Shown here piece after piece: positions 1-64,000 of a stretch of DNA of 64,000 bases. The stretch is from Nitrospirota bacterium. Lineage in GTDB: Bacteria; Nitrospirota; Thermodesulfovibrionia; Thermodesulfovibrionales; Dissulfurispiraceae. The notes under the pieces are model-generated. The model made no database searches and had not been told where the DNA came from. It saw nothing but the letters and a program-made list of their open reading frames with translations. How positions within the stretch are numbered: the first letter of the stretch is position 1; each line of letters opens with the position of its first letter. Made by a program: the position numbers and the translations under genes. The stretch is from positions 256,001 through 320,000 of the forward strand of contig CAWBMP010000005.1 of assembly GCA_963790025.1 (NCBI GenBank), in the 5' to 3' direction.

Positions 1-2063
1 GCGAGAGTGATATTCTTTACATTCCACATGTTTGGATTTGGCGTATGTTTTACATTGTCGGTAGCCAGAGACATAGTTACGAAATCGTTTGCAAACACGA
101 GCAGCGACATCCCGAGCAGAGAGAGCACAATGCCATGGAGCCAGAAGAAACTCAGGGTCAGCAGACCGACGAACTCTATAACTTTCGTAACCTTATTTAT
201 AACCCATGTCAGCATCCTCTGATAGGTCTGCCTGCTTATTGTTATCGCATTGATTATGACGCTTATACCAGGTTCGGTCAGGACTACGCTTGCAGACGCT
301 TTTGCCACGTCGGTCGCATTGCTCACTGCTATCCCCATCTCCGACTGTTTGAGGGCCGGCGCGTCGTTGACACCGTCTCCGGTCATCCCTACCATATGAC
401 CCCTGGACTGCAGGAGTGTCACAATTTTGTACTTCTCTTCCGGATAAATCTCTGCAAACCCGTCACCTTCTTCGACAACCTCCATCTGCCTATTCTCGCT
501 CAAGCCCTCAATATCTGCCATCCGGACGATGTTTCCGCCGATCCCCGCCTGGAGGGCTATCTCTTTAGCTATGGCCATGCTGTCGCCGGTAAGCATTATC
601 GGCTTTATTCCCAGCTTTCTTGCCTGTTCTATCATGCTTTTTGAGTCAGGCCTGAGAGGATCAGCCAGTGACAACAATCCTGCAAGTTCAAGATTATTCA
701 GGTCGGAGCCTGCGGATCGGGCTACTGCTATTGTTCTGTACCCTTTCCGGGAAAATTCTTCTATTATCCCGTTGGCCTTCTCCATGTCTTCTTTTTGGAT
801 ACCCCGGCACATGGATATAATTACCTGGACTGCGCCTTTAACAGCTCTAAAACGTTTTCCTTCGATTTCGATTATCGCCTCGGTCCTCTTAATCGATGGA
901 TTAAATGGGGTATAGGAAATGCACTTGTAGGATTTTAAATCCACCCTCATACTTTCCGCGTATCCAATAACCGCAAGGTCTATAATGTCCATTCCTTCCT
1001 GTTGTGAGGCCAGGGCGGCTGTGGTGACAACATCCTCCTCCATATACCCGGAAAGCGGTATGCTTTCGGAAACCGATAATTTATTCTGTGTTATAGTGCC
1101 TGTCTTATCCAGGCAGAGGATATCGATCGAGGCGGCGTCTTCGATCGAATCGAGTCTGGTCACAAGTGCCCCTTTTTTGGCAAGCTCCATTGCTCCGACG
1201 GACTGGACTATCGTAAGCACGGCCGGAAGGGCCACGGGGACTGCGCCCATAAGAAAGATTACAGCCAGGGTCAGTACAGTAACAATATGTTCTTCCAATC
1301 TCATAGTCGCACCGTATATCAAAATTAACATCAGTGCGGCTATACCCAGATACATCATATATCTGACTATAGCCATCATTACTTCCCCCTGGTGGGACTT
1401 CGGCTTTGCCTTTTTTATAAGCTCAGCTGTTTTGCCGAAGTATGTGTTTGCGCCGGTATTGACAACCGCACACCTTGCCTCGCCGCGCCTTACTACGGAA
1501 CTCGAGTAAATTATGTCCGCCTGATGTGTCTGCATGGGGAGGGATTCTCCGGTCAGCGCCGATTGATCAATGGAAAGTTCTCCGCTAATAATTTTGGCAT
1601 CAGCCGGCACGATATCTCCGAGTTTAACGGCGATGACGTCTCCGGGCACAAGTTCTTTGGCCTCTTTCATGACCCACTTCCCATTACGCAATACTTTAGC
1701 TTTGATCGCCAGCTTCTTCTTGAGGAGTTCGACCGCTTTTTGCGAACCGCGTGAATGGACGTGGCCGATAACGGCATTCACGGTCAGCAGCACAAAAATT
1801 ATTATGCCCTCAAGATAATGTCTCAATATAAGCGAAAGCCCCATTCCAAGCTCCAGCAGCCATGGCATAGGTCCCCAATAGCGCAGCAGAAAATCAAGAA
1901 GGGCATTCTTCTTTTTCTCCACTATTTCGTTATACCCGAAAACCTCAAGGCGTTTCACGGCATCGGACCCTGCAAGCCCGTCTTTGGAAGTCCCAAGGAT
2001 ATTCAGAGACTCTTCAATCGAGACAGTCTTGTATTCAGATGTGTTTCTGACTCTTTGATCCAT
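1..2063 (-). CDS. Plasma-membrane proton-efflux P-type ATPase (P3A), 3' end beyond the window
   Basis: Missing from the ORF track because there is no stop in the window. Manual minus-strand translation: MDQRVRNTSEY...RYWGPMPWLLE, LCLDKTGTITQN phosphorylation site (~1085-1120), VGMTGDGVNDAPAL (~350-393); GAGGAG RBS before ATG at 2063. Confidence 0.88.
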   Translation of the reverse strand, partial: MDQRVRNTSEYKTVSIEESLNILGTSKDGLAGSDAVKRLEVFGYNEIVEKKKNALLDFLLRYWGPMPWLLELGMGLSLILRHYLEGIIIFVLLTVNAVIGHVHSRGSQKAVELLKKKLAIKAKVLRNGKWVMKEAKELVPGDVIAVKLGDIVPADAKIISGELSIDQSALTGESLPMQTHQADIIYSSSVVRRGEARCAVVNTGANTYFGKTAELIKKAKPKSHQGEVMMAIVRYMMYLGIAALMLILIYGATMRLEEHIVTVLTLAVIFLMGAVPVALPAVLTIVQSVGAMELAKKGALVTRLDSIEDAASIDILCLDKTGTITQNKLSVSESIPLSGYMEEDVVTTAALASQQEGMDIIDLAVIGYAESMRVDLKSYKCISYTPFNPSIKRTEAIIEIEGKRFRAVKGAVQVIISMCRGIQKEDMEKANGIIEEFSRKGYRTIAVARSAGSDLNNLELAGLLSLADPLRPDSKSMIEQARKLGIKPIMLTGDSMAIAKEIALQAGIGGNIVRMADIEGLSENRQMEVVEEGDGFAEIYPEEKYKIVTLLQSRGHMVGMTGDGVNDAPALKQSEMGIAVSNATDVAKASASVVLTEPGISVIINAITISRQTYQRMLTWVINKVTKVIEFVGLLTLSFFWLHGIVLSLLGMSLLVFANDFVTMSLATDNVKHTPNPNMWNVKNITL

Positions 2064-2371
2064 TAAAGGCTCCTCGTTCAACAATGCTCCAAAGCATTTT
2101 ATTCATCTCCTTATATTCAGAGTGTACCACCGCTACGCTAATTTTTACAGTCATCGGACAAAATTACCGGCGCGGCACAAAAAGGCCGGTGATATCACAT
2201 TTCCGGGCTGTCAGACTTGACATTGGCTTTTAAGCTGATAACATTTATTAATGGCAAGGCGGGCGGCAGAAATCGCTGATAACTGCGCGAGATGTCACCG
2301 GCAGTTTCAAATATAGTCAACCGCAGCGGCTTCTTTTTGAAAATTATATTTTAACATTGGAGGAGGTATTT

Positions 2372-3802
2372 ATGAAAAGAGTAAGCGGAGCAAAGACTGT
2401 CTTAACCATTTTATCGGTAATGATTATCGGCAGTTTTTTGATTTCTCTTACAGCCTGTGAAAAAAATCACGGTGGTGATAAGGTAATTGGCTTTCCGCAA
2501 TCGTTTGCGGACCTCGCACAGCGGGTAGAACCGGCGGTTGTAAATATCAGCACTACATCCACTGTAAAAGTCCCGGGCAACCCATTCAGACAATTTTTCG
2601 GACCTGACCAGGGAAGCCCTTTTGGAGATTTTTTTCACAACTATTTCGGCGATATTCCCGACAGGACCCTGAAGCAGCAGAGCCTGGGTTCGGGGTTTAT
2701 AATCGATAAGGAAGGCTATATCATAACAAACAATCATGTTGTGGAGGATGCAGAGGAAATAAAGGTCAAACTCACCGATGGAAGGGAATTCAAGGCAAAG
2801 GTCATTGGGAAGGACCGTAAGACAGATCTTGCCTTGATCAAGATTTCATCTATATTCAAGGAACTCCCGACTATTTCTCTTGGAGATTCGGACGCGATTA
2901 GAGTTGGTGACTGGGTGCTTGCAGTAGGAAATCCTTTTGGACTCGAACACACTGTTACTCAGGGGATAATCAGCGCTACCGGCAGAGTAATAGGTGCAGG
3001 TCCATATGACAATTTTCTCCAGACTGATGCCCCTATCAACCCGGGAAACAGCGGAGGACCCCTGATCAACCTGAGGGGGGAAGTTATCGGAATCAATACC
3101 GCTATAATACAGAGCGGGCAGGGTATAGGCTTTTCCATCCCCGCCAAGATGGCCAGGGAGATAATCCCCCAGCTTAAAGCAAAAGGAAAGGTGGTAAGGG
3201 GATGGATAGGGGTATCAGTCCAAACTATAACGCCTGATTTATCACAGTCATTAGGTTTGCCGAGTACAAACGGTGCGCTCGTTGCAGATGTGGTGCCTGG
3301 CGGTCCCGCCGATTCTGCCGGCATCAAACAAGGTGATGTCATTGTCACCTTTGACGGGAAAGAGATCAAAAACAATTCAGATCTTTCTTTTGACGTTGCC
3401 GCAACGGAGATTGGAAAAACTGTCCCGGTGACGGTGCGAAGGAACTTAAAAGAGGTGACACTCAAGCTGACTGTAGCCGAAATGTCGGCCCAACAGGTCG
3501 CTTCTCAGATCCCTGTTCCACAGCGGATCGGGATGGCAGTAAATAATATAACTCCGGAATTAAAGAAAGAATTCGACATTAGAGAATCTAAAGGCGTTGT
3601 TGTAGTGTCCGTTGATCCAGGAAGTCCCGCAGACGATGCGGGCATTCAACCTGGTGATGTAATCAGGGAAGTGAACCGCATGCCGGTCAAGGATAATAGA
3701 GATTACGAAAGGGCAATGACCAAAACGGCGAAAGGCAACCAAAGCCTTTTACTAATTAAAAGAGGGGGACAGAATTTTTATGTTTCGCTTAGTGTCTCGT
3801 GA
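2372..3802 (+). CDS. DegP/HtrA (Do) family serine protease with two PDZ domains
   Basis: TNNHV, DLAL and PGNSGGPL catalytic motifs; two PDZ repeats; lipoprotein-like signal (LTAC); GGAGG RBS before ATG 2372. Confidence 0.95.
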   Translation: MKRVSGAKTVLTILSVMIIGSFLISLTACEKNHGGDKVIGFPQSFADLAQRVEPAVVNISTTSTVKVPGNPFRQFFGPDQGSPFGDFFHNYFGDIPDRTLKQQSLGSGFIIDKEGYIITNNHVVEDAEEIKVKLTDGREFKAKVIGKDRKTDLALIKISSIFKELPTISLGDSDAIRVGDWVLAVGNPFGLEHTVTQGIISATGRVIGAGPYDNFLQTDAPINPGNSGGPLINLRGEVIGINTAIIQSGQGIGFSIPAKMAREIIPQLKAKGKVVRGWIGVSVQTITPDLSQSLGLPSTNGALVADVVPGGPADSAGIKQGDVIVTFDGKEIKNNSDLSFDVAATEIGKTVPVTVRRNLKEVTLKLTVAEMSAQQVASQIPVPQRIGMAVNNITPELKKEFDIRESKGVVVVSVDPGSPADDAGIQPGDVIREVNRMPVKDNRDYERAMTKTAKGNQSLLLIKRGGQNFYVSLSVS

Positions 3803-3833
3803 AACTGAGATCGCCGAAGGACAATAGTGAAAA

Positions 3834-3855
3834 GGCGCCGCAAACTCGCGGCGCC
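3834..3855. terminator. Hairpin between convergent genes, likely terminator
   Basis: GGCGCCGC-aaactc-GCGGCGCC, 8-bp stem. Confidence 0.55.
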
Positions 3856-3896
3856 CGCTCTTCAGGCTGAATCAATCTCCCCAACTATCTCTTGTT

Positions 3897-4460
3897 TCAC
3901 TGAAGATTGCAAGCGATAATGGGAGCTGAACTGTCAGCCAATTTGGCAATATACATGCCACCTCTCTCCTGGTACCTTATGTTCACCTGATCACCAACCT
4001 TAATGTGATGGAAATCAGTGTTCATATTGCACGCCAATACAGTTGATGATGAGAATCCGCCCTCACTTGCATATTGCATCATGGAATCATCTCGCACCAG
4101 CGATGGAGATACGGATGGTCCGAGAGCACTCAGAGTCAGCGTGTCTGCATGCTTGTTAATAGCCACGACCTCACCTGCAAATGAACCGCCGCTTTTCACA
4201 GCACCACTAAATGCCGGTGCCAAATTATCATCTCTTGCAATCAGTGGCGATACGGCCGGCGAAATTGAAGATACAGCTGTGCCTGTCTCTCCAAATGTCC
4301 CTTTCTGGAAAATCCCGATTGTGGGTGAAAAGTAATCATCGTTCACAATCTTTGGTGATACCAGGGGCCCGCCTCCCCACATGTAGTTTCCGGCAAAGGC
4401 GACACTCAGAAAAGACAGTGCGAAAAACACTGCTAGTACCACTGTAAACATCCTTCTCAT
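3897..4460 (-). CDS. Secreted hypothetical protein with three internal SPxxxxDD repeats
   Basis: Signal peptide MRRMFTVVLAVFFALSFLSVAFA; GGAGGTG RBS; repeats PLVSPKIVNDD, PAVSPLIARDD, PSVSPSLVRDD. Confidence 0.7.
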   Translation of the reverse strand: MRRMFTVVLAVFFALSFLSVAFAGNYMWGGGPLVSPKIVNDDYFSPTIGIFQKGTFGETGTAVSSISPAVSPLIARDDNLAPAFSGAVKSGGSFAGEVVAINKHADTLTLSALGPSVSPSLVRDDSMMQYASEGGFSSSTVLACNMNTDFHHIKVGDQVNIRYQERGGMYIAKLADSSAPIIACNLQ

Positions 4461-4766
4461 TTAATCTCACCTCCCGATGAGGATTTACAACCACTTCCCC
4501 TTCCTCTTTCACAAAAGGTTTGGGTTACCGGTACTTCCTGTTTCTGATAATAGTATACCAATTTCATCCTGTTTCTGCAATTAGGATATTCCTAAAGGGA
4601 AAGATGCAACCGGCGGGGACAGTGCTATTTTCAATATTTCTTAGTGAAATTGACAAGAAAGATCGTATACTATAAGTTAAAACAATGTCGGCTACAGTCA
4701 GGCATAGTAAAACCTGATAAGGAGGCGTATTGGCAGGTATATGCAACATGCCAATATGATATAAAA

Positions 4767-6296
4767 ATGGGCCTTTACGATATGACGTTTTACGATGTGG
4801 TTTGCCGGAACGCGGTATGCCATAAAAACAGACCTGCCTGGTTCGAGGTTGATGATGGCAGGGAGCTGACGTTTGCCCAATATAAGGAACTGGTCGACTG
4901 CCTTGCATGCGGTCTTCAGAAACTCGGTGTCCGGCAGAATGACCGCATTGGTGTTCTGGCAAAAAATAGTCTGGAATTCTTTCTCCTGTACGGAGCAGCC
5001 GGAGCGATCGGGGCCATTATGCTGCCGGTCAATTGCAGACTTTCCGCCAACGAGATCGCATTCAACCTGAATGACTGCAAACCAGGGACCATTTTTGCCG
5101 ATCCCGAATACCAGGCCACTATAAATGAATGCCGGGACAAACTTCCGATGGTGAAGACGTTTTGCAGCCTCAAATCCGGATCGGAGGGTTTTGAGGATAT
5201 CAAGACCCTGCTGGCAAATGACGGTGTTTTTACCAGGGCAGATGTTTCTTCAACTGATGGGCTGGTGATTATTCATACCGCGGCCATTGCCGGAAGACCC
5301 AGAGGCGCTTTCCTCAGTCATGAGAACGTGCTGTGTTCGAACATGCACTTCAAAGACTGTCTGAAAATAACTCCCGCGGACGTGCATCTGAACCTTCTTC
5401 CCATGTTTCACGTCGCCGGACTTTTAACCGCGACCAGCGCGTTCCATGCAGGCGCCCTTAATGTGAACATGAGTAAATTCGATGCCGTGAAAGCTGTGGA
5501 CCTTATCGAGGAAAAGAAAGTCTCATTCCTTTTCGACTTCACGCCCATACTTTCCAACATTCTGGTCCAGCAGGCGAAATCGGGGAAAGACATTCGTGCG
5601 CTCAGGGCCGTGATCGGGCTGGATGTGCCCGAAACTATAGAGAAATACCAGGATATATCCGGCGGAACGTTTTACTGCTTCTACGGACAGACAGAGACAT
5701 CGTGCCTGGCAACAGTCGGTCCTTATAACGATCGCCCGGGCTCTGCAGGACAACCCATCCTGCTTGGAGACGTGCGTTTGGTGGATGATGATGACAACCC
5801 TGTCCCTTCAGGACAATCCGGGGAAATTATACTGCGGGGTCCCATGGTCTTTCGAGGTTATTGGAACCTGCCGGATGACAACGCTTATACCTTCCGCAAC
5901 GGATGGCACCATACCGGAGACATCGGCCGCTTTGATGAAGAAGGCTTTTTATGGTATGTGGGGCGCAAAGCCGAGAAAGAGCTTATCAAGCCGGGTGGAG
6001 AAAACGTCTATCCCGCTGAAGTGGAAAATGCCGTGCTGCAACATCCGGCTGTGGAGAAATGCGTGGTGATCGGAGTTCCCGATCCCAAATGGAAGGAAGG
6101 GATTAAGGCAGTGTGCCAGTTAAAAACGGGAATGGGCCTGACCGCTGAGGAATTGGTCAAATTCGTCGCTTCGAGAATTGCCAGCTATAAGAAGCCTCAG
6201 TATGTGCAGTTCATACCCGAAATTCCGCTGCTCAGCGACGGCACTCCGGACCGGCCCAAAGTAAAAGAATTATATGGCGGCGAGCAGAACAGATGA
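4767..6296 (+). CDS. AMP-binding acyl-CoA synthetase/ligase
   Basis: YGQTE, WHHTGD, IKPGGENVYPAEVE, YKKP motifs; start placed at MGLYD (4767) rather than 4644. Confidence 0.9.
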   Translation: MGLYDMTFYDVVCRNAVCHKNRPAWFEVDDGRELTFAQYKELVDCLACGLQKLGVRQNDRIGVLAKNSLEFFLLYGAAGAIGAIMLPVNCRLSANEIAFNLNDCKPGTIFADPEYQATINECRDKLPMVKTFCSLKSGSEGFEDIKTLLANDGVFTRADVSSTDGLVIIHTAAIAGRPRGAFLSHENVLCSNMHFKDCLKITPADVHLNLLPMFHVAGLLTATSAFHAGALNVNMSKFDAVKAVDLIEEKKVSFLFDFTPILSNILVQQAKSGKDIRALRAVIGLDVPETIEKYQDISGGTFYCFYGQTETSCLATVGPYNDRPGSAGQPILLGDVRLVDDDDNPVPSGQSGEIILRGPMVFRGYWNLPDDNAYTFRNGWHHTGDIGRFDEEGFLWYVGRKAEKELIKPGGENVYPAEVENAVLQHPAVEKCVVIGVPDPKWKEGIKAVCQLKTGMGLTAEELVKFVASRIASYKKPQYVQFIPEIPLLSDGTPDRPKVKELYGGEQNR

Positions 6297-6320
6297 TATC
6301 AAATAGTAAAGGGGGGATAT

Positions 6321-7346
6321 ATGAATTTAGCTGAGCTAAGGGAAAACGCAAAAGAAAAGCTGAAAGGCTATTGCCGGGTGTGCCCTGTTTGTAATGGCAG
6401 GGTATGCGCAGGAGAAGTGCCGGGCATGGGAGGCGCAGGAACAGGGAGCGCCTTTATCGGTAACCTGGAGGCCCTGGCTAAATACCGTTTTAATATGCGG
6501 ACTATTCATGAGGTTAAAACAGTAGATACTTCAATAGACCTGTGGGGAAATAAACTCTCCATCCCTGTTTTAGCCGCGCCCATTACAGGGACAACCTATA
6601 ACATGGGCGGTAAAATCACAGAAGAAGATTTTATCGAGGCAATGATAGCAGGTTCCCTGGCGGCCGGCACTCTGGGTATGACAGGCGACGCTGCCGACCC
6701 TGCACTGTGGAAGAGTTCCATGCAGGCCATCGCATCAAACAAGGGTAAGGCAATTGCAATCATCAAGCCGAGAGAGCAGAAAGAAATTATCAGCCGCATC
6801 CGGGATGCGGAAAAGGCCGGGGCGTCAGCGGTTGGTATGGACATTGACGGGGCCGGATTAATCACAATGGCGTTAAAAGGCCAGCCGGTGAGTCCTAAAA
6901 CTCCCAAGGAAATAAGGGAAGTGATATCAGCAACGAAGTTACCCTTTATTCTGAAAGGCATCATGACACCCATCGAGGCTGAACTGGCCATGGAAGCCGG
7001 AGCAGCGGCTATCGTCGTCTCAAACCACGGAGGACGGGTGCTTGATCATACGCCGGGGACAGCAGATGTCCTGCCTGACATTGCGGAGCGGGTAAAAGGC
7101 AAGTTAATTATTTTTGTGGACGGGGGTGTGCGTACCGGTGCGGACGTGCTGAAACTTATGGCACTGGGGGCCGATGCCGTTCTCGTCGGCAGACCATTGG
7201 TAGTGGGAGCTTTTGGCCTCGGTCCGGACGGAGTGACATTTCTTATAAATAAAATGAAGGATGAGCTTGTCCAGGCCATGCTGCTGACAGGGACCTCCGA
7301 CGTAAAGCATGTCAAAAAAGATATTTTATATGGTAATAGCGCATAA
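6321..7346 (+). CDS. FMN-dependent alpha-hydroxy-acid oxidase/dehydrogenase with N-terminal Cys cluster
   Basis: LKGI, VSNHGGR, DGGVRTG, GRP motifs; N-terminal CxxCxxCxxxxC. Confidence 0.9.
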   Translation: MNLAELRENAKEKLKGYCRVCPVCNGRVCAGEVPGMGGAGTGSAFIGNLEALAKYRFNMRTIHEVKTVDTSIDLWGNKLSIPVLAAPITGTTYNMGGKITEEDFIEAMIAGSLAAGTLGMTGDAADPALWKSSMQAIASNKGKAIAIIKPREQKEIISRIRDAEKAGASAVGMDIDGAGLITMALKGQPVSPKTPKEIREVISATKLPFILKGIMTPIEAELAMEAGAAAIVVSNHGGRVLDHTPGTADVLPDIAERVKGKLIIFVDGGVRTGADVLKLMALGADAVLVGRPLVVGAFGLGPDGVTFLINKMKDELVQAMLLTGTSDVKHVKKDILYGNSA

Positions 7347-7354
7347 CAGCTTCC

Positions 7355-8281
7355 ATGCATGAGATATTTTTTTCGTTTACCCTCATTGTTTGCGCCGGAG
7401 TTCTTTTCCGGCGCTTGAGGGTGGGCGGTCCCGATGCCGACTCGGTGCGCCTTGCGATTAACGCCTCCGTATTCAACCTGTTCCTGCCTGCCCTGTGTAT
7501 AAAGACGGTCTATTCATCAGGGATAGATATTGATACCATGCTGGTGCCCGTAACTGCCGGGCTTACAACCATCATTATAATGCTGATTTCCCTCGCTGCT
7601 TATTCTGTCCTGGAGAAAAGAATGAATATAGCCAAACCGGAAAAGGGCGTCCTGGTAATCTCAGCCACATTCGGCAATGTGGTTTACCTCGGACTCCCTG
7701 TTATCACGGGGCTTTACGGAGACGGGGCGGCAAAATATGCGCTCTTTTACGACCTCTTTGCCGCAACCCCTTTGCTATGGCTTCTGGGCGCATCACTGGC
7801 TTCGAGATATGGGAGAAGCGAGAAAATTGCGACCAGGGACTCTCTTAAAATAATAGCGTCCCTGCCGCCTATATGGGGATTGCTTGCCGGGATGGCAATT
7901 AAAGCGGCAGGAATCGGGCTTCCTGCATTTATTGTAAAAACCCTCGATATGCTTGGCGGCCTTGTCATACCACTGATGGTTTTCAGTATCGGGCTGGCTC
8001 TCACCCTGCCGAAAGTTAAACATGCTTCTCTCATCGTTCCAGCCGTGATAATTAAACTTGCCGTGGCCCCGTTCATCGCTTTTACGATAGCGAACCTCCT
8101 CGGCATGAAAGGGGACGCCCTCTCATCCTGCCTTATCGAAGGGGCTATGCCCACCATGGTCTTGTCCCTTCTGATCGCATCGCGGTTCGGGCTCGACACA
8201 TCACTGGCAGGCTTTGTAATTGTCGTTACCACAGTGTTATCGTTCTTCACCCTGCCTGTAGCCGTATCCTTGACCAGATAA
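7355..8281 (+). CDS. AEC (auxin efflux carrier) family permease
   Basis: About 10 TM segments; FGNVVYLGLP and EGAMPT motifs. Confidence 0.85.
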   Translation: MHEIFFSFTLIVCAGVLFRRLRVGGPDADSVRLAINASVFNLFLPALCIKTVYSSGIDIDTMLVPVTAGLTTIIIMLISLAAYSVLEKRMNIAKPEKGVLVISATFGNVVYLGLPVITGLYGDGAAKYALFYDLFAATPLLWLLGASLASRYGRSEKIATRDSLKIIASLPPIWGLLAGMAIKAAGIGLPAFIVKTLDMLGGLVIPLMVFSIGLALTLPKVKHASLIVPAVIIKLAVAPFIAFTIANLLGMKGDALSSCLIEGAMPTMVLSLLIASRFGLDTSLAGFVIVVTTVLSFFTLPVAVSLTR

Positions 8282-8294
8282 GAAGATAAGAGCC

Positions 8295-8690
8295 TTACTT
8301 GACCCGGTTGTCTTCATCTCCGGCACCGGATTGTAAGTCGGATGGCGAGTGCCTGGCAACAAAGAAAAACCCAAAGGAAATGAAAATGCTGATACAGGCC
8401 ACTGTGTATGCGAGTGATTTCCCATGCCATAACCCGACAAACCATTCCCTTAACTCATCCGCAAGCACATTAGCCTTTCCGCCATAAAGTTCTAAATCAT
8501 GTTTATACATCTTGGAATTCTCAGGCATAATCTGATAAACATTTCCACCTTCTACTGCATAACCCAGAACACTGTCCGAACCATTCCCGGCTGTCAGATA
8601 AAGCAAGAGGGCACTGCCCAAGCCAACCAGCAGGATAATGAGGCTGAAAAGGTAAAGGCGTGTTTGCAGATTTGTGGTTTTCCATTTCAT
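8295..8690 (-). CDS. Hypothetical two-TM membrane protein
   Basis: 131-aa ORF with N- and C-terminal hydrophobic segments; GGAGG upstream. Confidence 0.65.
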   Translation of the reverse strand: MKWKTTNLQTRLYLFSLIILLVGLGSALLLYLTAGNGSDSVLGYAVEGGNVYQIMPENSKMYKHDLELYGGKANVLADELREWFVGLWHGKSLAYTVACISIFISFGFFFVARHSPSDLQSGAGDEDNRVK

Positions 8691-8795
8691 GGTATGCCTT
8701 TTCCTCCCCGGGCTTCCGTCACCATATTCTTATTATATCCATAATAGAGCACGATCTGAATTAAAGTAAAGAAGCATCATTTTCCTGCGGTCCAT

Positions 8796-8900
8796 TTTTG
8801 CAGTTATGCAAAAGAAACGTCCCCTTTTGCAATTATGCCAAAGATTGATGGATTAAACCCTTTGAAAATCAACCCATTCATCATTGGCATGAGGAATGCA
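8796..8900 (+). promoter_or_regulatory. Sigma-54 promoter with two upstream palindromic activator sites and an IHF-like site
   Basis: TGGCATGAGGAATGCA (GG-N10-GC) at 8885-8900; TTTTGCA-N4-TGCAAAA at 8796-8813; TTTTGCA-N4-TGCCAAA at 8825-8842; AATCAAcccaTTC at 8867-8879. Confidence 0.75.
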
Positions 8901-8949
8901 TATATAAAGGTAAGATGCAGACAAGAGTACAAGAAGGAGGTACAAAGAG

Positions 8950-9276
8950 ATGAAAAAGGGTGAGATGGCAAAAAAGGGATTATATACCGGAGCAGGAGCA
9001 GGATTGGTCTTATTTGCACTAATGGGGTTGCTGCCCGGGTCATTTATAGGCGGCGTCATCGGGATCAACATAGCGGGCAGTATTTTTGGGCTGCCACTGG
9101 AAGCAACGGTGCTGCCGAGGATCATAGTTGGAGCATCTATGGTAATGGGAGTGATGCTGGCCGGGGTGGTATTTGTTGTGGGCAGTGCATTGATCGCCTG
9201 GCTCGTAGGTCATGCTGTTGATGTTGTCAGGGAAGGCAGGACCGTTGTCGTGGAACATACAATTAAAAGCAAATAA
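8950..9276 (+). CDS. Small Gly-rich membrane protein, paralog 1
   Basis: AGGAGG RBS; MAKKGLYTGAGAGLVLFALMGLLPGSFIGG; 2-3 TM segments. Confidence 0.8.
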   Translation: MKKGEMAKKGLYTGAGAGLVLFALMGLLPGSFIGGVIGINIAGSIFGLPLEATVLPRIIVGASMVMGVMLAGVVFVVGSALIAWLVGHAVDVVREGRTVVVEHTIKSK

Positions 9277-9308
9277 TAAAATACAATACAATAAAGGAGG
9301 AAAATAAA

Positions 9309-9656
9309 ATGTCAACCAACAGCAGGCACGGAAGCGAGAATGAGATGGCAAAAAAGGGATTGTATATAGGTACAGGAATGGGACTGATACTGTTTGTCCT
9401 GGTGGGGCTGCTTCCGGGAATATTTATCGGGGGCATGGGCGGATTGAAGATCGGGGAGATACTGTTCGGGGCCGTAACAGCCGGGGCGATAATGCCGAGA
9501 CTGATTGTTGCTTTTTCCATGATACTGGGGCTGCTTATGTCGGCGGTTGTTTTTATCGTCGGGTCCGGAGTGCTGGGCTGGACAGTGGGTTTTATAGCAG
9601 ATGCGGTCAAGACCAGCAAGGTTACGGTGACAGAGACTTCGGAAAAGAATGCCTGA
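9309..9656 (+). CDS. Small Gly-rich membrane protein, paralog 2
   Basis: AAGGAGG RBS; MAKKGLYIGTGMGLILFVLVGLLPGIFIGG, clearly paralogous to 8950..9276. Confidence 0.8.
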   Translation: MSTNSRHGSENEMAKKGLYIGTGMGLILFVLVGLLPGIFIGGMGGLKIGEILFGAVTAGAIMPRLIVAFSMILGLLMSAVVFIVGSGVLGWTVGFIADAVKTSKVTVTETSEKNA

Positions 9657-9717
9657 ATAGTATAAAGCAAAATAAAGTACTCGTTGCCATGAGCTTGAAA
9701 CGGGTATCTCCAACAGA

Positions 9718-9745
9718 GACCTTCCGGGCTGAAGCCCGGAAGGTC
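9718..9745. terminator. Hairpin between convergent genes, likely bidirectional terminator
   Basis: GACCTTCCGGGC-tgaa-GCCCGGAAGGTC, 12-bp perfect stem. Confidence 0.7.
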
Positions 9746-9750
9746 CATTA

Positions 9751-9942
9751 TTACATCCCTTTATCTTGACCCTTTTCAGTAAAGAAATGCATAAGAAATT
9801 CCGCGTCTTTCGGCGGCAAATCAAACTTCAGGCAAGCCTTCTCAATCAACTTGAGCAGGGTAGCTCCTGGATTATCAATACGCTGATCCGAAATCCACTT
9901 GATTGCCCTTCTAAGTGGTTCCCCCTCAGGAAGAATGCTCAT
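9751..9942 (-). CDS. Small helical hypothetical protein (63 aa)
   Basis: MSILPEGEPLRRAIKWIS...KFDLPPKDAEFL; GGGGGTGGG upstream of ATG 9942. Confidence 0.65.
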   Translation of the reverse strand: MSILPEGEPLRRAIKWISDQRIDNPGATLLKLIEKACLKFDLPPKDAEFLMHFFTEKGQDKGM

Positions 9943-10019
9943 AACGTTTCCCACCCCCAAAAAACTTTATTGATTATCCACATGATTATATCATGATCTA
10001 ACGGTATCGGGTAAAGCCC

Positions 10020-10073
10020 GGCAGCGGGTCAGTCTGTTTTTCCTCTGGATCACAAACAAACTGACCCACTGCC
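10020..10073. repeat. Minimal copy of the MITE family (two ends joined head to head)
   Basis: GGCAGCGGGTCAGTCTGTTTTTCCTCTGGAT...AAACAAACTGACCCACTGCC; similar to the ends of 52804..52975. Confidence 0.65.
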
Positions 10074-10077
10074 GGGC

Positions 10078-10107
10078 TTGACAGTGAACAATCGTTCACC
10101 TTATAAT
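10078..10107 (+). promoter_or_regulatory. Consensus sigma-70 promoter with a LexA operator in the spacer
   Basis: TTGACA (10078) - 18 nt - TATAAT (10102); the spacer holds the palindrome GTGAAC-aatc-GTTCAC (10084-10099). Confidence 0.85.
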
Positions 10108-10113
10108 GCAGAT

Positions 10114-10707
10114 ATGCCGGGAAATGCAGAGGAAGACAAGGTGCGGGGCAGGATCAGAGATATAGCTGTTTTCTTGGACAAAAACGGCAGGATGCCGAGT
10201 TTCTCTGAAATCGGGGTGATAGTAGGGCTGCGCTCAAAAAACGCGGTTTTTAAACTTGTGAACACGCTGGAACAAAAGGGAGTGATAAAAAGAGATCCCA
10301 AAGGGCGTCTCATACCACGCTCTATTGGTGAGCCGGTAAGGGTACTCGGCACGGTGGAAGCAGGGTTCCCGAGTCCTGCCGAAGAGGAGCTTGCAGATAC
10401 CCTGTCGCTCGATGCACTCCTGATACAAAACCCCCAGGCCACTTTTCTGCTCAAGGTATCCGGAGACTCCATGTCCGGGGCAGGCATACTCCCCGGCGAT
10501 ATGGTGATCGTTGATAAGGGACAGGTCCCCAGGAGTGGAGATATCGTTATTGCGGAAGTTGACGGCCAATGGACCATGAAGTATCTTAAAAAAAGGGGAG
10601 ACAACGTGAGCCTTATACCGGCAAATCCCGACTATAAACCCATAAAGCCAAAAAGTGAATTGAAAATAGCTGGTGTCGTAACAGCGGTAGTTAGAAAATA
10701 TAGGTAG
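10114..10707 (+). CDS. lexA: LexA-family repressor/S24 peptidase with a UmuD-like cleavage region
   Basis: N-terminal winged HTH (MPSFSEIG...SKNAV), VEAGFPSPA cleavage loop, GDSM serine, TMK lysine. Confidence 0.85.
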   Translation: MPGNAEEDKVRGRIRDIAVFLDKNGRMPSFSEIGVIVGLRSKNAVFKLVNTLEQKGVIKRDPKGRLIPRSIGEPVRVLGTVEAGFPSPAEEELADTLSLDALLIQNPQATFLLKVSGDSMSGAGILPGDMVIVDKGQVPRSGDIVIAEVDGQWTMKYLKKRGDNVSLIPANPDYKPIKPKSELKIAGVVTAVVRKYR

Positions 10708-10713
10708 ATAATG

Positions 10714-10893
10714 AGTGTAATGAGGATATGTCTCTTCCGCTCAGGCGCTGCGTCTTGACAGTTCTAACGGCTCATTCGCTACAGTCGCAAAACTCGCCTT
10801 CGGCTCAGACACTGCGACTGCTTAACGCTCATTTCGCCGAGAACTGTTACCAAGACTCCGCGATTCGCTCCAGAGACATATCCTCATTACACT
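10714..10893. repeat. 180-bp palindromic element (MITE/REP-like)
   Basis: 22-bp perfect terminal IR AGTGTAATGAGGATATGTCTCT / AGAGACATATCCTCATTACACT with nested internal stems. Confidence 0.75.
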
Positions 10894-10914
10894 GTCTGAA
10901 TTGGAGATAACGCG

Positions 10915-12231
10915 ATGAACCCTATAACAATACGTTCATGGCCGAGGGCAATTCTTCATCTGGATGCCGATGCTTTTTTTGCATCCTGTGAGCAGGCGAT
11001 ACATCCTGAACTTAAGGGAATGCCTGTAATCACCGGCAAAGAGCGCGGCATCGTTGCCGCAGCAAGTTACGAAGCAAAAAAGCGGGGAGTAACAAGAGCG
11101 ATGAGGCTCTTCGAGGTCAAGAAAGTCTGCCCTGATGCCGTTATCCTTCCAAGTGATTATGAGACCTACAGCCTGTTTTCTCTCAGGATGTTCGAAATAC
11201 TCAGACGCTTTTCTCCTGATGTCGAGGAATACTCAATAGACGAAGCATTTGTTGACCTTACGGGTCTCAGGAGGAGCTTTCATGGCCCTTATGAAATGAT
11301 TGCAAAACGGATGCAGGAGACTATCGAGACGGAACTGGGTATTACCGTATCGATCGGCGTAAGTCTCTCAAAGGTCCTGGCAAAGATAGGTTCGAAGCAC
11401 ATGAAACCCCACGGGTTGACCATGATACCGGGCAGGGATATCCACCTTTATCTATCCAAACTGCCGGTAGGAAGCGTATGGGGAATAGGGCCTAATACTG
11501 CGGCTTTCCTGGGGAAGTTTGGAATAATCACTGCCCTTCAGTTTGCGCGGGAGGACGAACAGTTCATTAAAAAGCACCTCTCCAAACCGTATCAGGAAAT
11601 ATGGCATGAACTCAATGGAAGAAGCGTTTATCCTGTTACCCCAGAATCAAAGCGCAGCTATCAATCCATAAGCAAGACAAAGACCTTCACCCCGCCTTCC
11701 TGCGACAAGACTTTTATCTTTGCCCAACTGTCAAAAAACCTGGAGAATGCCTGCATCAAGGCCAGACGTTACAAGTTGGCGGCGACGAGACTCATTATCT
11801 TTCTCAGGACACAGGAATTCAGGGACACCGGTATTGAAATGAAGTTGAGTTGCCCTTCAGCCTACCCATCCGACCTCTTCGGTTTATTAAAAGATGGATT
11901 TAACCATATCTACCGGTCAGGCAATTCTTGTAGTCCCTACCGGCAGACAGGCGTTGTCCTTGCCGGACTTGTCCGTGATGACAGCATACAGCACACGCTA
12001 TTCGATGATCCTGCAAGGATCGAGAAGATGGCCAGGATTTACAGCGCGGTCGATCAACTTTCTGAAAAGTTCGGGAAGTACACCGTCCATCATGCAGCAA
12101 GCCTGCCGACGAAACTGCAGGCACAGCATGAGGGACAACGGGGTGATGTGCCGCATAGGGCAATGGAACTGTTCAAGGGAGAAAACAAAAGGCAGAGGCT
12201 CGGGTTGCCGGTGCTGAACATAAAAGTTTGA
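10915..12231 (+). CDS. dinB: Y-family DNA polymerase (DinB/UmuC-like)
   Basis: HLDADAFFASCE, AASYEAK, YSIDEAF, WGIG motifs; QHTLF clamp-binding-like motif. Confidence 0.9.
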   Translation: MNPITIRSWPRAILHLDADAFFASCEQAIHPELKGMPVITGKERGIVAAASYEAKKRGVTRAMRLFEVKKVCPDAVILPSDYETYSLFSLRMFEILRRFSPDVEEYSIDEAFVDLTGLRRSFHGPYEMIAKRMQETIETELGITVSIGVSLSKVLAKIGSKHMKPHGLTMIPGRDIHLYLSKLPVGSVWGIGPNTAAFLGKFGIITALQFAREDEQFIKKHLSKPYQEIWHELNGRSVYPVTPESKRSYQSISKTKTFTPPSCDKTFIFAQLSKNLENACIKARRYKLAATRLIIFLRTQEFRDTGIEMKLSCPSAYPSDLFGLLKDGFNHIYRSGNSCSPYRQTGVVLAGLVRDDSIQHTLFDDPARIEKMARIYSAVDQLSEKFGKYTVHHAASLPTKLQAQHEGQRGDVPHRAMELFKGENKRQRLGLPVLNIKV

Positions 12232-12304
12232 CATCTCCATCAGGCTGAGTGTCAGTTTGGGCCGAGATATGGTAACATAAACGCCATATCGGAAATGCCT
12301 AAGG

Positions 12305-14173
12305 ATGAGTAATAAACATAAGGATAAGCTTAGTGTTTTAGTTATCGGATCGCTCGGGGTTGTTTTCGGCGACCTTGGTACAAGCCCCTTATACACGTTG
12401 CGCGTCTGTTTTGGGGGTTTTTTTGCCATTGTCCCCTCTACGGAGAACGTATTAGGCATAGCCTCTCTTATTTTCTGGGCCTTGACCCTTGTCGTCAGTA
12501 TCAAATACTGCCTGTTCATTCTCCGTGCCGATGACGATGGCGAAGGCGGAATTTTTGCGATGCTGGGGCTGCTGCACAGCAAGATGGGGGCCAAGCTGAA
12601 TCGGAACATGATTTTATTTGCGTGTTTTGGCTCTGCACTGCTTTATGGCGATGGTCTTATCACCCCTGTCATATCCGTACTTTCTGCCCTGGAAGGACTG
12701 GAAGTGGCGACAACAAGGGCCAGGCCCCTGATTCTGCCCATGACCTGTTTCGTACTCTATTGGCTTTTCTTTCTGCAGCGCCATGGCACAGGACGTATCG
12801 GCAAATACTTCGGTCCGATCATTTGCTTATGGTTTGTCTCTATCGCTGCACTGGGAATCAACGCGATCATTGCCAGACCGGAGGTTCTTTCCGCGGTTAA
12901 TCCCGCTTACGCGGTCAGTTTTATGGTCAGAAATGGATGGCACGGATTTGTGGTCCTTGGAGCAGTGGTCCTGTGCATCACCGGCTGCGAAGCCCTGTAT
13001 CTCGACATGGGCCATTTTGGGAGAAAGGCTATTCGTATCTCATGGTATGGATTGGCACTGCCCGCCCTGTTATGTAATTATTTCGGCCAGGCCGCGCTGG
13101 TCCTTGCTGATCCGAGACAGATCGCAGACCCCTTTTATGGGTTGGTACCCGGCGCTTTGCTCTACCCGATGGTGGGTTTGGCCACGGCTGCTACGATCAT
13201 CGCTTCTCAGGCCATCGTTTCGGGTGTTTTTTCCATGACCAGGCAGGCCATGCAGTTAGGCTACATACCGCGCATGCGTGTCCTGCACACCTCTGAGATG
13301 GCCGAAGGCCAGATTTATATCCCTGTGGTGAATTTCATGATGCTCTGTGCTGCGATTTCGTTGGCCGTGGGATTTAAACAGTCAGAGAACCTGGCCGATG
13401 CTTATGGCATAGCTGTCACCGGTAACATGTTTATAACGTCCGCGCTCTTTTTTATTATCAGCAGGAAAATATGGGGGTGGAGTCTATGGAAAGCCTTGCC
13501 GCTCGTTTCGGTCTTTTGGGTGCTTGACGGTTCTTTCCTGAGCTCATGCCTGCTTAAGTTCCTGACCGGCGGCTGGTTCCCGGTGGGGACCGCACTTTGC
13601 ATAATGCTCCTGATGATAACGTGGCGGGATGGCTGGGACATTCTCGCGGAAAAGATATATGCCAAGCAGATGCGTATGGACAGTTTCGTGCAGATTGTCT
13701 CCGCTACCAAGCCTCTGCGTCTGCCAGGCACGGCCGTGTTTCTCTCCACATTTCAGACCGAAGTGCCGCCAATGCTCCAGTATCATCTGAACCATATAGG
13801 GGCCTTGCACGAGAAAGTCCTGATTCTGTCCATACTCACAATTGAGGTCCCCGAGGTCCCCGATGGGAAAAAGCTGGACATTCGAAATCTCGGTGAAGGC
13901 ATATACCGCGTGACTGCCCATACAGGATTCATGGAGACGCCTAACGTGCCTGATTTACTGGCCCTTGCCAGGTTCCATATCTGGGATATGGACCCGGCCA
14001 GCACCGTATATTATCTTGGAAAGATTTCACTGGTCCCCGGCAAACAAAAGGTCATGGACCCTGTCCGCAGGTTTTTATTCTTCTTTATGCAGCGCAATGC
14101 GCTGAGTCCGGTCGTGTACTACAGTATCCCGCCGGACCGGGTCCTGGAACTGGGCGTGCAGCTCGACTTTTAA
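12305..14173 (+). CDS. kup: KUP/HAK/KT potassium transporter
   Basis: GVVFGDLGTSPLY, ADDDGEGG, GCEALYLDMGHFG, QIYIP motifs. Confidence 0.96.
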   Translation: MSNKHKDKLSVLVIGSLGVVFGDLGTSPLYTLRVCFGGFFAIVPSTENVLGIASLIFWALTLVVSIKYCLFILRADDDGEGGIFAMLGLLHSKMGAKLNRNMILFACFGSALLYGDGLITPVISVLSALEGLEVATTRARPLILPMTCFVLYWLFFLQRHGTGRIGKYFGPIICLWFVSIAALGINAIIARPEVLSAVNPAYAVSFMVRNGWHGFVVLGAVVLCITGCEALYLDMGHFGRKAIRISWYGLALPALLCNYFGQAALVLADPRQIADPFYGLVPGALLYPMVGLATAATIIASQAIVSGVFSMTRQAMQLGYIPRMRVLHTSEMAEGQIYIPVVNFMMLCAAISLAVGFKQSENLADAYGIAVTGNMFITSALFFIISRKIWGWSLWKALPLVSVFWVLDGSFLSSCLLKFLTGGWFPVGTALCIMLLMITWRDGWDILAEKIYAKQMRMDSFVQIVSATKPLRLPGTAVFLSTFQTEVPPMLQYHLNHIGALHEKVLILSILTIEVPEVPDGKKLDIRNLGEGIYRVTAHTGFMETPNVPDLLALARFHIWDMDPASTVYYLGKISLVPGKQKVMDPVRRFLFFFMQRNALSPVVYYSIPPDRVLELGVQLDF

Positions 14174-14183
14174 TAAACGCTTA

Positions 14184-16784
14184 TTACAGTGTGTAATTAC
14201 TTTCCAGGAAACGGCCGGCATAATACTTGACCTTGGCATCATCGTGCAGGATCGCATCGAGTTGCCTTGTATAAGAAATCAACCGGCCCAGCTTGTCAAG
14301 TTTATTTTCCTGCTCAGAACGTTCTATATTGGCGAGCCTTCCAATAATCAGATCTCCCTTCGTTTTTATATTAAAACCGTACTCTTTCAAAATAATAGAA
14401 ATAAGCTCTATCCTCCTGGACCTTTTTACGATTTCGGTAGCTCCTCCGGCAAACCGGAAGTATATATGATTGTTTCTTGCCTTTTCGCTGCAATAGCAAT
14501 CTATTGTGCTGAAATGATATCCGAACTTGAGATTCATGTTGAGGTATTCCTGGGAGATAACGGCAATATTGCTTCCTGGATACCTGGCGTTACCTGAAGC
14601 AATATCAGGCATTCGCATCATGCTTGCCATAAAATCGTTTGCCGTCAAAGCAACCGGTGATGATTGCCATGCCCCCGGGTACATCATCCCCTGTAGAATA
14701 GCTTTAAAGGGAATTGAAACAACCTGTTCGAAAGTAACGCTTTCGCTCCTGTCATAGTGACCCGCGCTGCTATCCAACCCTCCGCCGATATCCACTACGA
14801 TTATTCCGGCAGGTATAGGCAGGTCCAATTTCCTTGCCGCTTGTCCTTTGAGTCCCCGCACGGCATTGTCTATGAGTTCCATCACTGCTTTCTCATGTAT
14901 GAACCTCAGGATATCATGCATGGTCTTACACCCTTCAGGCGCAAACTTTTCCATTAACGGGTCAATGAGATTAAGAGGAGTTATATACCTCAGCACATAT
15001 CTTTTCTTGCGAAATTCAAAGATATTTCCCATTGCCGGTTGGCCGGAGCGCGCGTATTCAACCATTTCGCGCAGTATCCCGTCATATACAGTCATACCAT
15101 CTTCATCATCAATAATTACCGTAACCTCTTGTCCGTGCCTAAGCAGCTGTGTTGCGTTTCCAGAATTAACAAAAGCCGGGACCATGAATTCACGACAAAG
15201 GGAAGACATGTGGCTTGTAAGCGACCCCGTATCGGTAATAATTGCGGACGCATAAGGCATGATCCGTATAAAATCAGAGGAATCATTTTTTGCCACAAGG
15301 ATGTCGCCCTTTAAAAAGCCCTCGATTCCTTCCTTGTGTTTAAATATAAAAACCCTGCCGGCGCCCACACCTTTTTGAACAACCTGACTACGCGCTTTCA
15401 TCAGGATTCCGGCCCTTTCTTCCGGCCATTCCGGAGAAAGGGCCGGTGCAGGGGTCTTGTCAACAGATGCAATATTTAATGGCCTCGCCTGAAGTATAAA
15501 TATTTTCCCTTCCCTGTCAATGGCCCATTCAATATCCTGAGGTTGCCGGAAATAGTTTTCAATTTCCGAGGCCTGTCTCGCAAGTTCCGATACCTGTTCC
15601 GAAGATAATGAACTTTCATCAACCATCCCGGCAGGGACCCCCGTTATGGTTGTACCACCCTGGTTGCCGCCCACGACCATCGAGGTCTTTTTACCCGGTC
15701 TTTTATCTATTATTTCAGGGAACAAACCTTTTCTTACAACGTAAAAGTCCGCATCTGTCCGGCCTTCAACTACTGACGTGCCCAGTCCCCATGTTGAATT
15801 TACAATGATCGTACCTTCATCCCCATTCGGGTTCGTCGAATAAATAACCCCGCTCACAGCCGCATCGACCATGACCATGCAACCAACCGCCATCTTTATG
15901 CTTCCTATCTCACTTCCCAGTTGCTGAAGATATGCAGCGGCTTTATCCGAAAACAGGCTTGCGATGACGCGCTTATACGCGTCCTGTACTGCACTGCCGT
16001 CCAAAGGCACATTCAGGACAGTTTCAAACTGTCCGGCAAACGAAAATTCGCCGTCCTCCAGCTGACCGCTGCTCCTGACAGCAAGAAAACATGTATTTCC
16101 GTGGGTCGCCCTGAGCACTGACAGGGCACTATCAAGAACGTGTTCAAGGACAGGCGGAAAACTGCCGTTAATGATCGAAGTGTATATTTCATTTAATAAC
16201 GGCGCAGGCGTGTCGCTTCCGCCCAATGCCGAAATCTTTTTGTCGATGCCATTATGCCTTATAAACTCATTGTAAGCGGAGCATGTTATGGCAAAGGCAT
16301 CAGGGATGTTGAGGGAAGTATTATTTTTCAGTTCAGCGAGATTGGCATTTTTGCCGCCGACCTCATGCGCCATGCTATGGGCAAGCTCACTATAAGGCAG
16401 CACCAATTCCCTTCTCAAGACTTCCTCATCGTAAACATGCAGCCTGATTTCTTTATCGATGGCACTCAATACATTTTTGAGATGAGGATACTTATTCTGT
16501 GTGAGGGCATTGAAGCTTGAGAGAGAATCCGAGAGCTTATCATACAGCAAGGAGTAGGTGTCCCTTATATAAATCACATCGAATATGTAGTCGCCCCCGA
16601 GTTTGTCGCCCATATCAGCGATAATCTCAATCGCCTTATTATGGGATTCGAGGACCTGCCGGAAACGGTCGAACATGACCTTGAACGGGATAGGGCGGGC
16701 GGGGAATAGTTTCCGTAGTGAATCTGTAAATGAGTGTATTAGCGAATGAGTTAACTTCAGGTCAGCGTTTTGTTTCTCACTCAT
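14184..16784 (-). CDS. PEP-synthase-like dikinase: ATP-grasp plus phospho-His swivel domain, non-canonical C-terminus
   Basis: VGGKNANLAEL, AVRSSG..ED...SFAGQF, QDIEWA, LQARPL, TGSLTSHMSSLCRE; no recognisable PEP/pyruvate TIM barrel. Confidence 0.85.
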   Translation of the reverse strand: MSEKQNADLKLTHSLIHSFTDSLRKLFPARPIPFKVMFDRFRQVLESHNKAIEIIADMGDKLGGDYIFDVIYIRDTYSLLYDKLSDSLSSFNALTQNKYPHLKNVLSAIDKEIRLHVYDEEVLRRELVLPYSELAHSMAHEVGGKNANLAELKNNTSLNIPDAFAITCSAYNEFIRHNGIDKKISALGGSDTPAPLLNEIYTSIINGSFPPVLEHVLDSALSVLRATHGNTCFLAVRSSGQLEDGEFSFAGQFETVLNVPLDGSAVQDAYKRVIASLFSDKAAAYLQQLGSEIGSIKMAVGCMVMVDAAVSGVIYSTNPNGDEGTIIVNSTWGLGTSVVEGRTDADFYVVRKGLFPEIIDKRPGKKTSMVVGGNQGGTTITGVPAGMVDESSLSSEQVSELARQASEIENYFRQPQDIEWAIDREGKIFILQARPLNIASVDKTPAPALSPEWPEERAGILMKARSQVVQKGVGAGRVFIFKHKEGIEGFLKGDILVAKNDSSDFIRIMPYASAIITDTGSLTSHMSSLCREFMVPAFVNSGNATQLLRHGQEVTVIIDDEDGMTVYDGILREMVEYARSGQPAMGNIFEFRKKRYVLRYITPLNLIDPLMEKFAPEGCKTMHDILRFIHEKAVMELIDNAVRGLKGQAARKLDLPIPAGIIVVDIGGGLDSSAGHYDRSESVTFEQVVSIPFKAILQGMMYPGAWQSSPVALTANDFMASMMRMPDIASGNARYPGSNIAVISQEYLNMNLKFGYHFSTIDCYCSEKARNNHIYFRFAGGATEIVKRSRRIELISIILKEYGFNIKTKGDLIIGRLANIERSEQENKLDKLGRLISYTRQLDAILHDDAKVKYYAGRFLESNYTL

Positions 16785-16839
16785 TTACCCGTTCACCCAT
16801 TTACCCGTTCACCCATTTACCCATTCACTCATTAACTCA

Positions 16840-17202
16840 TCAGCTCAGGGCGCGCTGTATCGATGCCTTCAGTTCTTTTATCTTTACCGGCTTTGGGAAA
16901 AAATCGTGGACGTCTCCCCTCAATGCCTCTATGGCGGTATCAAGGTTTGCAAATGCAGTAATCATTATAACCTTAATGTCAGGGTAAAGACGTTTTATGG
17001 TCCTCAGAATTTCCATACCGTCTATCCCCTTCATTTTAAAGTCGGTAACTACCACATCGAACTTCTGTTCGCCTAATCGCGCCAGTGCCGGCTCTCCATT
17101 TAAAAAAGTCTCGACTGTATAGCCTTCCTGTTCAAGAGAGAGCTTCGCCATGTCGCCAACAATTTTCTCGTCATCGATAATCATGATTCTGTGATTGCTC
17201 AT
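16840..17202 (-). CDS. Single-domain response regulator (receiver)
   Basis: IIDDE, VVTD, ITAF, PKP; GAGGAGG RBS. Confidence 0.92.
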   Translation of the reverse strand: MSNHRIMIIDDEKIVGDMAKLSLEQEGYTVETFLNGEPALARLGEQKFDVVVTDFKMKGIDGMEILRTIKRLYPDIKVIMITAFANLDTAIEALRGDVHDFFPKPVKIKELKASIQRALS

Positions 17203-17270
17203 TTGGTCCTCCTCTAATGCGTCGAGCGTTGTGCTGAGAGCATCAAACGACTTTCGACGGCAGTTGGCGC

Positions 17271-18689
17271 TTAACGCTCAGCGCTCGACGCCTGACACTC
17301 TTTATGTACAGGCAATTCTATAGTAAAGGTGGTGCCTACTCCAACTTTGCTTTCCACCCTGATATCTCCCTGATGGTTCTTGATGATTCCGTAGCTGACC
17401 GAGAGCCCGAGGCCTGTTCCGCCTTCTCCTTTTGTGCTGAAAAAAGGGTCGAATATATGAAGCAGAAATTCGGAAGGTATGCCTTTTCCGGTATCCATCA
17501 CCGTAATCTCCACGGACCCTCCGGCGCTTCCGCATCTGGTCGACATAAAAAGCTTCCCGCCATCATGCATGGCCTGGACTGCATTGGTCACAAGATTTAC
17601 CAGCACCTGCTGTATCTGGTACTGATCAATAAATACATGTGGAAGGTCCTCGGCAAGGGTCAGTTTTGTCTCGATGTTTGAGATGTCGAGCATATTTTGC
17701 ACAAGTTTGAGCGTTTTTTGAACAACTTTATTGATGTCGCTCTCTTTCAGGTTCGCCTCTTTGGGTTTTGAGAAATCGAGGAGGTTTTTTATGATCTCTT
17801 TTATCCTTTCGGTTTCATTCTCCACCTTGGCCATGAATTCAATCCTCTGAGTCTCATCCAGACTATCGTAAAGTTCCATATAGGTCTGTGCTATCATGGA
17901 AATGTTATTCACCGGATTAGTCAATTCGTGTGCCACCCCGGCGGTCAGGATGCCCAGGGATGCAAGCTTTTTTGCCTGGATCAGCGCTTCTTCACGGTTC
18001 TGCAGTTCGTAAGACATGGCATTTATTGCAGCCATAACCAGACCGAATTCATCATCGGGAAGCGCACTCTCGATTCTGCTGAAATTCCCGTCGGATATCG
18101 ATTTTGCGATTTTCTCGATTTCTCTTAGTGAGACGCGAATTTGCCGCGATATAAAATGGCTCACAAAAACAGCGCCTATAAGCACCGCGCAAAAAGAGAA
18201 AATAAGTATGCTCTTCGATTTCGATATGATTTTGTTTACGCCTTCCCGCTCAAGGCGGGTAGTGGCGCTCGAAAATTCCCGCAGCCTCTGGCCTTCCGCC
18301 CTGAATTTTGCGTCAAGAGAGGTATCGCCATGAGGGTTTTTTTCCTCTTCTTCCACAAGATCGGAATAATTTTTCAGGTCTGATTTAAGCTTTGCAAAGT
18401 TCTCTGCCCCGATAGCACGGATGATATCCGGCCTCTCACTCTCCAGAAGCAGCCCGGCGCTCTCTATTTTTTCTTTAATGTCGAGAAGAAAACTTTCTTT
18501 ATGATAAAGGAAATAGTTTTTTTCGGAAAGGCGCATTTCGAGAAAAGATGCATTCAGATCGTCCGCTATCTCAACAAATCTCAGCTTCGTCAAAATGAGA
18601 TTGAGGTTCTGCAAGGCAAAAAGACCGATCCCTAAAATCAGCCCGAAAATGAATATATTGGTAAGTATGTTTTTATTTTTTATCTTCAT
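17271..18689 (-). CDS. Membrane sensor histidine kinase (HAMP, HisKA, HATPase)
   Basis: Two TMs; GVAHELTNP H-box; NLVTNA, DTGKG, FDPFF, GTGLGL. Confidence 0.93.
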   Translation of the reverse strand: MKIKNKNILTNIFIFGLILGIGLFALQNLNLILTKLRFVEIADDLNASFLEMRLSEKNYFLYHKESFLLDIKEKIESAGLLLESERPDIIRAIGAENFAKLKSDLKNYSDLVEEEEKNPHGDTSLDAKFRAEGQRLREFSSATTRLEREGVNKIISKSKSILIFSFCAVLIGAVFVSHFISRQIRVSLREIEKIAKSISDGNFSRIESALPDDEFGLVMAAINAMSYELQNREEALIQAKKLASLGILTAGVAHELTNPVNNISMIAQTYMELYDSLDETQRIEFMAKVENETERIKEIIKNLLDFSKPKEANLKESDINKVVQKTLKLVQNMLDISNIETKLTLAEDLPHVFIDQYQIQQVLVNLVTNAVQAMHDGGKLFMSTRCGSAGGSVEITVMDTGKGIPSEFLLHIFDPFFSTKGEGGTGLGLSVSYGIIKNHQGDIRVESKVGVGTTFTIELPVHKECQASSAER

Positions 18690-18743
18690 ATCTTCGAAAA
18701 ACCTCTATCTTTCCCTCTGCCTGTCTTATCTCTTTTACCTGTC

Positions 18744-19949
18744 TTATTGTGGTACAGGGCAGCGTGGGATTTCTGCCTGCTCCTTTCTTACCGGCATATA
18801 CCACAGCCAGCCGTCCACTATCATCAGTATACCTGCAGCAATTAAAAAAGCGTCGATGGCTGTCAGAATGCTGAAGCCGAAATAGTGCATGAGACCCAAC
18901 CCCAGGCTGGCAAAGGAAACTCCGGTCCTGATAAAGGCGAGTCCGGTCCTCGCCCTGGCATATAAAGTACGATAGCATGCGGCAACTGTACGTTGTGCGG
19001 CCAGAACGTTTCTTTCCCGCGCAAGATGGGTCCGTTCCCTGCTGGAAGGCGACGGATACAAAATAGTGCAGTGATCCGCAAGAAAATCGCCGAGACGGGC
19101 AAGCATAGTCTGCCCTGCCGGCAGATGAGTTCCGGGTTGGTCAATAAAATGATAGTTCTCAAGAAACTGGATCGTTGCCGCCGTTACTTCGACAAGCGTC
19201 TGGTCTCCGGGCGGCTTCATCCTTGACTTCCTTATTTTCAAATAACCGGTCAACCCGAAAAGAGCAAGAAAAAACCCTCCGGCCATAACACCATATAAAT
19301 AAAAAACACGACTCGATTTAAAAGAACGAATCAGTATATCAGATACAGCAATAAGCCGCAATCCCCATCTGAGGAAAGAAAAGTCAGTCCTGGCCATTGC
19401 CAGGTCGGTCCTGTAGCACGCCAGCCGCGTCCTCCATTGCGCCATAGTATTGCGCCAAAATGCAAGTCCTGTCCTTTCGGTCCCGATAAGATAACCTGGT
19501 TTTTCATGCAGAAAGTCCTGGATGAACCATTGTATGTCCTCTCCAAGCGCCACCCAGAATTCATATTTTTCAGCTTTAATAAACTTTTTTACCTCATCAT
19601 GCACTGTGGGGTCTGACGGATTATTCGCAGCCACAACCACCGTATTGCCGTCTCTAATGATCGGAAACCACTGATTTATCGACAGTCGTTCACCATCCAA
19701 ACCTGCGAGCAGTTCCGGCGGTATCGGCATTCGCTCATCATATTCCACAAAAGGGCACTGGTAATAATTTGAAAGTGCCTGCAGCAGAATATGCTTTGGG
19801 ATGCGATACTCCGCGATAAGTACACTTTCCAGATCGATACCTCTGGCGGAAGCGGCACGCTCGGCTTCACAAAGTCTGTCCCGGGTCAGTACGCCCCAAC
19901 TGATCAGGTCATTAAACTTATTGGAAGCGATACTATCAACGCTCATCAT
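18744..19949 (-). CDS. GspE/MshE-N-like domain plus two DUF202-like repeats, membrane protein
   Basis: LISWGVLTRDRL...LESVLIAEY...CPFVEYDE; two ERTxLA...RTGLAFxRTG units, each followed by TM helices; start overlaps the upstream stop. Confidence 0.75.
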   Translation of the reverse strand: MMSVDSIASNKFNDLISWGVLTRDRLCEAERAASARGIDLESVLIAEYRIPKHILLQALSNYYQCPFVEYDERMPIPPELLAGLDGERLSINQWFPIIRDGNTVVVAANNPSDPTVHDEVKKFIKAEKYEFWVALGEDIQWFIQDFLHEKPGYLIGTERTGLAFWRNTMAQWRTRLACYRTDLAMARTDFSFLRWGLRLIAVSDILIRSFKSSRVFYLYGVMAGGFFLALFGLTGYLKIRKSRMKPPGDQTLVEVTAATIQFLENYHFIDQPGTHLPAGQTMLARLGDFLADHCTILYPSPSSRERTHLARERNVLAAQRTVAACYRTLYARARTGLAFIRTGVSFASLGLGLMHYFGFSILTAIDAFLIAAGILMIVDGWLWYMPVRKEQAEIPRCPVPQ

Positions 19950-21642
19950 TACTGAAGACCACCTTTTTCCACGAACGGGCCGGTATGCCGTAATCAGGGA
20001 TAATAAGCTCCATCTGTCCATAACAATACGGGTACTGCTTTCTTATTTTTTCTGCCGGAAAATGCCAGTAAAACCCATCGGCAATCAGTGTCAATCCAAC
20101 CACTATCAGCAACATGTTAAATATAGACCATGCAGCATTGCCCGCACCAAAGAAAACCATGAGTTCCATGCCGACGGCAGTTATGCCTACTCCTGTTCTG
20201 ATAAAAGCCAGTCCGGTCCTTGACCGTGCCATTACTGTCCGCAGTCGCGCCATCACATTTCTCCGGTCGGCGAGCATGGTCCTTTCGAGAGCAAGCCCTG
20301 TAGTAGCCCATATACCCGGTGCATGGGACGGCCTGACAGGCGGAACACACTTGTAATCCGAAGCGGGATGTTTTAACGCCGGAGGAAAAACAAAATCCCA
20401 AATAGTCTGTTTAGTCTGCGTATTCCTGACTGCATTAAAACTTATAGAACCGGCACGGCGGCCCGGGAGATACCAGTAAAAACCCTCTGCAGCCATGGCA
20501 ATACCGCTAATAATAAGAGCGACATCAAAGAAAGTCCACGGTCCTGGACGGAACTGACGCAATAACCCAATACCGAATCCTATAAAGGCAACACCTGTCC
20601 TCGAAAAAGCCAATCCGGTGCGCGCCCTTGCCATTTTTGTTCTGTAGCATGCCAGCACAGTCCTCTCCTCGGCAAAGTCCGTTCTATCGCTGGCAAGGAA
20701 CCTGCGTCTCATAACCGGGGAGAGGTTGTTCCAGTACGAACGCAGGACTGCCGCATCTTGCACATAGCCGGTACGTTCAAAGAGAGGATTGTCACCAGGA
20801 TTCACGACTTTAAGAACAGTGGTCCCCCATGTCGCTTCAGTACCTCCGAAATCATATAATTTTCTCCCTGATTTTCGGGTAGGGATATACCACCGCAGGC
20901 CGTCGACGGTCATAACCACGCCTGAAATGAACAGTGCCGCTTCAAATACCGTTAATAGCCCTATACCTAAAATTCTGAAAAGCACGATAGCGACCGCCAT
21001 AAAAGATATCCCGGTCCGGAGAAAGGCCAGTCCGGTCCTTCCTTTTGCCAGGGACGTTCTGGTACATGCCAGCAAAGAGCGCCTGTCCGCCAGAAATGTT
21101 CTCACTTTTGCAAGGGGCGTCCTGCCTGCCGCTGGGGGGAAATGAGGATTGACATCAAAGTTGTGTTCTATGATCCTTACAACGTCTGAAGGCAGAGCAA
21201 TAACGAAATGGATATTCTCAACTCGAAGTTTATCTTTAATGTCCTGAATTACATCAGGGTCGGAAGGATCATATACAATCACTTCGGCCTGCATTCCCCC
21301 GACGTAATAGGGAAACCAGAGTTTGCGTTTCAGGTCCTCCATATTCAGACGCATGGTAATAAAATAGGAAGACAAGCCGCTCTCATCATATTCTATAAAA
21401 GGGAAATCGAGATGCCTGGTGAATGCCATCCGGGAAGGTATCACAGTCTCGTCGTATTCGACAAAAGGACACATGTAAAATTCGGAAAGGCAGAACAATA
21501 TCTCGTGTTTGGGAACTCCCTTTTCAATCAAACATTCCTCAGGATACTTTCCCGCAGCAAATGAATCCCTTATGCAGTTATCCAGTTCATTTTCGGTGAG
21601 GATGCCTCTTCTTATAAGCCGTTCAAATTTATTGTTTAACAT
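19936..21642 (-). CDS. GspE/MshE-N-like domain plus three DUF202-like repeats, membrane protein
   Basis: RLIRRGILTENEL; three (D/E)R(T/S)xLA...RTGLAFxRTG units, each with a TM hairpin. Confidence 0.78.
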   Translation of the reverse strand: MLNNKFERLIRRGILTENELDNCIRDSFAAGKYPEECLIEKGVPKHEILFCLSEFYMCPFVEYDETVIPSRMAFTRHLDFPFIEYDESGLSSYFITMRLNMEDLKRKLWFPYYVGGMQAEVIVYDPSDPDVIQDIKDKLRVENIHFVIALPSDVVRIIEHNFDVNPHFPPAAGRTPLAKVRTFLADRRSLLACTRTSLAKGRTGLAFLRTGISFMAVAIVLFRILGIGLLTVFEAALFISGVVMTVDGLRWYIPTRKSGRKLYDFGGTEATWGTTVLKVVNPGDNPLFERTGYVQDAAVLRSYWNNLSPVMRRRFLASDRTDFAEERTVLACYRTKMARARTGLAFSRTGVAFIGFGIGLLRQFRPGPWTFFDVALIISGIAMAAEGFYWYLPGRRAGSISFNAVRNTQTKQTIWDFVFPPALKHPASDYKCVPPVRPSHAPGIWATTGLALERTMLADRRNVMARLRTVMARSRTGLAFIRTGVGITAVGMELMVFFGAGNAAWSIFNMLLIVVGLTLIADGFYWHFPAEKIRKQYPYCYGQMELIIPDYGIPARSWKKVVFSNDER

Positions 21643-21730
21643 AGTATATAAAGCCCAGAAACTTCATTATTATAAATTATAGCCATATTAATAATAAAAT
21701 TTTTTCTCTTCCGGGCAAGGCTCCATATTT

Positions 21731-23374
21731 TTAGCCGCTCTCATCGGTCCTGAACACCACCTTTTTCCATAAACGGGCCGGTTTGCCATAATCAGGTATT
21801 ATAAGTTCCATGTCTCCATAGCAGTAGGGGTACTGCTTTCTTATTTTCTCGGCTGGGATGTGCCAATAGAAACCATCAGCAATAAGAGCCAATCCAACCA
21901 CTATCAATAATATGTTGAATATCGTCCACGCGATATTGCCGGCACCGAAATAAACAAGGAGTTCCGTTCCTACCGCAGATACGCCTACCCCGGTTCTGAC
22001 CAGCGCCAGACCGGTCCTTGACCGGGTCATTACCGTTCGCAGCCTTAACATTACGTTTCTCCTGTCGGCAAGCATAGTCCTCTCAAGAGCAAGGCCCGTA
22101 GTAGCCCAGATCCCCGGCTCACTGGACGGCCTGACGTTCAGAACGCACTTGTAGTCAGAACCTGGTTGCTTTAGCGCATGAGGAAAGGCAAGGTCCCATA
22201 TATTCTGTTTACCCTCTGATTTGCGGACCGACTTGAAGCTCATCGAACCGGCACGGCGGCCCGGAAAATACCAGTAAAAGCCCTCTGCCGCCATTGCGAG
22301 GCCCACAGCGACAAGCGCTGCATCAAAAAAAGTCCAGGGACCGGGACGGAACTGGCGTAATAGCGCAATGCCGAACCCGATAAAGACAATTCCAGTCCTT
22401 GCAAATGCCAACCCTGTGCGCGCCCTCGCCATTGTTGTCCATAAGCACACGTGCGTCGTCCTTTCCTCGGCAAAATCGGTCCTGTCGCTCGAAAAAAACC
22501 TGCGCCGCATTACCGGAGACAGATTGTTCCATCGGGAACGCAACAACGCCGCACCTTCCACGTGACCTGTTCGTGTAAAAAGAGGGTCGTCACCGGGGTC
22601 CGTCATTTTAAGGACAGTAGTTCCCCAAGTCGGTTCAGTTGCAGTAAAATCAAAAACTCTTCTCCCTGTTTTTCGTGCGGGGATATACCATAAAAGGCCG
22701 TCATAAATCATGAGTATGCCCGAAATGAACAATGCCCCTTCAAAAAAAACCGAAAGCCCCATACCGAAAACCCTGAAAAGAACAACCGCGATGGCCATAA
22801 AAGCCATACCGGTGCGTATAAAGGCCAGTCCGGTCCTCCCTTTTGCCAGGGACGTCCTGGTACAAGTCATCAAAGAGCGCCTGTCAGCCAGAAATGTCCT
22901 CACTTTCGCCAGAGGCGTCCTGCCGGCTGAGAATGGGAAATGAGGATTCACATCAAAGTTGTGTTCGATAATCCGAATAAGGTCCGAAGGCAGAGCAACA
23001 ATAAAATTGACCTCCCGAACTCCAAGTGTGGCTTCGACATCCTCCATGACATCAGGGTCGAAAGGATGACACGCAATAACCTCGGCACGGCCTTTGCTGA
23101 CGGCGAGAGGAAACCAGAGATTTCGTTTGAGTTTCTCCATATTGAGACGCCTGGTGAGAAAAAAAGAGGCGATGACGCTCTCATCATATTCGACAAAAGG
23201 ACAACTATAGAACTCAGTCAGCGAGAACAATATCTCGTGTTTCGGGACACCCCTTTCAATCAGCCATTCTTCAAGAAGCCTACCTGCCGCTGCGGACTCT
23301 CTGATATTTTCATCCAATTCCTTTTCGGTGAGAATACCATTTTTTAAAAGTCTCTCGAATTTGTTTTTTAACAT
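21731..23374 (-). CDS. GspE/MshE-N-like domain plus three DUF202-like repeats, membrane protein (close paralog of 19936..21642)
   Basis: Colinear with and highly similar to the adjacent gene over its whole length. Confidence 0.78.
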   Translation of the reverse strand: MLKNKFERLLKNGILTEKELDENIRESAAAGRLLEEWLIERGVPKHEILFSLTEFYSCPFVEYDESVIASFFLTRRLNMEKLKRNLWFPLAVSKGRAEVIACHPFDPDVMEDVEATLGVREVNFIVALPSDLIRIIEHNFDVNPHFPFSAGRTPLAKVRTFLADRRSLMTCTRTSLAKGRTGLAFIRTGMAFMAIAVVLFRVFGMGLSVFFEGALFISGILMIYDGLLWYIPARKTGRRVFDFTATEPTWGTTVLKMTDPGDDPLFTRTGHVEGAALLRSRWNNLSPVMRRRFFSSDRTDFAEERTTHVCLWTTMARARTGLAFARTGIVFIGFGIALLRQFRPGPWTFFDAALVAVGLAMAAEGFYWYFPGRRAGSMSFKSVRKSEGKQNIWDLAFPHALKQPGSDYKCVLNVRPSSEPGIWATTGLALERTMLADRRNVMLRLRTVMTRSRTGLALVRTGVGVSAVGTELLVYFGAGNIAWTIFNILLIVVGLALIADGFYWHIPAEKIRKQYPYCYGDMELIIPDYGKPARLWKKVVFRTDESG

Positions 23375-23408
23375 AATAATTAATGATTAATGATAATTAA
23401 TGCGTCAG

Positions 23409-23436
23409 GCAGCGCGCGTTGAATGTCGCGCGCTGC
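23409..23436. repeat. GC-rich 10-bp inverted repeat in a divergent promoter region
   Basis: GCAGCGCGCG-ttgaatgt-CGCGCGCTGC, just upstream of TTGACA at 23442. Confidence 0.5.
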
Positions 23437-23512
23437 GGTACTTGACAACAACCTGTAATATGTTTTATACAAATTATATAGTTTAAGAGCTTAATAAAGA
23501 AAATTGATATAT

Positions 23513-23911
23513 ATGGATTTTAGCAAAAAACGTATTTTTTGTCTGCTTTTCCTCGCCTGCTTCATTATTTATGCGTTATCAACCGCTGTCTGTTATATTT
23601 ACAGCGGCAAGACCGTTGTACCTGTTCCCCTTCCCTGCAGTTTTGCCAGGAAGTTTGTCGGCCATGGGACCGTCAATCCGTTTGAAAAAAACAACCGCGG
23701 CGTTGACATTATTGTGCACATTGTGCGAACTCTTGTTCCGGAAGACAGCATTGCAAAATTATCGTATTTAAAAAAGACACCTGTGTCCAAAAGCTGTTTT
23801 TCGATGCGTTCAATGCAGTCTTCTTTTTATTCTGGAATTTCACCATTTGGGAAAGTCCCGGCCACCGGTTTCCGGTTCTTATGTTCGGGACTCTCTCCTC
23901 CATCAGTTTAG
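23513..23911 (+). CDS. Hypothetical protein with N-terminal signal/TM and C-terminal SGLSPP
   Basis: Basic then hydrophobic N-terminus; ORF lies between a putative promoter and the second degP. Confidence 0.5.
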   Translation: MDFSKKRIFCLLFLACFIIYALSTAVCYIYSGKTVVPVPLPCSFARKFVGHGTVNPFEKNNRGVDIIVHIVRTLVPEDSIAKLSYLKKTPVSKSCFSMRSMQSSFYSGISPFGKVPATGFRFLCSGLSPPSV

Positions 23912-24069
23912 TTTTCCTTTCGAAAACATTTATGCCTGCATAGTCTGATCCCCGAACGGAGTGGGATCGGTCTTTGCTCTTTCAGCGTTGAAAAAACGAC
24001 AATCCGTGTCCTTGTTGAAAGAAATGACACTGTCCGACTTTTCACATGGGCACTTAAAGAGGAGGTAAT

Positions 24070-25533
24070 ATGTGCAGATCAAAAAAAGATATGACTAAGA
24101 TGTGTCCGACTGTGCTTGTCGTATGGGCGACCGTTGCGGCGGTCCTGTGTTTTCAGGTGAATACATACGCGGACGGACCGGCAATATCGCGGCAATCCAT
24201 TGACTTGCTTTCGAGAGAGAGCCATGCCAGGGCGGAAGTGGCCGCTGCCGTGAAGCCCGCAGTTGTGAATGTCTCGACTACGAAGACCGTGAAATCGGGG
24301 CAGACGATCAATCCTTTTCTGAACGACCCATTCTTCAGACAGTTCTTCGGCAACGGGCCTTTCGAGCATCCAAAGGAGCACAAGCAGGCGAGTCTCGGCT
24401 CGGGCGTCATTGTGGATGCCGACGGATATATATTGACGAATAATCATGTGATAAAGGACGCTGACCAGATAAAAATAAAACTTGCGGATAAGCGGGAATT
24501 CAACGGCAGGGTCATAGGGACTGACCCTAAAACCGACCTTGCCGTGGTCAAGATTAATGCGACGCATCTTCCTTTCCTGAAGTGGGGTGACTCGGACAAA
24601 CTGGAGGTTGGCGATACCGTACTGGCAGTCGGCAATCCTTACGGTCTGAACCAGACGGTAACGTCCGGGATTGTCAGCGCGACGGGCAGGGCCAATGTCG
24701 GCATAGCTGATTACGAAGACTTCATACAGACAGACGCGCCTATTAATCCCGGGAATTCAGGGGGCGCTCTGGTCAATGTGAGGGGCGAACTCGTCGGGAT
24801 CAACACCGCCATATTCAGTACATCCGGCGGCTACCAGGGGATTGGATTTGCGATCCCGGGAAGCATGGCAAAAGTAGTGATGAGAGGTCTGATCAGGAAC
24901 GGAAAGATTGTCAGGGGATGGTTGGGTGTCTCCATTCAGGCTGTTACCCCTGAACTGGCCGGGCAGTTCGGACTTAAGGATGAAAAAGGCGCGCTCGTAG
25001 CTGATATTGCAGAGAAAAGCCCGGCAGAAATGGCTGGAATTAAGCGGGCGGACTTGATCATTAAATATGACGGGAAAGAGGTGAGCGACCCGTCGAACCT
25101 GAGAAATATGGTTGCAAGCACTCCCCCGAACAAAGACGTTGCGATACAGCTTATCCGGGCAGGCAAGGTCCTGACGGTGAGGGCCGTGATTCTTGAGATG
25201 CCGGCTGAGATGCAAAAACCCTTGCAGTCATCCTCTGCTGCGTCCAATAACGTTTTCAAAGGAGTCCAGGTACAGGATATCACGCCTGAATTAAGGAAGG
25301 AGCTTAATATCCCGAACCGGATAACCGGCGTAATCGTCTCGGACGCGCAAGAAGGAAGCCTTGCGGGAAATGTCCTGATGCGCAAAGATATCATCCTTGA
25401 AATCAACAGGAACAGGATAGAGAGCGTCAGGGATTACGAGGCAATGGCATCGAAGATCGAACACGGCCGGAATGTTCTCTTACTGGTTTACAGGAACGGG
25501 TCAACTTTTTATGTTGCCTTGCCTGCAAAATAA
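24070..25533 (+). CDS. DegP/HtrA (Do) family serine protease, second paralog
   Basis: TNNHV, DLAV, PGNSGGAL; two PDZ domains; GAGGAGG RBS. Confidence 0.95.
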   Translation: MCRSKKDMTKMCPTVLVVWATVAAVLCFQVNTYADGPAISRQSIDLLSRESHARAEVAAAVKPAVVNVSTTKTVKSGQTINPFLNDPFFRQFFGNGPFEHPKEHKQASLGSGVIVDADGYILTNNHVIKDADQIKIKLADKREFNGRVIGTDPKTDLAVVKINATHLPFLKWGDSDKLEVGDTVLAVGNPYGLNQTVTSGIVSATGRANVGIADYEDFIQTDAPINPGNSGGALVNVRGELVGINTAIFSTSGGYQGIGFAIPGSMAKVVMRGLIRNGKIVRGWLGVSIQAVTPELAGQFGLKDEKGALVADIAEKSPAEMAGIKRADLIIKYDGKEVSDPSNLRNMVASTPPNKDVAIQLIRAGKVLTVRAVILEMPAEMQKPLQSSSAASNNVFKGVQVQDITPELRKELNIPNRITGVIVSDAQEGSLAGNVLMRKDIILEINRNRIESVRDYEAMASKIEHGRNVLLLVYRNGSTFYVALPAK

Positions 25534-25576
25534 CATAGGATATTGCAGCACTTATCGTGTTTACGGCCCAAATCCT

Positions 25577-25610
25577 CCTCGCTCCTTTCCTCATTTAAGG
25601 GGGAGCGAGG
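25577..25610 (+). terminator. Hairpin downstream of the second degP
   Basis: CCTCGCTCC...GGAGCGAGG stem. Confidence 0.45.
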
Positions 25611-25704
25611 ATGGGTTGTGGATGAAGTTTTTTAAAAAGCGCGGTAAAATATATTAAGAAGTTGCGAATATTTGAAACGTATATATGTTTGAGGCTGCAA
25701 GATA

Positions 25705-27258
25705 ATGAAAGATAACTTTAGTTTTTTGCGGGCAAATCTTTCCTCAAGTCCGAACTTGAAATGGTTCATTTTATCAACCGTCCTGATGGGCGCTGCCATG
25801 TCGGCCCTGGATGTAAGCATCGTTAACATAGCAATGCCCACCCTGAAAACCACTTTTAACGTATCAATGGCGGTAATAGAGTGGATAGCTATCGCTTACA
25901 CGCTTGCGCTGACTGTTTTCCTGCCTCTGTTTGGCAGGCTGGCTGACATGTTCGGCAGGTCAAAACTCTATAACATCGGTTTTGTAGTCTTTTCAGCTGG
26001 TTCTTTACTCTGCGGAATGTCACCCACCGCGAGCTTTATGATAGCATCCCGGGTCATCCAGGCAATAGGGGCAGGACTTCTACAGGCCAACTCTGTTGCA
26101 CTTATCACGCATGCCTTTCCAGCCTACGAGCGGGGCAGGGCAATCGGCATTCAGGGAGCTGTTCAGGCAATTTCAATGGCTTTGGGTCCGTTTGTAGGGG
26201 GCATTCTGATAGCAACAGTGGGCTGGCGCGCCATTTTCTATATAAATATTCCGATTGGTTTGCTTGGTACCATGGCGGCCCTACTGGTCTTGCCTGCTGA
26301 CCAGCCGATCAAAGAGAAGCAGAAGATAGATTATCCGGGGGCCGTTTTTTTTGCCTCCGGGCTTGCTCTGCTGATGCTGGCTCTCAACGAGGCCGTCAGA
26401 CTTGGCTGGACCTCGCACACTATTATTACATACTTCTTTTCCGGCATCATTTTATTTTTCCTTTTCGTCATTACTGAGTTGAAGGTTGAGCAGCCGCTGA
26501 TCAATCTCGGTCTCTTCAGGCATCCCACTTTTCTCATAGGGAACCTGACAGGCATGCTGTCCTATTTCGTATTGTTCACCGTTTTGTTCCTGATGCCCTT
26601 TTATTTGGAAAAGGTATTGGGTTTCAACGCCGTTCTCACCGGCAGTCTGCTAACCCCTATTCCGCTTGCCATGATGGTGGTGGCCCCATTCTCCGGTCAT
26701 ATTTCCGATAAATATGGGCCGAGGATAATGACTACAACGGGGATGTTCATATCGGCCCTTGCCTGCCTGTCGCTTGTATTCACCGGGCAATCGGTCAGCA
26801 TGCCTCTGCTGATAGCCGAATTGATATGCCTCGGAATCGGAATAGGATTGTTCACGCCGTCGAACAACAGCGCCATAATGAGCTCGGCCCCTAAAGATAA
26901 ATGGGGTGTGGCCGGCGGTCTTCTGAACATGATGCGCTCCCTGGGACTTATCCTGGGAGTGAACATCTCCGGTCTCATATTTACCTCAATGGAGCACCGC
27001 TATCTGGCAGAAAAAGGATACCCTAACGTGCAGCACGTGTTCAGCAATAGCAGCATTCCTTTGCTGATTAAAGACAATGCCTTCATGCACGGTTTCATCT
27101 TCGTCATGGTAGTTCTTCTTCTCCTCAATCTCTTTTCGCTCTTCTTTGCGGCGACTAACAAGAACTGGGTTGTGCTCGTTCGGAAGCGGGCTGTGTTGCA
27201 AAGTAAAAGGGATAAGTGGAGGAGACATAAAACAGGCCGACCCGACATAGAGGAATAG
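25705..27258 (+). CDS. MFS transporter, DHA2/EmrB-like (14 TM)
   Basis: LDVSIVNIAMP, GRLADMFGR, WRAIFYINIPIG motifs. Confidence 0.92.
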   Translation: MKDNFSFLRANLSSSPNLKWFILSTVLMGAAMSALDVSIVNIAMPTLKTTFNVSMAVIEWIAIAYTLALTVFLPLFGRLADMFGRSKLYNIGFVVFSAGSLLCGMSPTASFMIASRVIQAIGAGLLQANSVALITHAFPAYERGRAIGIQGAVQAISMALGPFVGGILIATVGWRAIFYINIPIGLLGTMAALLVLPADQPIKEKQKIDYPGAVFFASGLALLMLALNEAVRLGWTSHTIITYFFSGIILFFLFVITELKVEQPLINLGLFRHPTFLIGNLTGMLSYFVLFTVLFLMPFYLEKVLGFNAVLTGSLLTPIPLAMMVVAPFSGHISDKYGPRIMTTTGMFISALACLSLVFTGQSVSMPLLIAELICLGIGIGLFTPSNNSAIMSSAPKDKWGVAGGLLNMMRSLGLILGVNISGLIFTSMEHRYLAEKGYPNVQHVFSNSSIPLLIKDNAFMHGFIFVMVVLLLLNLFSLFFAATNKNWVVLVRKRAVLQSKRDKWRRHKTGRPDIEE

Positions 27259-27374
27259 CCGGAAGAAAAGGCGCAGGCGTTCCGGTCCCGGAAAAATGAA
27301 AAGACGCAAGCGGTGTGGTAGAATGATCTGACACACCGGCAACTTTACACGGACACTTGAGTTTTAGGAATGCC

Positions 27375-28094
27375 ATGAAGATAGCATGCAGAACAGATAA
27401 AGGCAGAAAGCGCGAGATGAACCAGGATATGGTATTGGCAGACACGGAAAGAGGGCTGGTCCTTCTTGCCGACGGTATAGGGGGTTGCCATATTGGAGGT
27501 GAGGTGGCCAGTGAACTTGCAGTAAAAGAGGCCTATGCCTATCTCGAAGACAAGGTTGATCATACTCCATGTGAGACTGCAGACCCTGTGCTTCTTTCTG
27601 AAGCAGTTGTCCATGCACACAAGATTATACGGGAAAAAGCCCGGTCGGAAAAGGAATGCGCAGGCATGGGGACAACTCTTGTCATCCTGCTGATGAGGGG
27701 CAGAACGGCATACATCTGCCACGTCGGCGACAGCCGCGCTTATGTTATACGACAAAAAATATGTCAGATTACGGAGGACCAGACCTTCCAGAATTCCATT
27801 GATGAGGACCCGATAATCCGCAGTCTGTTCTTCCGGAAAAAGGCCCGTACACTTATGCAGGCAGTGGGGATATCGGGAGATCTGACTCCGGAATCGGTCC
27901 AGGTGGAACTCAAGTGTGGAGCTGTTCTTCTTCTCTGTTCCGACGGGCTTACGGATATGCTCTCCGATCAGGAGATTTTGGGGATCATTCACAGCAACAA
28001 CTTTGATCCCGACGCATCCGCGGACGCTCTTGTCTCTGAAGCAAATGAAAAGGGCGGTATTGACAACATCACCGTTGCACTGGTCTCGCTATAG
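27375..28094 (+). CDS. PP2C-family Ser/Thr protein phosphatase
   Basis: GRKREMNQD, ADGIGG, MGTT, HVGDSRAY, LCSDGL, GGIDNIT. Confidence 0.93.
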   Translation: MKIACRTDKGRKREMNQDMVLADTERGLVLLADGIGGCHIGGEVASELAVKEAYAYLEDKVDHTPCETADPVLLSEAVVHAHKIIREKARSEKECAGMGTTLVILLMRGRTAYICHVGDSRAYVIRQKICQITEDQTFQNSIDEDPIIRSLFFRKKARTLMQAVGISGDLTPESVQVELKCGAVLLLCSDGLTDMLSDQEILGIIHSNNFDPDASADALVSEANEKGGIDNITVALVSL

Positions 28095-28105
28095 GACAAG
28101 GTTGA

Positions 28106-30556
28106 ATGACTGATAAAATAGATATTCCTGTAACCGGCATGACCTGTGCTGCCTGTGCCGCTGCTATAGAAAGGACCTTGCCTCGCATCAACGGTGTAAA
28201 AACAGCGGCTGTAAATTTTCCGGCCGAAAGGGCCACTGTTGAATTTACCGACCAAAAGGAACCCGTTCCTCTGCAGGTCATCATTGAAGCCATAAAGGGC
28301 GAAGGATATGGGGTTGCGTCGGTAAAAATGAATTTCGCAGTCAGGGGAATGACCTGTGCTGCATGCGTCGGAGCCGTTGAAAGCGCACTGAAGGCACTTT
28401 ACGGCGTTTTGAATGTTTCGGTAAACCTTGCGGCTGAAAAGGCTGCTGTTGAATATATACCTACTATCGTCGGGTTCGAGGAATTTAAACGTGTTGTCAA
28501 AGAAGCGGGATATGCTGCAGAACAGCTGACCGATGAGTTTGTCGACACTGAACGCGAGCGCAGGGAAAGGGAATACCTGACGCTGCGCAAGCAATTTATT
28601 ATCAGCGCTGCAATGACCGTACCTATTTTCATCGGCAATATGCTGTCTGTTCCATTGCTTTCAAGCTGGTATCTGCTCTTTGCTCTTGCAACGCCGGTCC
28701 AATTCTGGAGCGGCATGCGCTTCCACCGTGCGGCCTTGTCTGCCCTAAAACACGGCACGACAAATATGAATACACTTATCAGTGTCGGGACCAATGCCGC
28801 ATTTATTTACAGCTCAGTGGCAACCTTTGCACCGGGATTGTTTATTGCAGGAGGCGTAGCCCCACAGGTATATTTTGATACCTCCGCTGCCATAATAACG
28901 CTGATCCTTCTCGGCAGGCTGCTCGAAGCAAGGGCAAAAGGGAAGACCTCGGAGGCCATAAGGAAACTAATGGGACTTCAGGCAAAGACCGCTGCTGTTG
29001 TGCGTGACGGTGAGGAGGTCGAGATTTTGATCGAGGAACTGGCAGCCGGCGACATAGTGGTGGTCAGACCGGGTGGCAGGATACCGGTGGATGGGACAGT
29101 GGTAAGCGGCTATTCGACAGTTGATGAATCCATGCTTACCGGGGAAAGCCTGCCCGTAGATAAAATAGAGGGAGACAACGTATTCAGCGGTACAGTGAAC
29201 AAGGCAGGCAGTTTCAGGCTCCGGGCGCTGAAAATAGGCAAGGAGACGATGCTTGCGCAGATTATAAGGCTCGTGGAAGCTGCGCAGGGGAGCAAGGCGC
29301 CGATCCAGCGGCTCGCAGACAAGATTGCTTCGATCTTTGTCCCCGTTGTTATCAGCATCGCTGCCCTTACTTTCATAATATGGCTTATTGCGGGACCGGC
29401 CCCGTCATTTACGCTTGCCTTGATGAATTTCATAGCGGTGCTGATTATCGCGTGCCCCTGCTCGTTGGGACTTGCTACGCCTACGGCAATCATGGTCGGT
29501 ACAGGCAAAGGGGCTGAAAACGGCATACTGATAAGGGACGCCCAGGCATTGGAATTGTCCCATAAAATCGGGGTCGTTATAATGGATAAAACTGGTACTA
29601 TCACAAAAGGAGAGCCTGAAGTACTGGATATTGCTGCTGCGGTAGGCATGTCGCCTGATGCTGTCCTCAAGATTGCCGCAGCGGCGGAAAAACTGTCTGA
29701 ACATCCTCTCGGCAAGGCAATAGTAAAGAAGGCTGTTGAAAAGGGTTTGGTTATGGCCGCTCCCCTGGATTTTACGGCCTCGCCTGGTGGCGGCATAAGG
29801 GCAAAAGTCCTGGATGACGGAAGGGAAAAAGAGGTTTTTATCGGCAATGAGAGAATGCTCCGTAATGAGGGCATCGACTTAAGTCCTGTTATGGATATGG
29901 CCCGTCATACTGCATCCGGGGGCAGGACTCCGGTTTTCATTGCTGCTGATAAAAATGTGATTGGCGTTATCTCAATAGCCGATGCGATTAAGGAAGGGTC
30001 GTCAGATGCCATAAAGGATTTACAGTCTATGCGTATAGAGGTTATAATGATAACTGGCGATCATCTGGGCACGGCAGAAGCAATAGCAAAGGAAGTCGGG
30101 ATTAAAACATTCTTTGCCGATGTGCTGCCGGGGGAGAAAGTCGAAATCGTAAAGAGAATAAAGTCCGGTGGAAAAGTAACAGCTATGGTCGGAGACGGGA
30201 TTAATGATGCACCTGCGCTGGCTGAAGCCGATGTTGGTATTGCTATAGGCACCGGCACTGATATCGCAATCGAAGCCTCCGGTCTGACCCTGATTAAAGG
30301 GGACCTGAAAAGCGTAGCGGACGCCATAAGGTTGAGCAAACTTACCATCAGGACCATAAAGCAGAACCTTTTCTGGGCTTTTTTTTACAATGCCGTCGGC
30401 ATTCCAATTGCCGCAGGGGTGCTCTACCCGTTTGGAGGCCCGTTGCTTAATCCTATGTTTGCATCAGCAGCAATGGCGTTCAGTTCTGTTTCCGTAGTAA
30501 GCAACTCTTTGCGGCTGCGGGGAAAGAATCTGCAGAAAAGTTTTCCGGAGGACTGA
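28106..30556 (+). CDS. copA: Cu(I)-translocating P1B-type ATPase
   Basis: Two GMTCAAC metal-binding domains; [23 protein letters not shown] and MAFSS motifs. Confidence 0.95.
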
Positions 30557-31674
30557 TGCAGAGAAAAGTATATGTTGCTGATGATGTCTCTATAAATATA
30601 GAGCTTGTAGAGTCCGTTTTCAGAAATGATCCCGACCTTTTGATAAGAAAGGCCGAGAACGGACAGGAACTCATGGCATGTATTGAAAGCCACGGCTTTC
30701 CCGACCTCCTCATCCTCGATCTGATGATGCCGGTAATGGACGGCTTCGATGTGCTAAGGAATTTGAAGAAGGCGAGGGAGGCGAGATACTTTCCTGTTAT
30801 AGTCCTTTCCGCGCTGTCCGACAAGCAGAGCATTGTCAAGGCCCTGTCCATGGGGGCGGACGACTATGTTACCAAACCGTTCTTTGTCGAGGAACTAAAG
30901 GCGCGGGTCAGCAATATGCTGAAGCTGAAGGAGAGGGATGAATATTTAAATACGTCGCTTGATGTAATGGAATCAAATCTCATCGAGAAGTTGCAGATGC
31001 TCGAGAGCACCCAATTGGAAGTTATTATCAAATTGGGCACGGCTGCTGAATTCAGGGATGATGAGACCGGAAGGCATATTGAGCGTATTGCTGCTTACGT
31101 TGACTTAATAAGCGATAAAATGAGCGTGAACCGCGAACTGCGTATCATGATGCAATACGCCGCTCCCATGCATGATGTCGGCAAAATAGGCATTCCGGAC
31201 GCGGTGCTCATGAAGCCGGGGAAACTCACCAGCGAGGAATTTAACATAATAAAGCTCCATACGCTGATCGGCGGCAAAATTTTGAGCGGAACAAACCTTC
31301 CGCTGCTTGAACTTGCGAAGGAAATAGCCATTACCCATCACGAACGTTGGGACGGGTCCGGCTATCCTTTGGGTCTTAAAGGTAATGATATACCTGTATC
31401 GGGCAGGGTGGTTGCCGTCACGGATGTTTTTGACGCGATTACCTCGGAAAGGGTGTACAAATCAGCATGGCCTATTGAAAGGGCGCTGGAATATATAAAT
31501 GATATGAGGGGTAAACAGTTCGATCCCGATGTCATCGATGCCTTTTTTGCAATAGAGACTGAAATAATAGAGGTGAGAAAGGTAAAAAAAGATCTGCCTG
31601 TGGCCAAACCTATGATTCATCAAATTATAGATGGCGATATCAGTTTTGAACAACTGATTCAGCAATGGAGATAA
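30556..31674 (+). CDS. Response regulator with HD-GYP c-di-GMP phosphodiesterase domain (RpfG-like)
   Basis: Receiver (LDLMMP); ETGRH, HDVGK, HHERWDGSGYP. Confidence 0.93.
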   Translation: MQRKVYVADDVSINIELVESVFRNDPDLLIRKAENGQELMACIESHGFPDLLILDLMMPVMDGFDVLRNLKKAREARYFPVIVLSALSDKQSIVKALSMGADDYVTKPFFVEELKARVSNMLKLKERDEYLNTSLDVMESNLIEKLQMLESTQLEVIIKLGTAAEFRDDETGRHIERIAAYVDLISDKMSVNRELRIMMQYAAPMHDVGKIGIPDAVLMKPGKLTSEEFNIIKLHTLIGGKILSGTNLPLLELAKEIAITHHERWDGSGYPLGLKGNDIPVSGRVVAVTDVFDAITSERVYKSAWPIERALEYINDMRGKQFDPDVIDAFFAIETEIIEVRKVKKDLPVAKPMIHQIIDGDISFEQLIQQWR

Positions 31675-33387
31675 TTGACGTTGACCGTGAACTCTGAAGT
31701 TTTGGCTGTAAACGGAGAACGGTCAGCGACGGACCATGGTTCCCTCCTTGTCATCCCCCTGGGCGGCCTTGAAGAGATAGGCCTCAATATGACGGTTTTT
31801 CAATATGCCGGTGAACTTATAATTGTGGACGCCGGTCTTATGTTTCCGGAAGAGGACATGCTGGGTGTGGATTTCGTCATCCCTGATTTCTCATACGTTA
31901 TGGAGAACAGGGAGAAATTAAAGGGGATAGTCATTACCCATGGCCATGAAGACCACACCGGCGCCTTGCCTTTCCTGTTGAAGGAATTCAATGTACCCGT
32001 ATACGGGACTCCCCTTACACTTGCGCTCCTGAGAGAGAAACTGGTGGAGCATGGGCTGGATGACGTTACGCTCATATCGGTAAGGCCTAGAGACATTATC
32101 ACACTCGGCTGTTTTTCCGTGGAATTTATCCGGGTCACTCATAGCATAGTGGATGGTGTCGGCCTCGCGATAAAGACCCCTCTCGGCACCATTATCCATA
32201 CCGGGGATTTCAAGCTCGATCCCACACCTGTCGATGGGGAACTGATGGATTTTCTCAGGTTTTCAGAGTACGGCGAAAAGGGGACTCTGCTTTTGCTTTC
32301 GGACAGCACCAATGCGGAAAAGGGGGGCTTCACCTTTTCCGAAAAGGAAGTCAGCAGGGCCTTTGAGGACATTTTTTCGAAGGTGAAAGGCAGAATCATT
32401 ATCGCGACTTTTGCATCGAATATACATAGGATCCAGCAAGTGATAGATGTTGCGGTACAGCACGGCAGGCGGGTCATCATGTGCGGAAAAAGCATTGTCT
32501 CAAACGCACAGATAGCCCTTGATCTCGGCTATTTGAAGATGCCCGGAGATACATGGGTCAAGCTGGAAAATCTGAAGGACCTTGCCGACGAGGAGGTCGT
32601 TATCATTACTACCGGCAGCCAGGGCGAGCCTATGAGCGTGCTGTCGCGCATTGCCATGGATGAACACAAGCATATCAAGGTCAAGGATGGGGACACGGTT
32701 ATTTTATCGGCAAAGATGATCCCGGGCAACGAGCGCTCGATAGGCAAAATCATAAACCACCTCATGAGCAGGGGTGCGGACGTGAAGTATGAGAAGGTGT
32801 CGGAAATACATGTTTCGGGACACGCGTCAAAGGAAGAGCTTAAACTGATGATGAATCTGGTGCGGCCAAAGTATTTCATTCCCATTCACGGCGAATACCG
32901 TCACCTTAAATATCATGCCAGGCTGGCTGAAAAGTCGGCGATAGGAAAGGACAACACGTTTATACTCGGTGACGGCGATGTATTTGAAATTACGGAGGCG
33001 GGCGCCGCCAGGGCAGGGAAAGTGAACTCGGGGAGGATTTTTATCGACGGCAGAGGTGCAGCCGGCGTTGAAGACATAGTACTGAGAGACAGGAGGACGT
33101 TGGCCCACGACGGTATCGTCATTGTTCTTATAGGTATTGAGAAAACTACGAAGAAAATAGTATCGGGTCCCGAGATCATATCCAGGGGCTTCGTTTTCGA
33201 GGATGCTTCACAGGATATTATCAATGAAGTGAGGGATCTTATGGCCGAAACGCTTGCCGGCCTGCAGGATGACATTATTGCTGATATATCTTTGATACAG
33301 GCAAAACTTCGTTCGACGCTCAAGAAATATCTCAGAAACACCATGGATAGGCGACCGATGATCATGCCGGTCATAATGGAGGTATAA
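31675..33387 (+). CDS. rnj: Ribonuclease J
   Basis: PLGGLEEIGLN, THGHEDH, HTGDFK, GSQGEP, HVSGH; exact start uncertain. Confidence 0.95.
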   Translation: MTLTVNSEVLAVNGERSATDHGSLLVIPLGGLEEIGLNMTVFQYAGELIIVDAGLMFPEEDMLGVDFVIPDFSYVMENREKLKGIVITHGHEDHTGALPFLLKEFNVPVYGTPLTLALLREKLVEHGLDDVTLISVRPRDIITLGCFSVEFIRVTHSIVDGVGLAIKTPLGTIIHTGDFKLDPTPVDGELMDFLRFSEYGEKGTLLLLSDSTNAEKGGFTFSEKEVSRAFEDIFSKVKGRIIIATFASNIHRIQQVIDVAVQHGRRVIMCGKSIVSNAQIALDLGYLKMPGDTWVKLENLKDLADEEVVIITTGSQGEPMSVLSRIAMDEHKHIKVKDGDTVILSAKMIPGNERSIGKIINHLMSRGADVKYEKVSEIHVSGHASKEELKLMMNLVRPKYFIPIHGEYRHLKYHARLAEKSAIGKDNTFILGDGDVFEITEAGAARAGKVNSGRIFIDGRGAAGVEDIVLRDRRTLAHDGIVIVLIGIEKTTKKIVSGPEIISRGFVFEDASQDIINEVRDLMAETLAGLQDDIIADISLIQAKLRSTLKKYLRNTMDRRPMIMPVIMEV

Positions 33388-33390
33388 CTT

Positions 33391-35481
33391 CTGACGGAAA
33401 CTTCCTATCCAAAAGCAGCGTCGGCATCTCCCGACAGTATCAACAGGCGGCTGGAAGAGATCAAAGGAGTTGCTGCCGTTTTGGGCGGCCTTTACCTGGC
33501 CCTGGCCCTTTTCAGTTACAACAAATGGGAACGGTCGCTTTTCACTTTCTCGCAGACCCCGTCCGGAAACTACGGTGGCATCGCAGGCTCCTATATTTCT
33601 GATGCTGTAGTATCACTTCTGGGACTTGCAGGTTACCTGGTGCCGCTTTTACTGCTGGTCTACGGGTTAAGGAGGATACTGAGAAAAGAAAAGAGTATCC
33701 TGCATGCATTGGGCGTGGTCATTTTCTTCTTTTCCCTGTGTATGCTGGCGCAGCTATTGTCCGAGACCATCCGCCTTATCGTTGAGCCTGCCGGCGGACT
33801 GGTCGGGCTTTTTTCGGCAAACTTTTTTGAAGGGTTGCTCTCGCGAACCGGGACATATATATTGGGTAGCGCCCTTGTCATCATTGCGTTGGTCCTTCTG
33901 AGCCCAGTGTCCATTTTTTCATTCTTGAGAGGGGGGAAGAAAGACGAATTCCAGCGTAAGGGGCCTGCAGTTATTGTCCCGGAATCTCCGTTGTACCCCA
34001 TGGAGAATGAAGAAATACTTATAGAAAGAAAACCGCCTGCAAAAGCCCCACTGAAAGTAAGGACAGGCCTTGAAGTAAAGAGCGATAACGGCTATTCTCT
34101 CCCCTCGCTGGACTTTCTGAAAGAGGGCGAAGAAGTATCGGGACCCGGCAAGGATGAATTGAATACCATCGCGTCCGGTCTGGAACGAAAACTCGCGGAC
34201 TTCGGTGTAACTGGAAAGATAAAAGGGGCCCATCCCGGGCCGGTGGTCACGATGTATGAGTTCGAGCCGGCCGCCGGAGTCAAGATCAACAGAATCGTGT
34301 CCCTGTCCGAGGACCTGGCCCTTGCTCTCCGAGCGGCGAGCATACGCGTGTATCCCATTGCAGGCAAAGCTACCATTGGTATTGAAGTGCCGAACAGGCA
34401 AAGGGCAACGGTTGCCCTCAGGGAGATTATCGCTGCCGAAAACTTTCAGCACAGCACTTCTTTCCTGACACTCGCTCTCGGCAAGGACATTTTTGGTAAT
34501 CCTGTTGTGACCGATCTGGGAAAGATGCCGCATCTCATGGTTGCGGGAGCAACCGGCTCAGGCAAGAGCGTCTCCATCAATGCGATGATCATCAGTCTGC
34601 TGTATAAGGCGGCCCCCGAAGAGGTCAAGATGCTGATGATAGACCCGAAACTGCTGGAGCTTTCCGCCTATTCCGGTATTCCCCATCTGATATCGCCGGT
34701 GATAACCAGCCCGAAGGAGGCTTCTGAAGCCCTGAAGAAAATGGTATACGAGATGGAAAGGCGATACAGGCTTCTTGCTGAAAAGGGCGCGCGGAACATA
34801 GATGCATACAACCGGCATGCTTCCCAGGGCGAAAAAATGCCTTATATAGTAGTTTTTATAGACGAGCTGGCTGATTTGATGTTTACAGCGCAGGGCGATG
34901 TTGAGAATGCCATAACCCGGCTCGCCCAGATGGCGAGGGCGTCCGGCATCCATCTGATCCTTGCGACACAGCGGCCCTCTGTCGATGTCATTACCGGTCT
35001 GATCAAGGCAAACTTCCCGGCAAGGATATCGTTTCAGGTCACATCGAGAATTGATTCGAGGACTATCCTCGACAGTCAGGGAGCTGAGCAGCTGCTGGGC
35101 ATGGGAGATATGCTTCTTATGATCCCCGGCGTCAAGATTGTAAGAATTCATGGCGCCTATGTCAGCGAAACAGAGATCAAAACTGTAGCGGAATTCGTCA
35201 AGTCGCAGGGAACACCCGACTACACGTCCTTTGAAAATATTGTAGTGCCCGACTTGCAGGAGAAGGGAATTGATGGGACGGGCGAAAGGGACGAAATGTA
35301 TCAGAAGGTGCTCGGTTTTGCCGAGTCTGCCGGAGAGGTTTCTATATCATCAATACAACGGAGATTCAAAATAGGATATAACAGGGCGGCGAGTATCATG
35401 GAGCTTTTTGAAGAGGACGGCCTGGTCGGGCCGCCGAGAGGGGCTGGAAAACCGAGAGACTTTCTGGGGAGGAGAGGATAA
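33391..35481 (+). CDS. ftsK: DNA translocase FtsK (4TM N-terminus, motor, gamma domain)
   Basis: GPVVTMYE, AGATGSGKS, IDELAD, LATQRPS, IGYNRAA; reading frame stays open upstream of the tracked start to CTG 33391. Confidence 0.93.
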   Translation: MTETSYPKAASASPDSINRRLEEIKGVAAVLGGLYLALALFSYNKWERSLFTFSQTPSGNYGGIAGSYISDAVVSLLGLAGYLVPLLLLVYGLRRILRKEKSILHALGVVIFFFSLCMLAQLLSETIRLIVEPAGGLVGLFSANFFEGLLSRTGTYILGSALVIIALVLLSPVSIFSFLRGGKKDEFQRKGPAVIVPESPLYPMENEEILIERKPPAKAPLKVRTGLEVKSDNGYSLPSLDFLKEGEEVSGPGKDELNTIASGLERKLADFGVTGKIKGAHPGPVVTMYEFEPAAGVKINRIVSLSEDLALALRAASIRVYPIAGKATIGIEVPNRQRATVALREIIAAENFQHSTSFLTLALGKDIFGNPVVTDLGKMPHLMVAGATGSGKSVSINAMIISLLYKAAPEEVKMLMIDPKLLELSAYSGIPHLISPVITSPKEASEALKKMVYEMERRYRLLAEKGARNIDAYNRHASQGEKMPYIVVFIDELADLMFTAQGDVENAITRLAQMARASGIHLILATQRPSVDVITGLIKANFPARISFQVTSRIDSRTILDSQGAEQLLGMGDMLLMIPGVKIVRIHGAYVSETEIKTVAEFVKSQGTPDYTSFENIVVPDLQEKGIDGTGERDEMYQKVLGFAESAGEVSISSIQRRFKIGYNRAASIMELFEEDGLVGPPRGAGKPRDFLGRRG

Positions 35482-35678
35482 TGAAGGCAAAAGGCAACAA
35501 AAGGCAAAGGGCGAAGGGCGAAGGGCTAAAGGCAGAGGCAAGAACACAAAACAGAGAACAAGAGACAAAAAATAAAAATGGGAAGTCTGTTTTCTGTTGT
35601 TTTTCGTTTTTTGTTTTTAGTTTTTTGTTTTTAACCTTCAGTCTTTTGCCTTTAGCCATTTGCCCTTTGTCTTTTGCC
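35481..35678. repeat. Nested inverted heptamer arrays inside the lolA 5' end
   Basis: AAGGCAA/AGGGCGA-type then AAAACAA-type units, followed by TTTGTTT-type then TTTGCCT-type complementary units. Confidence 0.75.
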
Positions 35679-36227
35679 GGCGACGAGGTTGCGAGGATTC
35701 AAAAGGCCTACGAGAATATAAAAGACATTAAGGGGAATTTTGTCCAGAAAAGTTACATTAAGGATTTAAAGAGAACGGATACTTACAGCGGTCAATTTTT
35801 TATAAAGCCGCCTAAAATAAAATGGGAATTCAGGGGAGACAGGCCGCAGGCGATTTATATGAATGGTGAAGAGCTGCTTATTTATCAAAAGAAGGAAAAG
35901 CAGGTCTTCAAGACAAAATTCGATAAGGCCGCTTACGGCCAGATACCTATTGCGCTGCTTGGCGGTTTTGGTGATATCAATAAAGAATTTGATGCCTCCA
36001 TGAAAGCAGGGAAGTTGATACTTAAACCCAGAAAGAGGATGGGCACTATTGTCCGGATAGAGCTCACCTTGGCGGATGCGGTGTTTCCAATCGAAGCGCT
36101 TACCGTTCTGGACACGGCTTCTAATAGAATTGATATTACCCTGAAAGATGTCAAAATTAATACCGGGCTCGACGAAAGAACCTTCGAGTTCACGCCCCCT
36201 GAAGGCGTCGCTGTTATTCAACAGTGA
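35481..36227 (+). CDS. lolA: Outer-membrane lipoprotein carrier LolA-like protein
   Basis: ftsK-lolA synteny; FxQ, G+PPKxKW and FxFTPPxG features; long signal peptide ending LSFA. Confidence 0.85.
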   Translation: MKAKGNKRQRAKGEGLKAEARTQNREQETKNKNGKSVFCCFSFFVFSFLFLTFSLLPLAICPLSFAGDEVARIQKAYENIKDIKGNFVQKSYIKDLKRTDTYSGQFFIKPPKIKWEFRGDRPQAIYMNGEELLIYQKKEKQVFKTKFDKAAYGQIPIALLGGFGDINKEFDASMKAGKLILKPRKRMGTIVRIELTLADAVFPIEALTVLDTASNRIDITLKDVKINTGLDERTFEFTPPEGVAVIQQ

Positions 36228-36244
36228 AGTCGTGGAAGGGTAAT

Positions 36245-36277
36245 TGAAGGCGGCAAGGAGTGCCGATGCCGCCTTCA
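36245..36277. terminator. Hairpin between convergent genes, likely bidirectional terminator
   Basis: TGAAGGCGGCA...TGCCGCCTTCA, 11-bp stem. Confidence 0.65.
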
Positions 36278-36294
36278 TACCGTAAGAAATCGTC

Positions 36295-37137
36295 TCAGGA
36301 GCTGTAGTATCTGCCGTTGACTTCGTCAGCTATGATGGCAAAATTGGCCTTTGAGGTTTCAAGAGGATCGGATTTCCACGAAAAGCCAATAGAAGGCACC
36401 TCAACCTTGGCCTCAAGCTGAGCGATGGCCTTGAAGCCCTCCACACGACATTGTTTCTGCGGATCATTGAAAAATATCTTCTCGTTGGTGGCTTTCCAGA
36501 CTATCAGGATATCCATCACGGCAGGAGTTGCCGGCGCCATGAACTGGGGCCATTTGGGCTGGTCAATTATGCTTAACCCCTTCATCCGAAGGGTTGCTGT
36601 CCGCCCGTCATCGCTGAACGTTAGGCCCCCCTGTGGAACGGGCGCCACCCAGTAAAGGCCACACGGCCCGACCGGGGGGTGAAAATCATGGACCTGATTC
36701 GCGGGGTCCAACTGACCCTTAAAGAGGGTTAGTCATAAATGTGTAAAGGTCCCATTATGGGCTGTTCGCCCCGTGAAATATTCGCCCTGCATAAAAGAGT
36801 TATCGGTTGTTGGGTTTCCGAAGGCAAGCCGGTTCCCCTTGTTGTCTGTCCCCATGCCCGAAAAATCCGCGCAGCGGGCTATCTTACCTTTGAAATGGTA
36901 GATGTGCGATGGTTCCTTATCGAGGCCTGCCGGCTGATTGTGGCTGCCGTTCTTGTCGAGCCAGGGTATGGGAAAGGGGTACGTGCTATTGTCATAGACA
37001 AAAGGATTCGATTCGGCAGGATTGGCTTCGGCGTTAGCCAGTCCAGGGAGAGCAGAGGCCGCCGCAAGCGCCACCCCTGACGTTAGAAAGCGCCTTCTGC
37101 TGAAGCCACGATTAAATAATGGAATCTCCTCATTCAT
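36295..37137 (-). CDS. Tat-exported hypothetical protein; one reading frame interrupted by an in-frame TGA (36733-36735)
   Basis: SRRRFL twin-arginine signal; GAGGA RBS; ORFs 36733..37137 and 36295..36711 share a frame with 7 sense codons between them. Confidence 0.6.
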
Positions 37138-37302
37138 ATGTTTTCCTCCTTCTTGGATTTACACTCAAGAGGAGCGCTGAAAGCGCTCTTAATTACAATG
37201 TTAGCACCTGATTAGAAGGCGGTCAATCGAATGGCAACGTCGCACTGATACTCATCAGGGGCTATTTTGTTTTAAAAAGGAGCGGCTGAATAGCAGCTCA
37301 CA

Positions 37303-38163
37303 TCATTCGCCCACTTCAGGCACGACAGGCTTTCCCGAAAGCCAGTCGGTGATCGCGTTGACAGCCTTATCCTCGATACCAATATATCCGTGATGCGACA
37401 TCGCCTTGCACGGATCTACAATCATCTTCGTGTGCTTGCCGGAGACCTTGGGGCCGTCTTCGGGAGACGAGCCGCCGTAGACCTCGATGAAGTCAACTTT
37501 AGGACTCCCTTTCAAGCGCCTTTTCAGATCAAAGGCTTCCCCGATAGGTGTCGCTGAGCACCCGTCGTCGCGGTGATGCATTAAAAGTACGGGTATCGAT
37601 ATCTTCTCCAGAGGCAACCCTCCAACATACTGACCTCCCATGGTCGATGTCAGGACGACCCCTTTCAGCTCTTCATCTTTCAGAACAGTGGCAAGATACG
37701 CAACGGAAATAGTACCTCTGCTCGTCCCGACAAGATAAAAGTGATCAAGCTTCTTTTCCTTTAAGAATTCGATGATCTTTTTGATGTCCTGCGCGTGCTC
37801 GGGCGATCTTCGGAAATTATCGGACATGCCGTCTTCATGGTCCGAAGGCACATCTATGATCGCAACCGCGAATCCCTTCCGGACGAATACCGGAGATGTC
37901 CTAACCAGAAAGTTTGCGCCGAGAGTTATCTGTCCGTTATGTACTGAAAAATGTCCTTCTCCGTGGCTCCCGGGGAAAAGGAGAAGAGTCCCTTTCGATG
38001 CTGTGTCCGGTATATTAAGCAGAAACTGGATAGTCGCACCAGGCCGGGTTTCAATTTTTTGAATGCTCTGCTCAGCCTCGGCCTGATCTTTTACCATGAA
38101 TGCACTCGTGACTGCAAATGCCAGTAGGAATAGAAACCGCATGGTCGATTTATTTTTCTTCAT
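37303..38163 (-). CDS. Secreted alpha/beta hydrolase
   Basis: Signal peptide; GTSRG nucleophile elbow; HHRDD and HHGY. Confidence 0.8.
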   Translation of the reverse strand: MKKNKSTMRFLFLLAFAVTSAFMVKDQAEAEQSIQKIETRPGATIQFLLNIPDTASKGTLLLFPGSHGEGHFSVHNGQITLGANFLVRTSPVFVRKGFAVAIIDVPSDHEDGMSDNFRRSPEHAQDIKKIIEFLKEKKLDHFYLVGTSRGTISVAYLATVLKDEELKGVVLTSTMGGQYVGGLPLEKISIPVLLMHHRDDGCSATPIGEAFDLKRRLKGSPKVDFIEVYGGSSPEDGPKVSGKHTKMIVDPCKAMSHHGYIGIEDKAVNAITDWLSGKPVVPEVGE

Positions 38164-38398
38164 ACTTGTCACCCCGCCAAATTATTTCCCGGAACAATCA
38201 TTCCGGGCCATCTGTTCATTCAAATCGATTTGAGGTATATATATTTTTTCAAAACAATCAACCTGTCATAAAACAATGCGAGATTAAATATATCACATTC
38301 CTTACTATCCAGTTACCGGCTTTATTCTCTTTGGACAGCTGTCGCTTGACCTCTATCCGATAACTACACATATAATAAACATATTAAAGGGGACCCAT

Positions 38399-39220
38399 AT
38401 GAGTGTGAATGCACATATTTTGCGAAATGGGCTTTGGGCGTGCTTGCTTCTCTTATCATTTGTGTCCTTCCTGCATGCCGCCGACGAAATGGCAGCGATT
38501 GGTACTAAACCACAGACAGGAGGGGCCACATACCGGGATTCCAGTACCGGCATGGAGTTCGTTTATGTCAAGGGTGGATGTTATCAGATGAAGTATGTGA
38601 TGGGCAATAGCAAATTGTCGCAAGAAAAGTCTGTTGATGAAGTCTGCGTGGACGATTTTTACATGGGGAAATATCCCGTGACGCAGGGACAATGGAAAGC
38701 AGTCATGGGAAATAATCCTTCATACTTTAATGACTGCGGGGACAATTGTCCTGTTGAGCAGGTCAGTTGGAATGACGCACAGGAATTCATATGTAAACTG
38801 AATAGTCGTTCAGGGGAGAACAAATATCGTCTGCCAACAGAAGCAGAATGGGAATATGCGGCAAGAAACGGTGGAAAAAACGAGCAATATGCAGAAGGCA
38901 AAGATGTTGAGAGTGTCGCGTGGTACGCTTCTAACTCCGGCAGAAAAGAAACGCATCCTGTAGGAAGCAGGACGGCAAACGGGCTTGGCTTGTATGACAT
39001 GCATGGCAATATTTATGAATGGTTGCAGGACAGGAGTTACGGCAGTTACTACACCAATAGTCTGAGAAAGAATTCTGATGGCCCAGTTTCCAGCGGTGGC
39101 CGCGTTGTTCGGGGCAGCAGTTGGGGCCACGGACCCGGTTACTCGCGGACTTCCCCCTCCTTCTACCTCCCGGTCAATCGTAACTACCTTATTGGGTTTC
39201 GTCTTCTGCGGACTCAATAG
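38399..39220 (+). CDS. Formylglycine-generating-enzyme (FGE/SUMF1) domain protein
   Basis: YPVTQ, PVEQVSW, RLPTEAEWEYAAR, GLYDMHGN, GFRL. Confidence 0.9.
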   Translation: MSVNAHILRNGLWACLLLLSFVSFLHAADEMAAIGTKPQTGGATYRDSSTGMEFVYVKGGCYQMKYVMGNSKLSQEKSVDEVCVDDFYMGKYPVTQGQWKAVMGNNPSYFNDCGDNCPVEQVSWNDAQEFICKLNSRSGENKYRLPTEAEWEYAARNGGKNEQYAEGKDVESVAWYASNSGRKETHPVGSRTANGLGLYDMHGNIYEWLQDRSYGSYYTNSLRKNSDGPVSSGGRVVRGSSWGHGPGYSRTSPSFYLPVNRNYLIGFRLLRTQ

Positions 39221-39517
39221 TTTAACTTTCAAAGGGAATCTTCCATAAAGAGGGGCTGAACAAGTTCTGCCTGAAGAAGAAAGAGTGAGAACGGGCCGGA
39301 TCAAATCGTAAACTGTTTCTTTTCGAAAGAAACCTTGCGGTTTGCTGAGCGAAACGATAGTCTATACTACCAGAAAAAGGAAACGACGGTTCTTGCGTGC
39401 CGATATTGCGTATTATAAGCAGTAGTGTGCAAGGACAAAATAACTCTTTTTTTGTTTGGCTGGAAGTTATTTTTTTTTGCGGGCCCGAAGTATCCTAATT
39501 TGTTATAATTGTCAAAA

Positions 39518-40468
39518 ATGACAGATCAAAGAAAAATAGCCATAACTATCGGAGACCCCGCAGGGATAGGGCCTGAAGTGGCACTTAAAGCGGTCCTCTC
39601 AAGCGATATAGCCGGGTCATGCCGGCCTGTGATTATCGGAGACAGGGTTGTAATTGAAGAAGCTGTTAAAAGGTTTGAACTTCCTGTCAGCCCCGGACAT
39701 ATTGAGCTGGTAAACGTCGGTGAAATTACAGACAGGGGTTTTGAAAAAGGCAGGCCCACTGCCGCGGGAGGAAGGGCTGCCGTCGCTTATATAAAAAAGG
39801 CGGTGGAGCTTGCTCTGAACAAAAGTATTGATGCTGTTGTTACGGCGCCGATATCAAAGGAATCTCTTAAGACTGCCGGCTTTAAATGGCCCGGACATAC
39901 CGAGATGCTCGCTGAGCTTACCTGTGCAAAAGAGTTTGCTATGGTCTTTTACAGCGACAAGCTCAAATTGATCCTGGTAACTATCCACACCGCTCTTGGC
40001 AATGTGCCTGCAATGATTACAAAGGACAGGGTCCTAAAAACTATAGTGCTTGCACAAACAGCGTGCTCTGTCATGGGCATTGAAAGCCCACGGATCGCTG
40101 TTGCGGCACTGAACCCGCACTCGGGCGAATCAGGAATCTTCGGCACCGAGGAAATAGATGCAATCTCTCCTGCTATAGAAGAGGCCCGCAGGAGAGGCAT
40201 TCCTGTTTCAGGGCCTTACCCTGCAGATGTCCTTTTTAACAGGGCTTACAAGGGCGAATTTGATTTAATTGTCTGTATGTATCATGACCAGGGGCTTATA
40301 CCTCTCAAGATGATAGCGTTTGACAAAGGAGTGAACTTGACGGTGGGATTGCCTATAATAAGGACATCCCCTGACCACGGCACGGCATACGATATTGCAT
40401 GGAAAGGTACAGCTAATCCTTCCAGCATGATAGAGGCCATAAAACTGGCTGTTAGAATCAGGAGGTAA
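39518..40468 (+). CDS. pdxA: 4-hydroxythreonine-4-phosphate dehydrogenase
   Basis: GDPAGIGPE, GHTE, NPHSGE, MYHDQG, RTSPDHGTA. Confidence 0.95.
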   Translation: MTDQRKIAITIGDPAGIGPEVALKAVLSSDIAGSCRPVIIGDRVVIEEAVKRFELPVSPGHIELVNVGEITDRGFEKGRPTAAGGRAAVAYIKKAVELALNKSIDAVVTAPISKESLKTAGFKWPGHTEMLAELTCAKEFAMVFYSDKLKLILVTIHTALGNVPAMITKDRVLKTIVLAQTACSVMGIESPRIAVAALNPHSGESGIFGTEEIDAISPAIEEARRRGIPVSGPYPADVLFNRAYKGEFDLIVCMYHDQGLIPLKMIAFDKGVNLTVGLPIIRTSPDHGTAYDIAWKGTANPSSMIEAIKLAVRIRR

Positions 40469-41577
40469 TGATGCTCTTTGAACCTTTTCCCCTGGCGGGC
40501 CTTAATCTGAAAAATCGTATAGTACGTTCTGCCACTTACGAAAAAAGGGCCGATGAGGACGGTTTTGTTACAGGTGAGTTAATAGAGTTCTATGAGGAAC
40601 TGGCAAAAGGCGGCGCGGGTCTGATCATTAGCGGAAATGTCCTGGTGCATACCTCAGGACGGTCTGCGCCGCAGCAGTTATGTATCCATAATGATTTTTA
40701 TATTGACAAGCTTAAACGCCTTACCGATGCCGTACATAAACTCGATGGTAAAATTGTTGTCCAGCTTGTGCATGGTGGAAGACAATCCTCCCCTGCGCTG
40801 CTTGGCGGAGAGCAGCCCCTGGCCCCTTCGGTCGTTTATGATCCATCTACGCAAATAACACCGCGTATAATGTCGGACCGGGAGGTATGGGAAGTAATCG
40901 AATCTTTCGGTGATGCTGCTAGGAGGGCAATGTACGCCGGGTTTGACGGCATACAGTTGCACGGAGCGCACGGGTATCTCATCAGTGAATTTCTCTCACC
41001 GCATACCAACAGAAGAGACGATTACTGGGGAGGAGACGAAGAGCGGAGATTTCATTTTGTCGAGGAAGTTTACAGGGCCATGCGCAGGGAAGTGGACAAT
41101 AGCTACGCCATCATGATAAAGATGAATGCCGATGATTTTATTGAGGGGGGGCTGGCCCCTGAGCAGAGCGCGAGGATTGCAAAGCGGCTTGAAGATGCGG
41201 GGATATGCGCTTTTGAGGTGAGCGGGGGTATGCATGAGTCGGGTGGAAGGACTGCCCAGCTCAACATTCTCGGTCCTGAGCAGGAGGCCTATTTCCGGTC
41301 TGCAGCCGGTCTCTTCAAAGGGCGCCTGAGTGCGGCCGTAATGCTGGTAGGGGGAATGCGCTCCCGGCATGTAATGGAAGACGTGCTGTTGAAGGGCGAT
41401 GCTGATCTTATTTCCATGTCGAGACCACTGATAAGGGAGCCTGACCTGCCGGACAAAATGAGAGGCGGCAAGGAAAAGGCTGATTGCATTTCCTGCAACG
41501 GCTGCATGAAATTTGATAAGCTCGATGCGGTGAGGTGCACGCAAATAGAAAAAGACAAGTCAAAAAGTAAAAAGTGA
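40468..41577 (+). CDS. NADH:flavin oxidoreductase (old yellow enzyme family)
   Basis: NRIVRSAT, HGAHGYL, FLSP..NRRDD.WGG, CISCNGC. Confidence 0.92.
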   Translation: MMLFEPFPLAGLNLKNRIVRSATYEKRADEDGFVTGELIEFYEELAKGGAGLIISGNVLVHTSGRSAPQQLCIHNDFYIDKLKRLTDAVHKLDGKIVVQLVHGGRQSSPALLGGEQPLAPSVVYDPSTQITPRIMSDREVWEVIESFGDAARRAMYAGFDGIQLHGAHGYLISEFLSPHTNRRDDYWGGDEERRFHFVEEVYRAMRREVDNSYAIMIKMNADDFIEGGLAPEQSARIAKRLEDAGICAFEVSGGMHESGGRTAQLNILGPEQEAYFRSAAGLFKGRLSAAVMLVGGMRSRHVMEDVLLKGDADLISMSRPLIREPDLPDKMRGGKEKADCISCNGCMKFDKLDAVRCTQIEKDKSKSKK

Positions 41578-41656
41578 AGGAGAAAAATTAAAAACCATAA
41601 AGTAAAAGCTTTTATCTTTTGCTGCTTACTGGTCTTTACTTCTCACTTTTAACTTT

Positions 41657-42127
41657 TTACTTCTCATCTTTTTCTTGTCTTTCCGTCAGCTCAAGCATCA
41701 TGATCAGGGCGTTTTCTGCGGGGTTTATATAATAGTCTTTTCTTGTCCCGACGATCCTGAAGTGCAGTTTCTCGTACATTTTTTTTGCGGCAATATTCGA
41801 TATACGCACCTCCAAATAGAGAAAACGGCAGCCGTTCTTATAGAGGTCCCTCTTTGCGTCCTCGAACAATGCAGTTGCAATGCCCTGTCTGCGATAATCG
41901 GATTGCACCGTCAGGTTCATCAAATGCGCCTCATCGGAGATTTGTTTGGTGCAGATATATCCGATAATCTTTCCGCTGAGTTCCGCAACCCTTGTTATTG
42001 AATGACGGCTGTAGACCTCACTCAGGAAGGACGTTTCCGACCAAGGCATGGTGTATGATGTCTTTTCTATCGCAGCTATCTCGCGAACGTCGTCGGGGGA
42101 CATCTCTCTGATTATAATAGCGTTCAC
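41657..42127 (-). CDS. rimI: Ribosomal-protein-alanine N-acetyltransferase
   Basis: PWS, RRQGIA, LEVRISN, RKDYY; follows tsaB. Confidence 0.9.
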   Translation of the reverse strand: MNAIIIREMSPDDVREIAAIEKTSYTMPWSETSFLSEVYSRHSITRVAELSGKIIGYICTKQISDEAHLMNLTVQSDYRRQGIATALFEDAKRDLYKNGCRFLYLEVRISNIAAKKMYEKLHFRIVGTRKDYYINPAENALIMMLELTERQEKDEK

Positions 42128-42171
42128 AAAAACCTCGTGGTAACCAGCAAGCAGTAAGAAGAAAAGGCTTA

Positions 42172-42867
42172 CTACTTGCTGCTTTTTAGCTCAGCTTCCG
42201 ACTTTCTCAAATATCTGGGTACGAGCATTACAGGATCATCAAAGATTTTGTTTCTGGCCTTTCTCATGCAGAGGTAAGCGACGTTCGCGGGTGACGGGAC
42301 CATGTCCTGGGACGCTCCGAAAAAAGCTTTTTCTCCAAGGGACGACTGAATGCGTTCTTTGTAAAGGAGAGCTCCCTCCCCAAGAAAAACAACGGATTGC
42401 CCTACGGCCCCAGGAAGCTTGCCAAGAAGGGAGTCGATTTTTATGGTTTGTTCGTCGATAATCTTTGTGAAACCATCCTTTGTCCATCCGAATACTCCAG
42501 CATACACTTCTTTTCTCCGGGCATCAAGCAAGGGACATACAAGATGCGGTGAAAACGGGACATTCCAGGCAAAAGCCTCCAGCGTTGAAACAGTAACAAC
42601 TTTCTTCCCGGTGGCGTAAGACAGACCTTTCACTGTGCTCAGACCCACCCTGAGCCCGGTGAACGAGCCCGGCCCCGCGGCAATCCCGAATACATCTATA
42701 ACATCTATAGTAAGGCCGGAGCCTTTGAGTGCGGTATCGATCTCAGCCATTATCCTCCCCGAATGGGTCGCCCTTATGTTCATCCTCGATTCGGCAATAA
42801 GGGTATCGTCATCCATGATTGCAATGCCGCCGAGCATGGTAGATGTTTCAATCGCAAGAAGTTTCAT
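42172..42867 (-). CDS. tsaB: tRNA t6A biosynthesis protein TsaB
   Basis: LAIETS, GPGSFTGLRVG, DARRKEVY, PRYLR. Confidence 0.95.
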   Translation of the reverse strand: MKLLAIETSTMLGGIAIMDDDTLIAESRMNIRATHSGRIMAEIDTALKGSGLTIDVIDVFGIAAGPGSFTGLRVGLSTVKGLSYATGKKVVTVSTLEAFAWNVPFSPHLVCPLLDARRKEVYAGVFGWTKDGFTKIIDEQTIKIDSLLGKLPGAVGQSVVFLGEGALLYKERIQSSLGEKAFFGASQDMVPSPANVAYLCMRKARNKIFDDPVMLVPRYLRKSEAELKSSK

Positions 42868-44074
42868 CGCTGACGCATTCCTTTCTGAACTGTCTGAAAA
42901 ACATTATACTACCAATTATGCATACTAGCGCAAAAGATTTTAGTGCGGTGATGGTACCGACTGTTTCAGCTGCAAACCCGATAAAGGAATTACCCAGCGG
43001 TGCAAAGCCCAGAAAAACCAATATATAAAGGCTCATGACCCGTCCCCTCAGCTCATCAGGGACCCTTCTTTGTATGTAGCTGTTGGCAGTGGCGAGGTAA
43101 CTCACTATGCCCCAGCCGGCCGCAAAAATACATATCAGGGAAATATAAAAATTTGTTGAAAAAGACAAGAACAAAACCGCGGATGAAAAAATGAGCGCTG
43201 CAGAAGGAATAAAAATATCTTCCCTTTCGACCTTTCCCCTGAAAGCGATCATTACTGCTCCGAGCAGCGATCCCGCTCCTGCTGAGGCAACAAGAAAACT
43301 GAACCCTTTTGCCCCAACATTGAATATCCCGCCGGCAAGCACCGGCAGCAGCGTATAAAAAGGAATGCCGAACAAACTCAGGATCGAGATCAACATCATA
43401 ATATAAAAGACCGGCTTTTCCCTGACTACGAAATGCCAGCCTCCTGCTATTTCTTTAAAAAAGCTGCCGCTGTGAGTACTCATAGTCCCGCGTGCTTTCA
43501 TTCTTGATAAAGCGAAGATCACCGCGATAAAGCTTGCGGCATTCAGGTAAAAGCAGGCGGGCATGCCAAGGCTTGATATGACAAGCCCCGCAATTACCGG
43601 GCCGATGATCCGCGCACCGTTGAAAGCCGCTGAATTCAGCGCTATGGCATTGGTGATGGAGCTTTTATCGACTACCTCGGCCAGGAATGCCTGCCGCGCA
43701 GGGACATCGAAGGCATTGACGGTCCCCAGAAAGGCAGCCAAAATACCGACATGAACTACGGTGACGGTTTTTGTTTCTGTCAATATGCCCAGCACAAGGG
43801 CCGGTACCACGGACAATACCTGCGTAAGAATAAGAATGTTTCGCTTCGGATAACGGTCCGCAGCCATGCCTCCGACAAGCGTAAAGAGGAGAATTGGCAA
43901 TGAGGCAACGGAAGCTATGATACCGAGATAAAGAGGAGATTTCGTCAGAGAATAGACGAGCCAGCTCTGTGCCACGGATTGCATCCATGTGCCTGATAGA
44001 GAAATTAGCTGTCCAAACCAGAAGAGCCGAAAATCCCTGACGTATAAAGCCGAAAATCGCTGATTGATTTCCAT
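42848..44074 (-). CDS. MFS transporter (MFS_3/DHA3-like)
   Basis: FRLFWFGQLISLSGTWMQ, PARQA, FNGARIIGP, LRGRVMS. Confidence 0.9.
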   Translation of the reverse strand: MEINQRFSALYVRDFRLFWFGQLISLSGTWMQSVAQSWLVYSLTKSPLYLGIIASVASLPILLFTLVGGMAADRYPKRNILILTQVLSVVPALVLGILTETKTVTVVHVGILAAFLGTVNAFDVPARQAFLAEVVDKSSITNAIALNSAAFNGARIIGPVIAGLVISSLGMPACFYLNAASFIAVIFALSRMKARGTMSTHSGSFFKEIAGGWHFVVREKPVFYIMMLISILSLFGIPFYTLLPVLAGGIFNVGAKGFSFLVASAGAGSLLGAVMIAFRGKVEREDIFIPSAALIFSSAVLFLSFSTNFYISLICIFAAGWGIVSYLATANSYIQRRVPDELRGRVMSLYILVFLGFAPLGNSFIGFAAETVGTITALKSFALVCIIGSIMFFRQFRKECVSDETSCD

Positions 44075-44142
44075 TCTATATACTTATAATACCCTAAAAC
44101 GAGTACAGTGTTCTGAGTTCGGCGTTAACGGACGCCGGGCGC

Positions 44143-44194
44143 TTGACGCTCTGCTTAAAAGAGCATATAATATAAACAAAAATCATTTCCATTT
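44143..44194 (+). promoter_or_regulatory. Sigma-70 promoter of the zur-znuACB operon with a candidate Zur operator
   Basis: TTGACG - 17 nt - TATAAT (44143-44171); imperfect palindrome AAACAAAAAT-C-ATTTCCATTT (44174-44194). Confidence 0.6.
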
Positions 44195-44210
44195 ACTAAT
44201 ATTTACTATA

Positions 44211-44670
44211 GTGAGTAAAGATATAATACACGACACTTTTGCACTGACCTTAAAAGAATTGAGTATGAAGGTCACACCCAGGCGGCTGGCTATTCTCGAT
44301 ATTATGTACGGGCAGCCTGTTTACATCAGCCCGGAGGAGATTCTGGGGAAAAATGAAAAAGAGGTTCTCAAAAATTGGGTTACCCACTGTTTACCGTAAC
44401 CTCGAAGAACTTTCGATTGGTGGGATCATTACAAAGGTCATTCATCCCAACAGGCAGTTGTATTACTATTTCTGCCGCAACACAAGCCACCATCACCATT
44501 TTATTTGTCTCTCCTGCCGCAGGGTGGAGGACCTGGACCTCTGTGGTATAAAGGGCATGGAGAAGAGCATTGAGAAAACAGTGAGAGGAAAAGTCCTCTC
44601 TCATCTGATACAAATTAACGGACTGTGCAACAGGTGCACGGATAAAAGAAACAAAACCACTAAGCAGTAA
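44211..44670 (+). pseudogene. zur: Fur-family regulator (Zur-like) split by a 1-nt frameshift near 44341
   Basis: First frame: KVTPRRLAIL...SPEEI; second frame: IGLPTVYRNL...HHHHFICLSC...GLCNRC; removing one base gives EEIWGKMKKRF. Confidence 0.8.
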
Positions 44671-44716
44671 ACACCAAAAGATTAAAAGAGATCACTGTTT
44701 TCAGGTAGAGGATATT

Positions 44717-45697
44717 ATGAGACGATTTGCGGGGCTCAATGTTTTACTTATTATCGCCTTTGCAGTCATACTTGCAGTTTGCGCGCTTTCCTGCCGTAAA
44801 AAAGCGGAGAATGCTTTGGACAAAAATAGGTTAACGGTTGTAACGAGCCTGTTCCCGCTTTATGATTTTGCCAAAAACATAGGAGGTGTCAGGGCTGACG
44901 TCTCGCTGCTCCTGCCTCCCGGGGTTGAACCCCACAGTTTTGAACCCACTCCTGACGACATCATCCGGCTCGGTAAGGCTGATATATTTATTTATACTAA
45001 CAACTATATGGAGCCATGGACCAATGATATTCTCAAGGGTATCAACAATCCGGGCCTCGTCATCGTGAATTCAAGCAAAAATATCGAGATGTTCAGGGAA
45101 TATGAGAATGAGCATAAGGGCAGCGGCAAAAAACACGAAAGGGAAGGGGAAGCGCACGAACACGGTGGAATGGACCCGCATGTATGGCTTGATTTCACTA
45201 ACGCAGCGAAAATGATTGACGCTATTTCTGAGGGGTTTTCTAAGAAAGACCCTATGCATGTGGAGTTTTACCGGCAAAACGCGGAATCGTACAAGGCAAA
45301 ACTGCTTGCGCTCGATAAAAAATTCAGTGAATCGCTTGCCGGTTGCAAAAAAAGGGTCTTCCTGAGCGGGGGGCATTATTCCTTCGGCTATCTTGCAAGA
45401 AGATATAATCTTCACTATATGTCGGCGTACGGCTTCTCGCCCGACGCCGAACCCAATGCAAAAGACCTTATTGACCTGAGCAAAGAGCTGAAGAGGAACG
45501 GCTTGCACCACATATTCTATGAAGAGCTTATTTCTCCGCGTGTGGCCCAGACTATTGCCGGGGAAACAGGTGCAAAGCTCCTGCCGCTCAGCGGTGCACA
45601 CAATGTCTCCCGCGACCAACTGAACAGGAACGTAACGTTTTTGTCTCTTATGGAGGAAAATCTTGAAAACCTCAAGACGGGTCTCGAATGCCGGTAA
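44717..45697 (+). CDS. znuA: Zinc ABC transporter substrate-binding lipoprotein
   Basis: EPHSFEP, His/Glu-rich loop, DPHVWLD. Confidence 0.9.
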   Translation: MRRFAGLNVLLIIAFAVILAVCALSCRKKAENALDKNRLTVVTSLFPLYDFAKNIGGVRADVSLLLPPGVEPHSFEPTPDDIIRLGKADIFIYTNNYMEPWTNDILKGINNPGLVIVNSSKNIEMFREYENEHKGSGKKHEREGEAHEHGGMDPHVWLDFTNAAKMIDAISEGFSKKDPMHVEFYRQNAESYKAKLLALDKKFSESLAGCKKRVFLSGGHYSFGYLARRYNLHYMSAYGFSPDAEPNAKDLIDLSKELKRNGLHHIFYEELISPRVAQTIAGETGAKLLPLSGAHNVSRDQLNRNVTFLSLMEENLENLKTGLECR

Positions 45698-46440
45698 ACG
45701 TACTTTCAGTGCGCGATCTGAGCATTTCCTATAATTCGATTGAAGCGCTCAGCGGCCTGTCCTTCGACATAAGATCGGGGGATTATGTGGGTCTTGTAGG
45801 TCCGAACGGATCGGGCAAGTCTACGCTGGTAAAATCGATACTCGGACTTGTAAAACCATTAAAAGGAACAATTACCCTTTTCGGACATCCCCTTGCCGAA
45901 TTCCGGCATTGGAACAGGGTAGGCTACCTTCCGCAGAAGATGCACGCATTCAATCCTCATTTCCCTTCCACGGTAAGGGAAGTGGTCGCGTTGGGACTCA
46001 TCTCCAGGAAGAAATTTCCGAGACGGGTTGCCAAATCCGATGAGGCGGCGATTATACATATGCTCGAACTGCTCAATATAACGAATATTGCAAACAAATT
46101 AATAGGCGAGCTTTCGGGCGGACAGCTTCAAAGGGTATTTATCGCAAGGGCATTGATAAATGATCCTGAGCTTATAATTCTTGATGAGCCGACTACCGCC
46201 CTTGACCCGGAAACGAGGGAGAACTTTTTTTCACTTATACGGGACGTTAACCGCGAGCGGGATGCGACTATCATTCTCGTCACTCACGATATCGGAACTA
46301 TCGGGGCTCACGCATCCAAACTCCTATACCTGGATAAAAAGGTCATTTTCTATGGCAGCTTCGATGAGTTCTGCCTTTCCGATACAATGTCGAATTTCTT
46401 CGGGAGCTCATCGCAGCACATTATTTGTCATAAACACTGA
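45688..46440 (+). CDS. znuC: Zinc ABC transporter ATPase
   Basis: GPNGSGKS, LSGGQ, LDEPT; C-terminal His. Confidence 0.9.
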   Translation: MPVNVLSVRDLSISYNSIEALSGLSFDIRSGDYVGLVGPNGSGKSTLVKSILGLVKPLKGTITLFGHPLAEFRHWNRVGYLPQKMHAFNPHFPSTVREVVALGLISRKKFPRRVAKSDEAAIIHMLELLNITNIANKLIGELSGGQLQRVFIARALINDPELIILDEPTTALDPETRENFFSLIRDVNRERDATIILVTHDIGTIGAHASKLLYLDKKVIFYGSFDEFCLSDTMSNFFGSSSQHIICHKH

Positions 46441-46543
46441 AAGACAAGGTAGAGGCAAAGGTATAGGCAAAGAAAATACAAAAAGGTACAGATAGATTTT
46501 TTTTCTTTGCCTTTACCTTTACCTTTGCCTGTCTTTTTGGAGG

Positions 46544-47371
46544 GTGATTGTGGATATTCGTGAGCTGTTGAGCTATGCATTCATTCAGAGGGCGTTGCTT
46601 GCCGGGTCTTTTATTGCGGTACTCTGCGCCACTCTGGGAGTGCTCCTTGTTCTCAGAAGGTTTTCGCTTATCGGAGACGGGCTGGCACATGTAACGTTCG
46701 GTAGCGTGGCTCTCGGCCTGGTGTTGAAGGTAAACCCGCTTTATGCATCGATCCCGCTGGTCGTGGCAAGCTCTCTTGGGATATTGAAACTGACGCAAAA
46801 AGCGCGCATTTATGGCGACGCAGCCGTCGGTATTGTATCATCACTCGGCATTGCGGGAGGCGTGCTGCTGGCCAGCAGGGCCGGCGGGTTCAATGTCGAT
46901 CTTTTCAGTTATCTCTTCGGCAATATATTGTCGATCAGCAGGGGAGACGTGATTACCGCAATTTCTGTATCCCTGATTGTTTTGCTGGTGGTCTATTTCT
47001 ATTATCAGGAGATATTTTCGCTTACTTTTGATGAAGAATTCGCAAAGGCCTCGGGAATCAATGCTGAAAGAATCAGCGAGCTCATAGTCATGCTGACAGC
47101 TGTAACGGTCGTCTTGACCATGAAAATCGTGGGAATTATGCTTACCTCAGCGCTTCTGATTTTGCCGGCCGTAACTGCATTCCAGGTGGCCAGAGGATTC
47201 AGGAACGCCATTATTATTGCGTCCGCAGTCTCGCTGTTATCGGTTTTTTCAGGAATCGCGTTGTCCTTTTTCTTGAATCTCCCGGCCGGCGCATCGATCG
47301 TAATTATAAATTTCCTTTTCTTTATAATCATTTTTGCTTTCAGGCACATCCGCTCACGAATTGCAGGATGA
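46544..47371 (+). CDS. znuB: Zinc ABC transporter permease
   Basis: GDGLAH, YLFGNIL, FDEEFA. Confidence 0.9.
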   Translation: MIVDIRELLSYAFIQRALLAGSFIAVLCATLGVLLVLRRFSLIGDGLAHVTFGSVALGLVLKVNPLYASIPLVVASSLGILKLTQKARIYGDAAVGIVSSLGIAGGVLLASRAGGFNVDLFSYLFGNILSISRGDVITAISVSLIVLLVVYFYYQEIFSLTFDEEFAKASGINAERISELIVMLTAVTVVLTMKIVGIMLTSALLILPAVTAFQVARGFRNAIIIASAVSLLSVFSGIALSFFLNLPAGASIVIINFLFFIIIFAFRHIRSRIAG

Positions 47372-47466
47372 CATTTTTATCATAAAAAAACTTGCAATCT
47401 GGTTTGTTTGGTGCTAAGTTTTATATAGTATTATCTATTAATTATAAGGAGGAGGTGAAAAAAAGG

Positions 47467-47811
47467 ATGAGGAAAACAATACTTTTAGCGGTAGTAGCAG
47501 TTTTTATAGCTTTTGGGTGTGCTTCCCAGGATTATGTAAAACAGCAGATTGATCCTCTCGTCGATAGGATCAGCAAGCTTGAGGCACGCGTATCGGCTTT
47601 GGAAACTAAAGTGAATGCCCTCGAAAAAATGGGTGCGGATGTTCAGGGAGCAAAGAGGGATGCTGCCGATGCAAAGGCGATGGCAGCAGAATTATCGAAA
47701 TGCTGCAAAGACTCTGAGGCAGCAGCTGCGAGAGCAGAAGCTGCTGCAGAAAGGGCCGAGAAAGCGCTTGGCAAGAGTGAAAAGGCATTTGAATTACAGC
47801 AAAAGAAATAG
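47467..47811 (+). CDS. Alanine-zipper lipoprotein (Lpp/OprI-like) ending in Lys
   Basis: Lipobox AFGC; heptad coiled coil; C-terminal QQKK; AGGAGG RBS. Confidence 0.75.
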   Translation: MRKTILLAVVAVFIAFGCASQDYVKQQIDPLVDRISKLEARVSALETKVNALEKMGADVQGAKRDAADAKAMAAELSKCCKDSEAAAARAEAAAERAEKALGKSEKAFELQQKK

Positions 47812-47825
47812 ATTTTTGCGGACCA

Positions 47826-47867
47826 CTCCTATAGGGGTTCTCCTTCAAGAGCAACCTCTATAGGAGT
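47826..47867. terminator. Long hairpin at the convergent junction
   Basis: ACTCCTATAGGGGTT...AACCTCTATAGGAGT. Confidence 0.6.
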
Positions 47868-48770
47868 TTCTTCTTGATTTTTGTCCGTTGAAATCTCAAC
47901 GGCGAACCCGCTCTTGTTGAAGAGTGCATGGAATAATTTAATGGAGCTGATCTGGCCGAGAAGATGTTTCTTCGCCAGCAGTGCGACTGCCATTTTGTGA
48001 TAGTCATCCTCTTTTATCGTCTCATCCTTGTGCACTTCTATATATACTTTGCCTTCCTTTATACCTATCTTTACCGGTTGGCGGACAATAGTGACCCTCG
48101 TTCCTATGGACACCATCCTGAAAAGTTTTGGAATATCCTCGGGATAAAGCCTGAGACATCCATGACTCGCCTTTCTGCCGACAGCAAACGGCCTGTCTGT
48201 TCCATGAATGAGAACGGATGGCAGCGAAAGCCGCAGGGCGTGGGACCCCATGGGATTGTTGGGACCAGGTGGAACAACAAGGGGCAGTTCAGGGTGTTCC
48301 TTTCTTATTGATGCCGGCACATGCCAGGCCGGCTTGACAATCTTCTCCATGACCCTGAATGAGCCTACTGGGGTCTCCGTCCCCTGGCTGCCGATTCCGA
48401 TCGGGAAGGTGGTAATGTGTGTTTGGCTGCCCTTTCCGGAAAAGAAGTATAGCCTTAATTCCGAGAGATTGATAACAATACCGTTATAGACCTTAATATC
48501 CGGCAATATCCACGACGTAGGTATTAGTACGGACTCGCCTGCTCCCGGCAAAAAAGGATCGAGGGCTGGATTTGCATCGACAATTGCATTGTAGCCGAGG
48601 TCGAATTTCCGGGCCAGTTCTATAAGCGACTCGCTTTTGTCCGTAATCGTATAAGTCCCTACAGTTCCGATAACTGTGGCATCTTTATTATATAGATATC
48701 CTTCTGCAAGTGCCGCCGAAGGTACTGCAAAAATCATTATAATTGTCAGGAAAAACGCTCTGTTACTCAT
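47829..48770 (-). CDS. L,D-transpeptidase (ErfK/YbiS-like, with LysM-like domain)
   Basis: INLSELRLY, PPGPNNPMG, IHGT...ASHGCLRL. Confidence 0.93.
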   Translation of the reverse strand: MSNRAFFLTIIMIFAVPSAALAEGYLYNKDATVIGTVGTYTITDKSESLIELARKFDLGYNAIVDANPALDPFLPGAGESVLIPTSWILPDIKVYNGIVINLSELRLYFFSGKGSQTHITTFPIGIGSQGTETPVGSFRVMEKIVKPAWHVPASIRKEHPELPLVVPPGPNNPMGSHALRLSLPSVLIHGTDRPFAVGRKASHGCLRLYPEDIPKLFRMVSIGTRVTIVRQPVKIGIKEGKVYIEVHKDETIKEDDYHKMAVALLAKKHLLGQISSIKLFHALFNKSGFAVEISTDKNQEETPIEVALEGEPL

Positions 48771-48820
48771 ACCGATATGTATGATAAAAGACTTTCCGTT
48801 ATGAATGCAACAAGGTTATA

Positions 48821-48850
48821 GATAGTGGGTCTGTTTGTTTTTGCTCCGGA
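48821..48850 (+). repeat. Solo end of the MITE family
   Basis: GATAGTGGGTCTGTTTGTTTTTGCTCCGGA matches the right TIR of 52804..52975. Confidence 0.6.
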
Positions 48851-48910
48851 CAATTAATCTTGGGCTGTAATTGACAAAAAACTGTGTGGTATAGTTTAAT
48901 ATATGTTCTT

Positions 48911-48986
48911 GGGCGGATAGCTCAGCTGGGAGAGCGCAGCCCTTACAAGGCTGATGTCACAGGTTCGATCCCTGTTCCGCCTACCA
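48911..48986 (+). tRNA. tRNA-Val(TAC)
   Basis: Cloverleaf; anticodon arm CAGCC-ctTACaa-GGCTG; GGTTCGATCC T-loop; CCA end. Confidence 0.97.
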
Positions 48987-49059
48987 TATTACAGTGATCA
49001 TTGATGAAAGATCAGTGAACAGAAAGTAAAACGTGATTTTCTCTCACGGCTTTTAGATT

Positions 49060-49136
49060 GGGGTGGTAGTTCAGCTGGTTAGAACGCCTGCCTGTCACGC
49101 AGGAGGTCGCGGGTTCGAGCCCCGTCCGCCCCGCCA
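49060..49136 (+). tRNA. tRNA-Asp(GTC)
   Basis: Cloverleaf; CCTGC-ctGTCac-GCAGG; GGTTCGAGCC T-loop; CCA end. Confidence 0.97.
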
Positions 49137-49391
49137 GTTTCTTTAAATTACATCTATTTGATTTATAAGGGTTTGTAGTGATACAAGCCCTTATTTTTTG
49201 GCCCAAAACACCCCTATTTTGGGTGCAGTAATGGTGCAGTAAACGGGAAAATGGTTCTTTTTTGGGTTCCTTTCCCACGTGCCGGAATGTCTTGAAATTT
49301 CTGCTCTCTTAATCAAGACTCCATGTAAACTATGTCATACTCTTTTTTGCAAATTAGAAATAATATTTCTATAATGTAAAATGAAGGAAAT

Positions 49392-50324
49392 GGGGTCAGG
49401 TCTATAATGTTTTACATGTTCATGATGAATCTGATAAATTGGCTGTTATGGCTCGACCGTTGCGCATACAATATCCTGGCGCTGTATATCATGTTACTTC
49501 TCGTGGAAACGAGAAGAAGTCAATTTTCAGGGATGACGCTGACCGTGAAACATTCCTTGGGATTCTTGTCGATATCAATAGACGGTACAATTGGCTATGC
49601 CATGCCTACTGTCTGATGGATAACCATTATCATTTGATGATTGAAACGCCGGATGGAAATCTGTCCATAGGGATGAGGCAATTAAACAGTGTCTACACCC
49701 AGGCTTACAACAAAAAGCGCAACCGATCAGGTCATCTGTTGCAGGGTAGATATAAGGCTATTGTGATCCAGAAAGACAGTCATCTTCTTGAAGTGTGCCG
49801 ATATGTTGTGCTGAATCCGGTACGTGCGCACATAGTTGAACAGCCTGAAGATTGGAAATGGTCCAGCTACGGGGAAACCGCAGGAAAGAAAACGCCTCAT
49901 CCGTGTCTTACCACTGACTGGATACTAGGGCAATTCAGCGAGGAAAGGAGTGAGGCAGAAAGAAAATACCGTGAGTTTGTGAAATCAGGCATCGAACAAG
50001 AAAGTATTTGGAATGCTGTTAAGGGCCAGGTAGTTCTCGGAAAAGAAGAATTCGTTGATAGCCTGAATCATCATCTCAATAAACATAAGAATATTGCCGA
50101 AATATCCAAAACGCAACGGTATGTCAACAGACCCGGGTTGGATAGCATATTCAGCAAAAACATATTAATGGATAAAAGTCAGAGGGACAGCAAAATAATT
50201 ACTGCTGTCTACGAATTTGGATATACTCAGCGGGCAATCGCAAATCATCTCAATTTGCATTTTACATATATAAGCCGGGTTGTTCGAGGGCATGCAAAAA
50301 GGTAAATATTATAGACCTGACCCC
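49392..50324 (+). mobile_element. Element bounded by 17-bp inverted repeats, carrying an HUH Y1 (RAYT-like) transposase
   Basis: GGGGTCAGGTCTATAAT (49392-49408) and ATTATAGACCTGACCCC (50308-50324). Confidence 0.75.
49448..50305 (+). CDS. REP-associated/IS200-like tyrosine transposase with C-terminal HTH
   Basis: YHVTSRGN, CLMDNHYHL (HUH), RYVVLNPVRA, WKWSSY; C-terminal YTQRAIANHL HTH. Confidence 0.9.
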   Translation: MARPLRIQYPGAVYHVTSRGNEKKSIFRDDADRETFLGILVDINRRYNWLCHAYCLMDNHYHLMIETPDGNLSIGMRQLNSVYTQAYNKKRNRSGHLLQGRYKAIVIQKDSHLLEVCRYVVLNPVRAHIVEQPEDWKWSSYGETAGKKTPHPCLTTDWILGQFSEERSEAERKYREFVKSGIEQESIWNAVKGQVVLGKEEFVDSLNHHLNKHKNIAEISKTQRYVNRPGLDSIFSKNILMDKSQRDSKIITAVYEFGYTQRAIANHLNLHFTYISRVVRGHAKR

Positions 50325-50362
50325 GTTCCTTGTGTGACGTTTCACTTTCACCTTGAGCAGTG

Positions 50363-51118
50363 ATGGCCGAACGAACTCAATTTTGCCTGCCTGTTTTTTT
50401 GGCATTTGTTCTATTTATTAACGCCCCTGAGGCGCTCGCCGGGCCTCCTTTTATAACAGATGATCCTGAACCTGTCGAGTATAAGCATGGAGAATTCTAT
50501 GTCGCCTCACAGGCAAGCCATAATGGTAATGGAACATCAGGCACACTGCCGCACTTTGAATGCAACTATGGCCCGATGCCGGATGTGATGCTCCACGTGA
50601 TAGCGCCTTTTGCCTATAACAGACCACATGGAGGTTCGATGCAATGGGGGTACGGAGATACGGAAATCGGACTCAAATACCGATTTGTTGACGAAACGGA
50701 GGATGTTCCAATGCTGGGAATTTTTCCTCTTGTGGAATTGCCCTCGGGAGACGGTTCGCGAGGGCTTGGAAATCACCTAACCAGATTTTTTGTACCGCTC
50801 TGGGCGCAAAAAAGTTTTGGACGGTGGACTATTTATGGCGGTGGAGGCTATTGGTATAATCCCGGACCTAACAACAGGAATTACTGGCAGACCGGGGCGG
50901 TAGTACTCCGTGACCTTTCTAAAAGCATTGCGGTCGGCGCGGAAGTTTTCAATTTTACTGCAAAAACAGTTGGTGCGCAGAACGAGACGGGTTTCAATAT
51001 AGGCGCGATCATAAATATCACGGCAGACCATCATATCCTTTTTTCGGCGGGACGTGATTTTCACGGAGCCGACATAAATACTGTTAATACTTATGTTGCA
51101 TATCAATTCACTTTTTGA
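50363..51118 (+). CDS. Putative outer-membrane beta-barrel protein
   Basis: Signal peptide; amphipathic strands; C-terminal YVAYQFTF beta-signal. Confidence 0.7.
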   Translation: MAERTQFCLPVFLAFVLFINAPEALAGPPFITDDPEPVEYKHGEFYVASQASHNGNGTSGTLPHFECNYGPMPDVMLHVIAPFAYNRPHGGSMQWGYGDTEIGLKYRFVDETEDVPMLGIFPLVELPSGDGSRGLGNHLTRFFVPLWAQKSFGRWTIYGGGGYWYNPGPNNRNYWQTGAVVLRDLSKSIAVGAEVFNFTAKTVGAQNETGFNIGAIINITADHHILFSAGRDFHGADINTVNTYVAYQFTF

Positions 51119-51160
51119 TTATTAAGAGAAAAAACATGAATTTCTTGTCCATTTTCGTCC

Positions 51161-52306
51161 ATGAATGCAGCTGATACAGGTGTGAATAAACGGGCAACCG
51201 GTAAAGGTTCCGTTACCGCAGTGGCTGGACTTTTTCTAAAACTGGGCACAATCGCGTTTGGCGGCCCTGCGGCTCATATCGCAATGATGCAGGATGAGGT
51301 TTGCCGTCGACGGAGATGGGTGAGCGAACAGAGATTTCTGGATCTTTTGGGAGCAGCCAACCTGATTCCGGGCCCGAGTTCGACCGAGATGGCCATTTAT
51401 CTCGGCTACGAAAGGGCCGGATGGAAGGGTCTCATTGCGGGTGGAGTTTGCTTTATCCTACCAGCCATGCTCATTGTATTGGGTTTTGCATGGGCCTATG
51501 TTCAATATGGGACGACGCCCCAGGTTGTCTGGCTTCTGTACGGAATCAAACCCGTTATTGTTTCGATCATTGTTCAGGCATTATGGAAGCTTCTCCAGAC
51601 TGCGGTCAAGGGCCCATTGCTGGCATGCGCCTGCTTGGTGGTTCTCGGTTTGTATCTTTCAGGATTCAGCGCTGTTGCTCTTATTTTCGGAAGTGGGTTA
51701 CTGGTCATGGCAATTAAGAATGGCCGGCAGAGTTGGCGTTTGGGAGGAAGCAAGGGTGCTGCATTGGTTCCTGTGCCGTTTGCGCTGATGACCTTATTCC
51801 TAACCTTCCTGAAAATCGGCTCAGTGGTGTTCGGGTCGGGTTACGTGCTACTTGCATTTCTGCGCGATGATTTTGTTTACAACCTGCGCTGGCTTACCGA
51901 TCATCAAATTCTGGATGCAGTTGCGGTAGGACAGTTCACGCCGGGCCCCGTGTTCACAACCGCCACATTTATCGGTTATGTCTTAGGCGGTATTAAAGGA
52001 GCTATGCTGGCGACTCTGGGAATCTTCCTTCCCTCTTTTTTTCTAGCAGCGGCAGTTTTTCCCTTTGTCGGAATCCTGCGCAGCTCGCGCTGGGCAAGCG
52101 CTTTTTTGGATGGAGTCAATGTGGGTGCACTGGGCCTTATGGCAGGAGTTACGTTCCAGTTTGGGAGGGCTGCGATAATAGACATGCCTACTTTGGCGCT
52201 GGCCTTAATTTCAGTCTTTGTCATGTTCCGATTCAGGATTAACACTGCCTGGATCGTACTGGCAGGCGGCATCGCAGGACTGGTTTTCAAGCTCTTTTTG
52301 GTTTAA
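51161..52306 (+). CDS. chrA: Chromate efflux transporter (long-chain CHR)
   Basis: FLKLG..AFGG, IPGP; second repeat FLKIG..VFG, TPGP. Confidence 0.93.
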   Translation: MNAADTGVNKRATGKGSVTAVAGLFLKLGTIAFGGPAAHIAMMQDEVCRRRRWVSEQRFLDLLGAANLIPGPSSTEMAIYLGYERAGWKGLIAGGVCFILPAMLIVLGFAWAYVQYGTTPQVVWLLYGIKPVIVSIIVQALWKLLQTAVKGPLLACACLVVLGLYLSGFSAVALIFGSGLLVMAIKNGRQSWRLGGSKGAALVPVPFALMTLFLTFLKIGSVVFGSGYVLLAFLRDDFVYNLRWLTDHQILDAVAVGQFTPGPVFTTATFIGYVLGGIKGAMLATLGIFLPSFFLAAAVFPFVGILRSSRWASAFLDGVNVGALGLMAGVTFQFGRAAIIDMPTLALALISVFVMFRFRINTAWIVLAGGIAGLVFKLFLV

Positions 52307-52326
52307 TGTAAAACTGGTCCACTAAT

Positions 52327-52752
52327 TCATGCTTCTTCACCGTGAGGGACATCTCGCATGCGTTTGGTTGCACTGCGCTTGTGTTTCACCTCAAGTCTGC
52401 GCTCCCGTGATCCCCTGGTGGGCGAGGTCTTCCTGCGCGGTTTGGGCCGCTCAGCGGCCTTTCGGATGAGTTCGATCAATCGTTCCACCGCAGCCACCCG
52501 GTTCTGCTCCTGGGTACGGAATTGACGCGCTTCGATAACGAGGACGCCGTCTTTGGTCATACGGTTTCCAGCAACTCTCACGAGGCGCTGCCGGACTTCT
52601 GCCGTAAGGGAAGTAGAACGTGCCGCATCAAAACGTAGCTGCACTGCCGTAGCGACTTTGTTGACGTTCTGTCCACCAGGACCCGAGGAACGGACAAAGT
52701 GCAACTCGATCTCGTCTTCATTTATGGAAATATTGTCGGTAACAAATATCAT
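52327..52752 (-). CDS. arfB: Alternative ribosome-rescue peptidyl-tRNA hydrolase
   Basis: RSSGPGGQNVNKV; basic C-terminal tail. Confidence 0.95.
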   Translation of the reverse strand: MIFVTDNISINEDEIELHFVRSSGPGGQNVNKVATAVQLRFDAARSTSLTAEVRQRLVRVAGNRMTKDGVLVIEARQFRTQEQNRVAAVERLIELIRKAAERPKPRRKTSPTRGSRERRLEVKHKRSATKRMRDVPHGEEA

Positions 52753-52803
52753 GCAATCAATATTAACACATTGCGAAAGCCACTATAAGGGTCTGGCTCT
52801 TGC

Positions 52804-52975
52804 GGTAGTGGGTAAGTTTGTTTTTGATCTGGATCACCTGAGTTATCCGTAGTGGGCTGGTAACGCCCAGCCCACATATGGAAAAATGGCTGCCAGAGAT
52901 AATTATCAGTACATACCAGTGACTGGAACCCAAAGACTATTTGAATCCAGAGCAAAAACAAACTTACCCACTATC
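52804..52975. mobile_element. 172-bp MITE with 31-bp TIRs and an 8-bp target-site duplication
   Basis: TIRs GGTAGTGGGTAAGTTTGTTTTTGATCTGGAT / ATCCAGAGCAAAAACAAACTTACCCACTATC; GCTCTTGC duplicated at 52796-52803 and 52976-52983. Confidence 0.85.
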
Positions 52976-53066
52976 GCTCTTGCCTCCCAAACACGAGTTT
53001 TTAGTATATAATCTTTAGTATATAGCCAATATGCTATTACCTGTATGTTAAGAGGGAGGATATCCT

Positions 53067-54698
53067 ATGCTATCGACACGAAAACTTACGGAGTTGCCGT
53101 CATGGAAGGCGCTCGAAGACCACTACCGGAAGATTCAGGGCGTCCACCTTCGGGAACTATTTGCCGGCGATTTGCAGCGTGGCGAGCGATTCGCTGTCGA
53201 AGCATCCGGCATTTACCTTGATTACTCCAAGAACCGCATCACAGGTGAAACCCTTCGGCTTCTTTTCCAACTCGCTGAGGAGTGCGGTCTGCGCGAACGG
53301 ATCGATGCGATGTTCCGCGGAGAGGAAATTAATATTACCGAGAAACGTGCTGTGCTTCATATAGCTCTGCGTGCACCCCGGAATCAGTCGATCTTTGTTG
53401 ACGGTGAAAACGTGGTGACCAAGGTTTACAAGGTACTTGACAGGATGGAGGATTTCGTCAATCGCGTCAGGAGCGGAGAGTGGAAGGGACATACCGGCAA
53501 GCGTCTCCGCAATGTCGTAAACATTGGTATTGGTGGCTCTGACCTGGGTCCGGCCATGGCTTACGAAGCGCTGAAGCATTACAGCTCGCGCGATATGATT
53601 TTTCGTTTCGTTTCGAACGTGGACGGAACGGATTTTACCGAAGCGACGCTCGACCTCGATCCGGCAGAGACCCTTTTTATCGTGTCATCGAAGACTTTTA
53701 CAACCCTGGAGACGATGACGAACGCACACACTGCCCGTCGGTGGACGCTGCAGGCGCTGGGTGACGAGCGTGCCGTAGCGCGGCACTTCGTTGCCGTCTC
53801 AACCAATGCCGAAGAGGTGGCAAAGTTCGGCATTGACACCGCGAATATGTTCGGGTTCTGGGACTGGGTCGGTGGTCGCTACTCGATGGATTCAGCCATC
53901 GGGCTTTCGACCATGATCGCTGTCGGAGCCGAAAACTACCGGGCGATGCTCGCCGGTTTCCATGCTATTGACGAGCATTTCCGCACCGCGCCGTTCGAAG
54001 GGAACCTGCCGGTGCTAATGGGACTGCTCGCTGTTTGGTATAATAACTTCTTCGGTGCGCAGACTGTGGCCGTGCTGCCTTACGACCAGTACCTCAAACG
54101 TTTCCCGGCCTACCTCCAGCAGTTGACGATGGAGAGCAACGGCAAGCACTCAACGATAGACGGCTCACACGTCGATTACGAAACAGGCCCTATCTTATGG
54201 GGAGAGCCGGGCACCAATGGCCAGCATTCATTCTATCAGCTTGTCCACCAGGGGACGAAGCTTGTTCCTTGCGACTTCATCGGCTTTTGCAGAACGCTGA
54301 ATCCTGTGGGCAAGCATCACGATGTGCTTATTGCTAATCTTTTGGCGCAAACCGAGGCTTTGGCATTCGGCAAGACGGAAGATGAGGTCAGGGCGGAGGG
54401 AACACCGGAGTGGCTGGCTCCCCACCGCGTCTTTGAGGGCAACCGTCCTTCGAATACTATTCTCTGCGAGAAGCTGACGCCGGAGATGCTCGGTAAACTT
54501 GTTGCGCTTTATGAGCATAGTGTATTCACTCAGGGAACGATTTGGCTTATTGATTCCTTTGACCAGTGGGGGGTTGAGTTGGGCAAGGTCCTGGCGCAAA
54601 GAATCATTCCGGAACTTGAAAGCGCCGATGAGCCGCAGGCCGGGCACGATAGTTCGACCAACGCTCTTATGCGTCGCTACCGCAGGCTTAAAAAATGA
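53067..54698 (+). CDS. pgi: Glucose-6-phosphate isomerase
   Basis: [39 protein letters not shown]. Confidence 0.97.
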
Positions 54699-57244
54699 GT
54701 GAATCAAAACGAGTCAGCAGTCCCATACACCGATTTCTTCCCTTTGAGGTCGATGGCTTCGATTCTCTTGTAGAGCTTGCCATGGACCTGCGCTTGTCGT
54801 GGGACCATCAGGCCGGCGAGGTATGGCAGCAACTCGATGCGGTGCTCTGGGACCTGACGCAGAACCCATGGGTCGTTCTTCAGACCGTCTCCAGGGACCG
54901 ACTTCAGCGCGTGTTGGATGATGCCACCTTCCGTAAGAAAGTCGATGACCTTTTGCAGGCAAAAAGTGAAGCGGCAGAATCGCCTTCCTGGTTTTCGCAA
55001 AATCATTCGGGTACCCAATTGAACAGCGTCGCTTATTTCAGTATGGAATTCATGTTGAGCGAGGCACTCCCGATCTATTCGGGTGGACTTGGTAATGTAG
55101 CCGGAGACCAGCTGAAGGCTGCAAGCGATCTGGGAGTTCCGGTAATCGGCGTGGGGCTCCTCTATCAACAGGGCTATTTCAGACAGGTAATAGACAGAAA
55201 TGGAATGCAACAGGCCCTCTTTCCCTATAATGATCCCGGTCAATTGCCTATTACGCCTTTGCGTGAGCCCGACGGAGAGTGGCTGCGTTTGAAAGTTGCG
55301 CTTCCCGGTTACTCCATGTGGCTGCGTGCCTGGCAAGTTCAGATAGGTAGAGTGAAGCTCTACCTTCTGGACAGCAATGATCCGGCGAACTTCCCGGCCC
55401 ACAGAGGAATTACAAGCGAGCTATATGGAGGCGGGCCTGAGCTGCGCCTTCTGCAGGAGCTGACACTAGGTATCGGAGGGTGGCGGCTGCTCAACATGCT
55501 CGGCATCAAACCCGATGTCTGCCATCTGAATGAAGGACATGCTGCTTTTGCGGTATTGGAGCGTGCCCGGTTTTTTATGCTGGAGACAGGGCAACCTTTC
55601 GAAGTTGCACTTGCCGTTACTCGTGCCGGCAACCTTTTCACTACCCATACAGCGGTCGCCGCAGGTTTTGATCGCTTTTCTCCTTCCCTTATGGAGCAAT
55701 ATCTCGGCAGATACGCCGGTGATAGGCTGGGCATCCCGTTCCATGACCTATTGGCCCTGGGCCGCCAGAACCCCAATGACTCCACGGAATACTTCAATGT
55801 GGCCTATCTCGCCCTGCGAGGGAGCGGGGCGGTCAACGGGGTGAGCCGATTACACGGACAAGTCAGTCGACGCATCTTTCAGCCCCTCTTTCAACCTTGG
55901 CCGGAGGTCGAAGTGCCGGTCGGGCATGTTACTAACGGGGTCCATATGCCGACCTGGAATTCAGAGGAGATCGAAGTACTTTGGACAGGGGCCTGTGGAA
56001 AAGAGCCCTGGATGGGTACCGTGGAAACCCTGGAAGAGAACATCCGTAACGTTTCCGATTTTATGCTCTGGAATTGCCGCACATCCGCCCGTGAGTCTCT
56101 GATCAAGTACATGCGGGAACGGTGGTCCCGGCAGGTGGCTGTATCGGGAGGGACGCATGAAGAGATTGAAAATGCCAGAAATATATTCGATTTCAACACA
56201 TTGACACTGGGCTTTGCCCGCCGTTTTGCGACCTACAAGAGGCCTAATCTGCTGCTGCATGATCCTGAACGGTTCCTTCGCATACTCTGCGATTCTCAAC
56301 GTCCCGTGCAGCTTGTCATTGCGGGCAAAGCGCACCCTGACGATCACCAGGGACAGGCCATGATTCAGCAATGGACCCAGTTCATTCGCCGGCCTGAAGC
56401 GCGCAATCATGTAGTGTTTATCAGCGACTACGATATGTTGTTGACCGAACGTATGGTGCAGGGCGTGGATGTCTGGGTCAATACACCGCGGAGGCCCTGG
56501 GAAGCATGCGGAACGAGCGGCATGAAGGTGCTTGTCAATGGAGGAATTAATCTTTCAGAACTTGATGGCTGGTGGGCTGAGGCCTGGTCGCCGGAAGTCG
56601 GGTGGGCCTTGGGTGACGGGAAGGAGCATGGTGATGACCCTGCCTGGGATGCTGTCGAAGCTGAGGCACTCTACACTTTGCTCGAACAAAATGTGGTCCC
56701 CGAATTTTACTCGCGTGATCAAAACGGCATCCCTGCCGCCTGGGTAACGCGAATACGTGAGAGTATGGCCCGGCTGACGCCGCGTTTTTCCGCCAACCGG
56801 GCTGTCATAGAATATACCGAGCACTACTACATTCCTGCTGCCGAGGCATACCGCGAGCGTGCCTCGGGAAAATGCGCTGAGGGTGCTCAGATAGTGGAGT
56901 GGCAGCATAATCTGGCACAGAAATGGACCAATCTGCGCTTTGGGGAAATTAAAATTGAAACTGACCCGGAACGGCACTTGTTTGATATCCAGGTGTATCT
57001 AAACGGCCTCGATCCCGACTCTGTTCGAATAGAGCTTTACGCGGACGGCTTGGACGGCGGCGACCCCGAGAAGCAGGAGATGATGCGCGGTAAGCAACTC
57101 GTCGGCGCAGAGAATGGCTATACTTACAGCGCGATGGTGCCGGCGACCCGACCGGCTGCAGATTATACAGCGCGGGCGCTGCCTTACCATCCCTGCGTTG
57201 CGGTGCCACTGGAAGCTGATCAAATCCTGTGGCAGCGGTGGTGA
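54695..57244 (+). CDS. glgP: Alpha-glucan (glycogen/maltodextrin) phosphorylase
   Basis: [30 protein letters not shown] (PLP lysine). Confidence 0.96.
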
Positions 57245-57250
57245 GAGTAT

Positions 57251-58543
57251 TTACTTGTCTCTTGATGTCATAAGCAATATGCCTTGTCCCGGTCGCAGGT
57301 CGTACGAGAATGGCGATGGTACATAGTCGAGAGCATATTCCGGAGAGATATCGAGTATTGGAGCGCCCGCCTGAAGATATCCCTGAAGTGACTCTGTATG
57401 GAAATATTGCTTGTTGTAATTGTCTTTATTCAGAATTAAGAGTGATTCTTCATTTGTATAACCTGATGCCTTCCACATAAGCAGAATACCCGGGTTGTCA
57501 TAATGCAGCACAGTTGTGGGGGCCTCCTCCTGGAATACTGGATGACCTGACTTTGCCTTGTTGACGCTTGCTATGAAAGAAGTCAGATCAATGCCTGTTT
57601 CTTCCCAATCTTCAGGTCTGGTTTTTACCACGTGCAACTTCTTGCGGAAGCCGAATTCGAACCCCATCGGCATCATAACGCCGCATGAAAACAGGGCAGA
57701 GAACAGATAGCGTTGTTTGAGCCCTTCGATATTTCCGCCCAATTCTTCGCAGAGCCTGACCGTATCGTGGCTCTCGGGGAAGCTGACGGAAGGGGCTATT
57801 TCCCGTGTAAGGACATATTGTTCCATCAACCATGGGTTGTTGAAGTCCCACCATTTTGAACTGTTGAAAATATAATCGAAACCGGCGGCGGCGGTTTTTC
57901 GTGTCAGGTCGGGCGGGCATCCGAGTGTTTCCGCGAAAAAAAGTGTGTCGGGATATTTTTTCTTTGTTTCGGTGATGAGTCTTTTCCATAGACTTCCGGG
58001 CAGTTGATACGCAGCATCGCACCGGAATCCTTTAAAGCCCAGATCGGAAAGAAAACATATCACGCTGAAAAAGTATTGATAGAGTCCTTCTTTATCTTTT
58101 GTATTTACGTGGTCAAACCTGGCCAGGTCTTTCCAGACCACTTTTTTACCGTCTTCATCTGCAAAGGGATGAGCAATTCGTCCGTCGGCTTCCCAAAGAA
58201 ACCATCCCGGGTGTGATTTTATAAGGTCCGAATCCGTGGAACAATGGTTGATCACCAGGTCCACCATCACCTTCAGCCCGAGTTGTTCTGCAGCCCGGAC
58301 CATATCTTTCACCTGCTCCTGGGGTTTCTTTTCACTTTCAGAGTCAATGAACAGCGGATTGAAATCAAGATAATCCGCTATAGAGTAAAGACTCCCCGAA
58401 GTCCCCACACGCTGGATGGGATTGACAAAAATCCAGTTGAAGCCCATTTCGGATGCCCTCAAAAAATGACTGCCCCAGCCGGTAAACTTTCCTGCCAGCA
58501 GGGGGAAGAGGTTATAGATGATCATTATTTCGGGTTTTTTCAC
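57251..58543 (-). CDS. GH13 alpha-amylase-family enzyme, cytoplasmic
   Basis: DLVINH, GFRCDAA, FAETL, ESHDT catalytic regions; no signal peptide; GTG start overlaps the upstream stop. Confidence 0.88.
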   Translation of the reverse strand: MKKPEIMIIYNLFPLLAGKFTGWGSHFLRASEMGFNWIFVNPIQRVGTSGSLYSIADYLDFNPLFIDSESEKKPQEQVKDMVRAAEQLGLKVMVDLVINHCSTDSDLIKSHPGWFLWEADGRIAHPFADEDGKKVVWKDLARFDHVNTKDKEGLYQYFFSVICFLSDLGFKGFRCDAAYQLPGSLWKRLITETKKKYPDTLFFAETLGCPPDLTRKTAAAGFDYIFNSSKWWDFNNPWLMEQYVLTREIAPSVSFPESHDTVRLCEELGGNIEGLKQRYLFSALFSCGVMMPMGFEFGFRKKLHVVKTRPEDWEETGIDLTSFIASVNKAKSGHPVFQEEAPTTVLHYDNPGILLMWKASGYTNEESLLILNKDNYNKQYFHTESLQGYLQAGAPILDISPEYALDYVPSPFSYDLRPGQGILLMTSRDK

Positions 58544-59607
58544 TGTTTGTTCTCCTTTTTACATGCTTCCAGTACGAGTTGGTGGTTATCACTAAGAACA
58601 GAAAGCCATAAATTCATCCGTTCGGCATTTCTCCTGTTCCTCCAGTGATGAAAGAGGTAAGAGGCGTTTCCGAGCTGGAGCATGCCTTCGGTCGGATGAA
58701 TTTCCAATGAGAAGGAAATGTGGTCCGGACCGGGGAGTTTCATGGATTCTGCGATAACCCTTGAAAGTCCACGCGGTCCGAACATGAGGTCGAGATGCCT
58801 TGCACTCCCGTATTCAAATGGTAACATAATTTTATTCAGAAAACTGAGGTGGTCACTTACGCCAAAAGGGCTGAAGGTCGAGAGCGGGTGTGCATCATGC
58901 AGATGGTAATGCACAGGTTTGCCCAGGCTCCCGACCTCCCGGACCACGCGCAGAACTTCAGCAGGCGAAGCGGCGACCGCCTCCTGAACATCTTTTATTA
59001 CTTCCCGAAGTCCGGGATCTTGGGGCTTCAAAGCACAAACATCTCTTCCCGGGTATTTGCGTGAGTAGATGCGGCTTGCCTGCCAAAGGCCAATATGTCC
59101 TATATCGATGCAACTGCTGATGCGCTCAAGGTCACTTGCTGCCCTGAAAAGTGTTATGAAGATATCAGTCTCAAGCCCTGCAGCGTATTCGATAAAAAGA
59201 TAGGGACTCCCCTTGATATCCTGCAGACGGGATTCCATCTCCTGCAGGACAGTCAAATAATTGTCAAAGCGCGCGGCGATTTCGTTTTGATCATGAATAA
59301 TCAATCCCAGCACCCGGTTTTTGAAGTTTTTCGCAAAATCGAGGACCAGCCTTCGACCGCTTTCCTCGAAGAGGTTGATCCATCTGGGCAAATGCACGGC
59401 AGACGGTGCTTCAGGAGTCGGCTTGAACCCCAAAAGCCGCTCCAGCTCATACGGCGTTTCGGCGTAGAACTCGGGTCCCAGCCCTGCCTCTTTAAATCGC
59501 AGGGAGGCGAGCTGCAAAAGAGCGTCATCGCCGTCAATTCTTTTTTGAAAAAGCCCCAGAACAGGAGGGCAAGTGCTGGGCCCTCGACTGGACAAGATAG
59601 ATTCCAT
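58540..59607 (-). CDS. Hypothetical xylose-isomerase-like TIM-barrel protein
   Basis: Metal-ligand-like motifs FIEY, CIDIGH, HYHLHD, SLEIH. Confidence 0.6.
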   Translation of the reverse strand: MESILSSRGPSTCPPVLGLFQKRIDGDDALLQLASLRFKEAGLGPEFYAETPYELERLLGFKPTPEAPSAVHLPRWINLFEESGRRLVLDFAKNFKNRVLGLIIHDQNEIAARFDNYLTVLQEMESRLQDIKGSPYLFIEYAAGLETDIFITLFRAASDLERISSCIDIGHIGLWQASRIYSRKYPGRDVCALKPQDPGLREVIKDVQEAVAASPAEVLRVVREVGSLGKPVHYHLHDAHPLSTFSPFGVSDHLSFLNKIMLPFEYGSARHLDLMFGPRGLSRVIAESMKLPGPDHISFSLEIHPTEGMLQLGNASYLFHHWRNRRNAERMNLWLSVLSDNHQLVLEACKKENKQ

Positions 59608-62600
59608 CTCCTGAAATTACCCCCTCGATATCCTGTGGACCGCTTAACGCATTTTCCACAAACTTTCCGACTGTCCCCAAACGTCCGACTGTGAGATTTC
59701 TGAAGGACCTGTCCATCGACATCCTGATGCCTGTATAATCGATGGTTTCAGCTGTTATCCCGCCGGAAGGACCGGGCAGCAAGGCATGACTGAAACTTGC
59801 AAAGGACAGCATCCTCACCTCTCCTGTTTCTTTATAGCAGACCGCACGGTAAGGACTGCCTGGAGTCGCAGCTGAAGCCAATGTTTCGCCCAGACCGACT
59901 GCCAGCTCTATATAAATCTCTCCAGGATCACAACTTACCGGATTGCGGGTATTCATGATAAATGAAAGTTCCGGAACGAGCATCTTCTGGATGAGTACAG
60001 CCATTACCGCTCTTTCGTGCTGAATGCCGGTGTTTCTTCTGTTCATGACCGCACGTACGTTCCATAGCGAGGCCCAGACCTTGAGTATTGCAGGAGCAAC
60101 ATCCGAAGGCTGAACATTGGCAACGGAATCGTAGAGTCCGGCCCCGGACGAAACTCTCATGTCTTCACAGTTGGCACTGGAACGGACAATCAACCTATCC
60201 GGCAGCCGTTCATCCCGCGTAAATTCTTTCAAAACTCCGGAAACGATTTCAGCCGGGACCGGAAGGTGATTTATGATGTCCTGCAGTCTTGTCAAAGCAC
60301 CGGCCAGGTCGCTTTGCCTCAGCCTGTTCAAGTTGCCGACCAGTGCCTTGTACTCTCTTTCAAGAGCAGGTTTCGCAGAGAGGCATGTCTCCATCACTCC
60401 AAAGGGAATTACAATTCCCGCTGCTGTTTTAAGTCCGGCATGCTCAAGCCTCGACATTTCTTCGAGCCTGCGCGCCGAGTCAGCTTTTCCGCCCCCGTTT
60501 TCCGGAGTGACCTCTTTAAGAGGCAGTAATTTGACTGCGGAGTTCAAAATTACGTGAGGCGGTTCAATAGGATACGTATTGATGGGAGCTGCAGTAATGC
60601 CGGAAGAAATTTTCAGGCTGACACTTTCCGTAAAGGCATCCAGAGTAACCAATTGACCGGCGAGACCTGTTAACTCCGAAAAAAGCCCCCTGTCCTCGCA
60701 TGCTGCGAATACGACATGGCTTTGACGGGCACGGACGGCAAGGTGAGCAAGATGGGGGATTCCATGAGCAACTATAATACCGGCTATCCATGCCGGAATT
60801 TCCTCATCGCCTTCTGCTCTTTCCAGAAGTGCCACGAACGGTCCGTTATGGCCATCCGATAAATTCCCAAGGCCGCCGGCAGCTACCAGGCGTCCTGAGG
60901 CTTTTCCAGGCACTATTATGTCCCAGGAGGGAAGATTTGCGAGTGTCCGAATACTTTTTCGAAGAAGATCGACGAGTTTTGACACCTGAAAGACAATGTG
61001 GCCCCTGATGTCGGCCTCTCCGAAAACTTTTATTGCATGCCCGGCCACGTCAAGTGCGCGGCCCAGCCTTTCGGCTTTTTCAGGGAAGAGAGATAGAATC
61101 TTATGACAATAATCTTCCGCTAAACGCGAGTATCTGTCGAGCGTGGCTTTGAGACGGATCAATTCCTCATGTAATTCTTCACGGTCAGCGGGGATAAGCT
61201 TTTCAGACCAGCTCTTTAGTTCTGATTCTATGGCCCGGCACTCTTCAGGGTCCAAGCCGCTGAGTCGCAAATTCCGTATAGCCTGCACTAACGAGGATAA
61301 AGCCAATTTCCTGTCCTTAAGAACATCGAAATGATCGCTTAAACGGCCTGCGAGGCGGCTCAGGATGACAAAAGAAAAATCCTCCAGCCCGATGTCCGCC
61401 ATGAGAAACTTCTGCGCCTTAGTTTCGTCTTGAAGTTTCTGCATTTCGCAGAATTGGCCGCGAAGTCCTGTTAAAAGCTCCAACACGGTCAACATTTTTT
61501 GTGGAGTGTCTATCTCCTTTTTGGCCCTGAGAAATGCACTTATAGAATCTGCCGGACCGAGATCGATCTCCTTCTCTATTGCGCTGAGTCGTTCATCGAG
61601 AGTAGCGGCATTGAAAAATTCTTTGAGTTCGCTATGAAAGCGCTTGAATTCCTCAACAAAGGCAGGTGAATAATCGGCGTCAGGGGCGGTTATTTTTGTC
61701 AGCAGGCCTTTGGAAGTGGCAAGGTCTTCCGGACCGGCTGAACGGTGCAGTTTGTTCTGGAGCGTATCTTTGATCTCCTTTTTCAATTCTCCGGGAATGT
61801 CGTTTCTGTGGGCGATGTCCCTTATGCGTGTGAGGGGTTCGGCCCTGGTGAATGCGCTGTCGAAAGAAGGCAGCCACGGGTAAATTTTTCTTATGATAAA
61901 AAAGTTTTCGGGGGTTATTATGTTAGAGAGCCTCCCGTATATCTGCTGCGCCATCTTTGCGTGATGCCAAGGCCGGTGATGCCCACCTTCCTCGCCGCAA
62001 GGGACTTCACCTGTGCCGATAAAACGAAGATAGATAGCTATATAAAGGAGATGTTCGATGTTCAGATCGAAGGTATCGCAGGTCAAAACATCATAAACCC
62101 AGCCGAGCCTGTTCTGCCAACTCAGGAACCTGCGGTTTGCAGCAACGATTTCATTTACAAAATCATCAGAGGCAGGAGTAAAGGCAGAAGTGAAGGCAGA
62201 AGCAGAAGCGGAAGTAGAGGTAGAGGAAGAGTTGGAGTTGATTATTTCGATAAGTCTGGTACGTGCCTCATTGAGCAGGCCTTCCGGCTGCGGCCATTGT
62301 TCGAGGATAATACTTCCCGAAAAGTTGCGTTTGTTCATCCGCTCCATAAAACCGGTTATGCCCGCAGCGTCTTTTCCCGCAGGGCCTGTGAAAATGGGCA
62401 GGTGACTGTCACAGTCCCCGTAGTTTTCGTGCATGTGTATATGAATGACAGGTACTTCCGGATCGAGCAGATCGACAAACTTGAGATAGTCGTTACGGGT
62501 CGCATAATATAAGTTTGCATGACCGAGATCCAGGCACATTCCCACATTGCCGGTCCTTTCCAAACTGCGAAGACTCCTGAACAGTTCATTGAAATCTTGT

Positions 62601-63040
62601 GGCCCGGTATACAAAGTGTTTTCAATTGAGAGTTGGATCCCGGCCTTTGCAAGGCGTTTCCCCAGTGGAGCGATCGCGTCCGCGAAGGCGGCAACCCCTT
62701 TGTCGTTATAAAAATGAATGTTGATAAGCGTTGCACCGATGTCCTGTGCGAACCCGATAGTTTTGGAGATGAGTTTGCCGGCATCTGATATGACAGGATT
62801 TGACTGCAGTGAAGCATGCACAGAGAGTCTGATATCACCAGCGAGAGCTGTGTCCCTTATGAAAATACGTGTTTCTTTGGATATGTCGCTTTCTTCCCAG
62901 CCCGCCCCAGATTCATTTTTGTCCGGAAACCATTCAAAGGCGTCAAACCTGTTAGCCATGGCATATTCGAAAGGCAGCATCAGGGAAGGCGCATGTCGGG
63001 ATGTTTGATTACCGATACGCACCCGCGCTGTTTCAATCAT
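59534..63040 (-). CDS. Phosphoglucan,water dikinase-like protein with N-terminal TIM-barrel domain
   Basis: GGHHRP, LPSF...PLTRIRDIAHRNDIP..LK.EIK.TLQNKLHR.AGPEDL, phospho-His PHLAHLAVRARQ, VRSSANCED...GAGLYDS, QDIEG...VQSR; start at 63040 overlaps the upstream stop. Confidence 0.88.
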   Translation of the reverse strand: MIETARVRIGNQTSRHAPSLMLPFEYAMANRFDAFEWFPDKNESGAGWEESDISKETRIFIRDTALAGDIRLSVHASLQSNPVISDAGKLISKTIGFAQDIGATLINIHFYNDKGVAAFADAIAPLGKRLAKAGIQLSIENTLYTGPQDFNELFRSLRSLERTGNVGMCLDLGHANLYYATRNDYLKFVDLLDPEVPVIHIHMHENYGDCDSHLPIFTGPAGKDAAGITGFMERMNKRNFSGSIILEQWPQPEGLLNEARTRLIEIINSNSSSTSTSASASAFTSAFTPASDDFVNEIVAANRRFLSWQNRLGWVYDVLTCDTFDLNIEHLLYIAIYLRFIGTGEVPCGEEGGHHRPWHHAKMAQQIYGRLSNIITPENFFIIRKIYPWLPSFDSAFTRAEPLTRIRDIAHRNDIPGELKKEIKDTLQNKLHRSAGPEDLATSKGLLTKITAPDADYSPAFVEEFKRFHSELKEFFNAATLDERLSAIEKEIDLGPADSISAFLRAKKEIDTPQKMLTVLELLTGLRGQFCEMQKLQDETKAQKFLMADIGLEDFSFVILSRLAGRLSDHFDVLKDRKLALSSLVQAIRNLRLSGLDPEECRAIESELKSWSEKLIPADREELHEELIRLKATLDRYSRLAEDYCHKILSLFPEKAERLGRALDVAGHAIKVFGEADIRGHIVFQVSKLVDLLRKSIRTLANLPSWDIIVPGKASGRLVAAGGLGNLSDGHNGPFVALLERAEGDEEIPAWIAGIIVAHGIPHLAHLAVRARQSHVVFAACEDRGLFSELTGLAGQLVTLDAFTESVSLKISSGITAAPINTYPIEPPHVILNSAVKLLPLKEVTPENGGGKADSARRLEEMSRLEHAGLKTAAGIVIPFGVMETCLSAKPALEREYKALVGNLNRLRQSDLAGALTRLQDIINHLPVPAEIVSGVLKEFTRDERLPDRLIVRSSANCEDMRVSSGAGLYDSVANVQPSDVAPAILKVWASLWNVRAVMNRRNTGIQHERAVMAVLIQKMLVPELSFIMNTRNPVSCDPGEIYIELAVGLGETLASAATPGSPYRAVCYKETGEVRMLSFASFSHALLPGPSGGITAETIDYTGIRMSMDRSFRNLTVGRLGTVGKFVENALSGPQDIEGVISGDGIYLVQSRAQHLPSCSGAFSKKN

Positions 63041-64000
63041 TTTCAAGACCGGTCTGGGGACGTGATTGCACGACATAATATTGCCCGTTCGAGTAGGCCC
63101 CCTCGATATCCTGCGGGCCACCGAGGGCCTTTTCAACAGATGTGCCGATACCGGCAATCTTTATCAGAAACTCGTTCCGGAAATTAGCGTCCCATACAAG
63201 TGCCTCTTCTGCGTAATCCAGCGTGACTTTAACAGGCTGCGGCAGCATGAAGCTGTCGTAAAGACCCGCACCGGCGTAACCGGCAAGGTCCTCGCCATTT
63301 GAATCCGAACGGAAGATCAGGCCGCCCCCCGAGCACTCAAATAGCTTGCCGGTTGCGTGTTGAATGCCCGGTAAACAGGAATAGAGACCGACACTCTTGC
63401 CCGGCAATGACAGCAGGTGCGGCCCCTGATTCCCCTTTTTGCAGACGAAGCTCAAGGCCCTTCCGGGGTAGTTTGCAACCAGTGCCTCCCCGAGTCCCAG
63501 GACAACTTCAGCATAAACTTCGTCGTTAGCGTTAGTGAAAGGGTTCACAGTATGAATCACAAAACTATAATCAGCTTCAACTATCCTCTGGATAAGGACA
63601 GCCATCATTAGGTCCTTATGAGGGACACCGCTTGCCTTACGGCTTAAGTACGCCCTTTCATTCCACTTCGAGCCCCAAACGCGCTTGATGCAGGTCCAGG
63701 CGTCATCCTGTCCTTCCTGCCGGCTTTCCGGTCCACTTTCCGGCAATCCGAGTCCGGCATTTTCCATCACTGTGCGAAGCGAGGAACTGAATTCATCAGG
63801 GGCCTCAAGGGCCAGTATTATTTTTTTTATTTCTTCCAGTAAAGCGGTATACGACATTGCCGTTTCTTCATTTAGCCGCCGTGCCAGCTCATCATGCTGT
63901 CCAGCGAGTTCTTTATTGACGGGATCGCTGAGGACCTTGTCAAAAACCCCAAAAGGCAAGGCTGCCGAAGCAGGGAGGTGTATCCAATCCGGCAGTTTGC
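63033..64000 (-). CDS. Alpha-glucan,water dikinase (GWD/R1)-like protein, C-terminal part; N-terminus beyond the window
   Basis: ALPFGVFDKVLSD, AWTCIKRVWGSKWNERAY, ADYSFVIHT.NP, YPGRALSF.CKK, IFRSDSNGEDLAGYAGAGLYDS. Confidence 0.88.
   Translation of the reverse strand, partial: KLPDWIHLPASAALPFGVFDKVLSDPVNKELAGQHDELARRLNEETAMSYTALLEEIKKIILALEAPDEFSSSLRTVMENAGLGLPESGPESRQEGQDDAWTCIKRVWGSKWNERAYLSRKASGVPHKDLMMAVLIQRIVEADYSFVIHTVNPFTNANDEVYAEVVLGLGEALVANYPGRALSFVCKKGNQGPHLLSLPGKSVGLYSCLPGIQHATGKLFECSGGGLIFRSDSNGEDLAGYAGAGLYDSFMLPQPVKVTLDYAEEALVWDANFRNEFLIKIAGIGTSVEKALGGPQDIEGAYSNGQYYVVQSRPQTGLEND

Follow-up and report, generated by a model that had tools for sequence, protein, structure and literature searches.

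The gene trio and its neighbourhood

Within the window, that is, the whole 64,000-nucleotide stretch of DNA analysed here, three neighbouring and co-oriented genes (A, B and C) lie on the minus strand, all of which encode membrane proteins. Genes for a histidine kinase, a receiver-only response regulator and a dikinase lie downstream of them.

21731..23374, minus strand: gene A, 3-repeat large subunit, 547 aa; upstream, more divergent paralog (ORF, Pfam)
22931..23374, minus strand: A N-domain, approximately residues 1-148, MshEN/T2SSE_N fold (Pfam, Foldseek)
22655..22927, minus strand: A unit 1, Arg-ladder helix and transmembrane (TM) hairpin (AF2 helices 152-203 and 208-237)
22250..22507, minus strand: A unit 2 (AF2 helices 287-341 and 348-387)
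21839..22102, minus strand: A unit 3 (AF2 helices 422-476 and 481-514)
19936..21642, minus strand: gene B, 3-repeat large subunit, 568 aa; paralog overlapping C (ORF, Pfam)
20857..21129, minus strand: B unit 1 (motif/hydropathy analysis, unit alignment)
20452..20709, minus strand: B unit 2 (Pfam, motif/hydropathy analysis, unit alignment)
20041..20304, minus strand: B unit 3 (motif/hydropathy analysis); contains the string quoted in the sequence-only reading of this DNA
18744..19949, minus strand: gene C, 2-repeat small subunit, 401 aa; open frame reaches 20021 (ORF, Pfam)
19212..19496, minus strand: C unit 1, of the unit type that diverges most; TM2 without the two acidic residues
18768..19055, minus strand: C unit 2 (Pfam, unit alignment, unit tree)
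17271..18689, minus strand: membrane histidine kinase with HAMP, HisKA and HATPase_c (Pfam); 55 nt downstream of C
16840..17202, minus strand: receiver-only response regulator, 120 aa (Pfam Response_reg, 101.6 bits); conserved position
14184..16784, minus strand: dikinase resembling PEP synthase and rifampin phosphotransferase, 866 aa (PPDK_N 258 bits, PEP-utilizers 58 bits)

The N-domains of the three proteins matched the Pfam family MshEN (PF05157) with 44.3 (A), 31.2 (B) and 44.1 bits (C), against a cut-off of 23.1. DUF202 (PF02656) membership was judged at the Pfam gathering threshold of 23.4 bits: A scored 35.2 bits over two stretches and B 56.5 bits over three, and C is the sole sub-threshold member, at 20.9 bits just under the cut-off; its units could be aligned to the A and B units and fall into clades in a tree of the units. 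Within a unit, the Pfam DUF202 model sets in at heptad four (A residues 173-221 correspond to model positions 1-53). No ATPase domain (T2SSE, Walker) was reported in A, B or C by the Pfam scan, and the PilB model TIGR02538, whose cut-off is 675.65, gave scores of only 19.1 and 25.4 bits, in the N-domain region alone. The sequence-only reading had described three paralogs with an MshEN-type N-domain, no ATPase and three, three and two hairpins; open reading frames, Pfam, motif and hydropathy analysis confirmed this description, and the Pfam scan bore out both of the families that it had named.

Gene C was called as an open reading frame spanning 18744-20021. Its most likely start, as judged from the sequence, is the ATG at 19949, because a start here makes C overlap the end of B by 14 nt, has the Shine-Dalgarno-like AAGGTGG upstream and fits the lengths of the orthologs (395-414 aa). 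A and B are products of a lineage-specific duplication, and the retention of both fits the earlier idea of two interchangeable large subunits. Gene A departs from 10 columns conserved at at least 90%, one departure being the ladder change R312W, and gene B departs from just two conserved columns; the B N-domain has a 22-aa insert that duplicates a CPFVEYDE-type motif.

Kinase, regulator and dikinase genes were found 3' of the pair in 26 of the 28 loci with at least 6.5 kb of downstream DNA. In the dikinase, PEP-utilizers_C was absent by Pfam and every NCBIfam cut-off was missed. Its structure model (pLDDT 75.6) matched rifampin phosphotransferase 5hv1_A with Z 38.2, over residues 124-569 only, and the C-terminal domain (approximately 590-866) had no listed match in the fold search with the whole model. 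An Rfam search of positions 14000-24200 gave no match at E <= 1. A promoter scan returned 18 sites, close to the mean of 14.9 (sd 4.2) for shuffled sequence, and a terminator scan returned 22 sites against 10.8 (sd 3.5), many of them intragenic; no operon boundary was drawn from either scan. Among public sequencing runs, no RNA run was listed and one DNA run had a 0.38 share of words, and a literature search found no publication on the gene pair.

Arginine ladders and gene pairing

Repeat counts of three, three and two were obtained by motif and hydropathy analysis, plus a purpose-built unit HMM. Each unit has a long inner helix with Arg/Thr heptads that runs into a membrane helix and is followed by a second membrane helix, which is the DUF202 pattern. 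The spacing of one Arg every seven residues, noticed earlier in the bare sequence, is exact, with six Arg per unit, except that the third unit of each 3-repeat chain has five. In alignments of 49 large and 43 small orthologs, 29 of the 30 heptad positions are occupied by Arg and the entropy averages 0.02 bit; such a spacing is therefore not due to chance. The conserved face of the helix carries Leu (-60 degrees), Arg (0), Ala (40) and Thr (100), so that Arg stands at its centre. The ladder register runs on through TM1, with a small residue mid-membrane and Arg at the outer end in two to three of the five units, and TM2 acidic residues are conserved in four of the five (E212/D225, D351/E364, N487/D500, and D or N366/D379).

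The five unit types each lie on one side of a tree branch, with support of 97-100% for four of them. Among the best 150 of 2777 hits from 1.84 billion representatives, none had over three units of this subtype, and no C relative longer than 702 aa was found, which is weak evidence against a natural 3+2 fusion. A metagenome singleton, P0131, carries two units of the large-subunit type only. Two further unit-profile hits, P0229 and P0244, were rejected as family members, being unrelated ER/LA coiled-coil repeats.

In a survey of 401 genomes of the phylum, the 3-repeat gene was present in 59 and the 2-repeat gene in 58. The 2-repeat gene lies directly downstream of the 3-repeat gene in 58 of the 59 carriers, the sole exception being at a contig end, and the gap between the HMM matches of the pair is 1-70 nt in 55 genomes. 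The pair was also present in every one of the 44 retrieved loci for which downstream sequence was available, being intact in 42, truncated at a contig end in one and split in one. It likewise occurred in all three distant loci of the Acidithiobacillus type, whose proteins are 41-45% identical to those of the window and have Arg at all 29 ladder positions. The refuting condition set beforehand, that 3-repeat genes are often without a 2-repeat partner, thus did not hold in genomes, loci or distant loci. Strict adjacency together with overlapping frames suggests equimolar co-assembly. Cluster members bear the name Acidithiobacillus thiooxidans in their source records, strain ATCC 19377 among them.

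A candidate five-hairpin complex

We tentatively propose, at somewhat less than even confidence, that A or B together with C forms an obligate heteromeric inner-membrane complex of five DUF202-type hairpins, as in the ring of the VTC complex; we infer ring closure at five from the gene counts and one solved homolog. The five inner helices would associate into a parallel helical barrel, in which a cytoplasmic extension of approximately 37 residues (approximately 55 Å if helical) and the membrane part would be lined by 28-29 Arg, and such a barrel would give an anion a positively charged path. The lineage duplication would supply alternative large subunits, giving A+C or B+C complexes. Several points count against the proposal: TM2 acids could neutralise membrane-proximal Arg within each hairpin instead of leaving Arg free in a pore, gene A lacks one ladder Arg (R312W), P0131 has its two large-type units alone, each unit has two membrane helices against three in Vtc, and profile and fold searches returned no VTC chain.

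The AF2 model of A (pLDDT 76.5, pTM 0.65) contains three hairpins with inner helices of 52-55 residues. By VIA-align, it most resembles arc segments of alpha-hairpin toroids and barrels, namely 8e0o_B (Z 11.4, rmsd 3.6 Å, 165 residues), 6xr1, 8qai and 6u1s. Because these matches, with Z up to 11.4, fall under the bar of approximately 13 for helical repeats and the partners are toroids of 7-9 repeats, curvature and ring size are not fixed by them. No Vtc chain was listed by Foldseek or VIA-align for the A model, which was searched whole (547 aa) and so in a way that can miss single domains. PDB sequences searched with the large-subunit and unit profiles gave PilF N-domains and a chance TetR match, and no Vtc chain; the ESM Atlas gave nothing beyond the protein's own family. 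The pair might assemble otherwise than as five hairpins, in a larger ring such as (3+2)x2 = 10 or as separate cooperating homo-oligomers, and superposition of the A-model arc on 7-9-repeat toroids and on an 8-hairpin nanopore is consistent with this. We nevertheless consider it improbable, in view of the equimolar co-assembly suggested by adjacency and overlapping frames, the five distinct unit types, which were fixed anciently, and the pentameric state of VTC in the accessible part of its description. P0210, a eukaryote-like protein, shows on visual inspection five DUF202-like motifs within a single chain (four stretches by Pfam), which also speaks for five.

Another explanation dispenses with a pore: the Arg-striped helices would make up a rigid coiled-coil stalk in the cytoplasm, anchored in the membrane, which would act as a signalling scaffold to recruit or regulate the kinase, regulator and dikinase, or would sense a cytoplasmic polyanion. 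This is unlikely but deserves serious consideration, as the operon with these three genes is conserved, the relative P0149 has a receiver domain fused to its DUF202 unit, and single-unit relatives have arrays of approximately 12-18 heptads, far beyond what a membrane pore needs. Moreover, TM2 acids may neutralise the membrane Arg, and MshEN/T2SSE_N domains serve for protein docking in solved PilB-PilZ structures, 7lko being among the fold-search hits. However, Arg is centred on a conserved face with flanking Leu and Ala/Thr, which suits a lumen rather than the hydrophobic core of a two- or three-helix coil. The Acidithiobacillus-type pair retains all 29 Arg, yet its 6-kb flanks contain no homolog of the kinase, regulator or dikinase, and these flanks have no functional neighbour in common. 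The eukaryotic VTC channel is, to our knowledge, the sole solved DUF202 assembly, and, so far as its account was accessible, this assembly is a channel.

For the N-domain of A, Foldseek matched PilF GSPIIB and MshE domains, including 8pfa, 8pdk and 5htl (E 4e-4, probability 1.0, identity 18-26%). The published relaxed c-di-GMP motif was missing from all 49 large and all 43 small subunits (0 of 92 overall), and the N-domain family has invariant residues of its own (E35, K45, H46, E47, L49 and E62 in A numbering). Of the c-di-GMP reading put forward from the sequence alone, the MshEN domain thus stands, whereas the RLG motif that it had called "degenerate" is absent outright. NF053729 gave 17.8 bits for A against a cut-off of 38 and no match for B or C at E <= 1, and it matched 20 of the 43 small-subunit orthologs at E <= 0.01 (best E 2.9e-6). 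We found 16 GGDEF matches in the genome itself, so that c-di-GMP signalling exists there. In the proposed complex, the two MshEN-like N-domains would no longer bind c-di-GMP canonically; their role is probably to bind a protein partner, for which the best candidate is the operon's own receiver-only regulator in its phosphorylated form, and docking of this regulator would gate the complex.

PPK1, PPK2 and the VTC catalytic domain PF09359 were not found in the genome (98.8% complete), and polyphosphate kinases are scarce in the 59 carrier genomes, with PPK1 in 3 and PPK2 in 0. Polyphosphate is therefore an unlikely cargo on the basis of gene content, and the polyphosphate cargo envisaged earlier does not agree with genomes of which 56 of 59 lack PPK1 and all 59 lack PPK2; the cargo of the five-hairpin complex would probably be something other than ordinary polyphosphate. 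For these reasons, and with the relaxed motif missing from every member and NF053729 below its cut-off in A and unmatched in B and C, a c-di-GMP-gated polyphosphate or phosphate channel working like VTC appears highly improbable. It would accord with the DUF202 homology, the five units, basic VTC pore residues seven apart (in the part of the VTC account at hand), an N-domain fold shared by Foldseek with c-di-GMP-bound MshE/PilF domains, the GGDEF matches, and the NF053729 matches in small-subunit orthologs other than C.

A bolder extension, to which we give little credence, is that the dikinase, the two-component system and the pair in Nitrospirota would together be a bacterial counterpart of VTC in function, though with unrelated chemistry. 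The dikinase would make or activate a phosphorylated anion, either a polyphosphate-like chain or another phospho-polymer, without PPK1/PPK2, and would pass it to the five-helix, 29-Arg tube for export across the inner membrane, while the kinase would switch the tube on by way of the receiver-only regulator, which would dock to the MshEN-like domains.

The pair represents an architecture of five hairpins in two chains, with an Arg ladder that is extreme and perfectly conserved. Should the five-hairpin proposal hold, the pair would be the first candidate for a pore of the VTC type in bacteria. Since close relatives occur in a cultivated species, Acidithiobacillus thiooxidans, genetics and biochemistry are feasible.

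Relation to known DUF202 and MshEN proteins

We know of no established function for DUF202/YidH, which is a large bacterial family. The trio has its Pfam family (PF02656) in common with YidH-type single-unit proteins, and relatives are named 'uncharacterized membrane protein YidH (DUF202 family)', but it differs from them in its tandem units, N-terminal MshEN domain, four extra heptads and obligate gene pair; the genome also has one standalone DUF202 gene (72 bits). In the accessible portion of PMC10299036, YidH was a screening candidate for D-alanine export and had no effect in the transport assay. The long-ladder single-unit DUF202 proteins P0142, P0152 and P0149 resemble the trio in an xRTxLAx heptad array that runs into one TM hairpin, and differ from it in having one unit, approximately 12-18 heptads and no MshEN by HMM, some with a C-terminal receiver domain. 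With the N-domains of the secretion ATPases MshE, PilF and PilB (PMC5013675; PDB 5htl, 8pdk, 7lko), the trio shares PF05157 and the fold, but it lacks both the downstream ATPase and the two RLG-type c-di-GMP half-sites.

Vtc subunits are annotated as DUF202 in the available part of PMC7283521. According to the sections of PMC9911596 that were available, VTC is a pentamer of 3:1:1 composition, its pore is formed by the five TM1 helices, basic pore residues stand seven apart (K24/R31 and K622/R629) and each subunit has three TM helices; the five helices and basic pore invoked by the sequence-only reading hold in this source. In contrast to VTC, with five separate chains and, in those same sections, three membrane helices per module, the trio has modules concatenated 3+2 in two chains, with two membrane helices each by hydropathy and the AF2 model. 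Its basic motif is expanded to six heptads projecting into the cytoplasm, it has no SPX or TTM polymerase domain (PF09359 being absent from searches of its own genome), and its carriers are mostly without polyphosphate kinases. The DUF202 module is nevertheless common to the trio and the VTC ring (three Vtc1 plus Vtc3 or Vtc2 plus Vtc4), and in both, basic residues of the inner helix stand seven apart, those of VTC lining the pore. With a 1:1 pairing of C and either A or B, the count would be five modules as in VTC, and the trio would resemble VTC in forming an asymmetric ring of non-identical modules.

A conserved pair of three- and two-unit DUF202 hairpin proteins

Three paralogous genes lie on the minus strand of the window:

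21731-23374, minus strand: gene A, ORF of 547 aa, large subunit with three units
19936-21642, minus strand: gene B, ORF of 568 aa, large subunit with three units
18744-20021 (open frame), minus strand: gene C, small subunit with two units, 401 aa from the ATG at 19949

The ATG at 19949 is the most likely start of C: it overlaps the stop codon of B by 14 nt, AAGGTGG stands 8-14 nt 5' of it, and the resulting length falls in the range of C orthologs (395-414 aa). Pfam detected MshEN (PF05157, an N-domain of MshE/PilF-type ATPases that can bind c-di-GMP; cut-off 23.1) in A, B and C at 44.3, 31.2 and 44.1 bits, and DUF202 (PF02656; cut-off 23.4) in A (35.2 bits, two stretches) and B (56.5 bits, three stretches), with C slightly under the cut-off at 20.9 bits. 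No ATPase domain was found by Pfam in the three proteins, and matches to the PilB model TIGR02538 (19-25 bits vs a cut-off of 675) were restricted to the N-domain. Motif and hydropathy analysis counts 3, 3 and 2 units in A, B and C, as does a custom unit HMM. Within each unit a long Arg/Thr-heptad helix continues into a membrane helix, which a very short loop connects to a second one. The sequence-only reading of three paralogs with an MshEN domain, no ATPase and 3, 3 and 2 DUF202 hairpins is therefore confirmed, coordinates included.

Among 45 fetched loci, 44 have DNA downstream of the three-unit gene (the other, L014, ends within it), and in all 44 a two-unit gene comes next on the same strand, its start mostly overlapping the three-unit gene. 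Forty-two of these pairs are intact; L025 is truncated at the end of its contig, and L037 is divided between two frames. In the phylum set of 401 genomes, the three-unit ortholog was found in 59 (E < 1e-100) and the two-unit ortholog in 58 (E < 1e-80), directly downstream in 58/58, with 1-70 nt between the HMM matches in 55 genomes and partial or broken copies in the remaining three. The only genome with the three-unit gene alone, G076, is 78% complete and carries its copy on a 915-base contig. A distant branch, a cluster with members source-named Acidithiobacillus thiooxidans and sampled as three metagenome loci, has the overlapping 3-then-2 pair in 3/3; its proteins share 41-45% identity with those of the window and have Arg at 29/29 ladder positions. 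Pairing is thus near-invariant in loci, genomes (58/59) and the distant branch, and three-unit genes commonly lacking a partner, which would have counted against the sequence-only proposal, were not seen. The tree of units places each of the five types (three large, two small) to one side of a branch, with bootstrap values of 97-100% for four and 46% for the fifth; the 3+2 layout is therefore older than these lineages. A description of the pair was not found in the literature, the search covering papers available without subscription.

The duplication that gave A and B was a single event in the ancestor of the window's locus and of L008, L011, L013 and L015; A-type and B-type copies each form a starred clade in the tree. 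G322, a genome of the same genus, likewise has two copies. In L011 the B-type copy is broken. A deviates at 10 columns with conservation of at least 90%, B at 2. The proposal of two interchangeable large subunits fits a retained duplication, and on a reasonable but tentative reading A and B would be alternative large subunits. B residues ~71-92 (approximately 21367-21432) form a 22-aa N-domain insert that repeats a conserved CPFVEYDE-type motif; L008, L013 and L015 share it in their B-type copies.

The arginine ladder and the predicted arc of hairpins

Alignments of 49 large (A1) and 43 small subunits (A2) gave a unit consensus of six xRTxLAx heptads ahead of the hairpin, in which the ladder position is Arg in 29/30 heptads (mean entropy 0.02 bit); conservation is next highest for the +1 Thr (0.12 bit) and the +4 Ala (0.33 bit). 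In the window, ladder arginines occupy 16/17 positions in A (R312W), 17/17 in B and 12/12 in C. A helical-wheel projection puts Arg (0 deg) at the centre of the conserved face, with L at -60, A at 40 and T at 100 deg, and we infer that the ladder Arg faces a lumen and is flanked by helix-helix contacts. The register runs on through TM1, with a small residue at +7 (V/A, G, A/S, A or S/G) and, at +14, an invariant Arg in large-subunit units 1 and 2 and R/Q/K in small-subunit unit 1. Two acidic or polar residues are kept in TM2 of 4/5 units (E212/D225, D351/E364, N487/D500 and D or N366/D379); they could pair with the membrane-proximal arginines, a caveat on a free anion pore.

The AF2 model of A (pLDDT 76.5, pTM 0.65) contains inner helices of 52-55 residues (152-203, 287-341 and 422-476) and outer helices at 208-237, 348-387 and 481-514. 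Foldseek matched its N-domain to the c-di-GMP-bound PilF GSPIIB domain and MshE (E 4e-4 to 1e-3, probability 1.0, 18-25% identity), and its membrane part to weak ABC-exporter look-alikes only. In the all-against-representatives alignment, the highest ranks go to designed circular tandem-repeat toroids and to helical barrels (8e0o_B at Z 11.4, with an rmsd of 3.6 A over 165 residues; further 7rdr, 9dze, 6xr1, 8qai and the 16-helix nanopore 6u1s), so the three hairpins of A are predicted to curve into an open arc with inner and outer helices, at a Z under the tool's helical-repeat bar of ~13. The toroids resembling this arc have 7-9 repeats, and the match does not fix ring size.

Ligand, cargo and operon context

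c-di-GMP as the gating ligand, which the sequence-only reading had raised, is disfavoured. PMC5013675 describes the MshEN motif as a pair of 24-residue RLG...Q motifs and supplies a relaxed pattern for searches, which matched 0/49 large and 0/43 small subunits. The RLG triads are substituted in the family consensus, which has invariant residues of its own (E35, K45, H46, E47, L49 and E62), and the model NF053729 scored 17.8 bits on A vs a cut-off of 38; at E <= 0.01 it matched 4/49 large and 20/43 small subunits (best E 2.9e-6). Canonical c-di-GMP binding by these N-domains is therefore not supported at the sequence level; some non-canonical binding is conceivable, and the window's own genome has 16 GGDEF matches.

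Polyphosphate, the cargo suggested earlier, fares similarly. The window's own genome (98.8% complete) lacks PPK1 (PF02503), PPK2 (PF03976) and the VTC catalytic domain (PF09359) in searches whose controls were positive in known genomes. PPK1 occurs in 77 and PPK2 in 126 of the 401 phylum genomes; of the 59 carriers of the pair, three have PPK1 (G322, G288 and G158) and none has PPK2. Gene content is shared among related genomes, so this comparison does not amount to a statistical test. On these counts ordinary polyphosphate is nonetheless an unlikely cargo.

Three genes follow C, and a transporter gene lies on the other side of A:

17271-18689: HAMP histidine kinase (Pfam)
16840-17202: receiver-only regulator (Pfam)
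14184-16784: 866-aa dikinase with PPDK_N and PEP-utilizers mobile domains, without PEP-utilizers_C
25705-27258, plus strand: DHA2/EmrB-type MFS transporter (TIGR00711, 285 bits vs a cut-off of 230)

The kinase/regulator/dikinase trio lies 3' of the pair in 26/28 loci with at least 6.5 kb downstream (exceptions L016 and L037; L028, whose kinase ORF call starts early, was counted by eye). The dikinase model (pLDDT 75.6) resembles rifampin phosphotransferase 5hv1_A only within residues 124-569 (Z 38.2), and its C-terminal domain had no match among the structures listed for the whole model. The library proteins P0149 (363 aa; Response_reg 96.7 bits) and P0150 join a heptad array and a single DUF202 hairpin to a C-terminal CheY-like receiver, and the P0149 fusion links the operon's receiver regulator to its membrane proteins. 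The three Acidithiobacillus-type loci have no kinase, regulator or dikinase neighbours in their 6-kb flanks, so the pair alone is the conserved core. A DHA2-type MFS homolog occurs within 13/45 pair loci, at times between pair and kinase.

Other neighbours in the window are a LexA-like repressor (Peptidase_S24, LexA_DNA_bind) with a Y-family polymerase (IMS) after it at 10078-12231 (plus strand), a Kup potassium transporter at 12305-14173, an HtrA/DegP-type protease with PDZ domains at 24070-25533 (plus strand), which diverges from gene A with a spacer of 695 nt between them, and, beyond the protease, a PP2C phosphatase at 27357-28094 (plus strand).

DUF202 relatives and comparison with VTC

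The unit profile gave 2777 matches at E <= 1e-3 against 1.84 billion representatives; among the best 150, units of this subtype never exceed three per protein. A search for relatives of C above 702 aa found none, which is weak evidence according to the search tool. Eight single-unit DUF202 proteins of 237-373 aa (P0142, P0143, P0146, P0152, P0154, P0168, P0173 and P0187) carry ~12-18 consecutive xRTxLAx heptads ahead of a single TM hairpin; an arginine ladder can thus become very long. Among singletons, P0124 (428 aa) and P0128 (340 aa) have three units without an MshEN N-domain, and P0131 (399 aa) resembles a large subunit in which a deletion has merged units 1 and 2. By eye, P0210 (476 aa, Asn-rich, eukaryote-like, singleton) shows five DUF202-like RT motifs, around residues 95, 187, 260, 335 and 415 (four stretches in Pfam), and may be a single-chain five-unit form. 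Outside the window, the same genome carries a standalone canonical DUF202 gene (G000:C5:609757-609996, under locus L001; 72 bits, frame of 158 aa).

The conserved, obligate 3+2 pair of DUF202 hairpin proteins with its invariant arginine ladder is real. The sequence-only interpretation of a putative five-unit channel is supported in part, its c-di-GMP and polyphosphate specifics being disfavoured. Our best reading, a tentative one that falls a little short of an even chance, is that the pair forms a five-hairpin conduit resembling the yeast/eukaryotic polyphosphate polymerase-channel VTC. The accessible parts of the DUF202 literature contain nothing on an MshEN plus tandem-hairpin architecture, and DUF202 jointly with MshEN, T2SSE_N or GspE was not found in the literature searched; PMC10299036 reports no effect of YidH in a transport assay. 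DUF202 is assigned to Vtc subunits in a table of PMC7283521. As described in PMC9911596, VTC is a Vtc1:Vtc3:Vtc4 pentamer (3:1:1) of fifteen membrane helices, three per subunit, in which five TM1 helices form the channel and the upper wall is lined by K24 and R31 (Vtc1), K622 and R629 (Vtc4), and K694, K698, R705 and R709 (Vtc3). VTC and the A/B plus C pair share membership in the DUF202 family, a unit count of five and basic residues at heptad spacing. Unlike VTC, however, the pair has two rather than three helices per unit, concatenates its units into two chains, extends a six-heptad ladder ~37 residues into the cytoplasm, and is without an SPX or TTM polymerase domain.

Follow-up and report, generated by a model that had tools for sequence, protein, structure and literature searches.

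The classical selenoprotein exported by the twin-arginine (Tat) route is the alpha subunit of FdhA/FdnG-type formate dehydrogenase, a large molybdopterin enzyme in which selenocysteine (Sec) is bound to Mo or W. Selenoproteins normally have abundant homologs in which Cys takes the place of Sec. In FdhA, Sec occurs in the motif UHxP (PMC13188914, Table 1). A review of May 2026 lists 119 prokaryotic selenoprotein families or subfamilies, each with an InterPro-type identifier, and nearly all of these identifiers are Pfam, TIGRFAM or NCBIfam models (PMC13188914, Table 1). Among them are the deep-Sep hypothetical proteins DG, DW and DF, as well as GOS_B and GOS_C, which are represented by the models NF049953, NF041197, NF049942, NF041374 and NF045500 (PMC13188914, Table 1); these proteins have no known domain, show a conserved TGA followed by a SECIS-like hairpin, and were accepted as selenoproteins for their many Cys homologs. 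By its own account, deep-Sep, which yielded nine new families with NCBIfam models, may miss selenoproteins that lack Cys homologs (PMC12013277). BSepDB (2026) was assembled by homology from families that had already been reported (PMC13326102). In bacterial selenoprotein genes of this kind, as the review outlines, a UGA codon within the open reading frame is followed by a hairpin (bSECIS) with G in its loop, and the genome supplies selA, selB, selC and selD (PMC13188914).

We found the same arrangement in a window of Nitrospirota DNA, by which we mean the whole stretch of 64,000 nucleotides that was analysed. A gene on the minus strand, 36295..37137, is interrupted by a UGA codon at 36735..36733, and we consider it very probable that this codon encodes Sec and that the region is one gene for a single exported selenoprotein. 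The start codon ATG was read at 37137..37135, with a probable Shine-Dalgarno sequence, AAGGAGG (37145..37151, minus strand), 7 nt before it. The minus strand reads MNEEIPLFNRGFSRRRFLTSG...GTFTHL, then TGA at 36735..36733, then LTLFKGQLDPANQVHDFHPP..., all in one frame to the terminal TGA at 36297..36295. It thus contains 280 sense codons including the one Sec codon, in agreement with the in-frame UGA, the absence of a frame change and the 280-aa product that the earlier note had described. Under genetic code 11 the same region, 36295..37137, is split into a 134-aa ORF and a 138-aa ORF. The only code 11 start of the downstream ORF is TTG 36711, with AAGGG 4 nt before it, and this half has no signal peptide; the earlier note had correctly pointed to its TTG-only start, its poorly spaced Shine-Dalgarno sequence and its missing export signal. 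If the in-frame stop is read as Sec, the two annotated hypothetical proteins become one exported protein.

Conservation of the internal TGA was examined at both protein and DNA levels. When the read-through protein was used as query, 212 homologs were retrieved. Among the best 120 of these 212, 97 were N-terminal pieces that stop exactly in front of the TGA (ending in ...F-[T/A]-H-[I/T/L]), 15 extended across the site, where 10 had W, 2 had G and 3 were garbled, and 8 were otherwise truncated or frameshifted. In a species-representative genome collection, 121 stretches encoded a relative, and the DNA was read for the best 80 of the 121. The aligned codon was TGA in 80 of 80, with both halves in one frame; the labels of these loci fell into four phyla, namely Nitrospirota, 'delta proteobacterium'/Syntrophaceae/Desulfomonilaceae/Syntrophorhabdales, Acidobacteriota (many) and Verrucomicrobia. 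At least 474 stretches of JGI and ENA metagenome contigs also encoded a relative, and all 80 for which the DNA was read had TGA at the aligned position (77 by pattern and 3 by inspection). The internal codon was never TAA or TAG in the 160 loci read. The true stop, in contrast, was TGA in 43, TAG in 20 and TAA in 17 of the 80 genome loci, and TAG in 42, TGA in 20 and TAA in 16 of the 80 metagenome loci, the remaining two running off the contig. This free variation indicates that TGA is an ordinary stop codon in the carriers and is fixed only at the internal site. The two halves were found in one frame at 55–86% identity in genome and metagenome loci, single-frame homology in related loci covered query residues 1–279, and both the frame and the zero-length junction were invariant across the 160 loci. 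The earlier note had held that Trp or another sense codon in homologs, or halves that are unlinked or in different frames, would argue against recoding; instead, TGA was present in 160 of 160 loci and the halves were always linked in one frame.

These data bear on two rival explanations. A pseudogene, a nonsense mutation or a sequencing error in the window's genome is extremely improbable: all 160 independent loci carry the same TGA, both sides of which show purifying conservation, and the loci are not copies of one sequence, as 78 distinct junction sequences were found among 80 loci. Broken or mis-assembled copies do occur, an example being the nearest relative (L011), which has an extra TAG after the signal peptide. 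The other explanation assumes two separate genes, with translation truly ending at the UGA and the downstream half either re-initiated at TTG 36711 or left untranslated. Gene callers do annotate two genes, as the 97 truncated proteins among the best 120 homologs illustrate, and in the window the TTG has AAGGG upstream. However, in 51 of 80 genome loci the 15 codons that follow the TGA include no in-frame ATG, GTG or TTG, which speaks against a separately initiated downstream gene, and the junction did not vary in 160 loci. In the structural model described below, moreover, a single barrel continues across the junction (strands at residues 125–133 and 136–140), so that the downstream half, which has no export signal, would form one domain with the exported half. 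Two separate genes are therefore a highly improbable arrangement.

Ten close database proteins among the best 120 had W at the site, a feature that would fit a reassigned genetic code (4 or 25) in which TGA means Trp or Gly. One of the ten, P0007, was identical around the site to contigs which carried a TGA codon there; the check covered this protein only, as the other nine fell outside the loci kept. The W of P0007 is thus a gene-calling artefact, and its contig came from lineages that otherwise use code 11. Besides, TGA serves as the terminal stop of the gene itself, both in the window and in 43 of 80 genome loci, and SelA and SelB of the window's genome are open frames under code 11. We regard a reassigned code as a most improbable explanation of the internal TGA, and Sec insertion remains the preferred reading.

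The hairpin proposed in the earlier note (GGGUC-AGUUG-GACCC, its loop 19 nt after the UGA and G at loop position 2) was borne out. It lies at 36702..36720 on the minus strand and in the window consists of a 5-bp stem, GGGUC at 36718..36714 with GACCC at 36708..36704, closing the loop AGUUG at 36713..36709. The UGA-to-loop spacing is 19 nt, and the G at loop position 2 is followed by U. The bSECIS model built on the consensus of Zhang and Gladyshev has, as its figure legend gives it, a loop of 3–9 nt, a stem of 4–16 bp, G in the first two loop positions, 16–37 nt between UGA and loop, and a minimum free energy (MFE) of at most −7.5 kcal/mol (PMC13188914, Fig. 2 legend). With a 5-bp stem, a 5-nt loop, a spacing of 19 nt and −7.9 kcal/mol, the window hairpin lies within the constraints stated in that legend, a comparison of the kind that the earlier note had suggested. 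It is at the weak end of bacterial in-ORF bSECIS elements: its 5 bp and −7.9 kcal/mol compare with −12.6 to −13.8 kcal/mol in three of four relatives, the same hairpin giving −13.8, −13.8, −12.6 and −7.5 kcal/mol in the four that were folded.

Comparison across the family showed that this hairpin covaries. A gap-free junction alignment of 75 nt was prepared from the window and 80 genome loci (79 distinct rows), in which the helix extends up to 8 bp, columns 22–29 pairing with columns 33–40. In this family helix, 92.1% of cells were standard pairs, versus 33.7–55.1% when the 3' partners were slid by 1–3 columns, and 86 cells had changed on both sides versus 1–13 in the slid registers. None of 500 shuffles reached the observed values, a control that should not be read as a probability because the aligned sequences are related. 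Compensatory pairs were seen at columns 23–39 (GC 40, AU 31), 27–35 (AU 46, GC 20, UA 2, GU 8) and 29–33 (AU 37, CG 33). Through these pairs, third positions that are synonymous (Pro, Gly and Ala/Leu codons) are coupled to second positions at which the amino acid changes (K/R/Q, D/A/V and Q/P), and protein constraint alone is therefore insufficient as a cause. All 80 genome loci had G as the second loop nucleotide, the loops being AGGCT (35), CGGCG (30), AGTTG (8), CGTTG (3), AGGTT (2), AGTCT (1) and CGGTG (1). Folding without this guidance gave a different picture. Unguided RNAalifold on the 81-sequence junction alignment returned a weak stem of three pairs in a shifted register (−1.39 kcal/mol) with no compensatory pair, and isolated hairpins had modest z-scores, from −0.5 to −2.5. 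The earlier note had also proposed an alternative stem beginning right after the UGA. Such a stem (ACCCU/AGGGU beside the UGA) does exist, and in the MFE fold of the window's own 59 nt it appears together with a different 3' hairpin, the SECIS hairpin being absent; as a conserved element it was rejected, since in the family only 68.4% of its cells were paired, 122 of 500 shuffles scored as high and a single double-change cell was found.

The genome that carries the window (3.45 Mb, 98.8% complete) has a full Sec machinery: SelA (509.5 bits), SelB (wing domain 69.1 bits, within a 647-aa frame), tRNA-Sec (68.2 bits, anticodon UCA) and selD (320 bits). All four genes that the earlier note had suggested looking for, selA, selB, selC and selD, were thus found. 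The selD gene is of the Sec type and itself has one in-frame TGA, which shows that the organism depends on Sec decoding. In carrier genomes of other lineages SelA was detected in 10 of 10, and SelB in 5 of 5 tested. Since the background is high, with SelA in 100 of the 121 Acidobacteriota genomes sampled (a count that includes the unpublished G204 and G179), this co-occurrence is consistent with Sec utilization yet uninformative. In the proposed mechanism, the hairpin 19 nt past the UGA at 36735..36733 would recruit SelB and Sec-tRNA(Sec), Sec would be placed as residue 135, and translation would run on to the true stop at 36297..36295.

With a profile search over 1.84 billion representatives, the family grew to 655 matches at E ≤ 0.001, mostly half-length pieces. 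Proteins spanning the site carried S (P0122), E (P0123), G (P0009), W (P0124, P0192 and P0204) or C (P0258) at the aligned position. P0192, P0204 and P0258 define a distant subfamily with 27–33% identity to the window protein and homology over its full length (hhalign probability 99.9). Of 89 matches belonging to this subfamily, 63 were N-terminal halves whose end lies one residue short of the aligned column. Some came from NCBI code 11 annotation, one of these being labelled Ktedonobacterales; the proteins that spanned the column had W (16), C (3) or S (1). The presence of an internal stop in both subfamilies suggests that it is older than the split between them. Cys forms made up three clusters (P0258, P0271 and P0310), all in the distant subfamily and all from protein records; the window's own subfamily yielded none. 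The Cys replacements that the earlier note had named as a sign of recoding, besides a conserved TGA, therefore exist and are rare.

Read-through of the UGA independently of SelB, by a near-cognate tRNA for Trp, Cys or Arg, would yield a short and a long periplasmic isoform, and one can envisage a truncated product of 134 residues that carries a Tat signal. Of 80 genome loci, 74 have C directly behind the TGA, as do 69 of 77 counted metagenome loci, a context that the earlier note regarded as weak for termination. However, this explanation leaves several features unaccounted for: the covarying hairpin with its loop G at SECIS distance, the exclusive use of TGA and never TAG or TAA in 160 loci, and the Cys, Ser and Gly replacements in homologs together with the invariant flanking residues. 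SelA was also present in all 11 carrier genomes tested (10 relatives and the window's own). We therefore consider SelB-independent read-through improbable. Programmed read-through with two isoforms, which the earlier note had offered beside Sec insertion in a non-CxxU context, is not needed and received no specific support; the conserved TGA, the linked halves, the rare Cys forms, the sel genes and the covarying bSECIS hairpin all agree with Sec insertion.

We next considered the protein that Sec insertion would produce. The consensus of the Tat motif is S/T-R-R-x-F-L-K. The window protein begins with a matching sequence, S-R-R-R-F-L-T (from S13), followed by a hydrophobic stretch and A-N-A, and residues 1–36 (37030..37137, minus strand) were assigned to a putative Tat signal peptide on the basis of this motif. 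The Pfam model TAT_signal matched residues 12–31 with 18.4 bits, below its cut-off of 22.7 (20.1 bits in the homolog P0258), and R14-R15 was invariant in a 46-row alignment whose rows had been selected for having RR. The folded 280-residue precursor would be exported via Tat, and the signal would probably be cleaved after Ala36. Downstream of the signal, residues 50–81 (36895..36990, minus strand) form a conserved N-terminal segment of the mature protein, with invariant columns and the pattern P-x-P-I-P-W-L-D-K-N-G-S-H66-N-Q ... E-P-S-x-I-Y-H-F, which is conserved in both subfamilies.

An AlphaFold2 model based on 46 read-through homologs had a mean pLDDT of 74 and a pTM of 0.73. Residues 77–280 (36298..36909, minus strand), which include Sec135, Gln148, His150 and Asp151, were confident and all-beta, whereas residues 1–76 had a pLDDT below 50 even though residues 50–81 are highly conserved. 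No match was found with Foldseek against the PDB at E ≤ 0.001 or in a profile search of PDB sequences at E ≤ 10 (0 matches). An exhaustive structural alignment retrieved closed antiparallel barrels over residues 80–275 at a sequence identity of 2–12%. Eight-stranded outer-membrane barrels (OmpA/NspA/OmpX-like) gave Z scores of 9–10.7 and an rmsd of 4.0–4.5 over 128–142 residues, the best being 9nh2_A (10.7), NspA 1p4t_A (10.0) and OmpA 3nb3_A (9.2); these values are slightly above the background, as models that lack a genuine counterpart usually reach a best Z of 7–8. Soluble barrels, including TbpB, hemophilin, fHbp, AttH, YceI and nitrobindin-like proteins, gave Z scores of 5.6–7.8. We take the closed-barrel matches to indicate a fold class and not a family. 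According to the model, barrel matches and conservation, the mature protein is predicted to be a closed beta-barrel, and its putative Tat signal would favour a soluble periplasmic barrel over one in the outer membrane, for which a Sec-type signal peptide and a hydrophobic belt facing the lipid would be expected.

The Sec codon (36733..36735, minus strand) falls within the motif H133-L-U135-L-T-L-F. In the model, Sec135 lies between strands 125–133 and 136–140, at the start of the latter; H133, U135, T137 and F139 alternate along the strand, with D151 and H153 on the next strand. Positions conserved in both subfamilies were P54-x-P-I-P, H66, E75-P-S, D112, U135, Q148, H150, D151, W163, D192, W214 and N274-G. 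In contrast, H81, H133, T137 and H153 were specific to the window's subfamily, the other subfamily having D, F, D and N at these positions. No resolving Cys was conserved in the alignment, C89 being S in several rows. Judging from conservation, Sec135 together with His66, Gln148, His150 and Asp151 is a candidate active site, and with these residues (plus His133 and His153 in the window's subfamily) it would most likely form a redox-active or a metal/chalcogen-binding site. A redox-catalytic Sec135 is a reasonable possibility that falls short of being probable, and we propose a role as metal or metalloid ligand more tentatively. A further reading, which is rather unlikely in its full form, is that the proteins constitute a near-obligate selenoenzyme family of exported, non-thioredoxin barrels in which Sec135, His66, His150, Asp151 and Gln148 make up a new periplasmic selenium site. 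Two forms of such a site are conceivable: a mononuclear metal centre to which a selenolate is bound as ligand, and a catalytic centre of the Sec-His-Asp/Gln type. A chemistry beyond the reach of Cys would account for the near-absence of Cys forms.

With regard to known selenoproteins, recoding would proceed by the ordinary bacterial mechanism, with no difference from other in-ORF bSECIS genes; the family appears to be new and the kind of system is not. Apart from the sub-threshold TAT_signal, no Pfam-A model matched the whole protein or either half, and NCBIfam 20.0 gave no match to any of the three at E ≤ 0.1. The protein therefore lies outside the model-backed families among the 119 catalogued (PMC13188914, Table 1). 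The scan covered Pfam and NCBIfam models; the few families with only cd- or PTHR-type identifiers are, to judge by their names, thioredoxin-like, CopZ-like, BtuF or Fe-S oxidoreductase families. FdhA would share with the window protein the combination of a twin-arginine signal and Sec in a periplasmic protein; unlike FdhA, the window protein has 280 residues, an all-beta barrel and the motif H-x-U-L-T-L-F, and matches no Pfam or NCBIfam model. It resembles DG, DW, DF, GOS_B and GOS_C in combining a conserved TGA and a SECIS-like hairpin with no known domain, but it matches none of their five models, and its Cys forms are rare whereas theirs are many. A language-model feature search placed the clusters of DUF1838 (PF08894) as the nearest named ones to the Cys form P0258 (0.94, 26 of 30 matches). 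Membership in DUF1838 was not supported: 10 of 10 homologs had no HMM match even at E ≤ 10, and hhalign gave probabilities of 0.2% and 0.07%, with a DUF1838 profile of only three real members, too few to discount a very remote link. In the searchable full-text literature no selenoprotein with a Tat signal, a beta-barrel or an H-x-U motif was described; supplementary tables could list candidates. This family of selenoproteins thus seems not to have been described before. Its unusual features are a putative Tat-type signal, a barrel in place of the thioredoxin fold, the absence of both CxxU and UxxC, and a Sec that is almost never replaced by Cys.

Scarcity of Cys forms has a practical side, as methods that rely on Cys/Sec pairs and deep-Sep, all of which depend on Cys homologs, would tend to miss this family. 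The gene is also systematically mis-annotated: 97 protein clusters of the window's subfamily and 63 of the distant one are stumps ending at the Sec codon, with the NCBI name 'hypothetical protein'. Inclusion of the family in selenoprotein catalogues and annotation rules would repair hundreds of gene models from soil, peat and sediment. It would extend exported selenoproteins past formate dehydrogenases and hydrogenases to a non-thioredoxin fold and a Sec context other than CxxU/UxxC, and it provides a case for asking why Sec is retained in evolution.

The family is widespread among Acidobacteriota of soil and peat as well as among anaerobic Nitrospirota and Desulfobacterota, and it may bear on the selenium demand of Acidobacteriota-rich soils. 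Of 151 genomes sampled in the window's own phylum, 2 carried the gene, the window's genome being one of them, and of 8 in the same family none did; most loci came from Acidobacteriota. This rarity, together with the predominance of Acidobacteriota, points to a patchy and probably horizontal spread. Clustering of neighbouring genes over 80 loci, after removal of antisense shadow ORFs, revealed no conserved partner gene; DUF302 adjoined the gene in 9 of 80 loci, and other clusters in at most 4 of 80. A promoter-like site at 37226..37198 (minus strand) was no better than those that shuffled sequences give. A contig of 179 nt from an RNA library, which may contain DNA, corresponded to 36804..36982 and ended short of the TGA. 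The neighbours of the gene in the window were an upstream gene of the same orientation with a weak match to alpha/beta-hydrolase, a protein with an FGE-sulfatase domain, and a convergent LolA.

The His at the column of H133, two residues before Sec135 (the in-frame TGA at window 36735..36733), was invariant across the 160 genome and metagenome loci with TGA at the Sec codon, with the sole exception of L151, a metagenome contig that has Asn at this position (…FTNI-TGA-LTLF…). In five full-length database homologs (P0122, P0123, P0009, P0019 and P0276), the Sec column was occupied by Ser, Glu or Gly, and the flanking H-x-U and HDFHP motifs were altered as well. These proteins look like Sec-less paralogs whose function may have been altered or lost. 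A single base separates TGA from codons for Ser (TCA), Gly (GGA), Trp (TGG) and Cys (TGY). The nearest relative of the window protein, with 85% identity, was encoded at L011 in a Nitrospirota MAG. Besides the conserved TGA, this copy carried an in-frame TAG immediately 3' of the signal peptide (L011:3130-3132, …EADLS*SKPF…), and either the gene is broken or the assembly is in error.

With regard to genomic context, the only recurrent neighbor of the selenoprotein gene among the 80 genome loci (best 80 of 121) was a gene for a DUF302 (PF03625) protein, which adjoined it in nine of them (L022, L038, L060, L061, L062, L073, L086, L089 and L090). It was located about 0.2–0.9 kb upstream of the selenoprotein gene start in either orientation, and these loci belonged to several lineages. 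Of the 80 loci (L011–L090), 33 had long antisense open frames overlapping the selenoprotein gene (for example, L045:1609-3654, minus strand). A longest-ORF filter was misled by these frames, which most likely represent shadow ORFs.

Within the window, the neighboring genes coded for a LolA-family protein (35481..36227, plus strand) whose N-terminal extension is unusually long and rich in Lys/Glu, a protein with a signal peptide that matched alpha/beta-hydrolases weakly and below threshold (37303..38172, minus strand), and a secreted FGE-sulfatase-domain protein (38399..39220, plus strand; E 4.6e-41). Inspection by eye also revealed a GC-rich inverted repeat, GAGCGCU-UUC-AGCGCUC (37172..37190, minus strand), with the promoter-like site (37226..37198) on its 5' side and the Shine-Dalgarno sequence on its 3' side. 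The repeat thus falls within the 5' leader of the selenoprotein gene, which itself lies 166 nt downstream of the hydrolase-like gene that precedes it. Outside the window, selD (selenophosphate synthetase) of the same genome (G000:C4:824216-825151, locus L171) contained one in-frame TGA and is therefore itself a selenoprotein gene.

Follow-up and report, generated by a model that had tools for sequence, protein, structure and literature searches.

The glycogen that bacteria ordinarily store is soluble, and no dikinase is required for it. The locus described here raises the question of what a bacterium does with GWD and PWD, the dikinases of plant and algal starch phosphorylation. The window, that is, the whole stretch of 64,000 nucleotides analysed, belongs to a Nitrospirota genome, and an earlier note on it had proposed a complete two-gene system acting on the cell's own storage glucan. 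The dikinase pair is present, but that reading was incomplete because two TIM barrels and a GH13 gene also belong to the module. The sequence evidence suggests, as the best reading, that the module serves to phosphorylate a storage glucan of the cytoplasm reversibly.

The operon and its two dikinases

GWD, a fusion of TIM barrel 1 to PWD, TIM barrel 2 and a GH13 enzyme are encoded, in this order, by a four-gene, translationally coupled operon (Table 1). At 63033-63040 on the minus strand (ATGATTGA), the TGA of the upstream gene is overlapped by the ATG of the downstream gene, as the earlier note had described. The GWD frame stays open between the window end and 63033; the genome completes it as far as C5:322230, supplying the N-terminus whose recovery that note had called for. 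Five of 80 related loci have the GH13 gene and barrel 2 as one fusion, six of the 80 have a phosphorylase gene nearby and one has a glucose-6-phosphate isomerase gene. A radical-SAM gene is found upstream, 4 nt from the GWD start; with a recurrence in only 4 of the 80 loci, it is left out of the operon.

Table 1. Window positions of the operon genes and of two context genes
Feature	Position	Strand	Remarks
GWD orthologue, 3′ part	63033..64000	-	whole gene G000:C5:319033-322230, 1065 aa
TIM barrel 1 fused to PWD orthologue, 1168 aa	59534..63040	-	start/GWD stop overlap 8 nt
TIM barrel 1 (residues 1-270 of PWD fusion)	62231..63040	-	candidate glucan phosphatase
TIM barrel 2, 355 aa	58540..59607	-	
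GH13 alpha-amylase-family enzyme, 430 aa	57251..58543	-	start/barrel 2 stop overlap 4 nt
Alpha-glucan phosphorylase (TIGR02094)	54695..57244	+	convergent on operon; context, not conserved part
Glucose-6-phosphate isomerase	53067..54698	+	context

A chimeric contig is unlikely because the G+C content of the two dikinase genes (0.506) is close to the window range (0.45-0.545) and two PF22973 matches occur in all nine same-genus genomes. Scans of G000:C5 308500-325000 for promoter-like sites (15 against 15.4 expected) and terminator-like sites (21 against 17.2 expected) were uninformative, and no RNA sequencing run is listed as containing the locus.

All the GWD and PWD motifs named earlier are present in the two genes. 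Likewise, the phospho-His domain (PF22973) precedes the ATP-grasp domain (PF01326) in both proteins, and neither has a hydrophobic N-terminus. The upstream protein consists of a CBM45-like domain (PF23166, 25-139), a central domain (156-579), a phospho-His domain (583-696, with His646) and then the ATP-grasp domain, which is the order of GWD (EC 2.7.9.4). It is 39% identical to Solanum dulcamara GWD over 1095 columns, and its central domain matches the crystal structure of potato StGWD1 (9HA9, E 1.7e-82). His646 aligns with the catalytic H992 of StGWD1, and all 69 bacterial and all 60 eukaryotic rows have the phospho-His. The equivalents of StGWD1 E900, R904 and W931 are invariant across the GWD rows, the first two being E553 and R557 in the window protein. 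A role for E900, E901 and R904, which face the His, has been proposed (PMC13553574). At the E901 position the window protein carries Ala554, where every one of the same 69 bacterial and 60 eukaryotic rows has Glu. Glu also occupies this position in 113 of 119 near homologues, the other six not matching the pattern. Either the function of this GWD may be impaired or the base may have been wrongly assembled. One DNA run, which may be the source sample, yields contigs that cover 27 of 30 bins of window 52000-64000 but do not reach codon 554.

The PWD orthologue has its phospho-His at His766 and a C-terminal ATP-grasp domain. It is 39% identical to an algal PWD over 905 columns and 41% to a Cucurbita PWD, and its phospho-His is invariant in 75/75 bacterial-type and 28/28 eukaryote-type rows. 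A structure search found no PWD structure. CBM20 is absent from the protein, with no PF00686 match at E <= 0.01, and a PF01261 TIM barrel stands in its place. Among 43 proteins scanned, 27 carry CBM20, five carry PF01261 and none carries both. By its predicted domains the bacterial protein is thus a variant architecture and not a canonical PWD.

The TIM barrels

Residues 1-270 of the downstream protein form barrel 1, a PF01261 xylose-isomerase-like TIM barrel with an endonuclease-IV-like metal site (H75, H109, E140, D171, H174, H202, D211, H213 and E247). These nine residues are invariant in 55/55 rows and stand in endonuclease IV order. Four ligands of E. coli Nfo align directly with barrel 1 (H109, E145, D179 and H182), a fifth and sixth align through M. 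tuberculosis Nfo and all nine through MJ1311. H182, H216, D229 and H231 are presumably ligands of the E. coli enzyme. H69, H109, E145, D179 and E261 are reported as such (PMC5636811). The fold search places MJ1311 at the top (Z 25.3, rmsd 2.6, 238 aligned), followed by the AP endonuclease of a virus (Z 24.2) and then by epimerases of sugars (Z about 22), and barrel 1 has the (beta/alpha)8 fold together with the nine ordered metal ligands. It occurs in 28 of 31 dikinase-bearing genomes and in 0 of 672 others; it travels with GWD.

For barrel 2, searches of Pfam, NCBIfam and PDB sequences give no match. Its fold is also (beta/alpha)8, and nine His, Asp and Glu residues are invariant by motif (H72, H105, E140, D168, H171, H235, D252, H253 and E302), the Asp before the last His being shifted by one residue. 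Its Atlas matches are clusters labelled "hypothetical" and, at 0.90, a single PF01261 cluster. Barrel 2 travels with PWD, and one barrel is paired with each dikinase.

It is possible, at somewhat under even chances, that the barrels are trinuclear-metal TIM-barrel glucan phosphatases of a class unrelated to SEX4 and laforin. No DSP domain of the SEX4/LSF2/laforin type (PF00782) was found in the operon proteins or in the genome. Each dikinase would then have a phosphatase of its own, barrel 1 acting probably on the C6 phosphate from GWD and barrel 2 probably on the C3 phosphate from PWD. TTHB071, which is not used in this argument, is reportedly a related phosphatase.

A competing explanation, also short of even, accepts that an alpha-glucan is phosphorylated but takes the barrels for isomerases, epimerases or lyases of sugars or sugar phosphates, salvaging phosphoglucosyl products, or for binding modules that replace CBM20. 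The superfamily includes many isomerases and epimerases (10.1101/2020.09.02.280537). Nor does endonuclease IV stand out in the fold searches: MJ1311, a viral AP endonuclease and epimerases head the list for barrel 1, and the top rows for barrel 2 are tied at Z 18-19. Moreover, Asp and His are adjacent in barrel 2 rather than spaced as Asp-x-His, and there are barrel-2-like clusters whose commonest phylum is Actinomycetota. The nine invariant residues of barrel 1 in endonuclease IV order nevertheless exceed what a pure binding module needs, and the pairing of one barrel per dikinase and the failure to find a DSP-family phosphatase in the genome also speak against this alternative.

Storage glucan as the likely substrate

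The GWD/PWD family quite probably phosphorylates an alpha-glucan in these bacteria, judging from the predicted proteins and their surroundings. The operon would modify and mobilise the cell's own cytoplasmic alpha-glucan. By analogy with the plant enzymes, ATP would donate its beta-phosphate to the His, with release of AMP and Pi, and the His domain would pivot to the central domain, where glucosyl residues would be phosphorylated, probably at C6 by GWD and at C3 by PWD. Phosphorylation would loosen packed chains and so give the GH13 enzyme and the phosphorylases access to them, and the phosphate might perhaps later be stripped off or processed by the barrels.

Gene neighbours and genome content support the connection with storage glucan that the earlier note had drawn. 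Among 80 loci, the neighbours are a GH57 branching enzyme (17), DUF4912 (13), GlgA (11), GT4 (11), phosphorylase (6) and GlgB (5), and in many copies from several phyla the module is flanked by glycogen genes. The genome contains glgC, two GlgA-like genes, GlgB, a GH57 branching enzyme, a GlgX-type gene and five phosphorylase-like matches (glgC/A/B/X/P). Against this reading stand the solubility of ordinary glycogen and the rarity of the genes among relatives, most of which lack them: 283 of the 301 genomes of the phylum sample have no match.

An unlikely alternative is that the dikinases act on another acceptor, such as short malto-oligosaccharides or a carbohydrate made by GT4, in a metabolite or regulatory system that has nothing to do with granule surfaces. 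GT4 accompanies the cassette in the 11 loci counted above. Four genomes of another phylum have no adjacent glycogen genes, and there a GT4 gene is the sole carbohydrate-active one within 20 kb of the cassette; a PWD without CBM20 would also fit such an acceptor. However, the central and CBM45-like domains are conserved with plant GWD, and branching enzyme, GlgA and GH13 are the commonest neighbours, which favours a storage alpha-glucan.

Phylogeny and comparison with known systems

The phylogeny that the earlier note had proposed separates GWD and PWD clades with support 100 and places one window protein in each; the GWD clade of 35 rows has an SH-aLRT of 100. It is very improbable, and already largely refuted, that the proteins are relatives of PEP synthase or rifampin phosphotransferase, or that the sequence is a contaminant or a recent arrival from plants with no function in bacteria. 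The only NCBIfam models listed for the proteins are those of PEP synthase, RPH and PigC type, through the shared ATP-grasp domain, but the scores are far under the cut-offs (86 against 883 bits and 120 against 999 bits). Neither protein has an N-terminal ATP-grasp, and the bacterial sequences lie outside the plant and green-algal clades. The genes have no introns, overlap by 4-8 nt and, going by record titles, recur in at least six phyla. The predicted assignment of the upstream protein to GWD holds, and trees, identities and family cut-offs agree on the orthology of both.

In free trees the eukaryotes are nested among bacteria. This nesting is not claimed, because bacterial monophyly of GWD withstands the AU test (p 0.451), and for PWD the tree with bacteria held together is 40.9 log units better (p 0.954). 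Bacterial and eukaryotic dikinases are neighbours in the trees, which are compatible with either direction of transfer, and a bacterial origin of the eukaryotic enzymes is about evenly balanced. On such an origin, the order dikinase-barrel-dikinase-barrel would record a tandem duplication in bacteria, and eukaryotes would later have taken GWD and PWD, replacing the barrels with CBM20 and DSP phosphatases.

No characterisation of a bacterial GWD was found in the literature, but bacterial GWDs appear in the legend of a tree published in 2018 (PMC6260743), and homologues are so named in automatic JGI annotations. The operon makes testable the presence of a phosphorylated or starch-like storage glucan in these bacteria, the barrels as a new kind of glucan phosphatase and the origin of the plant enzymes. 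If the phosphatase reading is true, a full cycle of reversible glucan phosphorylation would operate in several bacterial phyla. Structure work and enzymatic starch modification would also benefit from the compact size of the bacterial dikinases.

PEP synthase, PPDK and rifampin phosphotransferase share ATP-grasp and swivelling His domains and beta-phosphate chemistry with the dikinases, whereas their domain order is reversed; the proteins described here have a glucan-type central domain and score about a tenth of the PEP synthase and rifampin phosphotransferase cut-offs. Plant and algal GWD1 (potato StGWD1/R1, Arabidopsis SEX1) shares with bacterial GWD the domain order, the 39% identity end to end, the catalytic His and the E900, R904 and W931 equivalents. 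Unlike plant GWD1, the bacterial protein has one CBM45-like domain instead of two, lacks PF23229 and a transit peptide, is coupled to a TIM barrel gene and, in the window copy, has Ala at the E901 position. The first Cys of the plant GWD redox motif is replaced. The plant disulfide has been described (PMC12892837). Plant and algal PWD/GWD3 (EC 2.7.9.5) falls in the same clade as bacterial PWD, with 39-41% core identity and phospho-His and ATP-grasp residues kept, and its N-terminal CBM20 is replaced in bacteria by the PF01261 barrel.

The endonuclease IV/AP endonuclease 2 superfamily (E. coli Nfo, CbiR, MJ1311) has the (beta/alpha)8 fold and ordered His/Asp/Glu ligands in common with the barrels, and its members hydrolyse phosphoesters on DNA and cobamides. 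The barrels differ in their 16-21% identity to solved members, a score far under the CbiR cut-off (24 against 105 bits) and their tie to glucan dikinases, with phosphoglucan as a possible substrate. Finally, the reversible starch phosphorylation cycle (GWD, PWD, SEX4, LSF2; laforin) likewise combines two dikinases with amylolytic enzymes and, by hypothesis here, two phosphatases; SEX4, LSF2 and laforin are dual-specificity phosphatases, whereas the bacterial operon would use metal-dependent TIM barrels in their place.

Layout of the cassette and identity of the dikinases

The source genome (Nitrospirota bacterium; 5 contigs, 3.45 Mb; completeness 98.8%, contamination 1.2%) carries a four-gene cassette composed of GWD (alpha-glucan, water dikinase), a TIM barrel (barrel 1, residues 1-270) fused to PWD (phosphoglucan, water dikinase), a second TIM barrel (barrel 2) and a GH13 gene. 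Phosphorylase and pgi genes converge on it within the window. The earlier note had recognized the dikinase pair, a reading that holds, but had overlooked the two barrels.

Cassette genes and other features of the region (plain positions refer to the window, which is G000:C5:256001-320000; C5 positions refer to the contig)
Feature	Position	Strand	Remarks
GWD orthologue (protein 1)	stop 63033; start C5:322230, beyond window end	-	1065 aa; frame open across window end
Barrel 1/PWD fusion (protein 2)	63040-59534	-	1168 aa; start overlaps protein 1 stop within ATGATTGA
Ser/Thr/Ala-rich linker	62170-62240	-	~22 residues; joins barrel 1 to PWD core; fits a fusion point
Barrel 2 gene	59607-58540	-	355 aa
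GH13 gene	58543-57251	-	430 aa; 4-nt overlap with barrel 2 gene
B12-binding radical SAM/DUF4070 gene	G000:C5:322235-323806		ends 4 nt ahead of GWD start; present in only 4/80 related loci
866-aa gene	14184-16784	-	weak match to ATP-grasp query; probably a PEP-synthase-family protein
Adjacent 568- and 547-aa genes	19936-23374	-	very similar N-termini; likely a tandem paralogue pair

Protein 1, whose N-terminus was recovered from the contig beyond the window, carries, from N- to C-terminus, PF23166 (CBM45-like), PF22973 (phospho-His, the dikinase marker) and PF01326 (ATP-grasp). It is 39% identical to Solanum dulcamara GWD over 1095 columns, its residues 156-579 match the central-domain structure 9HA9 of potato GWD1 (StGWD1; E 1.7e-82), and its closest named relatives are Nitrospirota, Dissulfurispiraceae included (67-75% identity), which makes a host in this group probable. 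Protein 2 is ordered PF01261 (32-258), PF22973 and PF01326, and its core shares 39% identity with an algal PWD (EukProt Mesen1; 905 columns) and 41% with Cucurbita PWD; identity between proteins 1 and 2 is just 26%. Two trees (253 and 84 rows) split GWD from PWD with support 100, and each group holds one window protein. The GWD assignment of the upstream gene is borne out by domain order, identity, structure match and phylogeny, and the PWD assignment of the downstream one by identity and phylogeny. Identity as a PEP synthase or rifampin phosphotransferase is rejected, the model scores of both proteins being about one-tenth of the family cut-offs.

The phospho-His is invariant in GWD (69/69 bacterial and 60/60 eukaryotic rows, the latter taken from 117 long eukaryote-type matches) and in PWD (75/75 bacterial-type and 28/28 eukaryote-type rows). 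Equivalents of StGWD1 E900, R904 and W931, for which roles are proposed in the accessible text of PMC13553574, are invariant across the GWD rows; the numbering was checked on the pairwise alignment of protein 1 with Solanum dulcamara GWD. At the StGWD1 E901 position, codon 554 of protein 1 (GCA; G000:C5:320569-320571, outside the window) encodes Ala, whereas Glu is found in all 129 other aligned GWD rows and in 113/119 near homologues, the remaining 6 of which did not fit the search pattern. Ala554 may be a true change or an assembly error; as it reads, it would count against a functional GWD in this copy. A further protein (P0270, 2496 aa) has a signal-like N-terminus and a dikinase-like stretch (858-1489) with 28% identity to the PWD core.

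Pairing of dikinases and barrels across phyla

A scan of GTDB genomes gave 163 candidate stretches, of which 129 were confirmed and 80 loci kept. By record title these are mostly Nitrospirota and Desulfobacterota-type, and include Scalindua, Verrucomicrobiota, Acidobacteriota, Nitrospinota and Chloroflexota. Of 63 loci that extend 1 kb or more past GWD, 52 have barrel 1 starting at most 250 nt from the GWD end. Where at least 6 kb is available (51 loci), all four cassette genes are present in 25, and barrel 2 accompanies PWD in 28/29 loci versus 1/22 lacking PWD. Within the organism's own phylum (301 genomes), PF22973 occurs in 18, ten with one GWD-type match and eight with two; barrel 1 occurs in 16, every one among these 18, and barrel 2 in 5, every one among the eight. 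Above-cut-off dikinases and barrel 1 coincide in the same 7 of 171 Scalindua-phylum genomes, one further genome having a weak, sub-cut-off match. A Desulfobacterota-centred sample (231 genomes) contains six dikinase carriers, five with barrel 1; the sixth has only a PWD, truncated by the contig start, and then barrel 2. Pooled, barrel 1 is present in 28/31 dikinase-bearing genomes versus 0/672 others, counts in which sample centres were picked as carriers and related genomes are not independent. PF22973 was found in 0/14 control genomes.

The pairing persists when the genes are unlinked, since in one sampled genome (G039) GWD and barrel 1 lie ~650 kb apart. Fusions were observed in the orders barrel 1-PWD, PWD-barrel 2 and barrel 2-GH13; CBM20 occurs in 27/43 scanned proteins, PF01261 in 5/43 and both in 0/43. 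In one family (f4) of the source organism's order, barrel 1 and a GWD-type gene occur together in all 9 sampled genomes, although they are often far apart or on different contigs; barrel 2 was found in 0/9. In the close relatives L003 (L003:13077-17850), L004, L005 and L007, barrel 1 is its own gene of 307-322 aa and the PWD core is preceded by 0.8-6 kb of other sequence; the L004 PWD is split over two frames.

The barrels and the proposed glucan phosphorylation

Fold searches identify both high-confidence predicted structures (barrel 1, pLDDT 94.0; barrel 2, pLDDT 91.8) as xylose-isomerase/endonuclease-IV-type TIM barrels, and hhalign links the two as distant relatives (95.4%). The dikinase-barrel-dikinase-barrel order, together with the homology of the two dikinases and of the two barrels, suggests that the cassette arose as a duplicated two-gene module. 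In barrel 1, all rows (55/55) share H75, H109, E140, D171, H174, H202, D211, H213 and E247; the residues invariant in barrel 2 (30/30 rows) form a similar set, except that the last Asp is displaced by one residue. According to the accessible text of PMC5636811, E. coli endonuclease IV holds a three-zinc site with nine ligands, H69, H109, E145, D179 and E261 among them. Its H109, E145, D179 and H182 align with H109, E140, D171 and H174 of barrel 1. The other four zinc ligands of endonuclease IV are H182, H216, D229 and H231. Among Atlas clusters resembling barrel 2 (0.97), the commonest phylum is Actinomycetota.

In the established GWD mechanism, as set out in the available part of PMC13553574, the beta-phosphate of ATP is transferred to His and, once the His domain has swung to the central domain, passes on to a glucosyl hydroxyl. 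This mechanism probably operates here as well: the bacterial dikinases would load the ATP beta-phosphate onto His, pivot the His domain to the central domain and deliver the phosphate to a glucosyl hydroxyl. Orthology alone points to C6 for GWD and C3 for PWD.

In plants, glucan phosphate halts further degradation until it is removed by SEX4/LSF2 (PMC12892837, accessible text). Since the source genome has no SEX4/LSF2-type enzyme, a search for a PF00782 phosphatase there having found none, one metal barrel per dikinase would be the natural phosphatase candidate. Available portions of two reports describe 3'-phosphatase activity in an archaeal superfamily member (PMC2770678) and hydrolysis of a non-DNA phosphoester by CbiR, of the same superfamily (10.1101/2020.09.02.280537). 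However, isomerases and epimerases also belong to the superfamily, and fold searches do not favour nucleases. The barrels are put forward only tentatively as candidate phosphoglucan phosphatases, one per dikinase.

Recurring neighbours in the 80 loci are a GH57 branching enzyme (17), DUF4912 (13), GlgA (11) and GT4 (11), less frequently a second GH57 (7), phosphorylase (6) and GlgB (5). The source genome contains glgC above its cut-off, two GlgA-like genes, GlgB and a 700-aa GH13 that looks to be of GlgX/isoamylase type (judged by eye); it also has five phosphorylase-like matches and a branching enzyme of family GH57. A hydrophobic N-terminus is absent from both dikinases, so the substrate should be cytoplasmic. 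In four Scalindua-phylum genomes the cassette reads GT4-GWD-barrel 1/PWD-barrel 2 with no GH13 or glg genes within 20 kb, which leaves room for an acceptor other than storage glucan. The GT4 family (L005:20157-21317 and L088-L091), shared by these four genomes and 11/80 loci, has no close copy in the source genome (best 30%) and is possibly a glucan synthase.

Origin and relation to the eukaryotic system

In the origin trees, GWD and PWD served as root for each other; searches were quick, the set was without red-algal, cryptophyte and Goniomonas GWD, and the 84-row tree was drawn from 345 available rows. Unnamed proteins with a barrel were labelled bacterial and those with CBM20 or grouping with named ones eukaryotic, 30 being looked up by name. 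Free trees place eukaryotic sequences among bacterial ones, with eukaryotic GWD adjoining a Gemmataceae-containing clade (SH-aLRT 97, 84-row tree); under LG+G4, eukaryotic GWD (93) and eukaryotic PWD (94) each form one group. Because bacterial monophyly is not rejected for GWD (p 0.451) and for PWD gives the better tree, by 40.9 log units, this nesting gives no transfer direction. Judged from these trees, the bacterial dikinases were not acquired recently from plants or green algae, and either direction of ancient transfer is compatible.

In its available portion, Cenci et al. 2018 (PMC6260743) states that GWD occurs only in starch accumulators, and a figure legend of the same paper runs counter to this, with bacterial GWD homologues in the tree. 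JGI annotation names many of these bacterial proteins alpha-glucan or phosphoglucan, water dikinase. The accessible text of the 2026 StGWD1 structure paper (PMC13553574) has no word starting with "bacteri", a 2026 review (PMC13666283) calls the prokaryotic machinery unknown, and the available part of PMC13011383 treats bacterial glucan phosphate as speculation only. A 2026 alveolate preprint, in its accessible part, handles GWD as a eukaryotic starch marker; its supplementary tree S5 may include bacterial rows. A search of titles and abstract openings, with most subscription journals outside it, found no paper that deals with a GWD/PWD operon of bacteria or with the barrels. These barrels are plausibly a new enzyme class attached to dikinases. 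By the sequence comparisons, the bacterial GWD/PWD system is a real, cross-phylum conserved counterpart of the known eukaryotic system.

Follow-up and report, generated by a model that had tools for sequence, protein, structure and literature searches.

The two overlapping genes at 59534..64000 of the analysed stretch of DNA (64,000 nucleotides, hereafter the window) are the first members of a conserved bacterial operon of four genes, which encode a GWD-like protein (glucan,water dikinase), a PWD-like protein (phosphoglucan,water dikinase) with a TIM barrel, a second TIM barrel and a GH13 enzyme. The operon probably serves to phosphorylate the cell's own alpha-glucan at the expense of ATP.

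Organization of the dikinase gene pair

According to the ORF listing of the window both dikinase genes are carried by the minus strand. The GWD-family gene is represented by its 3' part (63033..64000, minus strand), that is, by the last 321 codons and the stop codon, the 5' part being removed by the window edge; the corresponding ORF (63033..63998, minus strand, 321 aa) is open at its 5' end, and the window covers just the last 321 of the 1065 residues of the upstream protein. The ORF at 59534..63157 (minus strand) contains the gene of the PWD-like dikinase (P0001, 59534..63040, minus strand, 1168 aa), whose N-terminal metal-site TIM barrel is followed by a central helical region and then by the phosphohistidine and ATP-grasp domains. 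The plus-strand sequence TCAATCAT at 63033-63040 reads ATGATTGA on the minus strand, thus the downstream ATG (63040) overlaps the upstream TGA (63035-63033) within 8 nt, as the initial annotation had claimed. This ATG was favoured over the TTG at 63157, because the conserved sequence of the relatives starts at residues 1-7. All motifs named in that annotation were found, WGSKWNERAY, YPGRALSFVCKK and FRSDSNGEDLAGYAGAGLYDS in the upstream protein and PLTRIRDIAHRNDIP, QNKLHRSAGPEDL and HLAVRARQ in the downstream one. The strand, the fused TIM barrel and the two further operon genes had not been mentioned there.

The upstream gene belongs to the GWD family

Judging from its architecture, its full-length identity to wheat GWD1 and two trees, the upstream gene is a true member of the GWD family, as had been proposed, and neither a PEP synthase nor a rifampicin phosphotransferase; in both trees it sits inside the GWD side. 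The full-length protein of the window's own genome (P0278, 1065 aa), whose C-terminus matches the 321 residues of the window exactly and which, like P0001, is encoded on a contig of 639,223 bases, supplied the N-terminus that was to be sought upstream: a CBM45-like Ig domain and a central helical region are followed by the GWD phosphohistidine domain and, last, the ATP-grasp domain (stored Pfam PF23166, PF22973, PF01326). The 321-residue part matches PPDK_N (Pfam), and the orthologue P0122 matches Ig_N_CWD1 (4e-26) and GWD1_pHisD (2.5e-34). P0278 is 37% identical to the wheat 'alpha-glucan water dikinase, chloroplastic' (GWD1) over 1083 aa (691 bits), whereas E. coli PpsA reaches 25%, over just 126 aa; taking wheat GWD1 and P0149 together, the identity is 37-38% over ~1090 aa. 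Its His motif, DVLSHLAVRARN, lines up with DVLSHVSVRARN in wheat GWD1, with which it also shares the C-terminal motifs.

In the 160-row tree the GWD side was split from the PWD-like rows with a support of 100, and all 44 locus-derived GWD-like rows, together with the window row, fell within that side into a single clade of 75 rows; green algae and cryptophytes form the sister clade of the bacterial one. The 53-row tree paired P0149 with wheat GWD1 (100) and gave the bacterial clade a support of 96.

The plant and algal GWD enzymes (GWD1/R1, GWD2; EC 2.7.9.4) are built in the same order, from the CBM45-like Ig domain through the central region to the phosphohistidine and ATP-grasp domains. With one CBM45-like domain in ~1065 aa the protein resembles the short algal/Selaginella 'GWD2' type, whereas many other bacterial GWD-like members have two such domains (~1160 aa), and land-plant GWD1 (~1400-1470 aa) has two and DUF7067 in addition. 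Unlike plant GWD it is an operon product and lacks a transit peptide. To our knowledge its host bacterium is not known as a starch maker.

The downstream gene encodes a paralogous dikinase

The downstream gene had been described as a dikinase with the His domain ahead of the ATP-grasp domain, and both statements are supported. The phosphohistidine domain (60608..60928, minus strand; residues 705-811, GWD1_pHisD, PF22973, E 1.6e-22) precedes the nucleotide-binding ATP-grasp domain (59576..60493, minus strand; residues 850-1155, PPDK_N, PF01326, E 8.4e-37), and P0001 is 26% identical to P0278 over 858-998 aa (E 4e-56). It is a paralogue of the upstream dikinase, from the same superfamily and with the same domain order. 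His766 (codon 60743-60745), invariant in 20 sequences, is the presumed phospho-acceptor, and its motif also aligns with that of wheat GWD1.

The evidence for the PWD label is indirect. IMG calls relatives of P0001 'phosphoglucan,water dikinase', and the closest ESM Atlas cluster (0.97) is from Streptophyta, with PPDK_N and GWD1_pHisD and with CBM_20 in 12% of its members; the trees took in no eukaryotic PWD sequence. The motif VRSSANxED...AGLY(D/E)S resembles that of Arabidopsis PWD. Plant PWD/GWD3 (EC 2.7.9.5) shares with the protein the phosphohistidine domain followed by the ATP-grasp domain, but the N-terminal position is occupied by a TIM barrel here, by CBM45 in GWD and by CBM20 in plant PWD; the Pfam scan detected neither CBM20 nor any other recognised starch-binding module in the gene 2 protein. 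For AtGWD3 a single CBM20, at the N-terminus, is described in PMC6243121. In some genomes the PWD-like protein carries a second TIM barrel fused to its C-terminus, in which it also differs from plant PWD.

Two TIM-barrel proteins

The first ~260 residues of P0001 form a TIM barrel of the xylose-isomerase-like / AP endonuclease 2 superfamily (62267..62947, minus strand; residues 32-258, PF01261, 75.6 bits at a cut-off of 31.1). Thirteen of its residues are invariant in 28 sequences (H75, H109, E140, D171, H174, H200, H202, H204, E205, D209, D211, H213, E247). The third operon gene (P0124, 58540..59607, minus strand, 355 aa), which shares its first 74 nt with the end of the dikinase gene, encodes a divergent TIM barrel without any Pfam or NCBIfam match, being too divergent for any sequence match. 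It is a remote homologue of the fused domain, with which hhalign aligned it (95% probability, E 4e-8), and its family also possesses an invariant His/Asp/Glu set. Fold matches were obtained with the models of both the fused domain (pLDDT 86.9) and P0124 (pLDDT 91.7).

The best solved relative of the fused domain is MJ1311 (3wqo, E 1.3e-11, TM 0.68-0.73). Since this closest solved relative of the TIM barrels bears the title 'D-tagatose 3-epimerase-like protein', a phosphoesterase role of the barrels is not established. With E. coli endonuclease IV (Nfo) hhalign gave just 72.8% probability; six of the nine metal ligands of endonuclease IV align exactly with invariant residues of the fused domain. 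PF01261 is common to the fused domain and the superfamily of endonuclease IV, CbiR, the ketose 3-epimerases and MJ1311, from all of which the gene 2 barrel is set apart by its fusion to a dikinase. The phosphodiesterases EndoIV and CbiR are named among the members of this superfamily in PMC7733943.

Most likely both TIM-barrel proteins are metal-dependent enzymes, whose substrate would be phosphorylated glucan or its products. Hypothetically they may share the role of SEX4, LSF2 and laforin, namely the removal of glucan-bound phosphate, without sequence or fold kinship: those enzymes have the dual-specificity phosphatase fold, the barrels a (beta/alpha)8 fold with His/Asp/Glu metal sites. No phosphatase of the dual-specificity type was present among the 67 flanking ORFs checked or the window proteins scanned.

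Operon conservation and glucan-related neighbours

The fourth operon gene (P0125, 57251..58543, minus strand, 430 aa) encodes a catalytic domain of the GH13 alpha-amylase family (Pfam hDGE_amylase and Alpha-amylase) with amylases and GlgE as PDB relatives, and its GTG start overlaps the stop codon of P0124 (GTGA). Convergent to the operon lies an alpha-glucan phosphorylase gene (54695..57244, plus strand; DUF3417 and Phosphorylase; TIGR02094, 777 bits), the start of which is overlapped by the glucose-6-phosphate isomerase (PGI) gene (53067..54698, plus strand; PF00342, 747.8 bits). The phosphorylase is also a neighbour in the loci L001, L013 and L026, and both phosphorylase and PGI flank L013 and L026.

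Among the 50 loci with enough upstream sequence, 41 have the GWD-like gene directly upstream of the PWD-like gene and nine have no adjacent one, so strict coupling of the two steps does not hold throughout. Downstream of the PWD-like gene the second TIM barrel is present in 55 of 64 loci and the GH13 gene is present in 37 of 53; the PWD-like protein and the second TIM barrel are fused in L026, L030 and L040, the latter barrel and the GH13 enzyme in seven loci. GlgA, GlgB, a GH57 branching enzyme or a CBM48 amylase was encoded in the flanks of 11 of the 20 loci checked, while no glucan gene was seen in seven of the 20. The neighbourhood points to an alpha-glucan as the substrate, as had been suggested: phosphorylase and PGI in the window, GlgA, GlgB and GH57 elsewhere. 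The window shows no glycogen synthesis genes, so a glucan store of the organism itself is putative. Of the complete, operon-encoded two-step system claimed initially the operon stands, its two-gene extent does not: the unit has four genes and includes two putative TIM-barrel metalloproteins.

A scan of 185,579 species genomes confirmed 144 places, spread over Nitrospirota, Desulfobacterota, Verrucomicrobiota and further phyla. The databases hold >900 PWD-like and >1300 GWD-like relatives, many of which IMG already names GWD or PWD, and the novelty is accordingly lower than first claimed. Current papers do treat GWD and PWD as a hallmark of eukaryotic starch, and no paper on bacterial GWD/PWD turned up in literature searches directed at these enzymes.

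Alternative explanations

The ATP-grasp domain PF01326 is common to both dikinases and to PpsA, PPDK and rifampicin phosphotransferase (Rph), and presumably so is the phosphohistidine swivel chemistry; the genes might therefore be relatives of the latter enzymes acting on a small molecule, with a superficial likeness to starch dikinases. The best NCBIfam names (rifamycin phosphotransferase, PEP synthase), the sole PDB sequence matches of the dikinase part (PEP synthase chains) and the name 'Phosphoenolpyruvate synthase' given by NCBI to some relatives speak for such an identity, which we nonetheless consider very improbable. The matches are limited to the ATP-grasp domain, the sole region of gene 2 that matches PEP synthase/Rph models and PDB chains, they lie far under the curated cut-offs (e.g. 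119.5 vs 999 bits), and the identity of this group to the dikinases is just 25-29% over 126-218 aa. The dikinases lack the PEP-utilizers and the PEP/pyruvate-binding domain and have the reversed domain order, while the window's own PpsA/Rph-like gene (14184..16784) has the usual PPDK_N followed by PEP-utilizers. With the GWD-specific Pfam domains, the full-length identity of P0278 to wheat GWD1 and the glucan genes in the neighbourhood, this identity is largely refuted. An origin from eukaryotic (algal) DNA that entered a bacterial contig by mis-assembly or mis-binning could be imagined for a family otherwise known from eukaryotes, with a green-algal and cryptophyte sister clade in the first tree, but its probability is negligible and synteny refutes it. 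Start and stop codons overlap, introns are absent from the genes, the G+C content is even throughout the window, the flanking genes are bacterial (LolA, FtsK, RNase J, TsaB, L,D-transpeptidase), and the nearest eukaryotic identity is just 33-38%. The gene order with its convergent neighbours is found again in other, independent assemblies, some of the contigs measuring 0.69-1.9 Mb, and the order including phosphorylase and PGI in Nitrospirota (L001, L013); the suspicion of a chimeric contig is thereby answered, the contig being bacterial.

Rather less improbable, though still unlikely, is that gene 2 does not encode a functional PWD (C3-specific, needing prior C6 phosphorylation) but a third kind of glucan dikinase, a self-sufficient module of the dikinase, the barrel fused to it and the TIM-barrel protein encoded next, which would act on another position or another glucan form, e.g. 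soluble glycogen or maltodextrin. A catalytic-looking TIM barrel in place of CBM20, the nine loci in which the PWD-like gene and the second barrel have no adjacent GWD-like gene, the three fusions with the second barrel, and a PWD label that derives solely from automatic naming and from the Atlas neighbour are consistent with this. Against it stand the immediately upstream GWD-like gene in the 41 loci, overlapping in the window, and the plant origin of the nearest Atlas cluster with its CBM20-containing members; furthermore, a GWD-like gene may sit elsewhere in the genome, as in L058, where one lies 3.8 kb downstream.

Proposed role of the operon

The observations cover sequence, domain order, family placement, the conservation of the operon, its gene fusions and the glucan genes nearby, and we infer the glucan substrate, the phosphorylated positions (C6 and C3), the order in which the enzymes act and what the TIM barrels do. 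Working like the plant enzymes, each dikinase would load the beta-phosphate of ATP onto its own conserved histidine, which is His766 in gene 2, with the release of AMP and Pi, and the phosphate would then be passed from the histidine to a glucosyl hydroxyl. Phosphorylation may loosen packed glucan chains, which could be degraded by the GH13 enzyme of the operon and the neighbouring glucan phosphorylase, and PGI would route the degradation product into glycolysis. A bacterium possesses two enzymes of the type that plants use for the phosphorylation of starch ahead of its breakdown.

Gene organization of the operon

Four genes stand head to tail at the end of the window, all on the minus strand, and the start of the operon is located past the window end. 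The GWD-like gene (63998..63033, minus strand) is open at the window end and is represented in the window by 321 amino acids. It is followed by the gene of the PWD-like dikinase P0001 (1168 amino acids), which has its ATG at 63040 and ends at 59534, by a third ORF of 355 amino acids (59607..58540), which shares 74 nt with the end of the P0001 gene, and by a fourth ORF of 430 amino acids (58543..57251), the GTG of which overlaps the preceding stop codon. The plus strand reads TCAATCAT at 63033-63040 and the same site on the minus strand is ATGATTGA, thus the ATG of P0001 overlaps the TGA of the GWD-like gene within these 8 nt. This ATG was preferred over the TTG at 63157, since the relatives align from residues 1-7 onward. 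Neither the Rfam scan nor the tRNA scan gave a match in the region of the operon. The initial annotation described a system of two overlapping dikinase genes: the overlap was confirmed, both genes are real and all of the quoted motifs were found in the protein sequences, but the operon proved to be larger, with two additional TIM barrels carrying predicted metal sites.

Other parts of the window contain a LexA-like repressor gene (Peptidase_S24) adjoining a Y-family DNA polymerase gene (IMS), which is a typical SOS mutagenesis pair (10078-12231, plus strand), three MshEN-domain genes in succession, two of them also with DUF202 (18744-23374, minus strand), and tRNA-Val and tRNA-Asp genes followed by a 288-amino-acid ORF with an IS200-like Y1 transposase domain (48911-50305).

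The upstream gene belongs to the GWD family

According to Pfam, the part of the GWD-like gene within the window covers the ATP-grasp domain only. The complete protein, P0278 (1065 amino acids), was recovered by a homologue search with the orthologue from locus L001. It is flagged as a product of the window's own genome, its C-terminus is letter for letter identical to the 321 residues of the window, and P0278 and P0001 are both on a 639,223-base contig. The N-terminus, which the initial annotation had proposed to recover, carries the CBM45-type PF23166, the stored Pfam domains of P0278 being PF23166, PF22973 and PF01326. In P0122, an orthologue with 72% identity, Pfam located Ig_N_CWD1 at residues 45-154 (E 4e-26), GWD1_pHisD at residues 603-716 (E 2.5e-34) and PPDK_N at the C-terminus. 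Ig_N_CWD1 is the CBM45-type domain at the N-terminus of plant GWD1, and both P0278 and P0122 show the domain order of a GWD: a CBM45-type Ig domain, a central region, the phosphohistidine domain and a C-terminal ATP-grasp domain.

P0278 is 37% identical over 1083 amino acids (691 bits) to wheat GWD1 (P0463, 'alpha-glucan water dikinase, chloroplastic') and 38% identical over 1095 amino acids to P0149, a protein of 1471 amino acids with two Ig_N_CWD1 domains and DUF7067; the 25% identity to E. coli PpsA extends over 126 amino acids only. The C-terminal motif FRSDSNGEDL.GYAGAGLYDS is common to P0278 and the plant proteins, and the His motif DVLSHLAVRARN of P0278 aligns with DVLSHVSVRARN in wheat GWD1 and P0149. 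A conserved His of the phosphohistidine domain is described as essential in potato GWD in a 2026 review (PMC12892837); we infer its position within the motif DVLSHLAVRARN/DVLSHVSVRARN. The assignment of the upstream gene to the GWD family, made in the initial annotation, is well supported, being borne out by the domains, by the full-length identity to wheat GWD1 and by both phylogenetic trees.

Identity of the downstream dikinase

P0001 begins with a xylose-isomerase-like TIM barrel (residues 32-258, PF01261, 75.6 bits against a cut-off of 31.1), and contains GWD1_pHisD (PF22973) at residues 705-811 and the ATP-grasp domain PPDK_N (PF01326) at residues 850-1155. The phosphohistidine domain precedes the ATP-grasp domain, as expected of a PWD, and H766 is invariant. 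P0001 and P0278 share 26% identity over 858-998 amino acids (E 4e-56), and their alignment starts just past the TIM barrel of the former and just past the Ig domain of the latter, therefore the TIM barrel stands in the place of the starch-binding module.

The ATP-grasp domain is one that PEP synthase, PPDK and rifampicin phosphotransferase also have. The best NCBIfam matches were indeed of these kinds, at 119.5 for Rph against a cut-off of 999 and 100.3 for PpsA against 598, covering residues ~850-1155 only; this identity was rejected, the domain order being reversed. P0001 could be aligned with wheat GWD1 over 608 amino acids (E 2e-51) and with PpsA over 218 amino acids (E 4e-10). Since the NCBIfam scores are far below the cut-offs and the alignment with wheat GWD1 is longer than that with PpsA, P0001 is to be classified by sequence as a paralogue inside the GWD/PWD superfamily. 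The canonical PEP synthase / rifampicin-phosphotransferase order, PPDK_N then PEP-utilizers, is found in another protein of the window (14184..16784, minus strand, 866 amino acids).

Within this superfamily it is plausible that the downstream gene encodes a PWD. The automatic IMG name of many relatives of P0001 is 'phosphoglucan,water dikinase', the nearest ESM Atlas cluster (0.97) is from Streptophyta and combines PPDK_N with GWD1_pHisD, with CBM_20 in 12% of its members, and the motifs of P0001 resemble those of PWD, as the initial annotation had it. The domain order speaks for the PWD claim of the initial annotation, the N-terminus against it: plant PWD has an N-terminal CBM20, whereas Pfam found no CBM_20 in P0001 and the PF01261 TIM barrel stands there instead. 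AtGWD3 is described as having a CBM20 (PMC6243121). Among the 120 listed relatives of P0001 those with a name had bacterial or IMG names only, and the 150 best cluster representatives for the GWD-like query were all GWD-type. Two candidates for reference PWDs, P0404 and P0475, were rejected, as they have the CBM45-like PF23166 and had been found via a GWD2-like profile. These are green-algal proteins (Trebouxia/Pleodorina) with the NCBI name 'Phosphoglucan, water dikinase, chloroplastic', and they illustrate that public naming across the GWD/PWD family is inconsistent.

Phylogenetic position

Two trees were constructed, both flagged for long branches and composition. The first (FastTree, 160 rows, 1010 columns) included the two window proteins, the 44 GWD-like ORFs of 950 or more amino acids taken from the loci, 100 of the 150 best GWD-like cluster representatives (those of at least 900 amino acids) and, as outgroup, every fourth PWD-like ORF of 1100-1300 amino acids (14 rows). 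The split between the GWD side and the PWD-like rows had a support of 100. A clade of 75 rows (support 92) contained the window row together with 44/44 of the locus-derived GWD-like rows, and the sister of this clade was a clade of 23 rows (support 93), which was identified by profile search as green algae (Chlorella, Coccomyxa, Volvox), streptophyte algae (Chara, Klebsormidium, Mesostigma), Selaginella 'alpha-glucan water dikinase 2' and the cryptophytes Guillardia and Rhodomonas. In the second tree (IQ-TREE, short search, LG+G4, 53 hand-picked rows, 1012 columns) P0149 and wheat GWD1 formed a pair with a support of 100, the algal/cryptophyte clade had 100 and the bacterial clade 96; the order of the four GWD clades was not resolved, and neither tree settles the donor and the direction.

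The phylogeny that the initial annotation had suggested as a check thus answered it in part: P0278 falls inside the GWD side in both trees and the downstream gene is apart from GWD with a support of 100. The bacterial GWD-like proteins group as one clade within the GWD family on this evidence. The first tree also has an unlabelled clade of long proteins, in which P0241 (2106 amino acids) has an N-terminal alpha-amylase/isoamylase-type region fused to a complete GWD.

Distribution and conservation of the operon

For the PWD-like part 913 database relatives were found at E <= 1e-3 among 8000 candidates scored, and for the GWD-like protein 1318 among 7999 scored candidates; an exhaustive search with the latter gave 5304 cluster representatives, 531 of them at E <= 1e-30. 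One genome of each of 185,579 species was scanned: 157 stretches matched both search patterns, 144 were confirmed and the best 80 kept. By their titles these 80 loci, almost all from MAGs, comprise 31 Nitrospirota, 21 Thermodesulfobacteriota, 9 'Myxococcota' (titles: Deltaproteobacteria), 6 Verrucomicrobiota, 3 Pseudomonadota, 2 Chloroflexota, 2 Planctomycetota, 1 Acidobacteriota and 5 unplaced, and the closest relatives of the window among them are Nitrospirota with 64-68% identity, so that the window probably comes from this phylum. The system is widespread, beyond this genome. A PWD-like protein that shares 56-57% identity with that of the window comes from a 3065-base contig with the title 'archaeon isolate' (L037); given that the contig is so short, a binning error is more likely than an archaeal carrier.

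The end of the GWD-like gene adjoins the start of the TIM/PWD-like gene in 41 of the 50 loci with more than 3.3 kb upstream. L063, which has the title 'Desulfobacterota bacterium M19' and no MAG label, carries the PWD-like gene and the third gene, but no GWD-like gene next to them. The 355-amino-acid third protein, which we call TIM2, follows the PWD-like dikinase, free or fused, in 55/64 loci (a count that omits L019, L071 and L073, where tblastn matches are present), and GH13, the fourth protein, is downstream in 37/53. At L026, L030 and L040 the PWD-like protein continues at its C-terminus into TIM2, and at L009, L022, L027, L034, L035, L054 and L059 TIM2 is fused to GH13; such fusions tie the parts of the operon together. 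The N-terminal TIM barrel, fused in the window, is a separate ORF of ~300 amino acids in six close Nitrospirota relatives (L002, L014, L017, L019, L028, L060), and at L014, L028 and L060 ~1-6 kb of other DNA lies between this ORF and that of the dikinase. A different arrangement was seen in a Candidatus Anammoxibacter MAG (L058:10001-23171), where a first block has the TIM/PWD-like gene and TIM2, and a second block, ~2.3 kb on, the GWD-like gene, a free 268-amino-acid TIM-barrel ORF and GH13.

Glucan metabolism genes around the operon

The operon of the window is convergent with genes of an alpha-glucan phosphorylase (TIGR02094, 777 bits) and PGI; the same convergent pair is present at L001 and L013, and L026 holds both nearby. 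The flanks of 20 loci were scanned through the 67 nearest ORFs out of 163 within 7 kb, and these scanned ORFs included glucan genes at 11 loci. With L013 and L026 included, the operon is flanked by glucan genes at 13/20 loci, and none were seen at 7/20. Glycogen/starch synthase is beside the operon at L042, L057 and L074, and partial at L063; GlgB at L015, L039 and L068; CBM48 amylases at L068 and L076. A DUF4912 protein and then a GH57 branching enzyme (GH57 + BE_C) come directly after GH13 in 6 of the 20 loci checked (L015:16025-18819, L032:15866-18310, L035:15848-18322, L038:16069-18712, L042:15949-18355 and L076:16345-18754), and may be the fifth and sixth operon members in those six genomes; the window is without them after its GH13. 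No dual-specificity phosphatase was among the 67 flanking ORFs scanned at the 20 loci.

The two TIM barrels

In the fused TIM domain H75, H109, E140, D171, H174, H200, H202, H204, E205, D209, D211, H213 and E247 are kept across 28 sequences. Its model (pLDDT 86.9) has the eight strand-helix units of the (beta/alpha)8 barrel of PF01261, and the conserved residues are in or a few residues after strands 3-8, except D209, D211 and H213, which are in a low-confidence loop after strand 7. The nine metal ligands of E. coli endonuclease IV (Nfo) are H69, H109, E145, D179, H182, H216, D229, H231 and E261. When aligned with this enzyme by hhalign (72.8% probability), H75, H109, E140, D171, H174 and E247 matched six of these ligands exactly, and the other three were 1-2 positions off the invariant H200, D209/D211 and H213. 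Endonuclease IV has a trinuclear metal site, with which the fused TIM domain was compared at the level of this residue alignment.

In the PDB, the profile of the fused TIM domain matched MJ1311 (3wqo) at E 1.3e-11 and the endonuclease IV of M. tuberculosis at E 0.0023. The Foldseek matches listed all belong to the AP endonuclease 2 / xylose-isomerase-like superfamily, those at the top being 3wqo ('D-tagatose 3-epimerase-like protein'), the ASFV AP endonuclease, UlaE, psicose epimerases and endonuclease IV. With phosphoesterases and epimerases alike among the high-ranking matches, the fold search cannot tell the two chemistries apart. This superfamily is described as spanning both sugar isomerases and phosphodiesterases, the latter including endonuclease IV and CbiR (PMC7733943).

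TIM2 had no family match, and no PDB match by single sequence or profile. A His/Asp/Glu set parallel to that of the fused TIM domain is kept in it, and the two align by hhalign with 95% probability (E 4e-8), the corresponding probability with E. coli endonuclease IV being 9.7% only. Its model is a barrel (pLDDT 91.7) with weak best fold matches of endonuclease-IV-type and xylose-isomerase-type (TM 0.40-0.48, query-normalised). The proposed membership of TIM2 in the same superfamily rests on the hhalign match to the fused TIM domain and on these weak fold matches. Our hypothesis is that the two TIM barrels remove glucan phosphate.

Discussion

Phosphorylation of glucan by GWD and PWD is presented as a hallmark of eukaryotes making semicrystalline starch in reviews and in a recent preprint, and GWD/PWD as eukaryotic (10.64898/2026.09.25.754361; PMC13666283). 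The same two sources give the starch-like prokaryotes as few: some cyanobacteria, Clostridia and some Verrucomicrobia. Glucan phosphorylation in plants, algae/protists and animals is covered in PMC13666283, where the glycogen-phosphorylating mechanism is called unknown. Full-text literature searches gave no paper on bacterial GWD/PWD; supplementary trees, which lie outside their scope, may include bacterial sequences. Since the databases carry GWD/PWD names, assigned automatically, the existence of the proteins is already public, and none of their interpretation was found in the literature. The novelty expected in the initial annotation is reduced by these pre-existing names and by the wide distribution of the system, and persists in so far as no describing paper was found.

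The operon might be a self-sufficient apparatus, bacterial in design, for the reversible phosphorylation of glucan. This is a joint reading of four claims that we put forward tentatively and consider rather unlikely to hold as a whole. The two dikinases would phosphorylate ('write') the storage glucan, and the two endonuclease-IV-like metal TIM barrels would erase glucan phosphate as a new class of glucan phosphoesterase, one eraser barrel being fused to the PWD-like dikinase and the other free or fused to dikinase or GH13. These barrels would stand in for the SEX4/LSF2/laforin phosphatases, which are unrelated proteins. The carriers (Nitrospirota, Desulfobacterota, Verrucomicrobiota, others) would store a packed, starch-like glucan, and the bacterial clade would inform the origin or destination of the eukaryotic starch dikinases.

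The PDB sequence-search matches included no solved GWD or PWD structure, and the 2026 review states that no high-resolution one exists (PMC12892837). The compact bacterial homologues of ~1060 amino acids, which are without transit peptides, would perhaps be easier structure targets. With a conserved bacterial operon that has both dikinase types and stands amid glycogen-gene clusters, three questions become testable: whether there are bacteria that phosphorylate the glucan they store and whether it resembles starch, by which route the dikinases passed between bacteria and eukaryotes, and how phosphate is removed where a laforin-/SEX4-type phosphatase is absent. The operon is of real interest to starch and glycogen biology.
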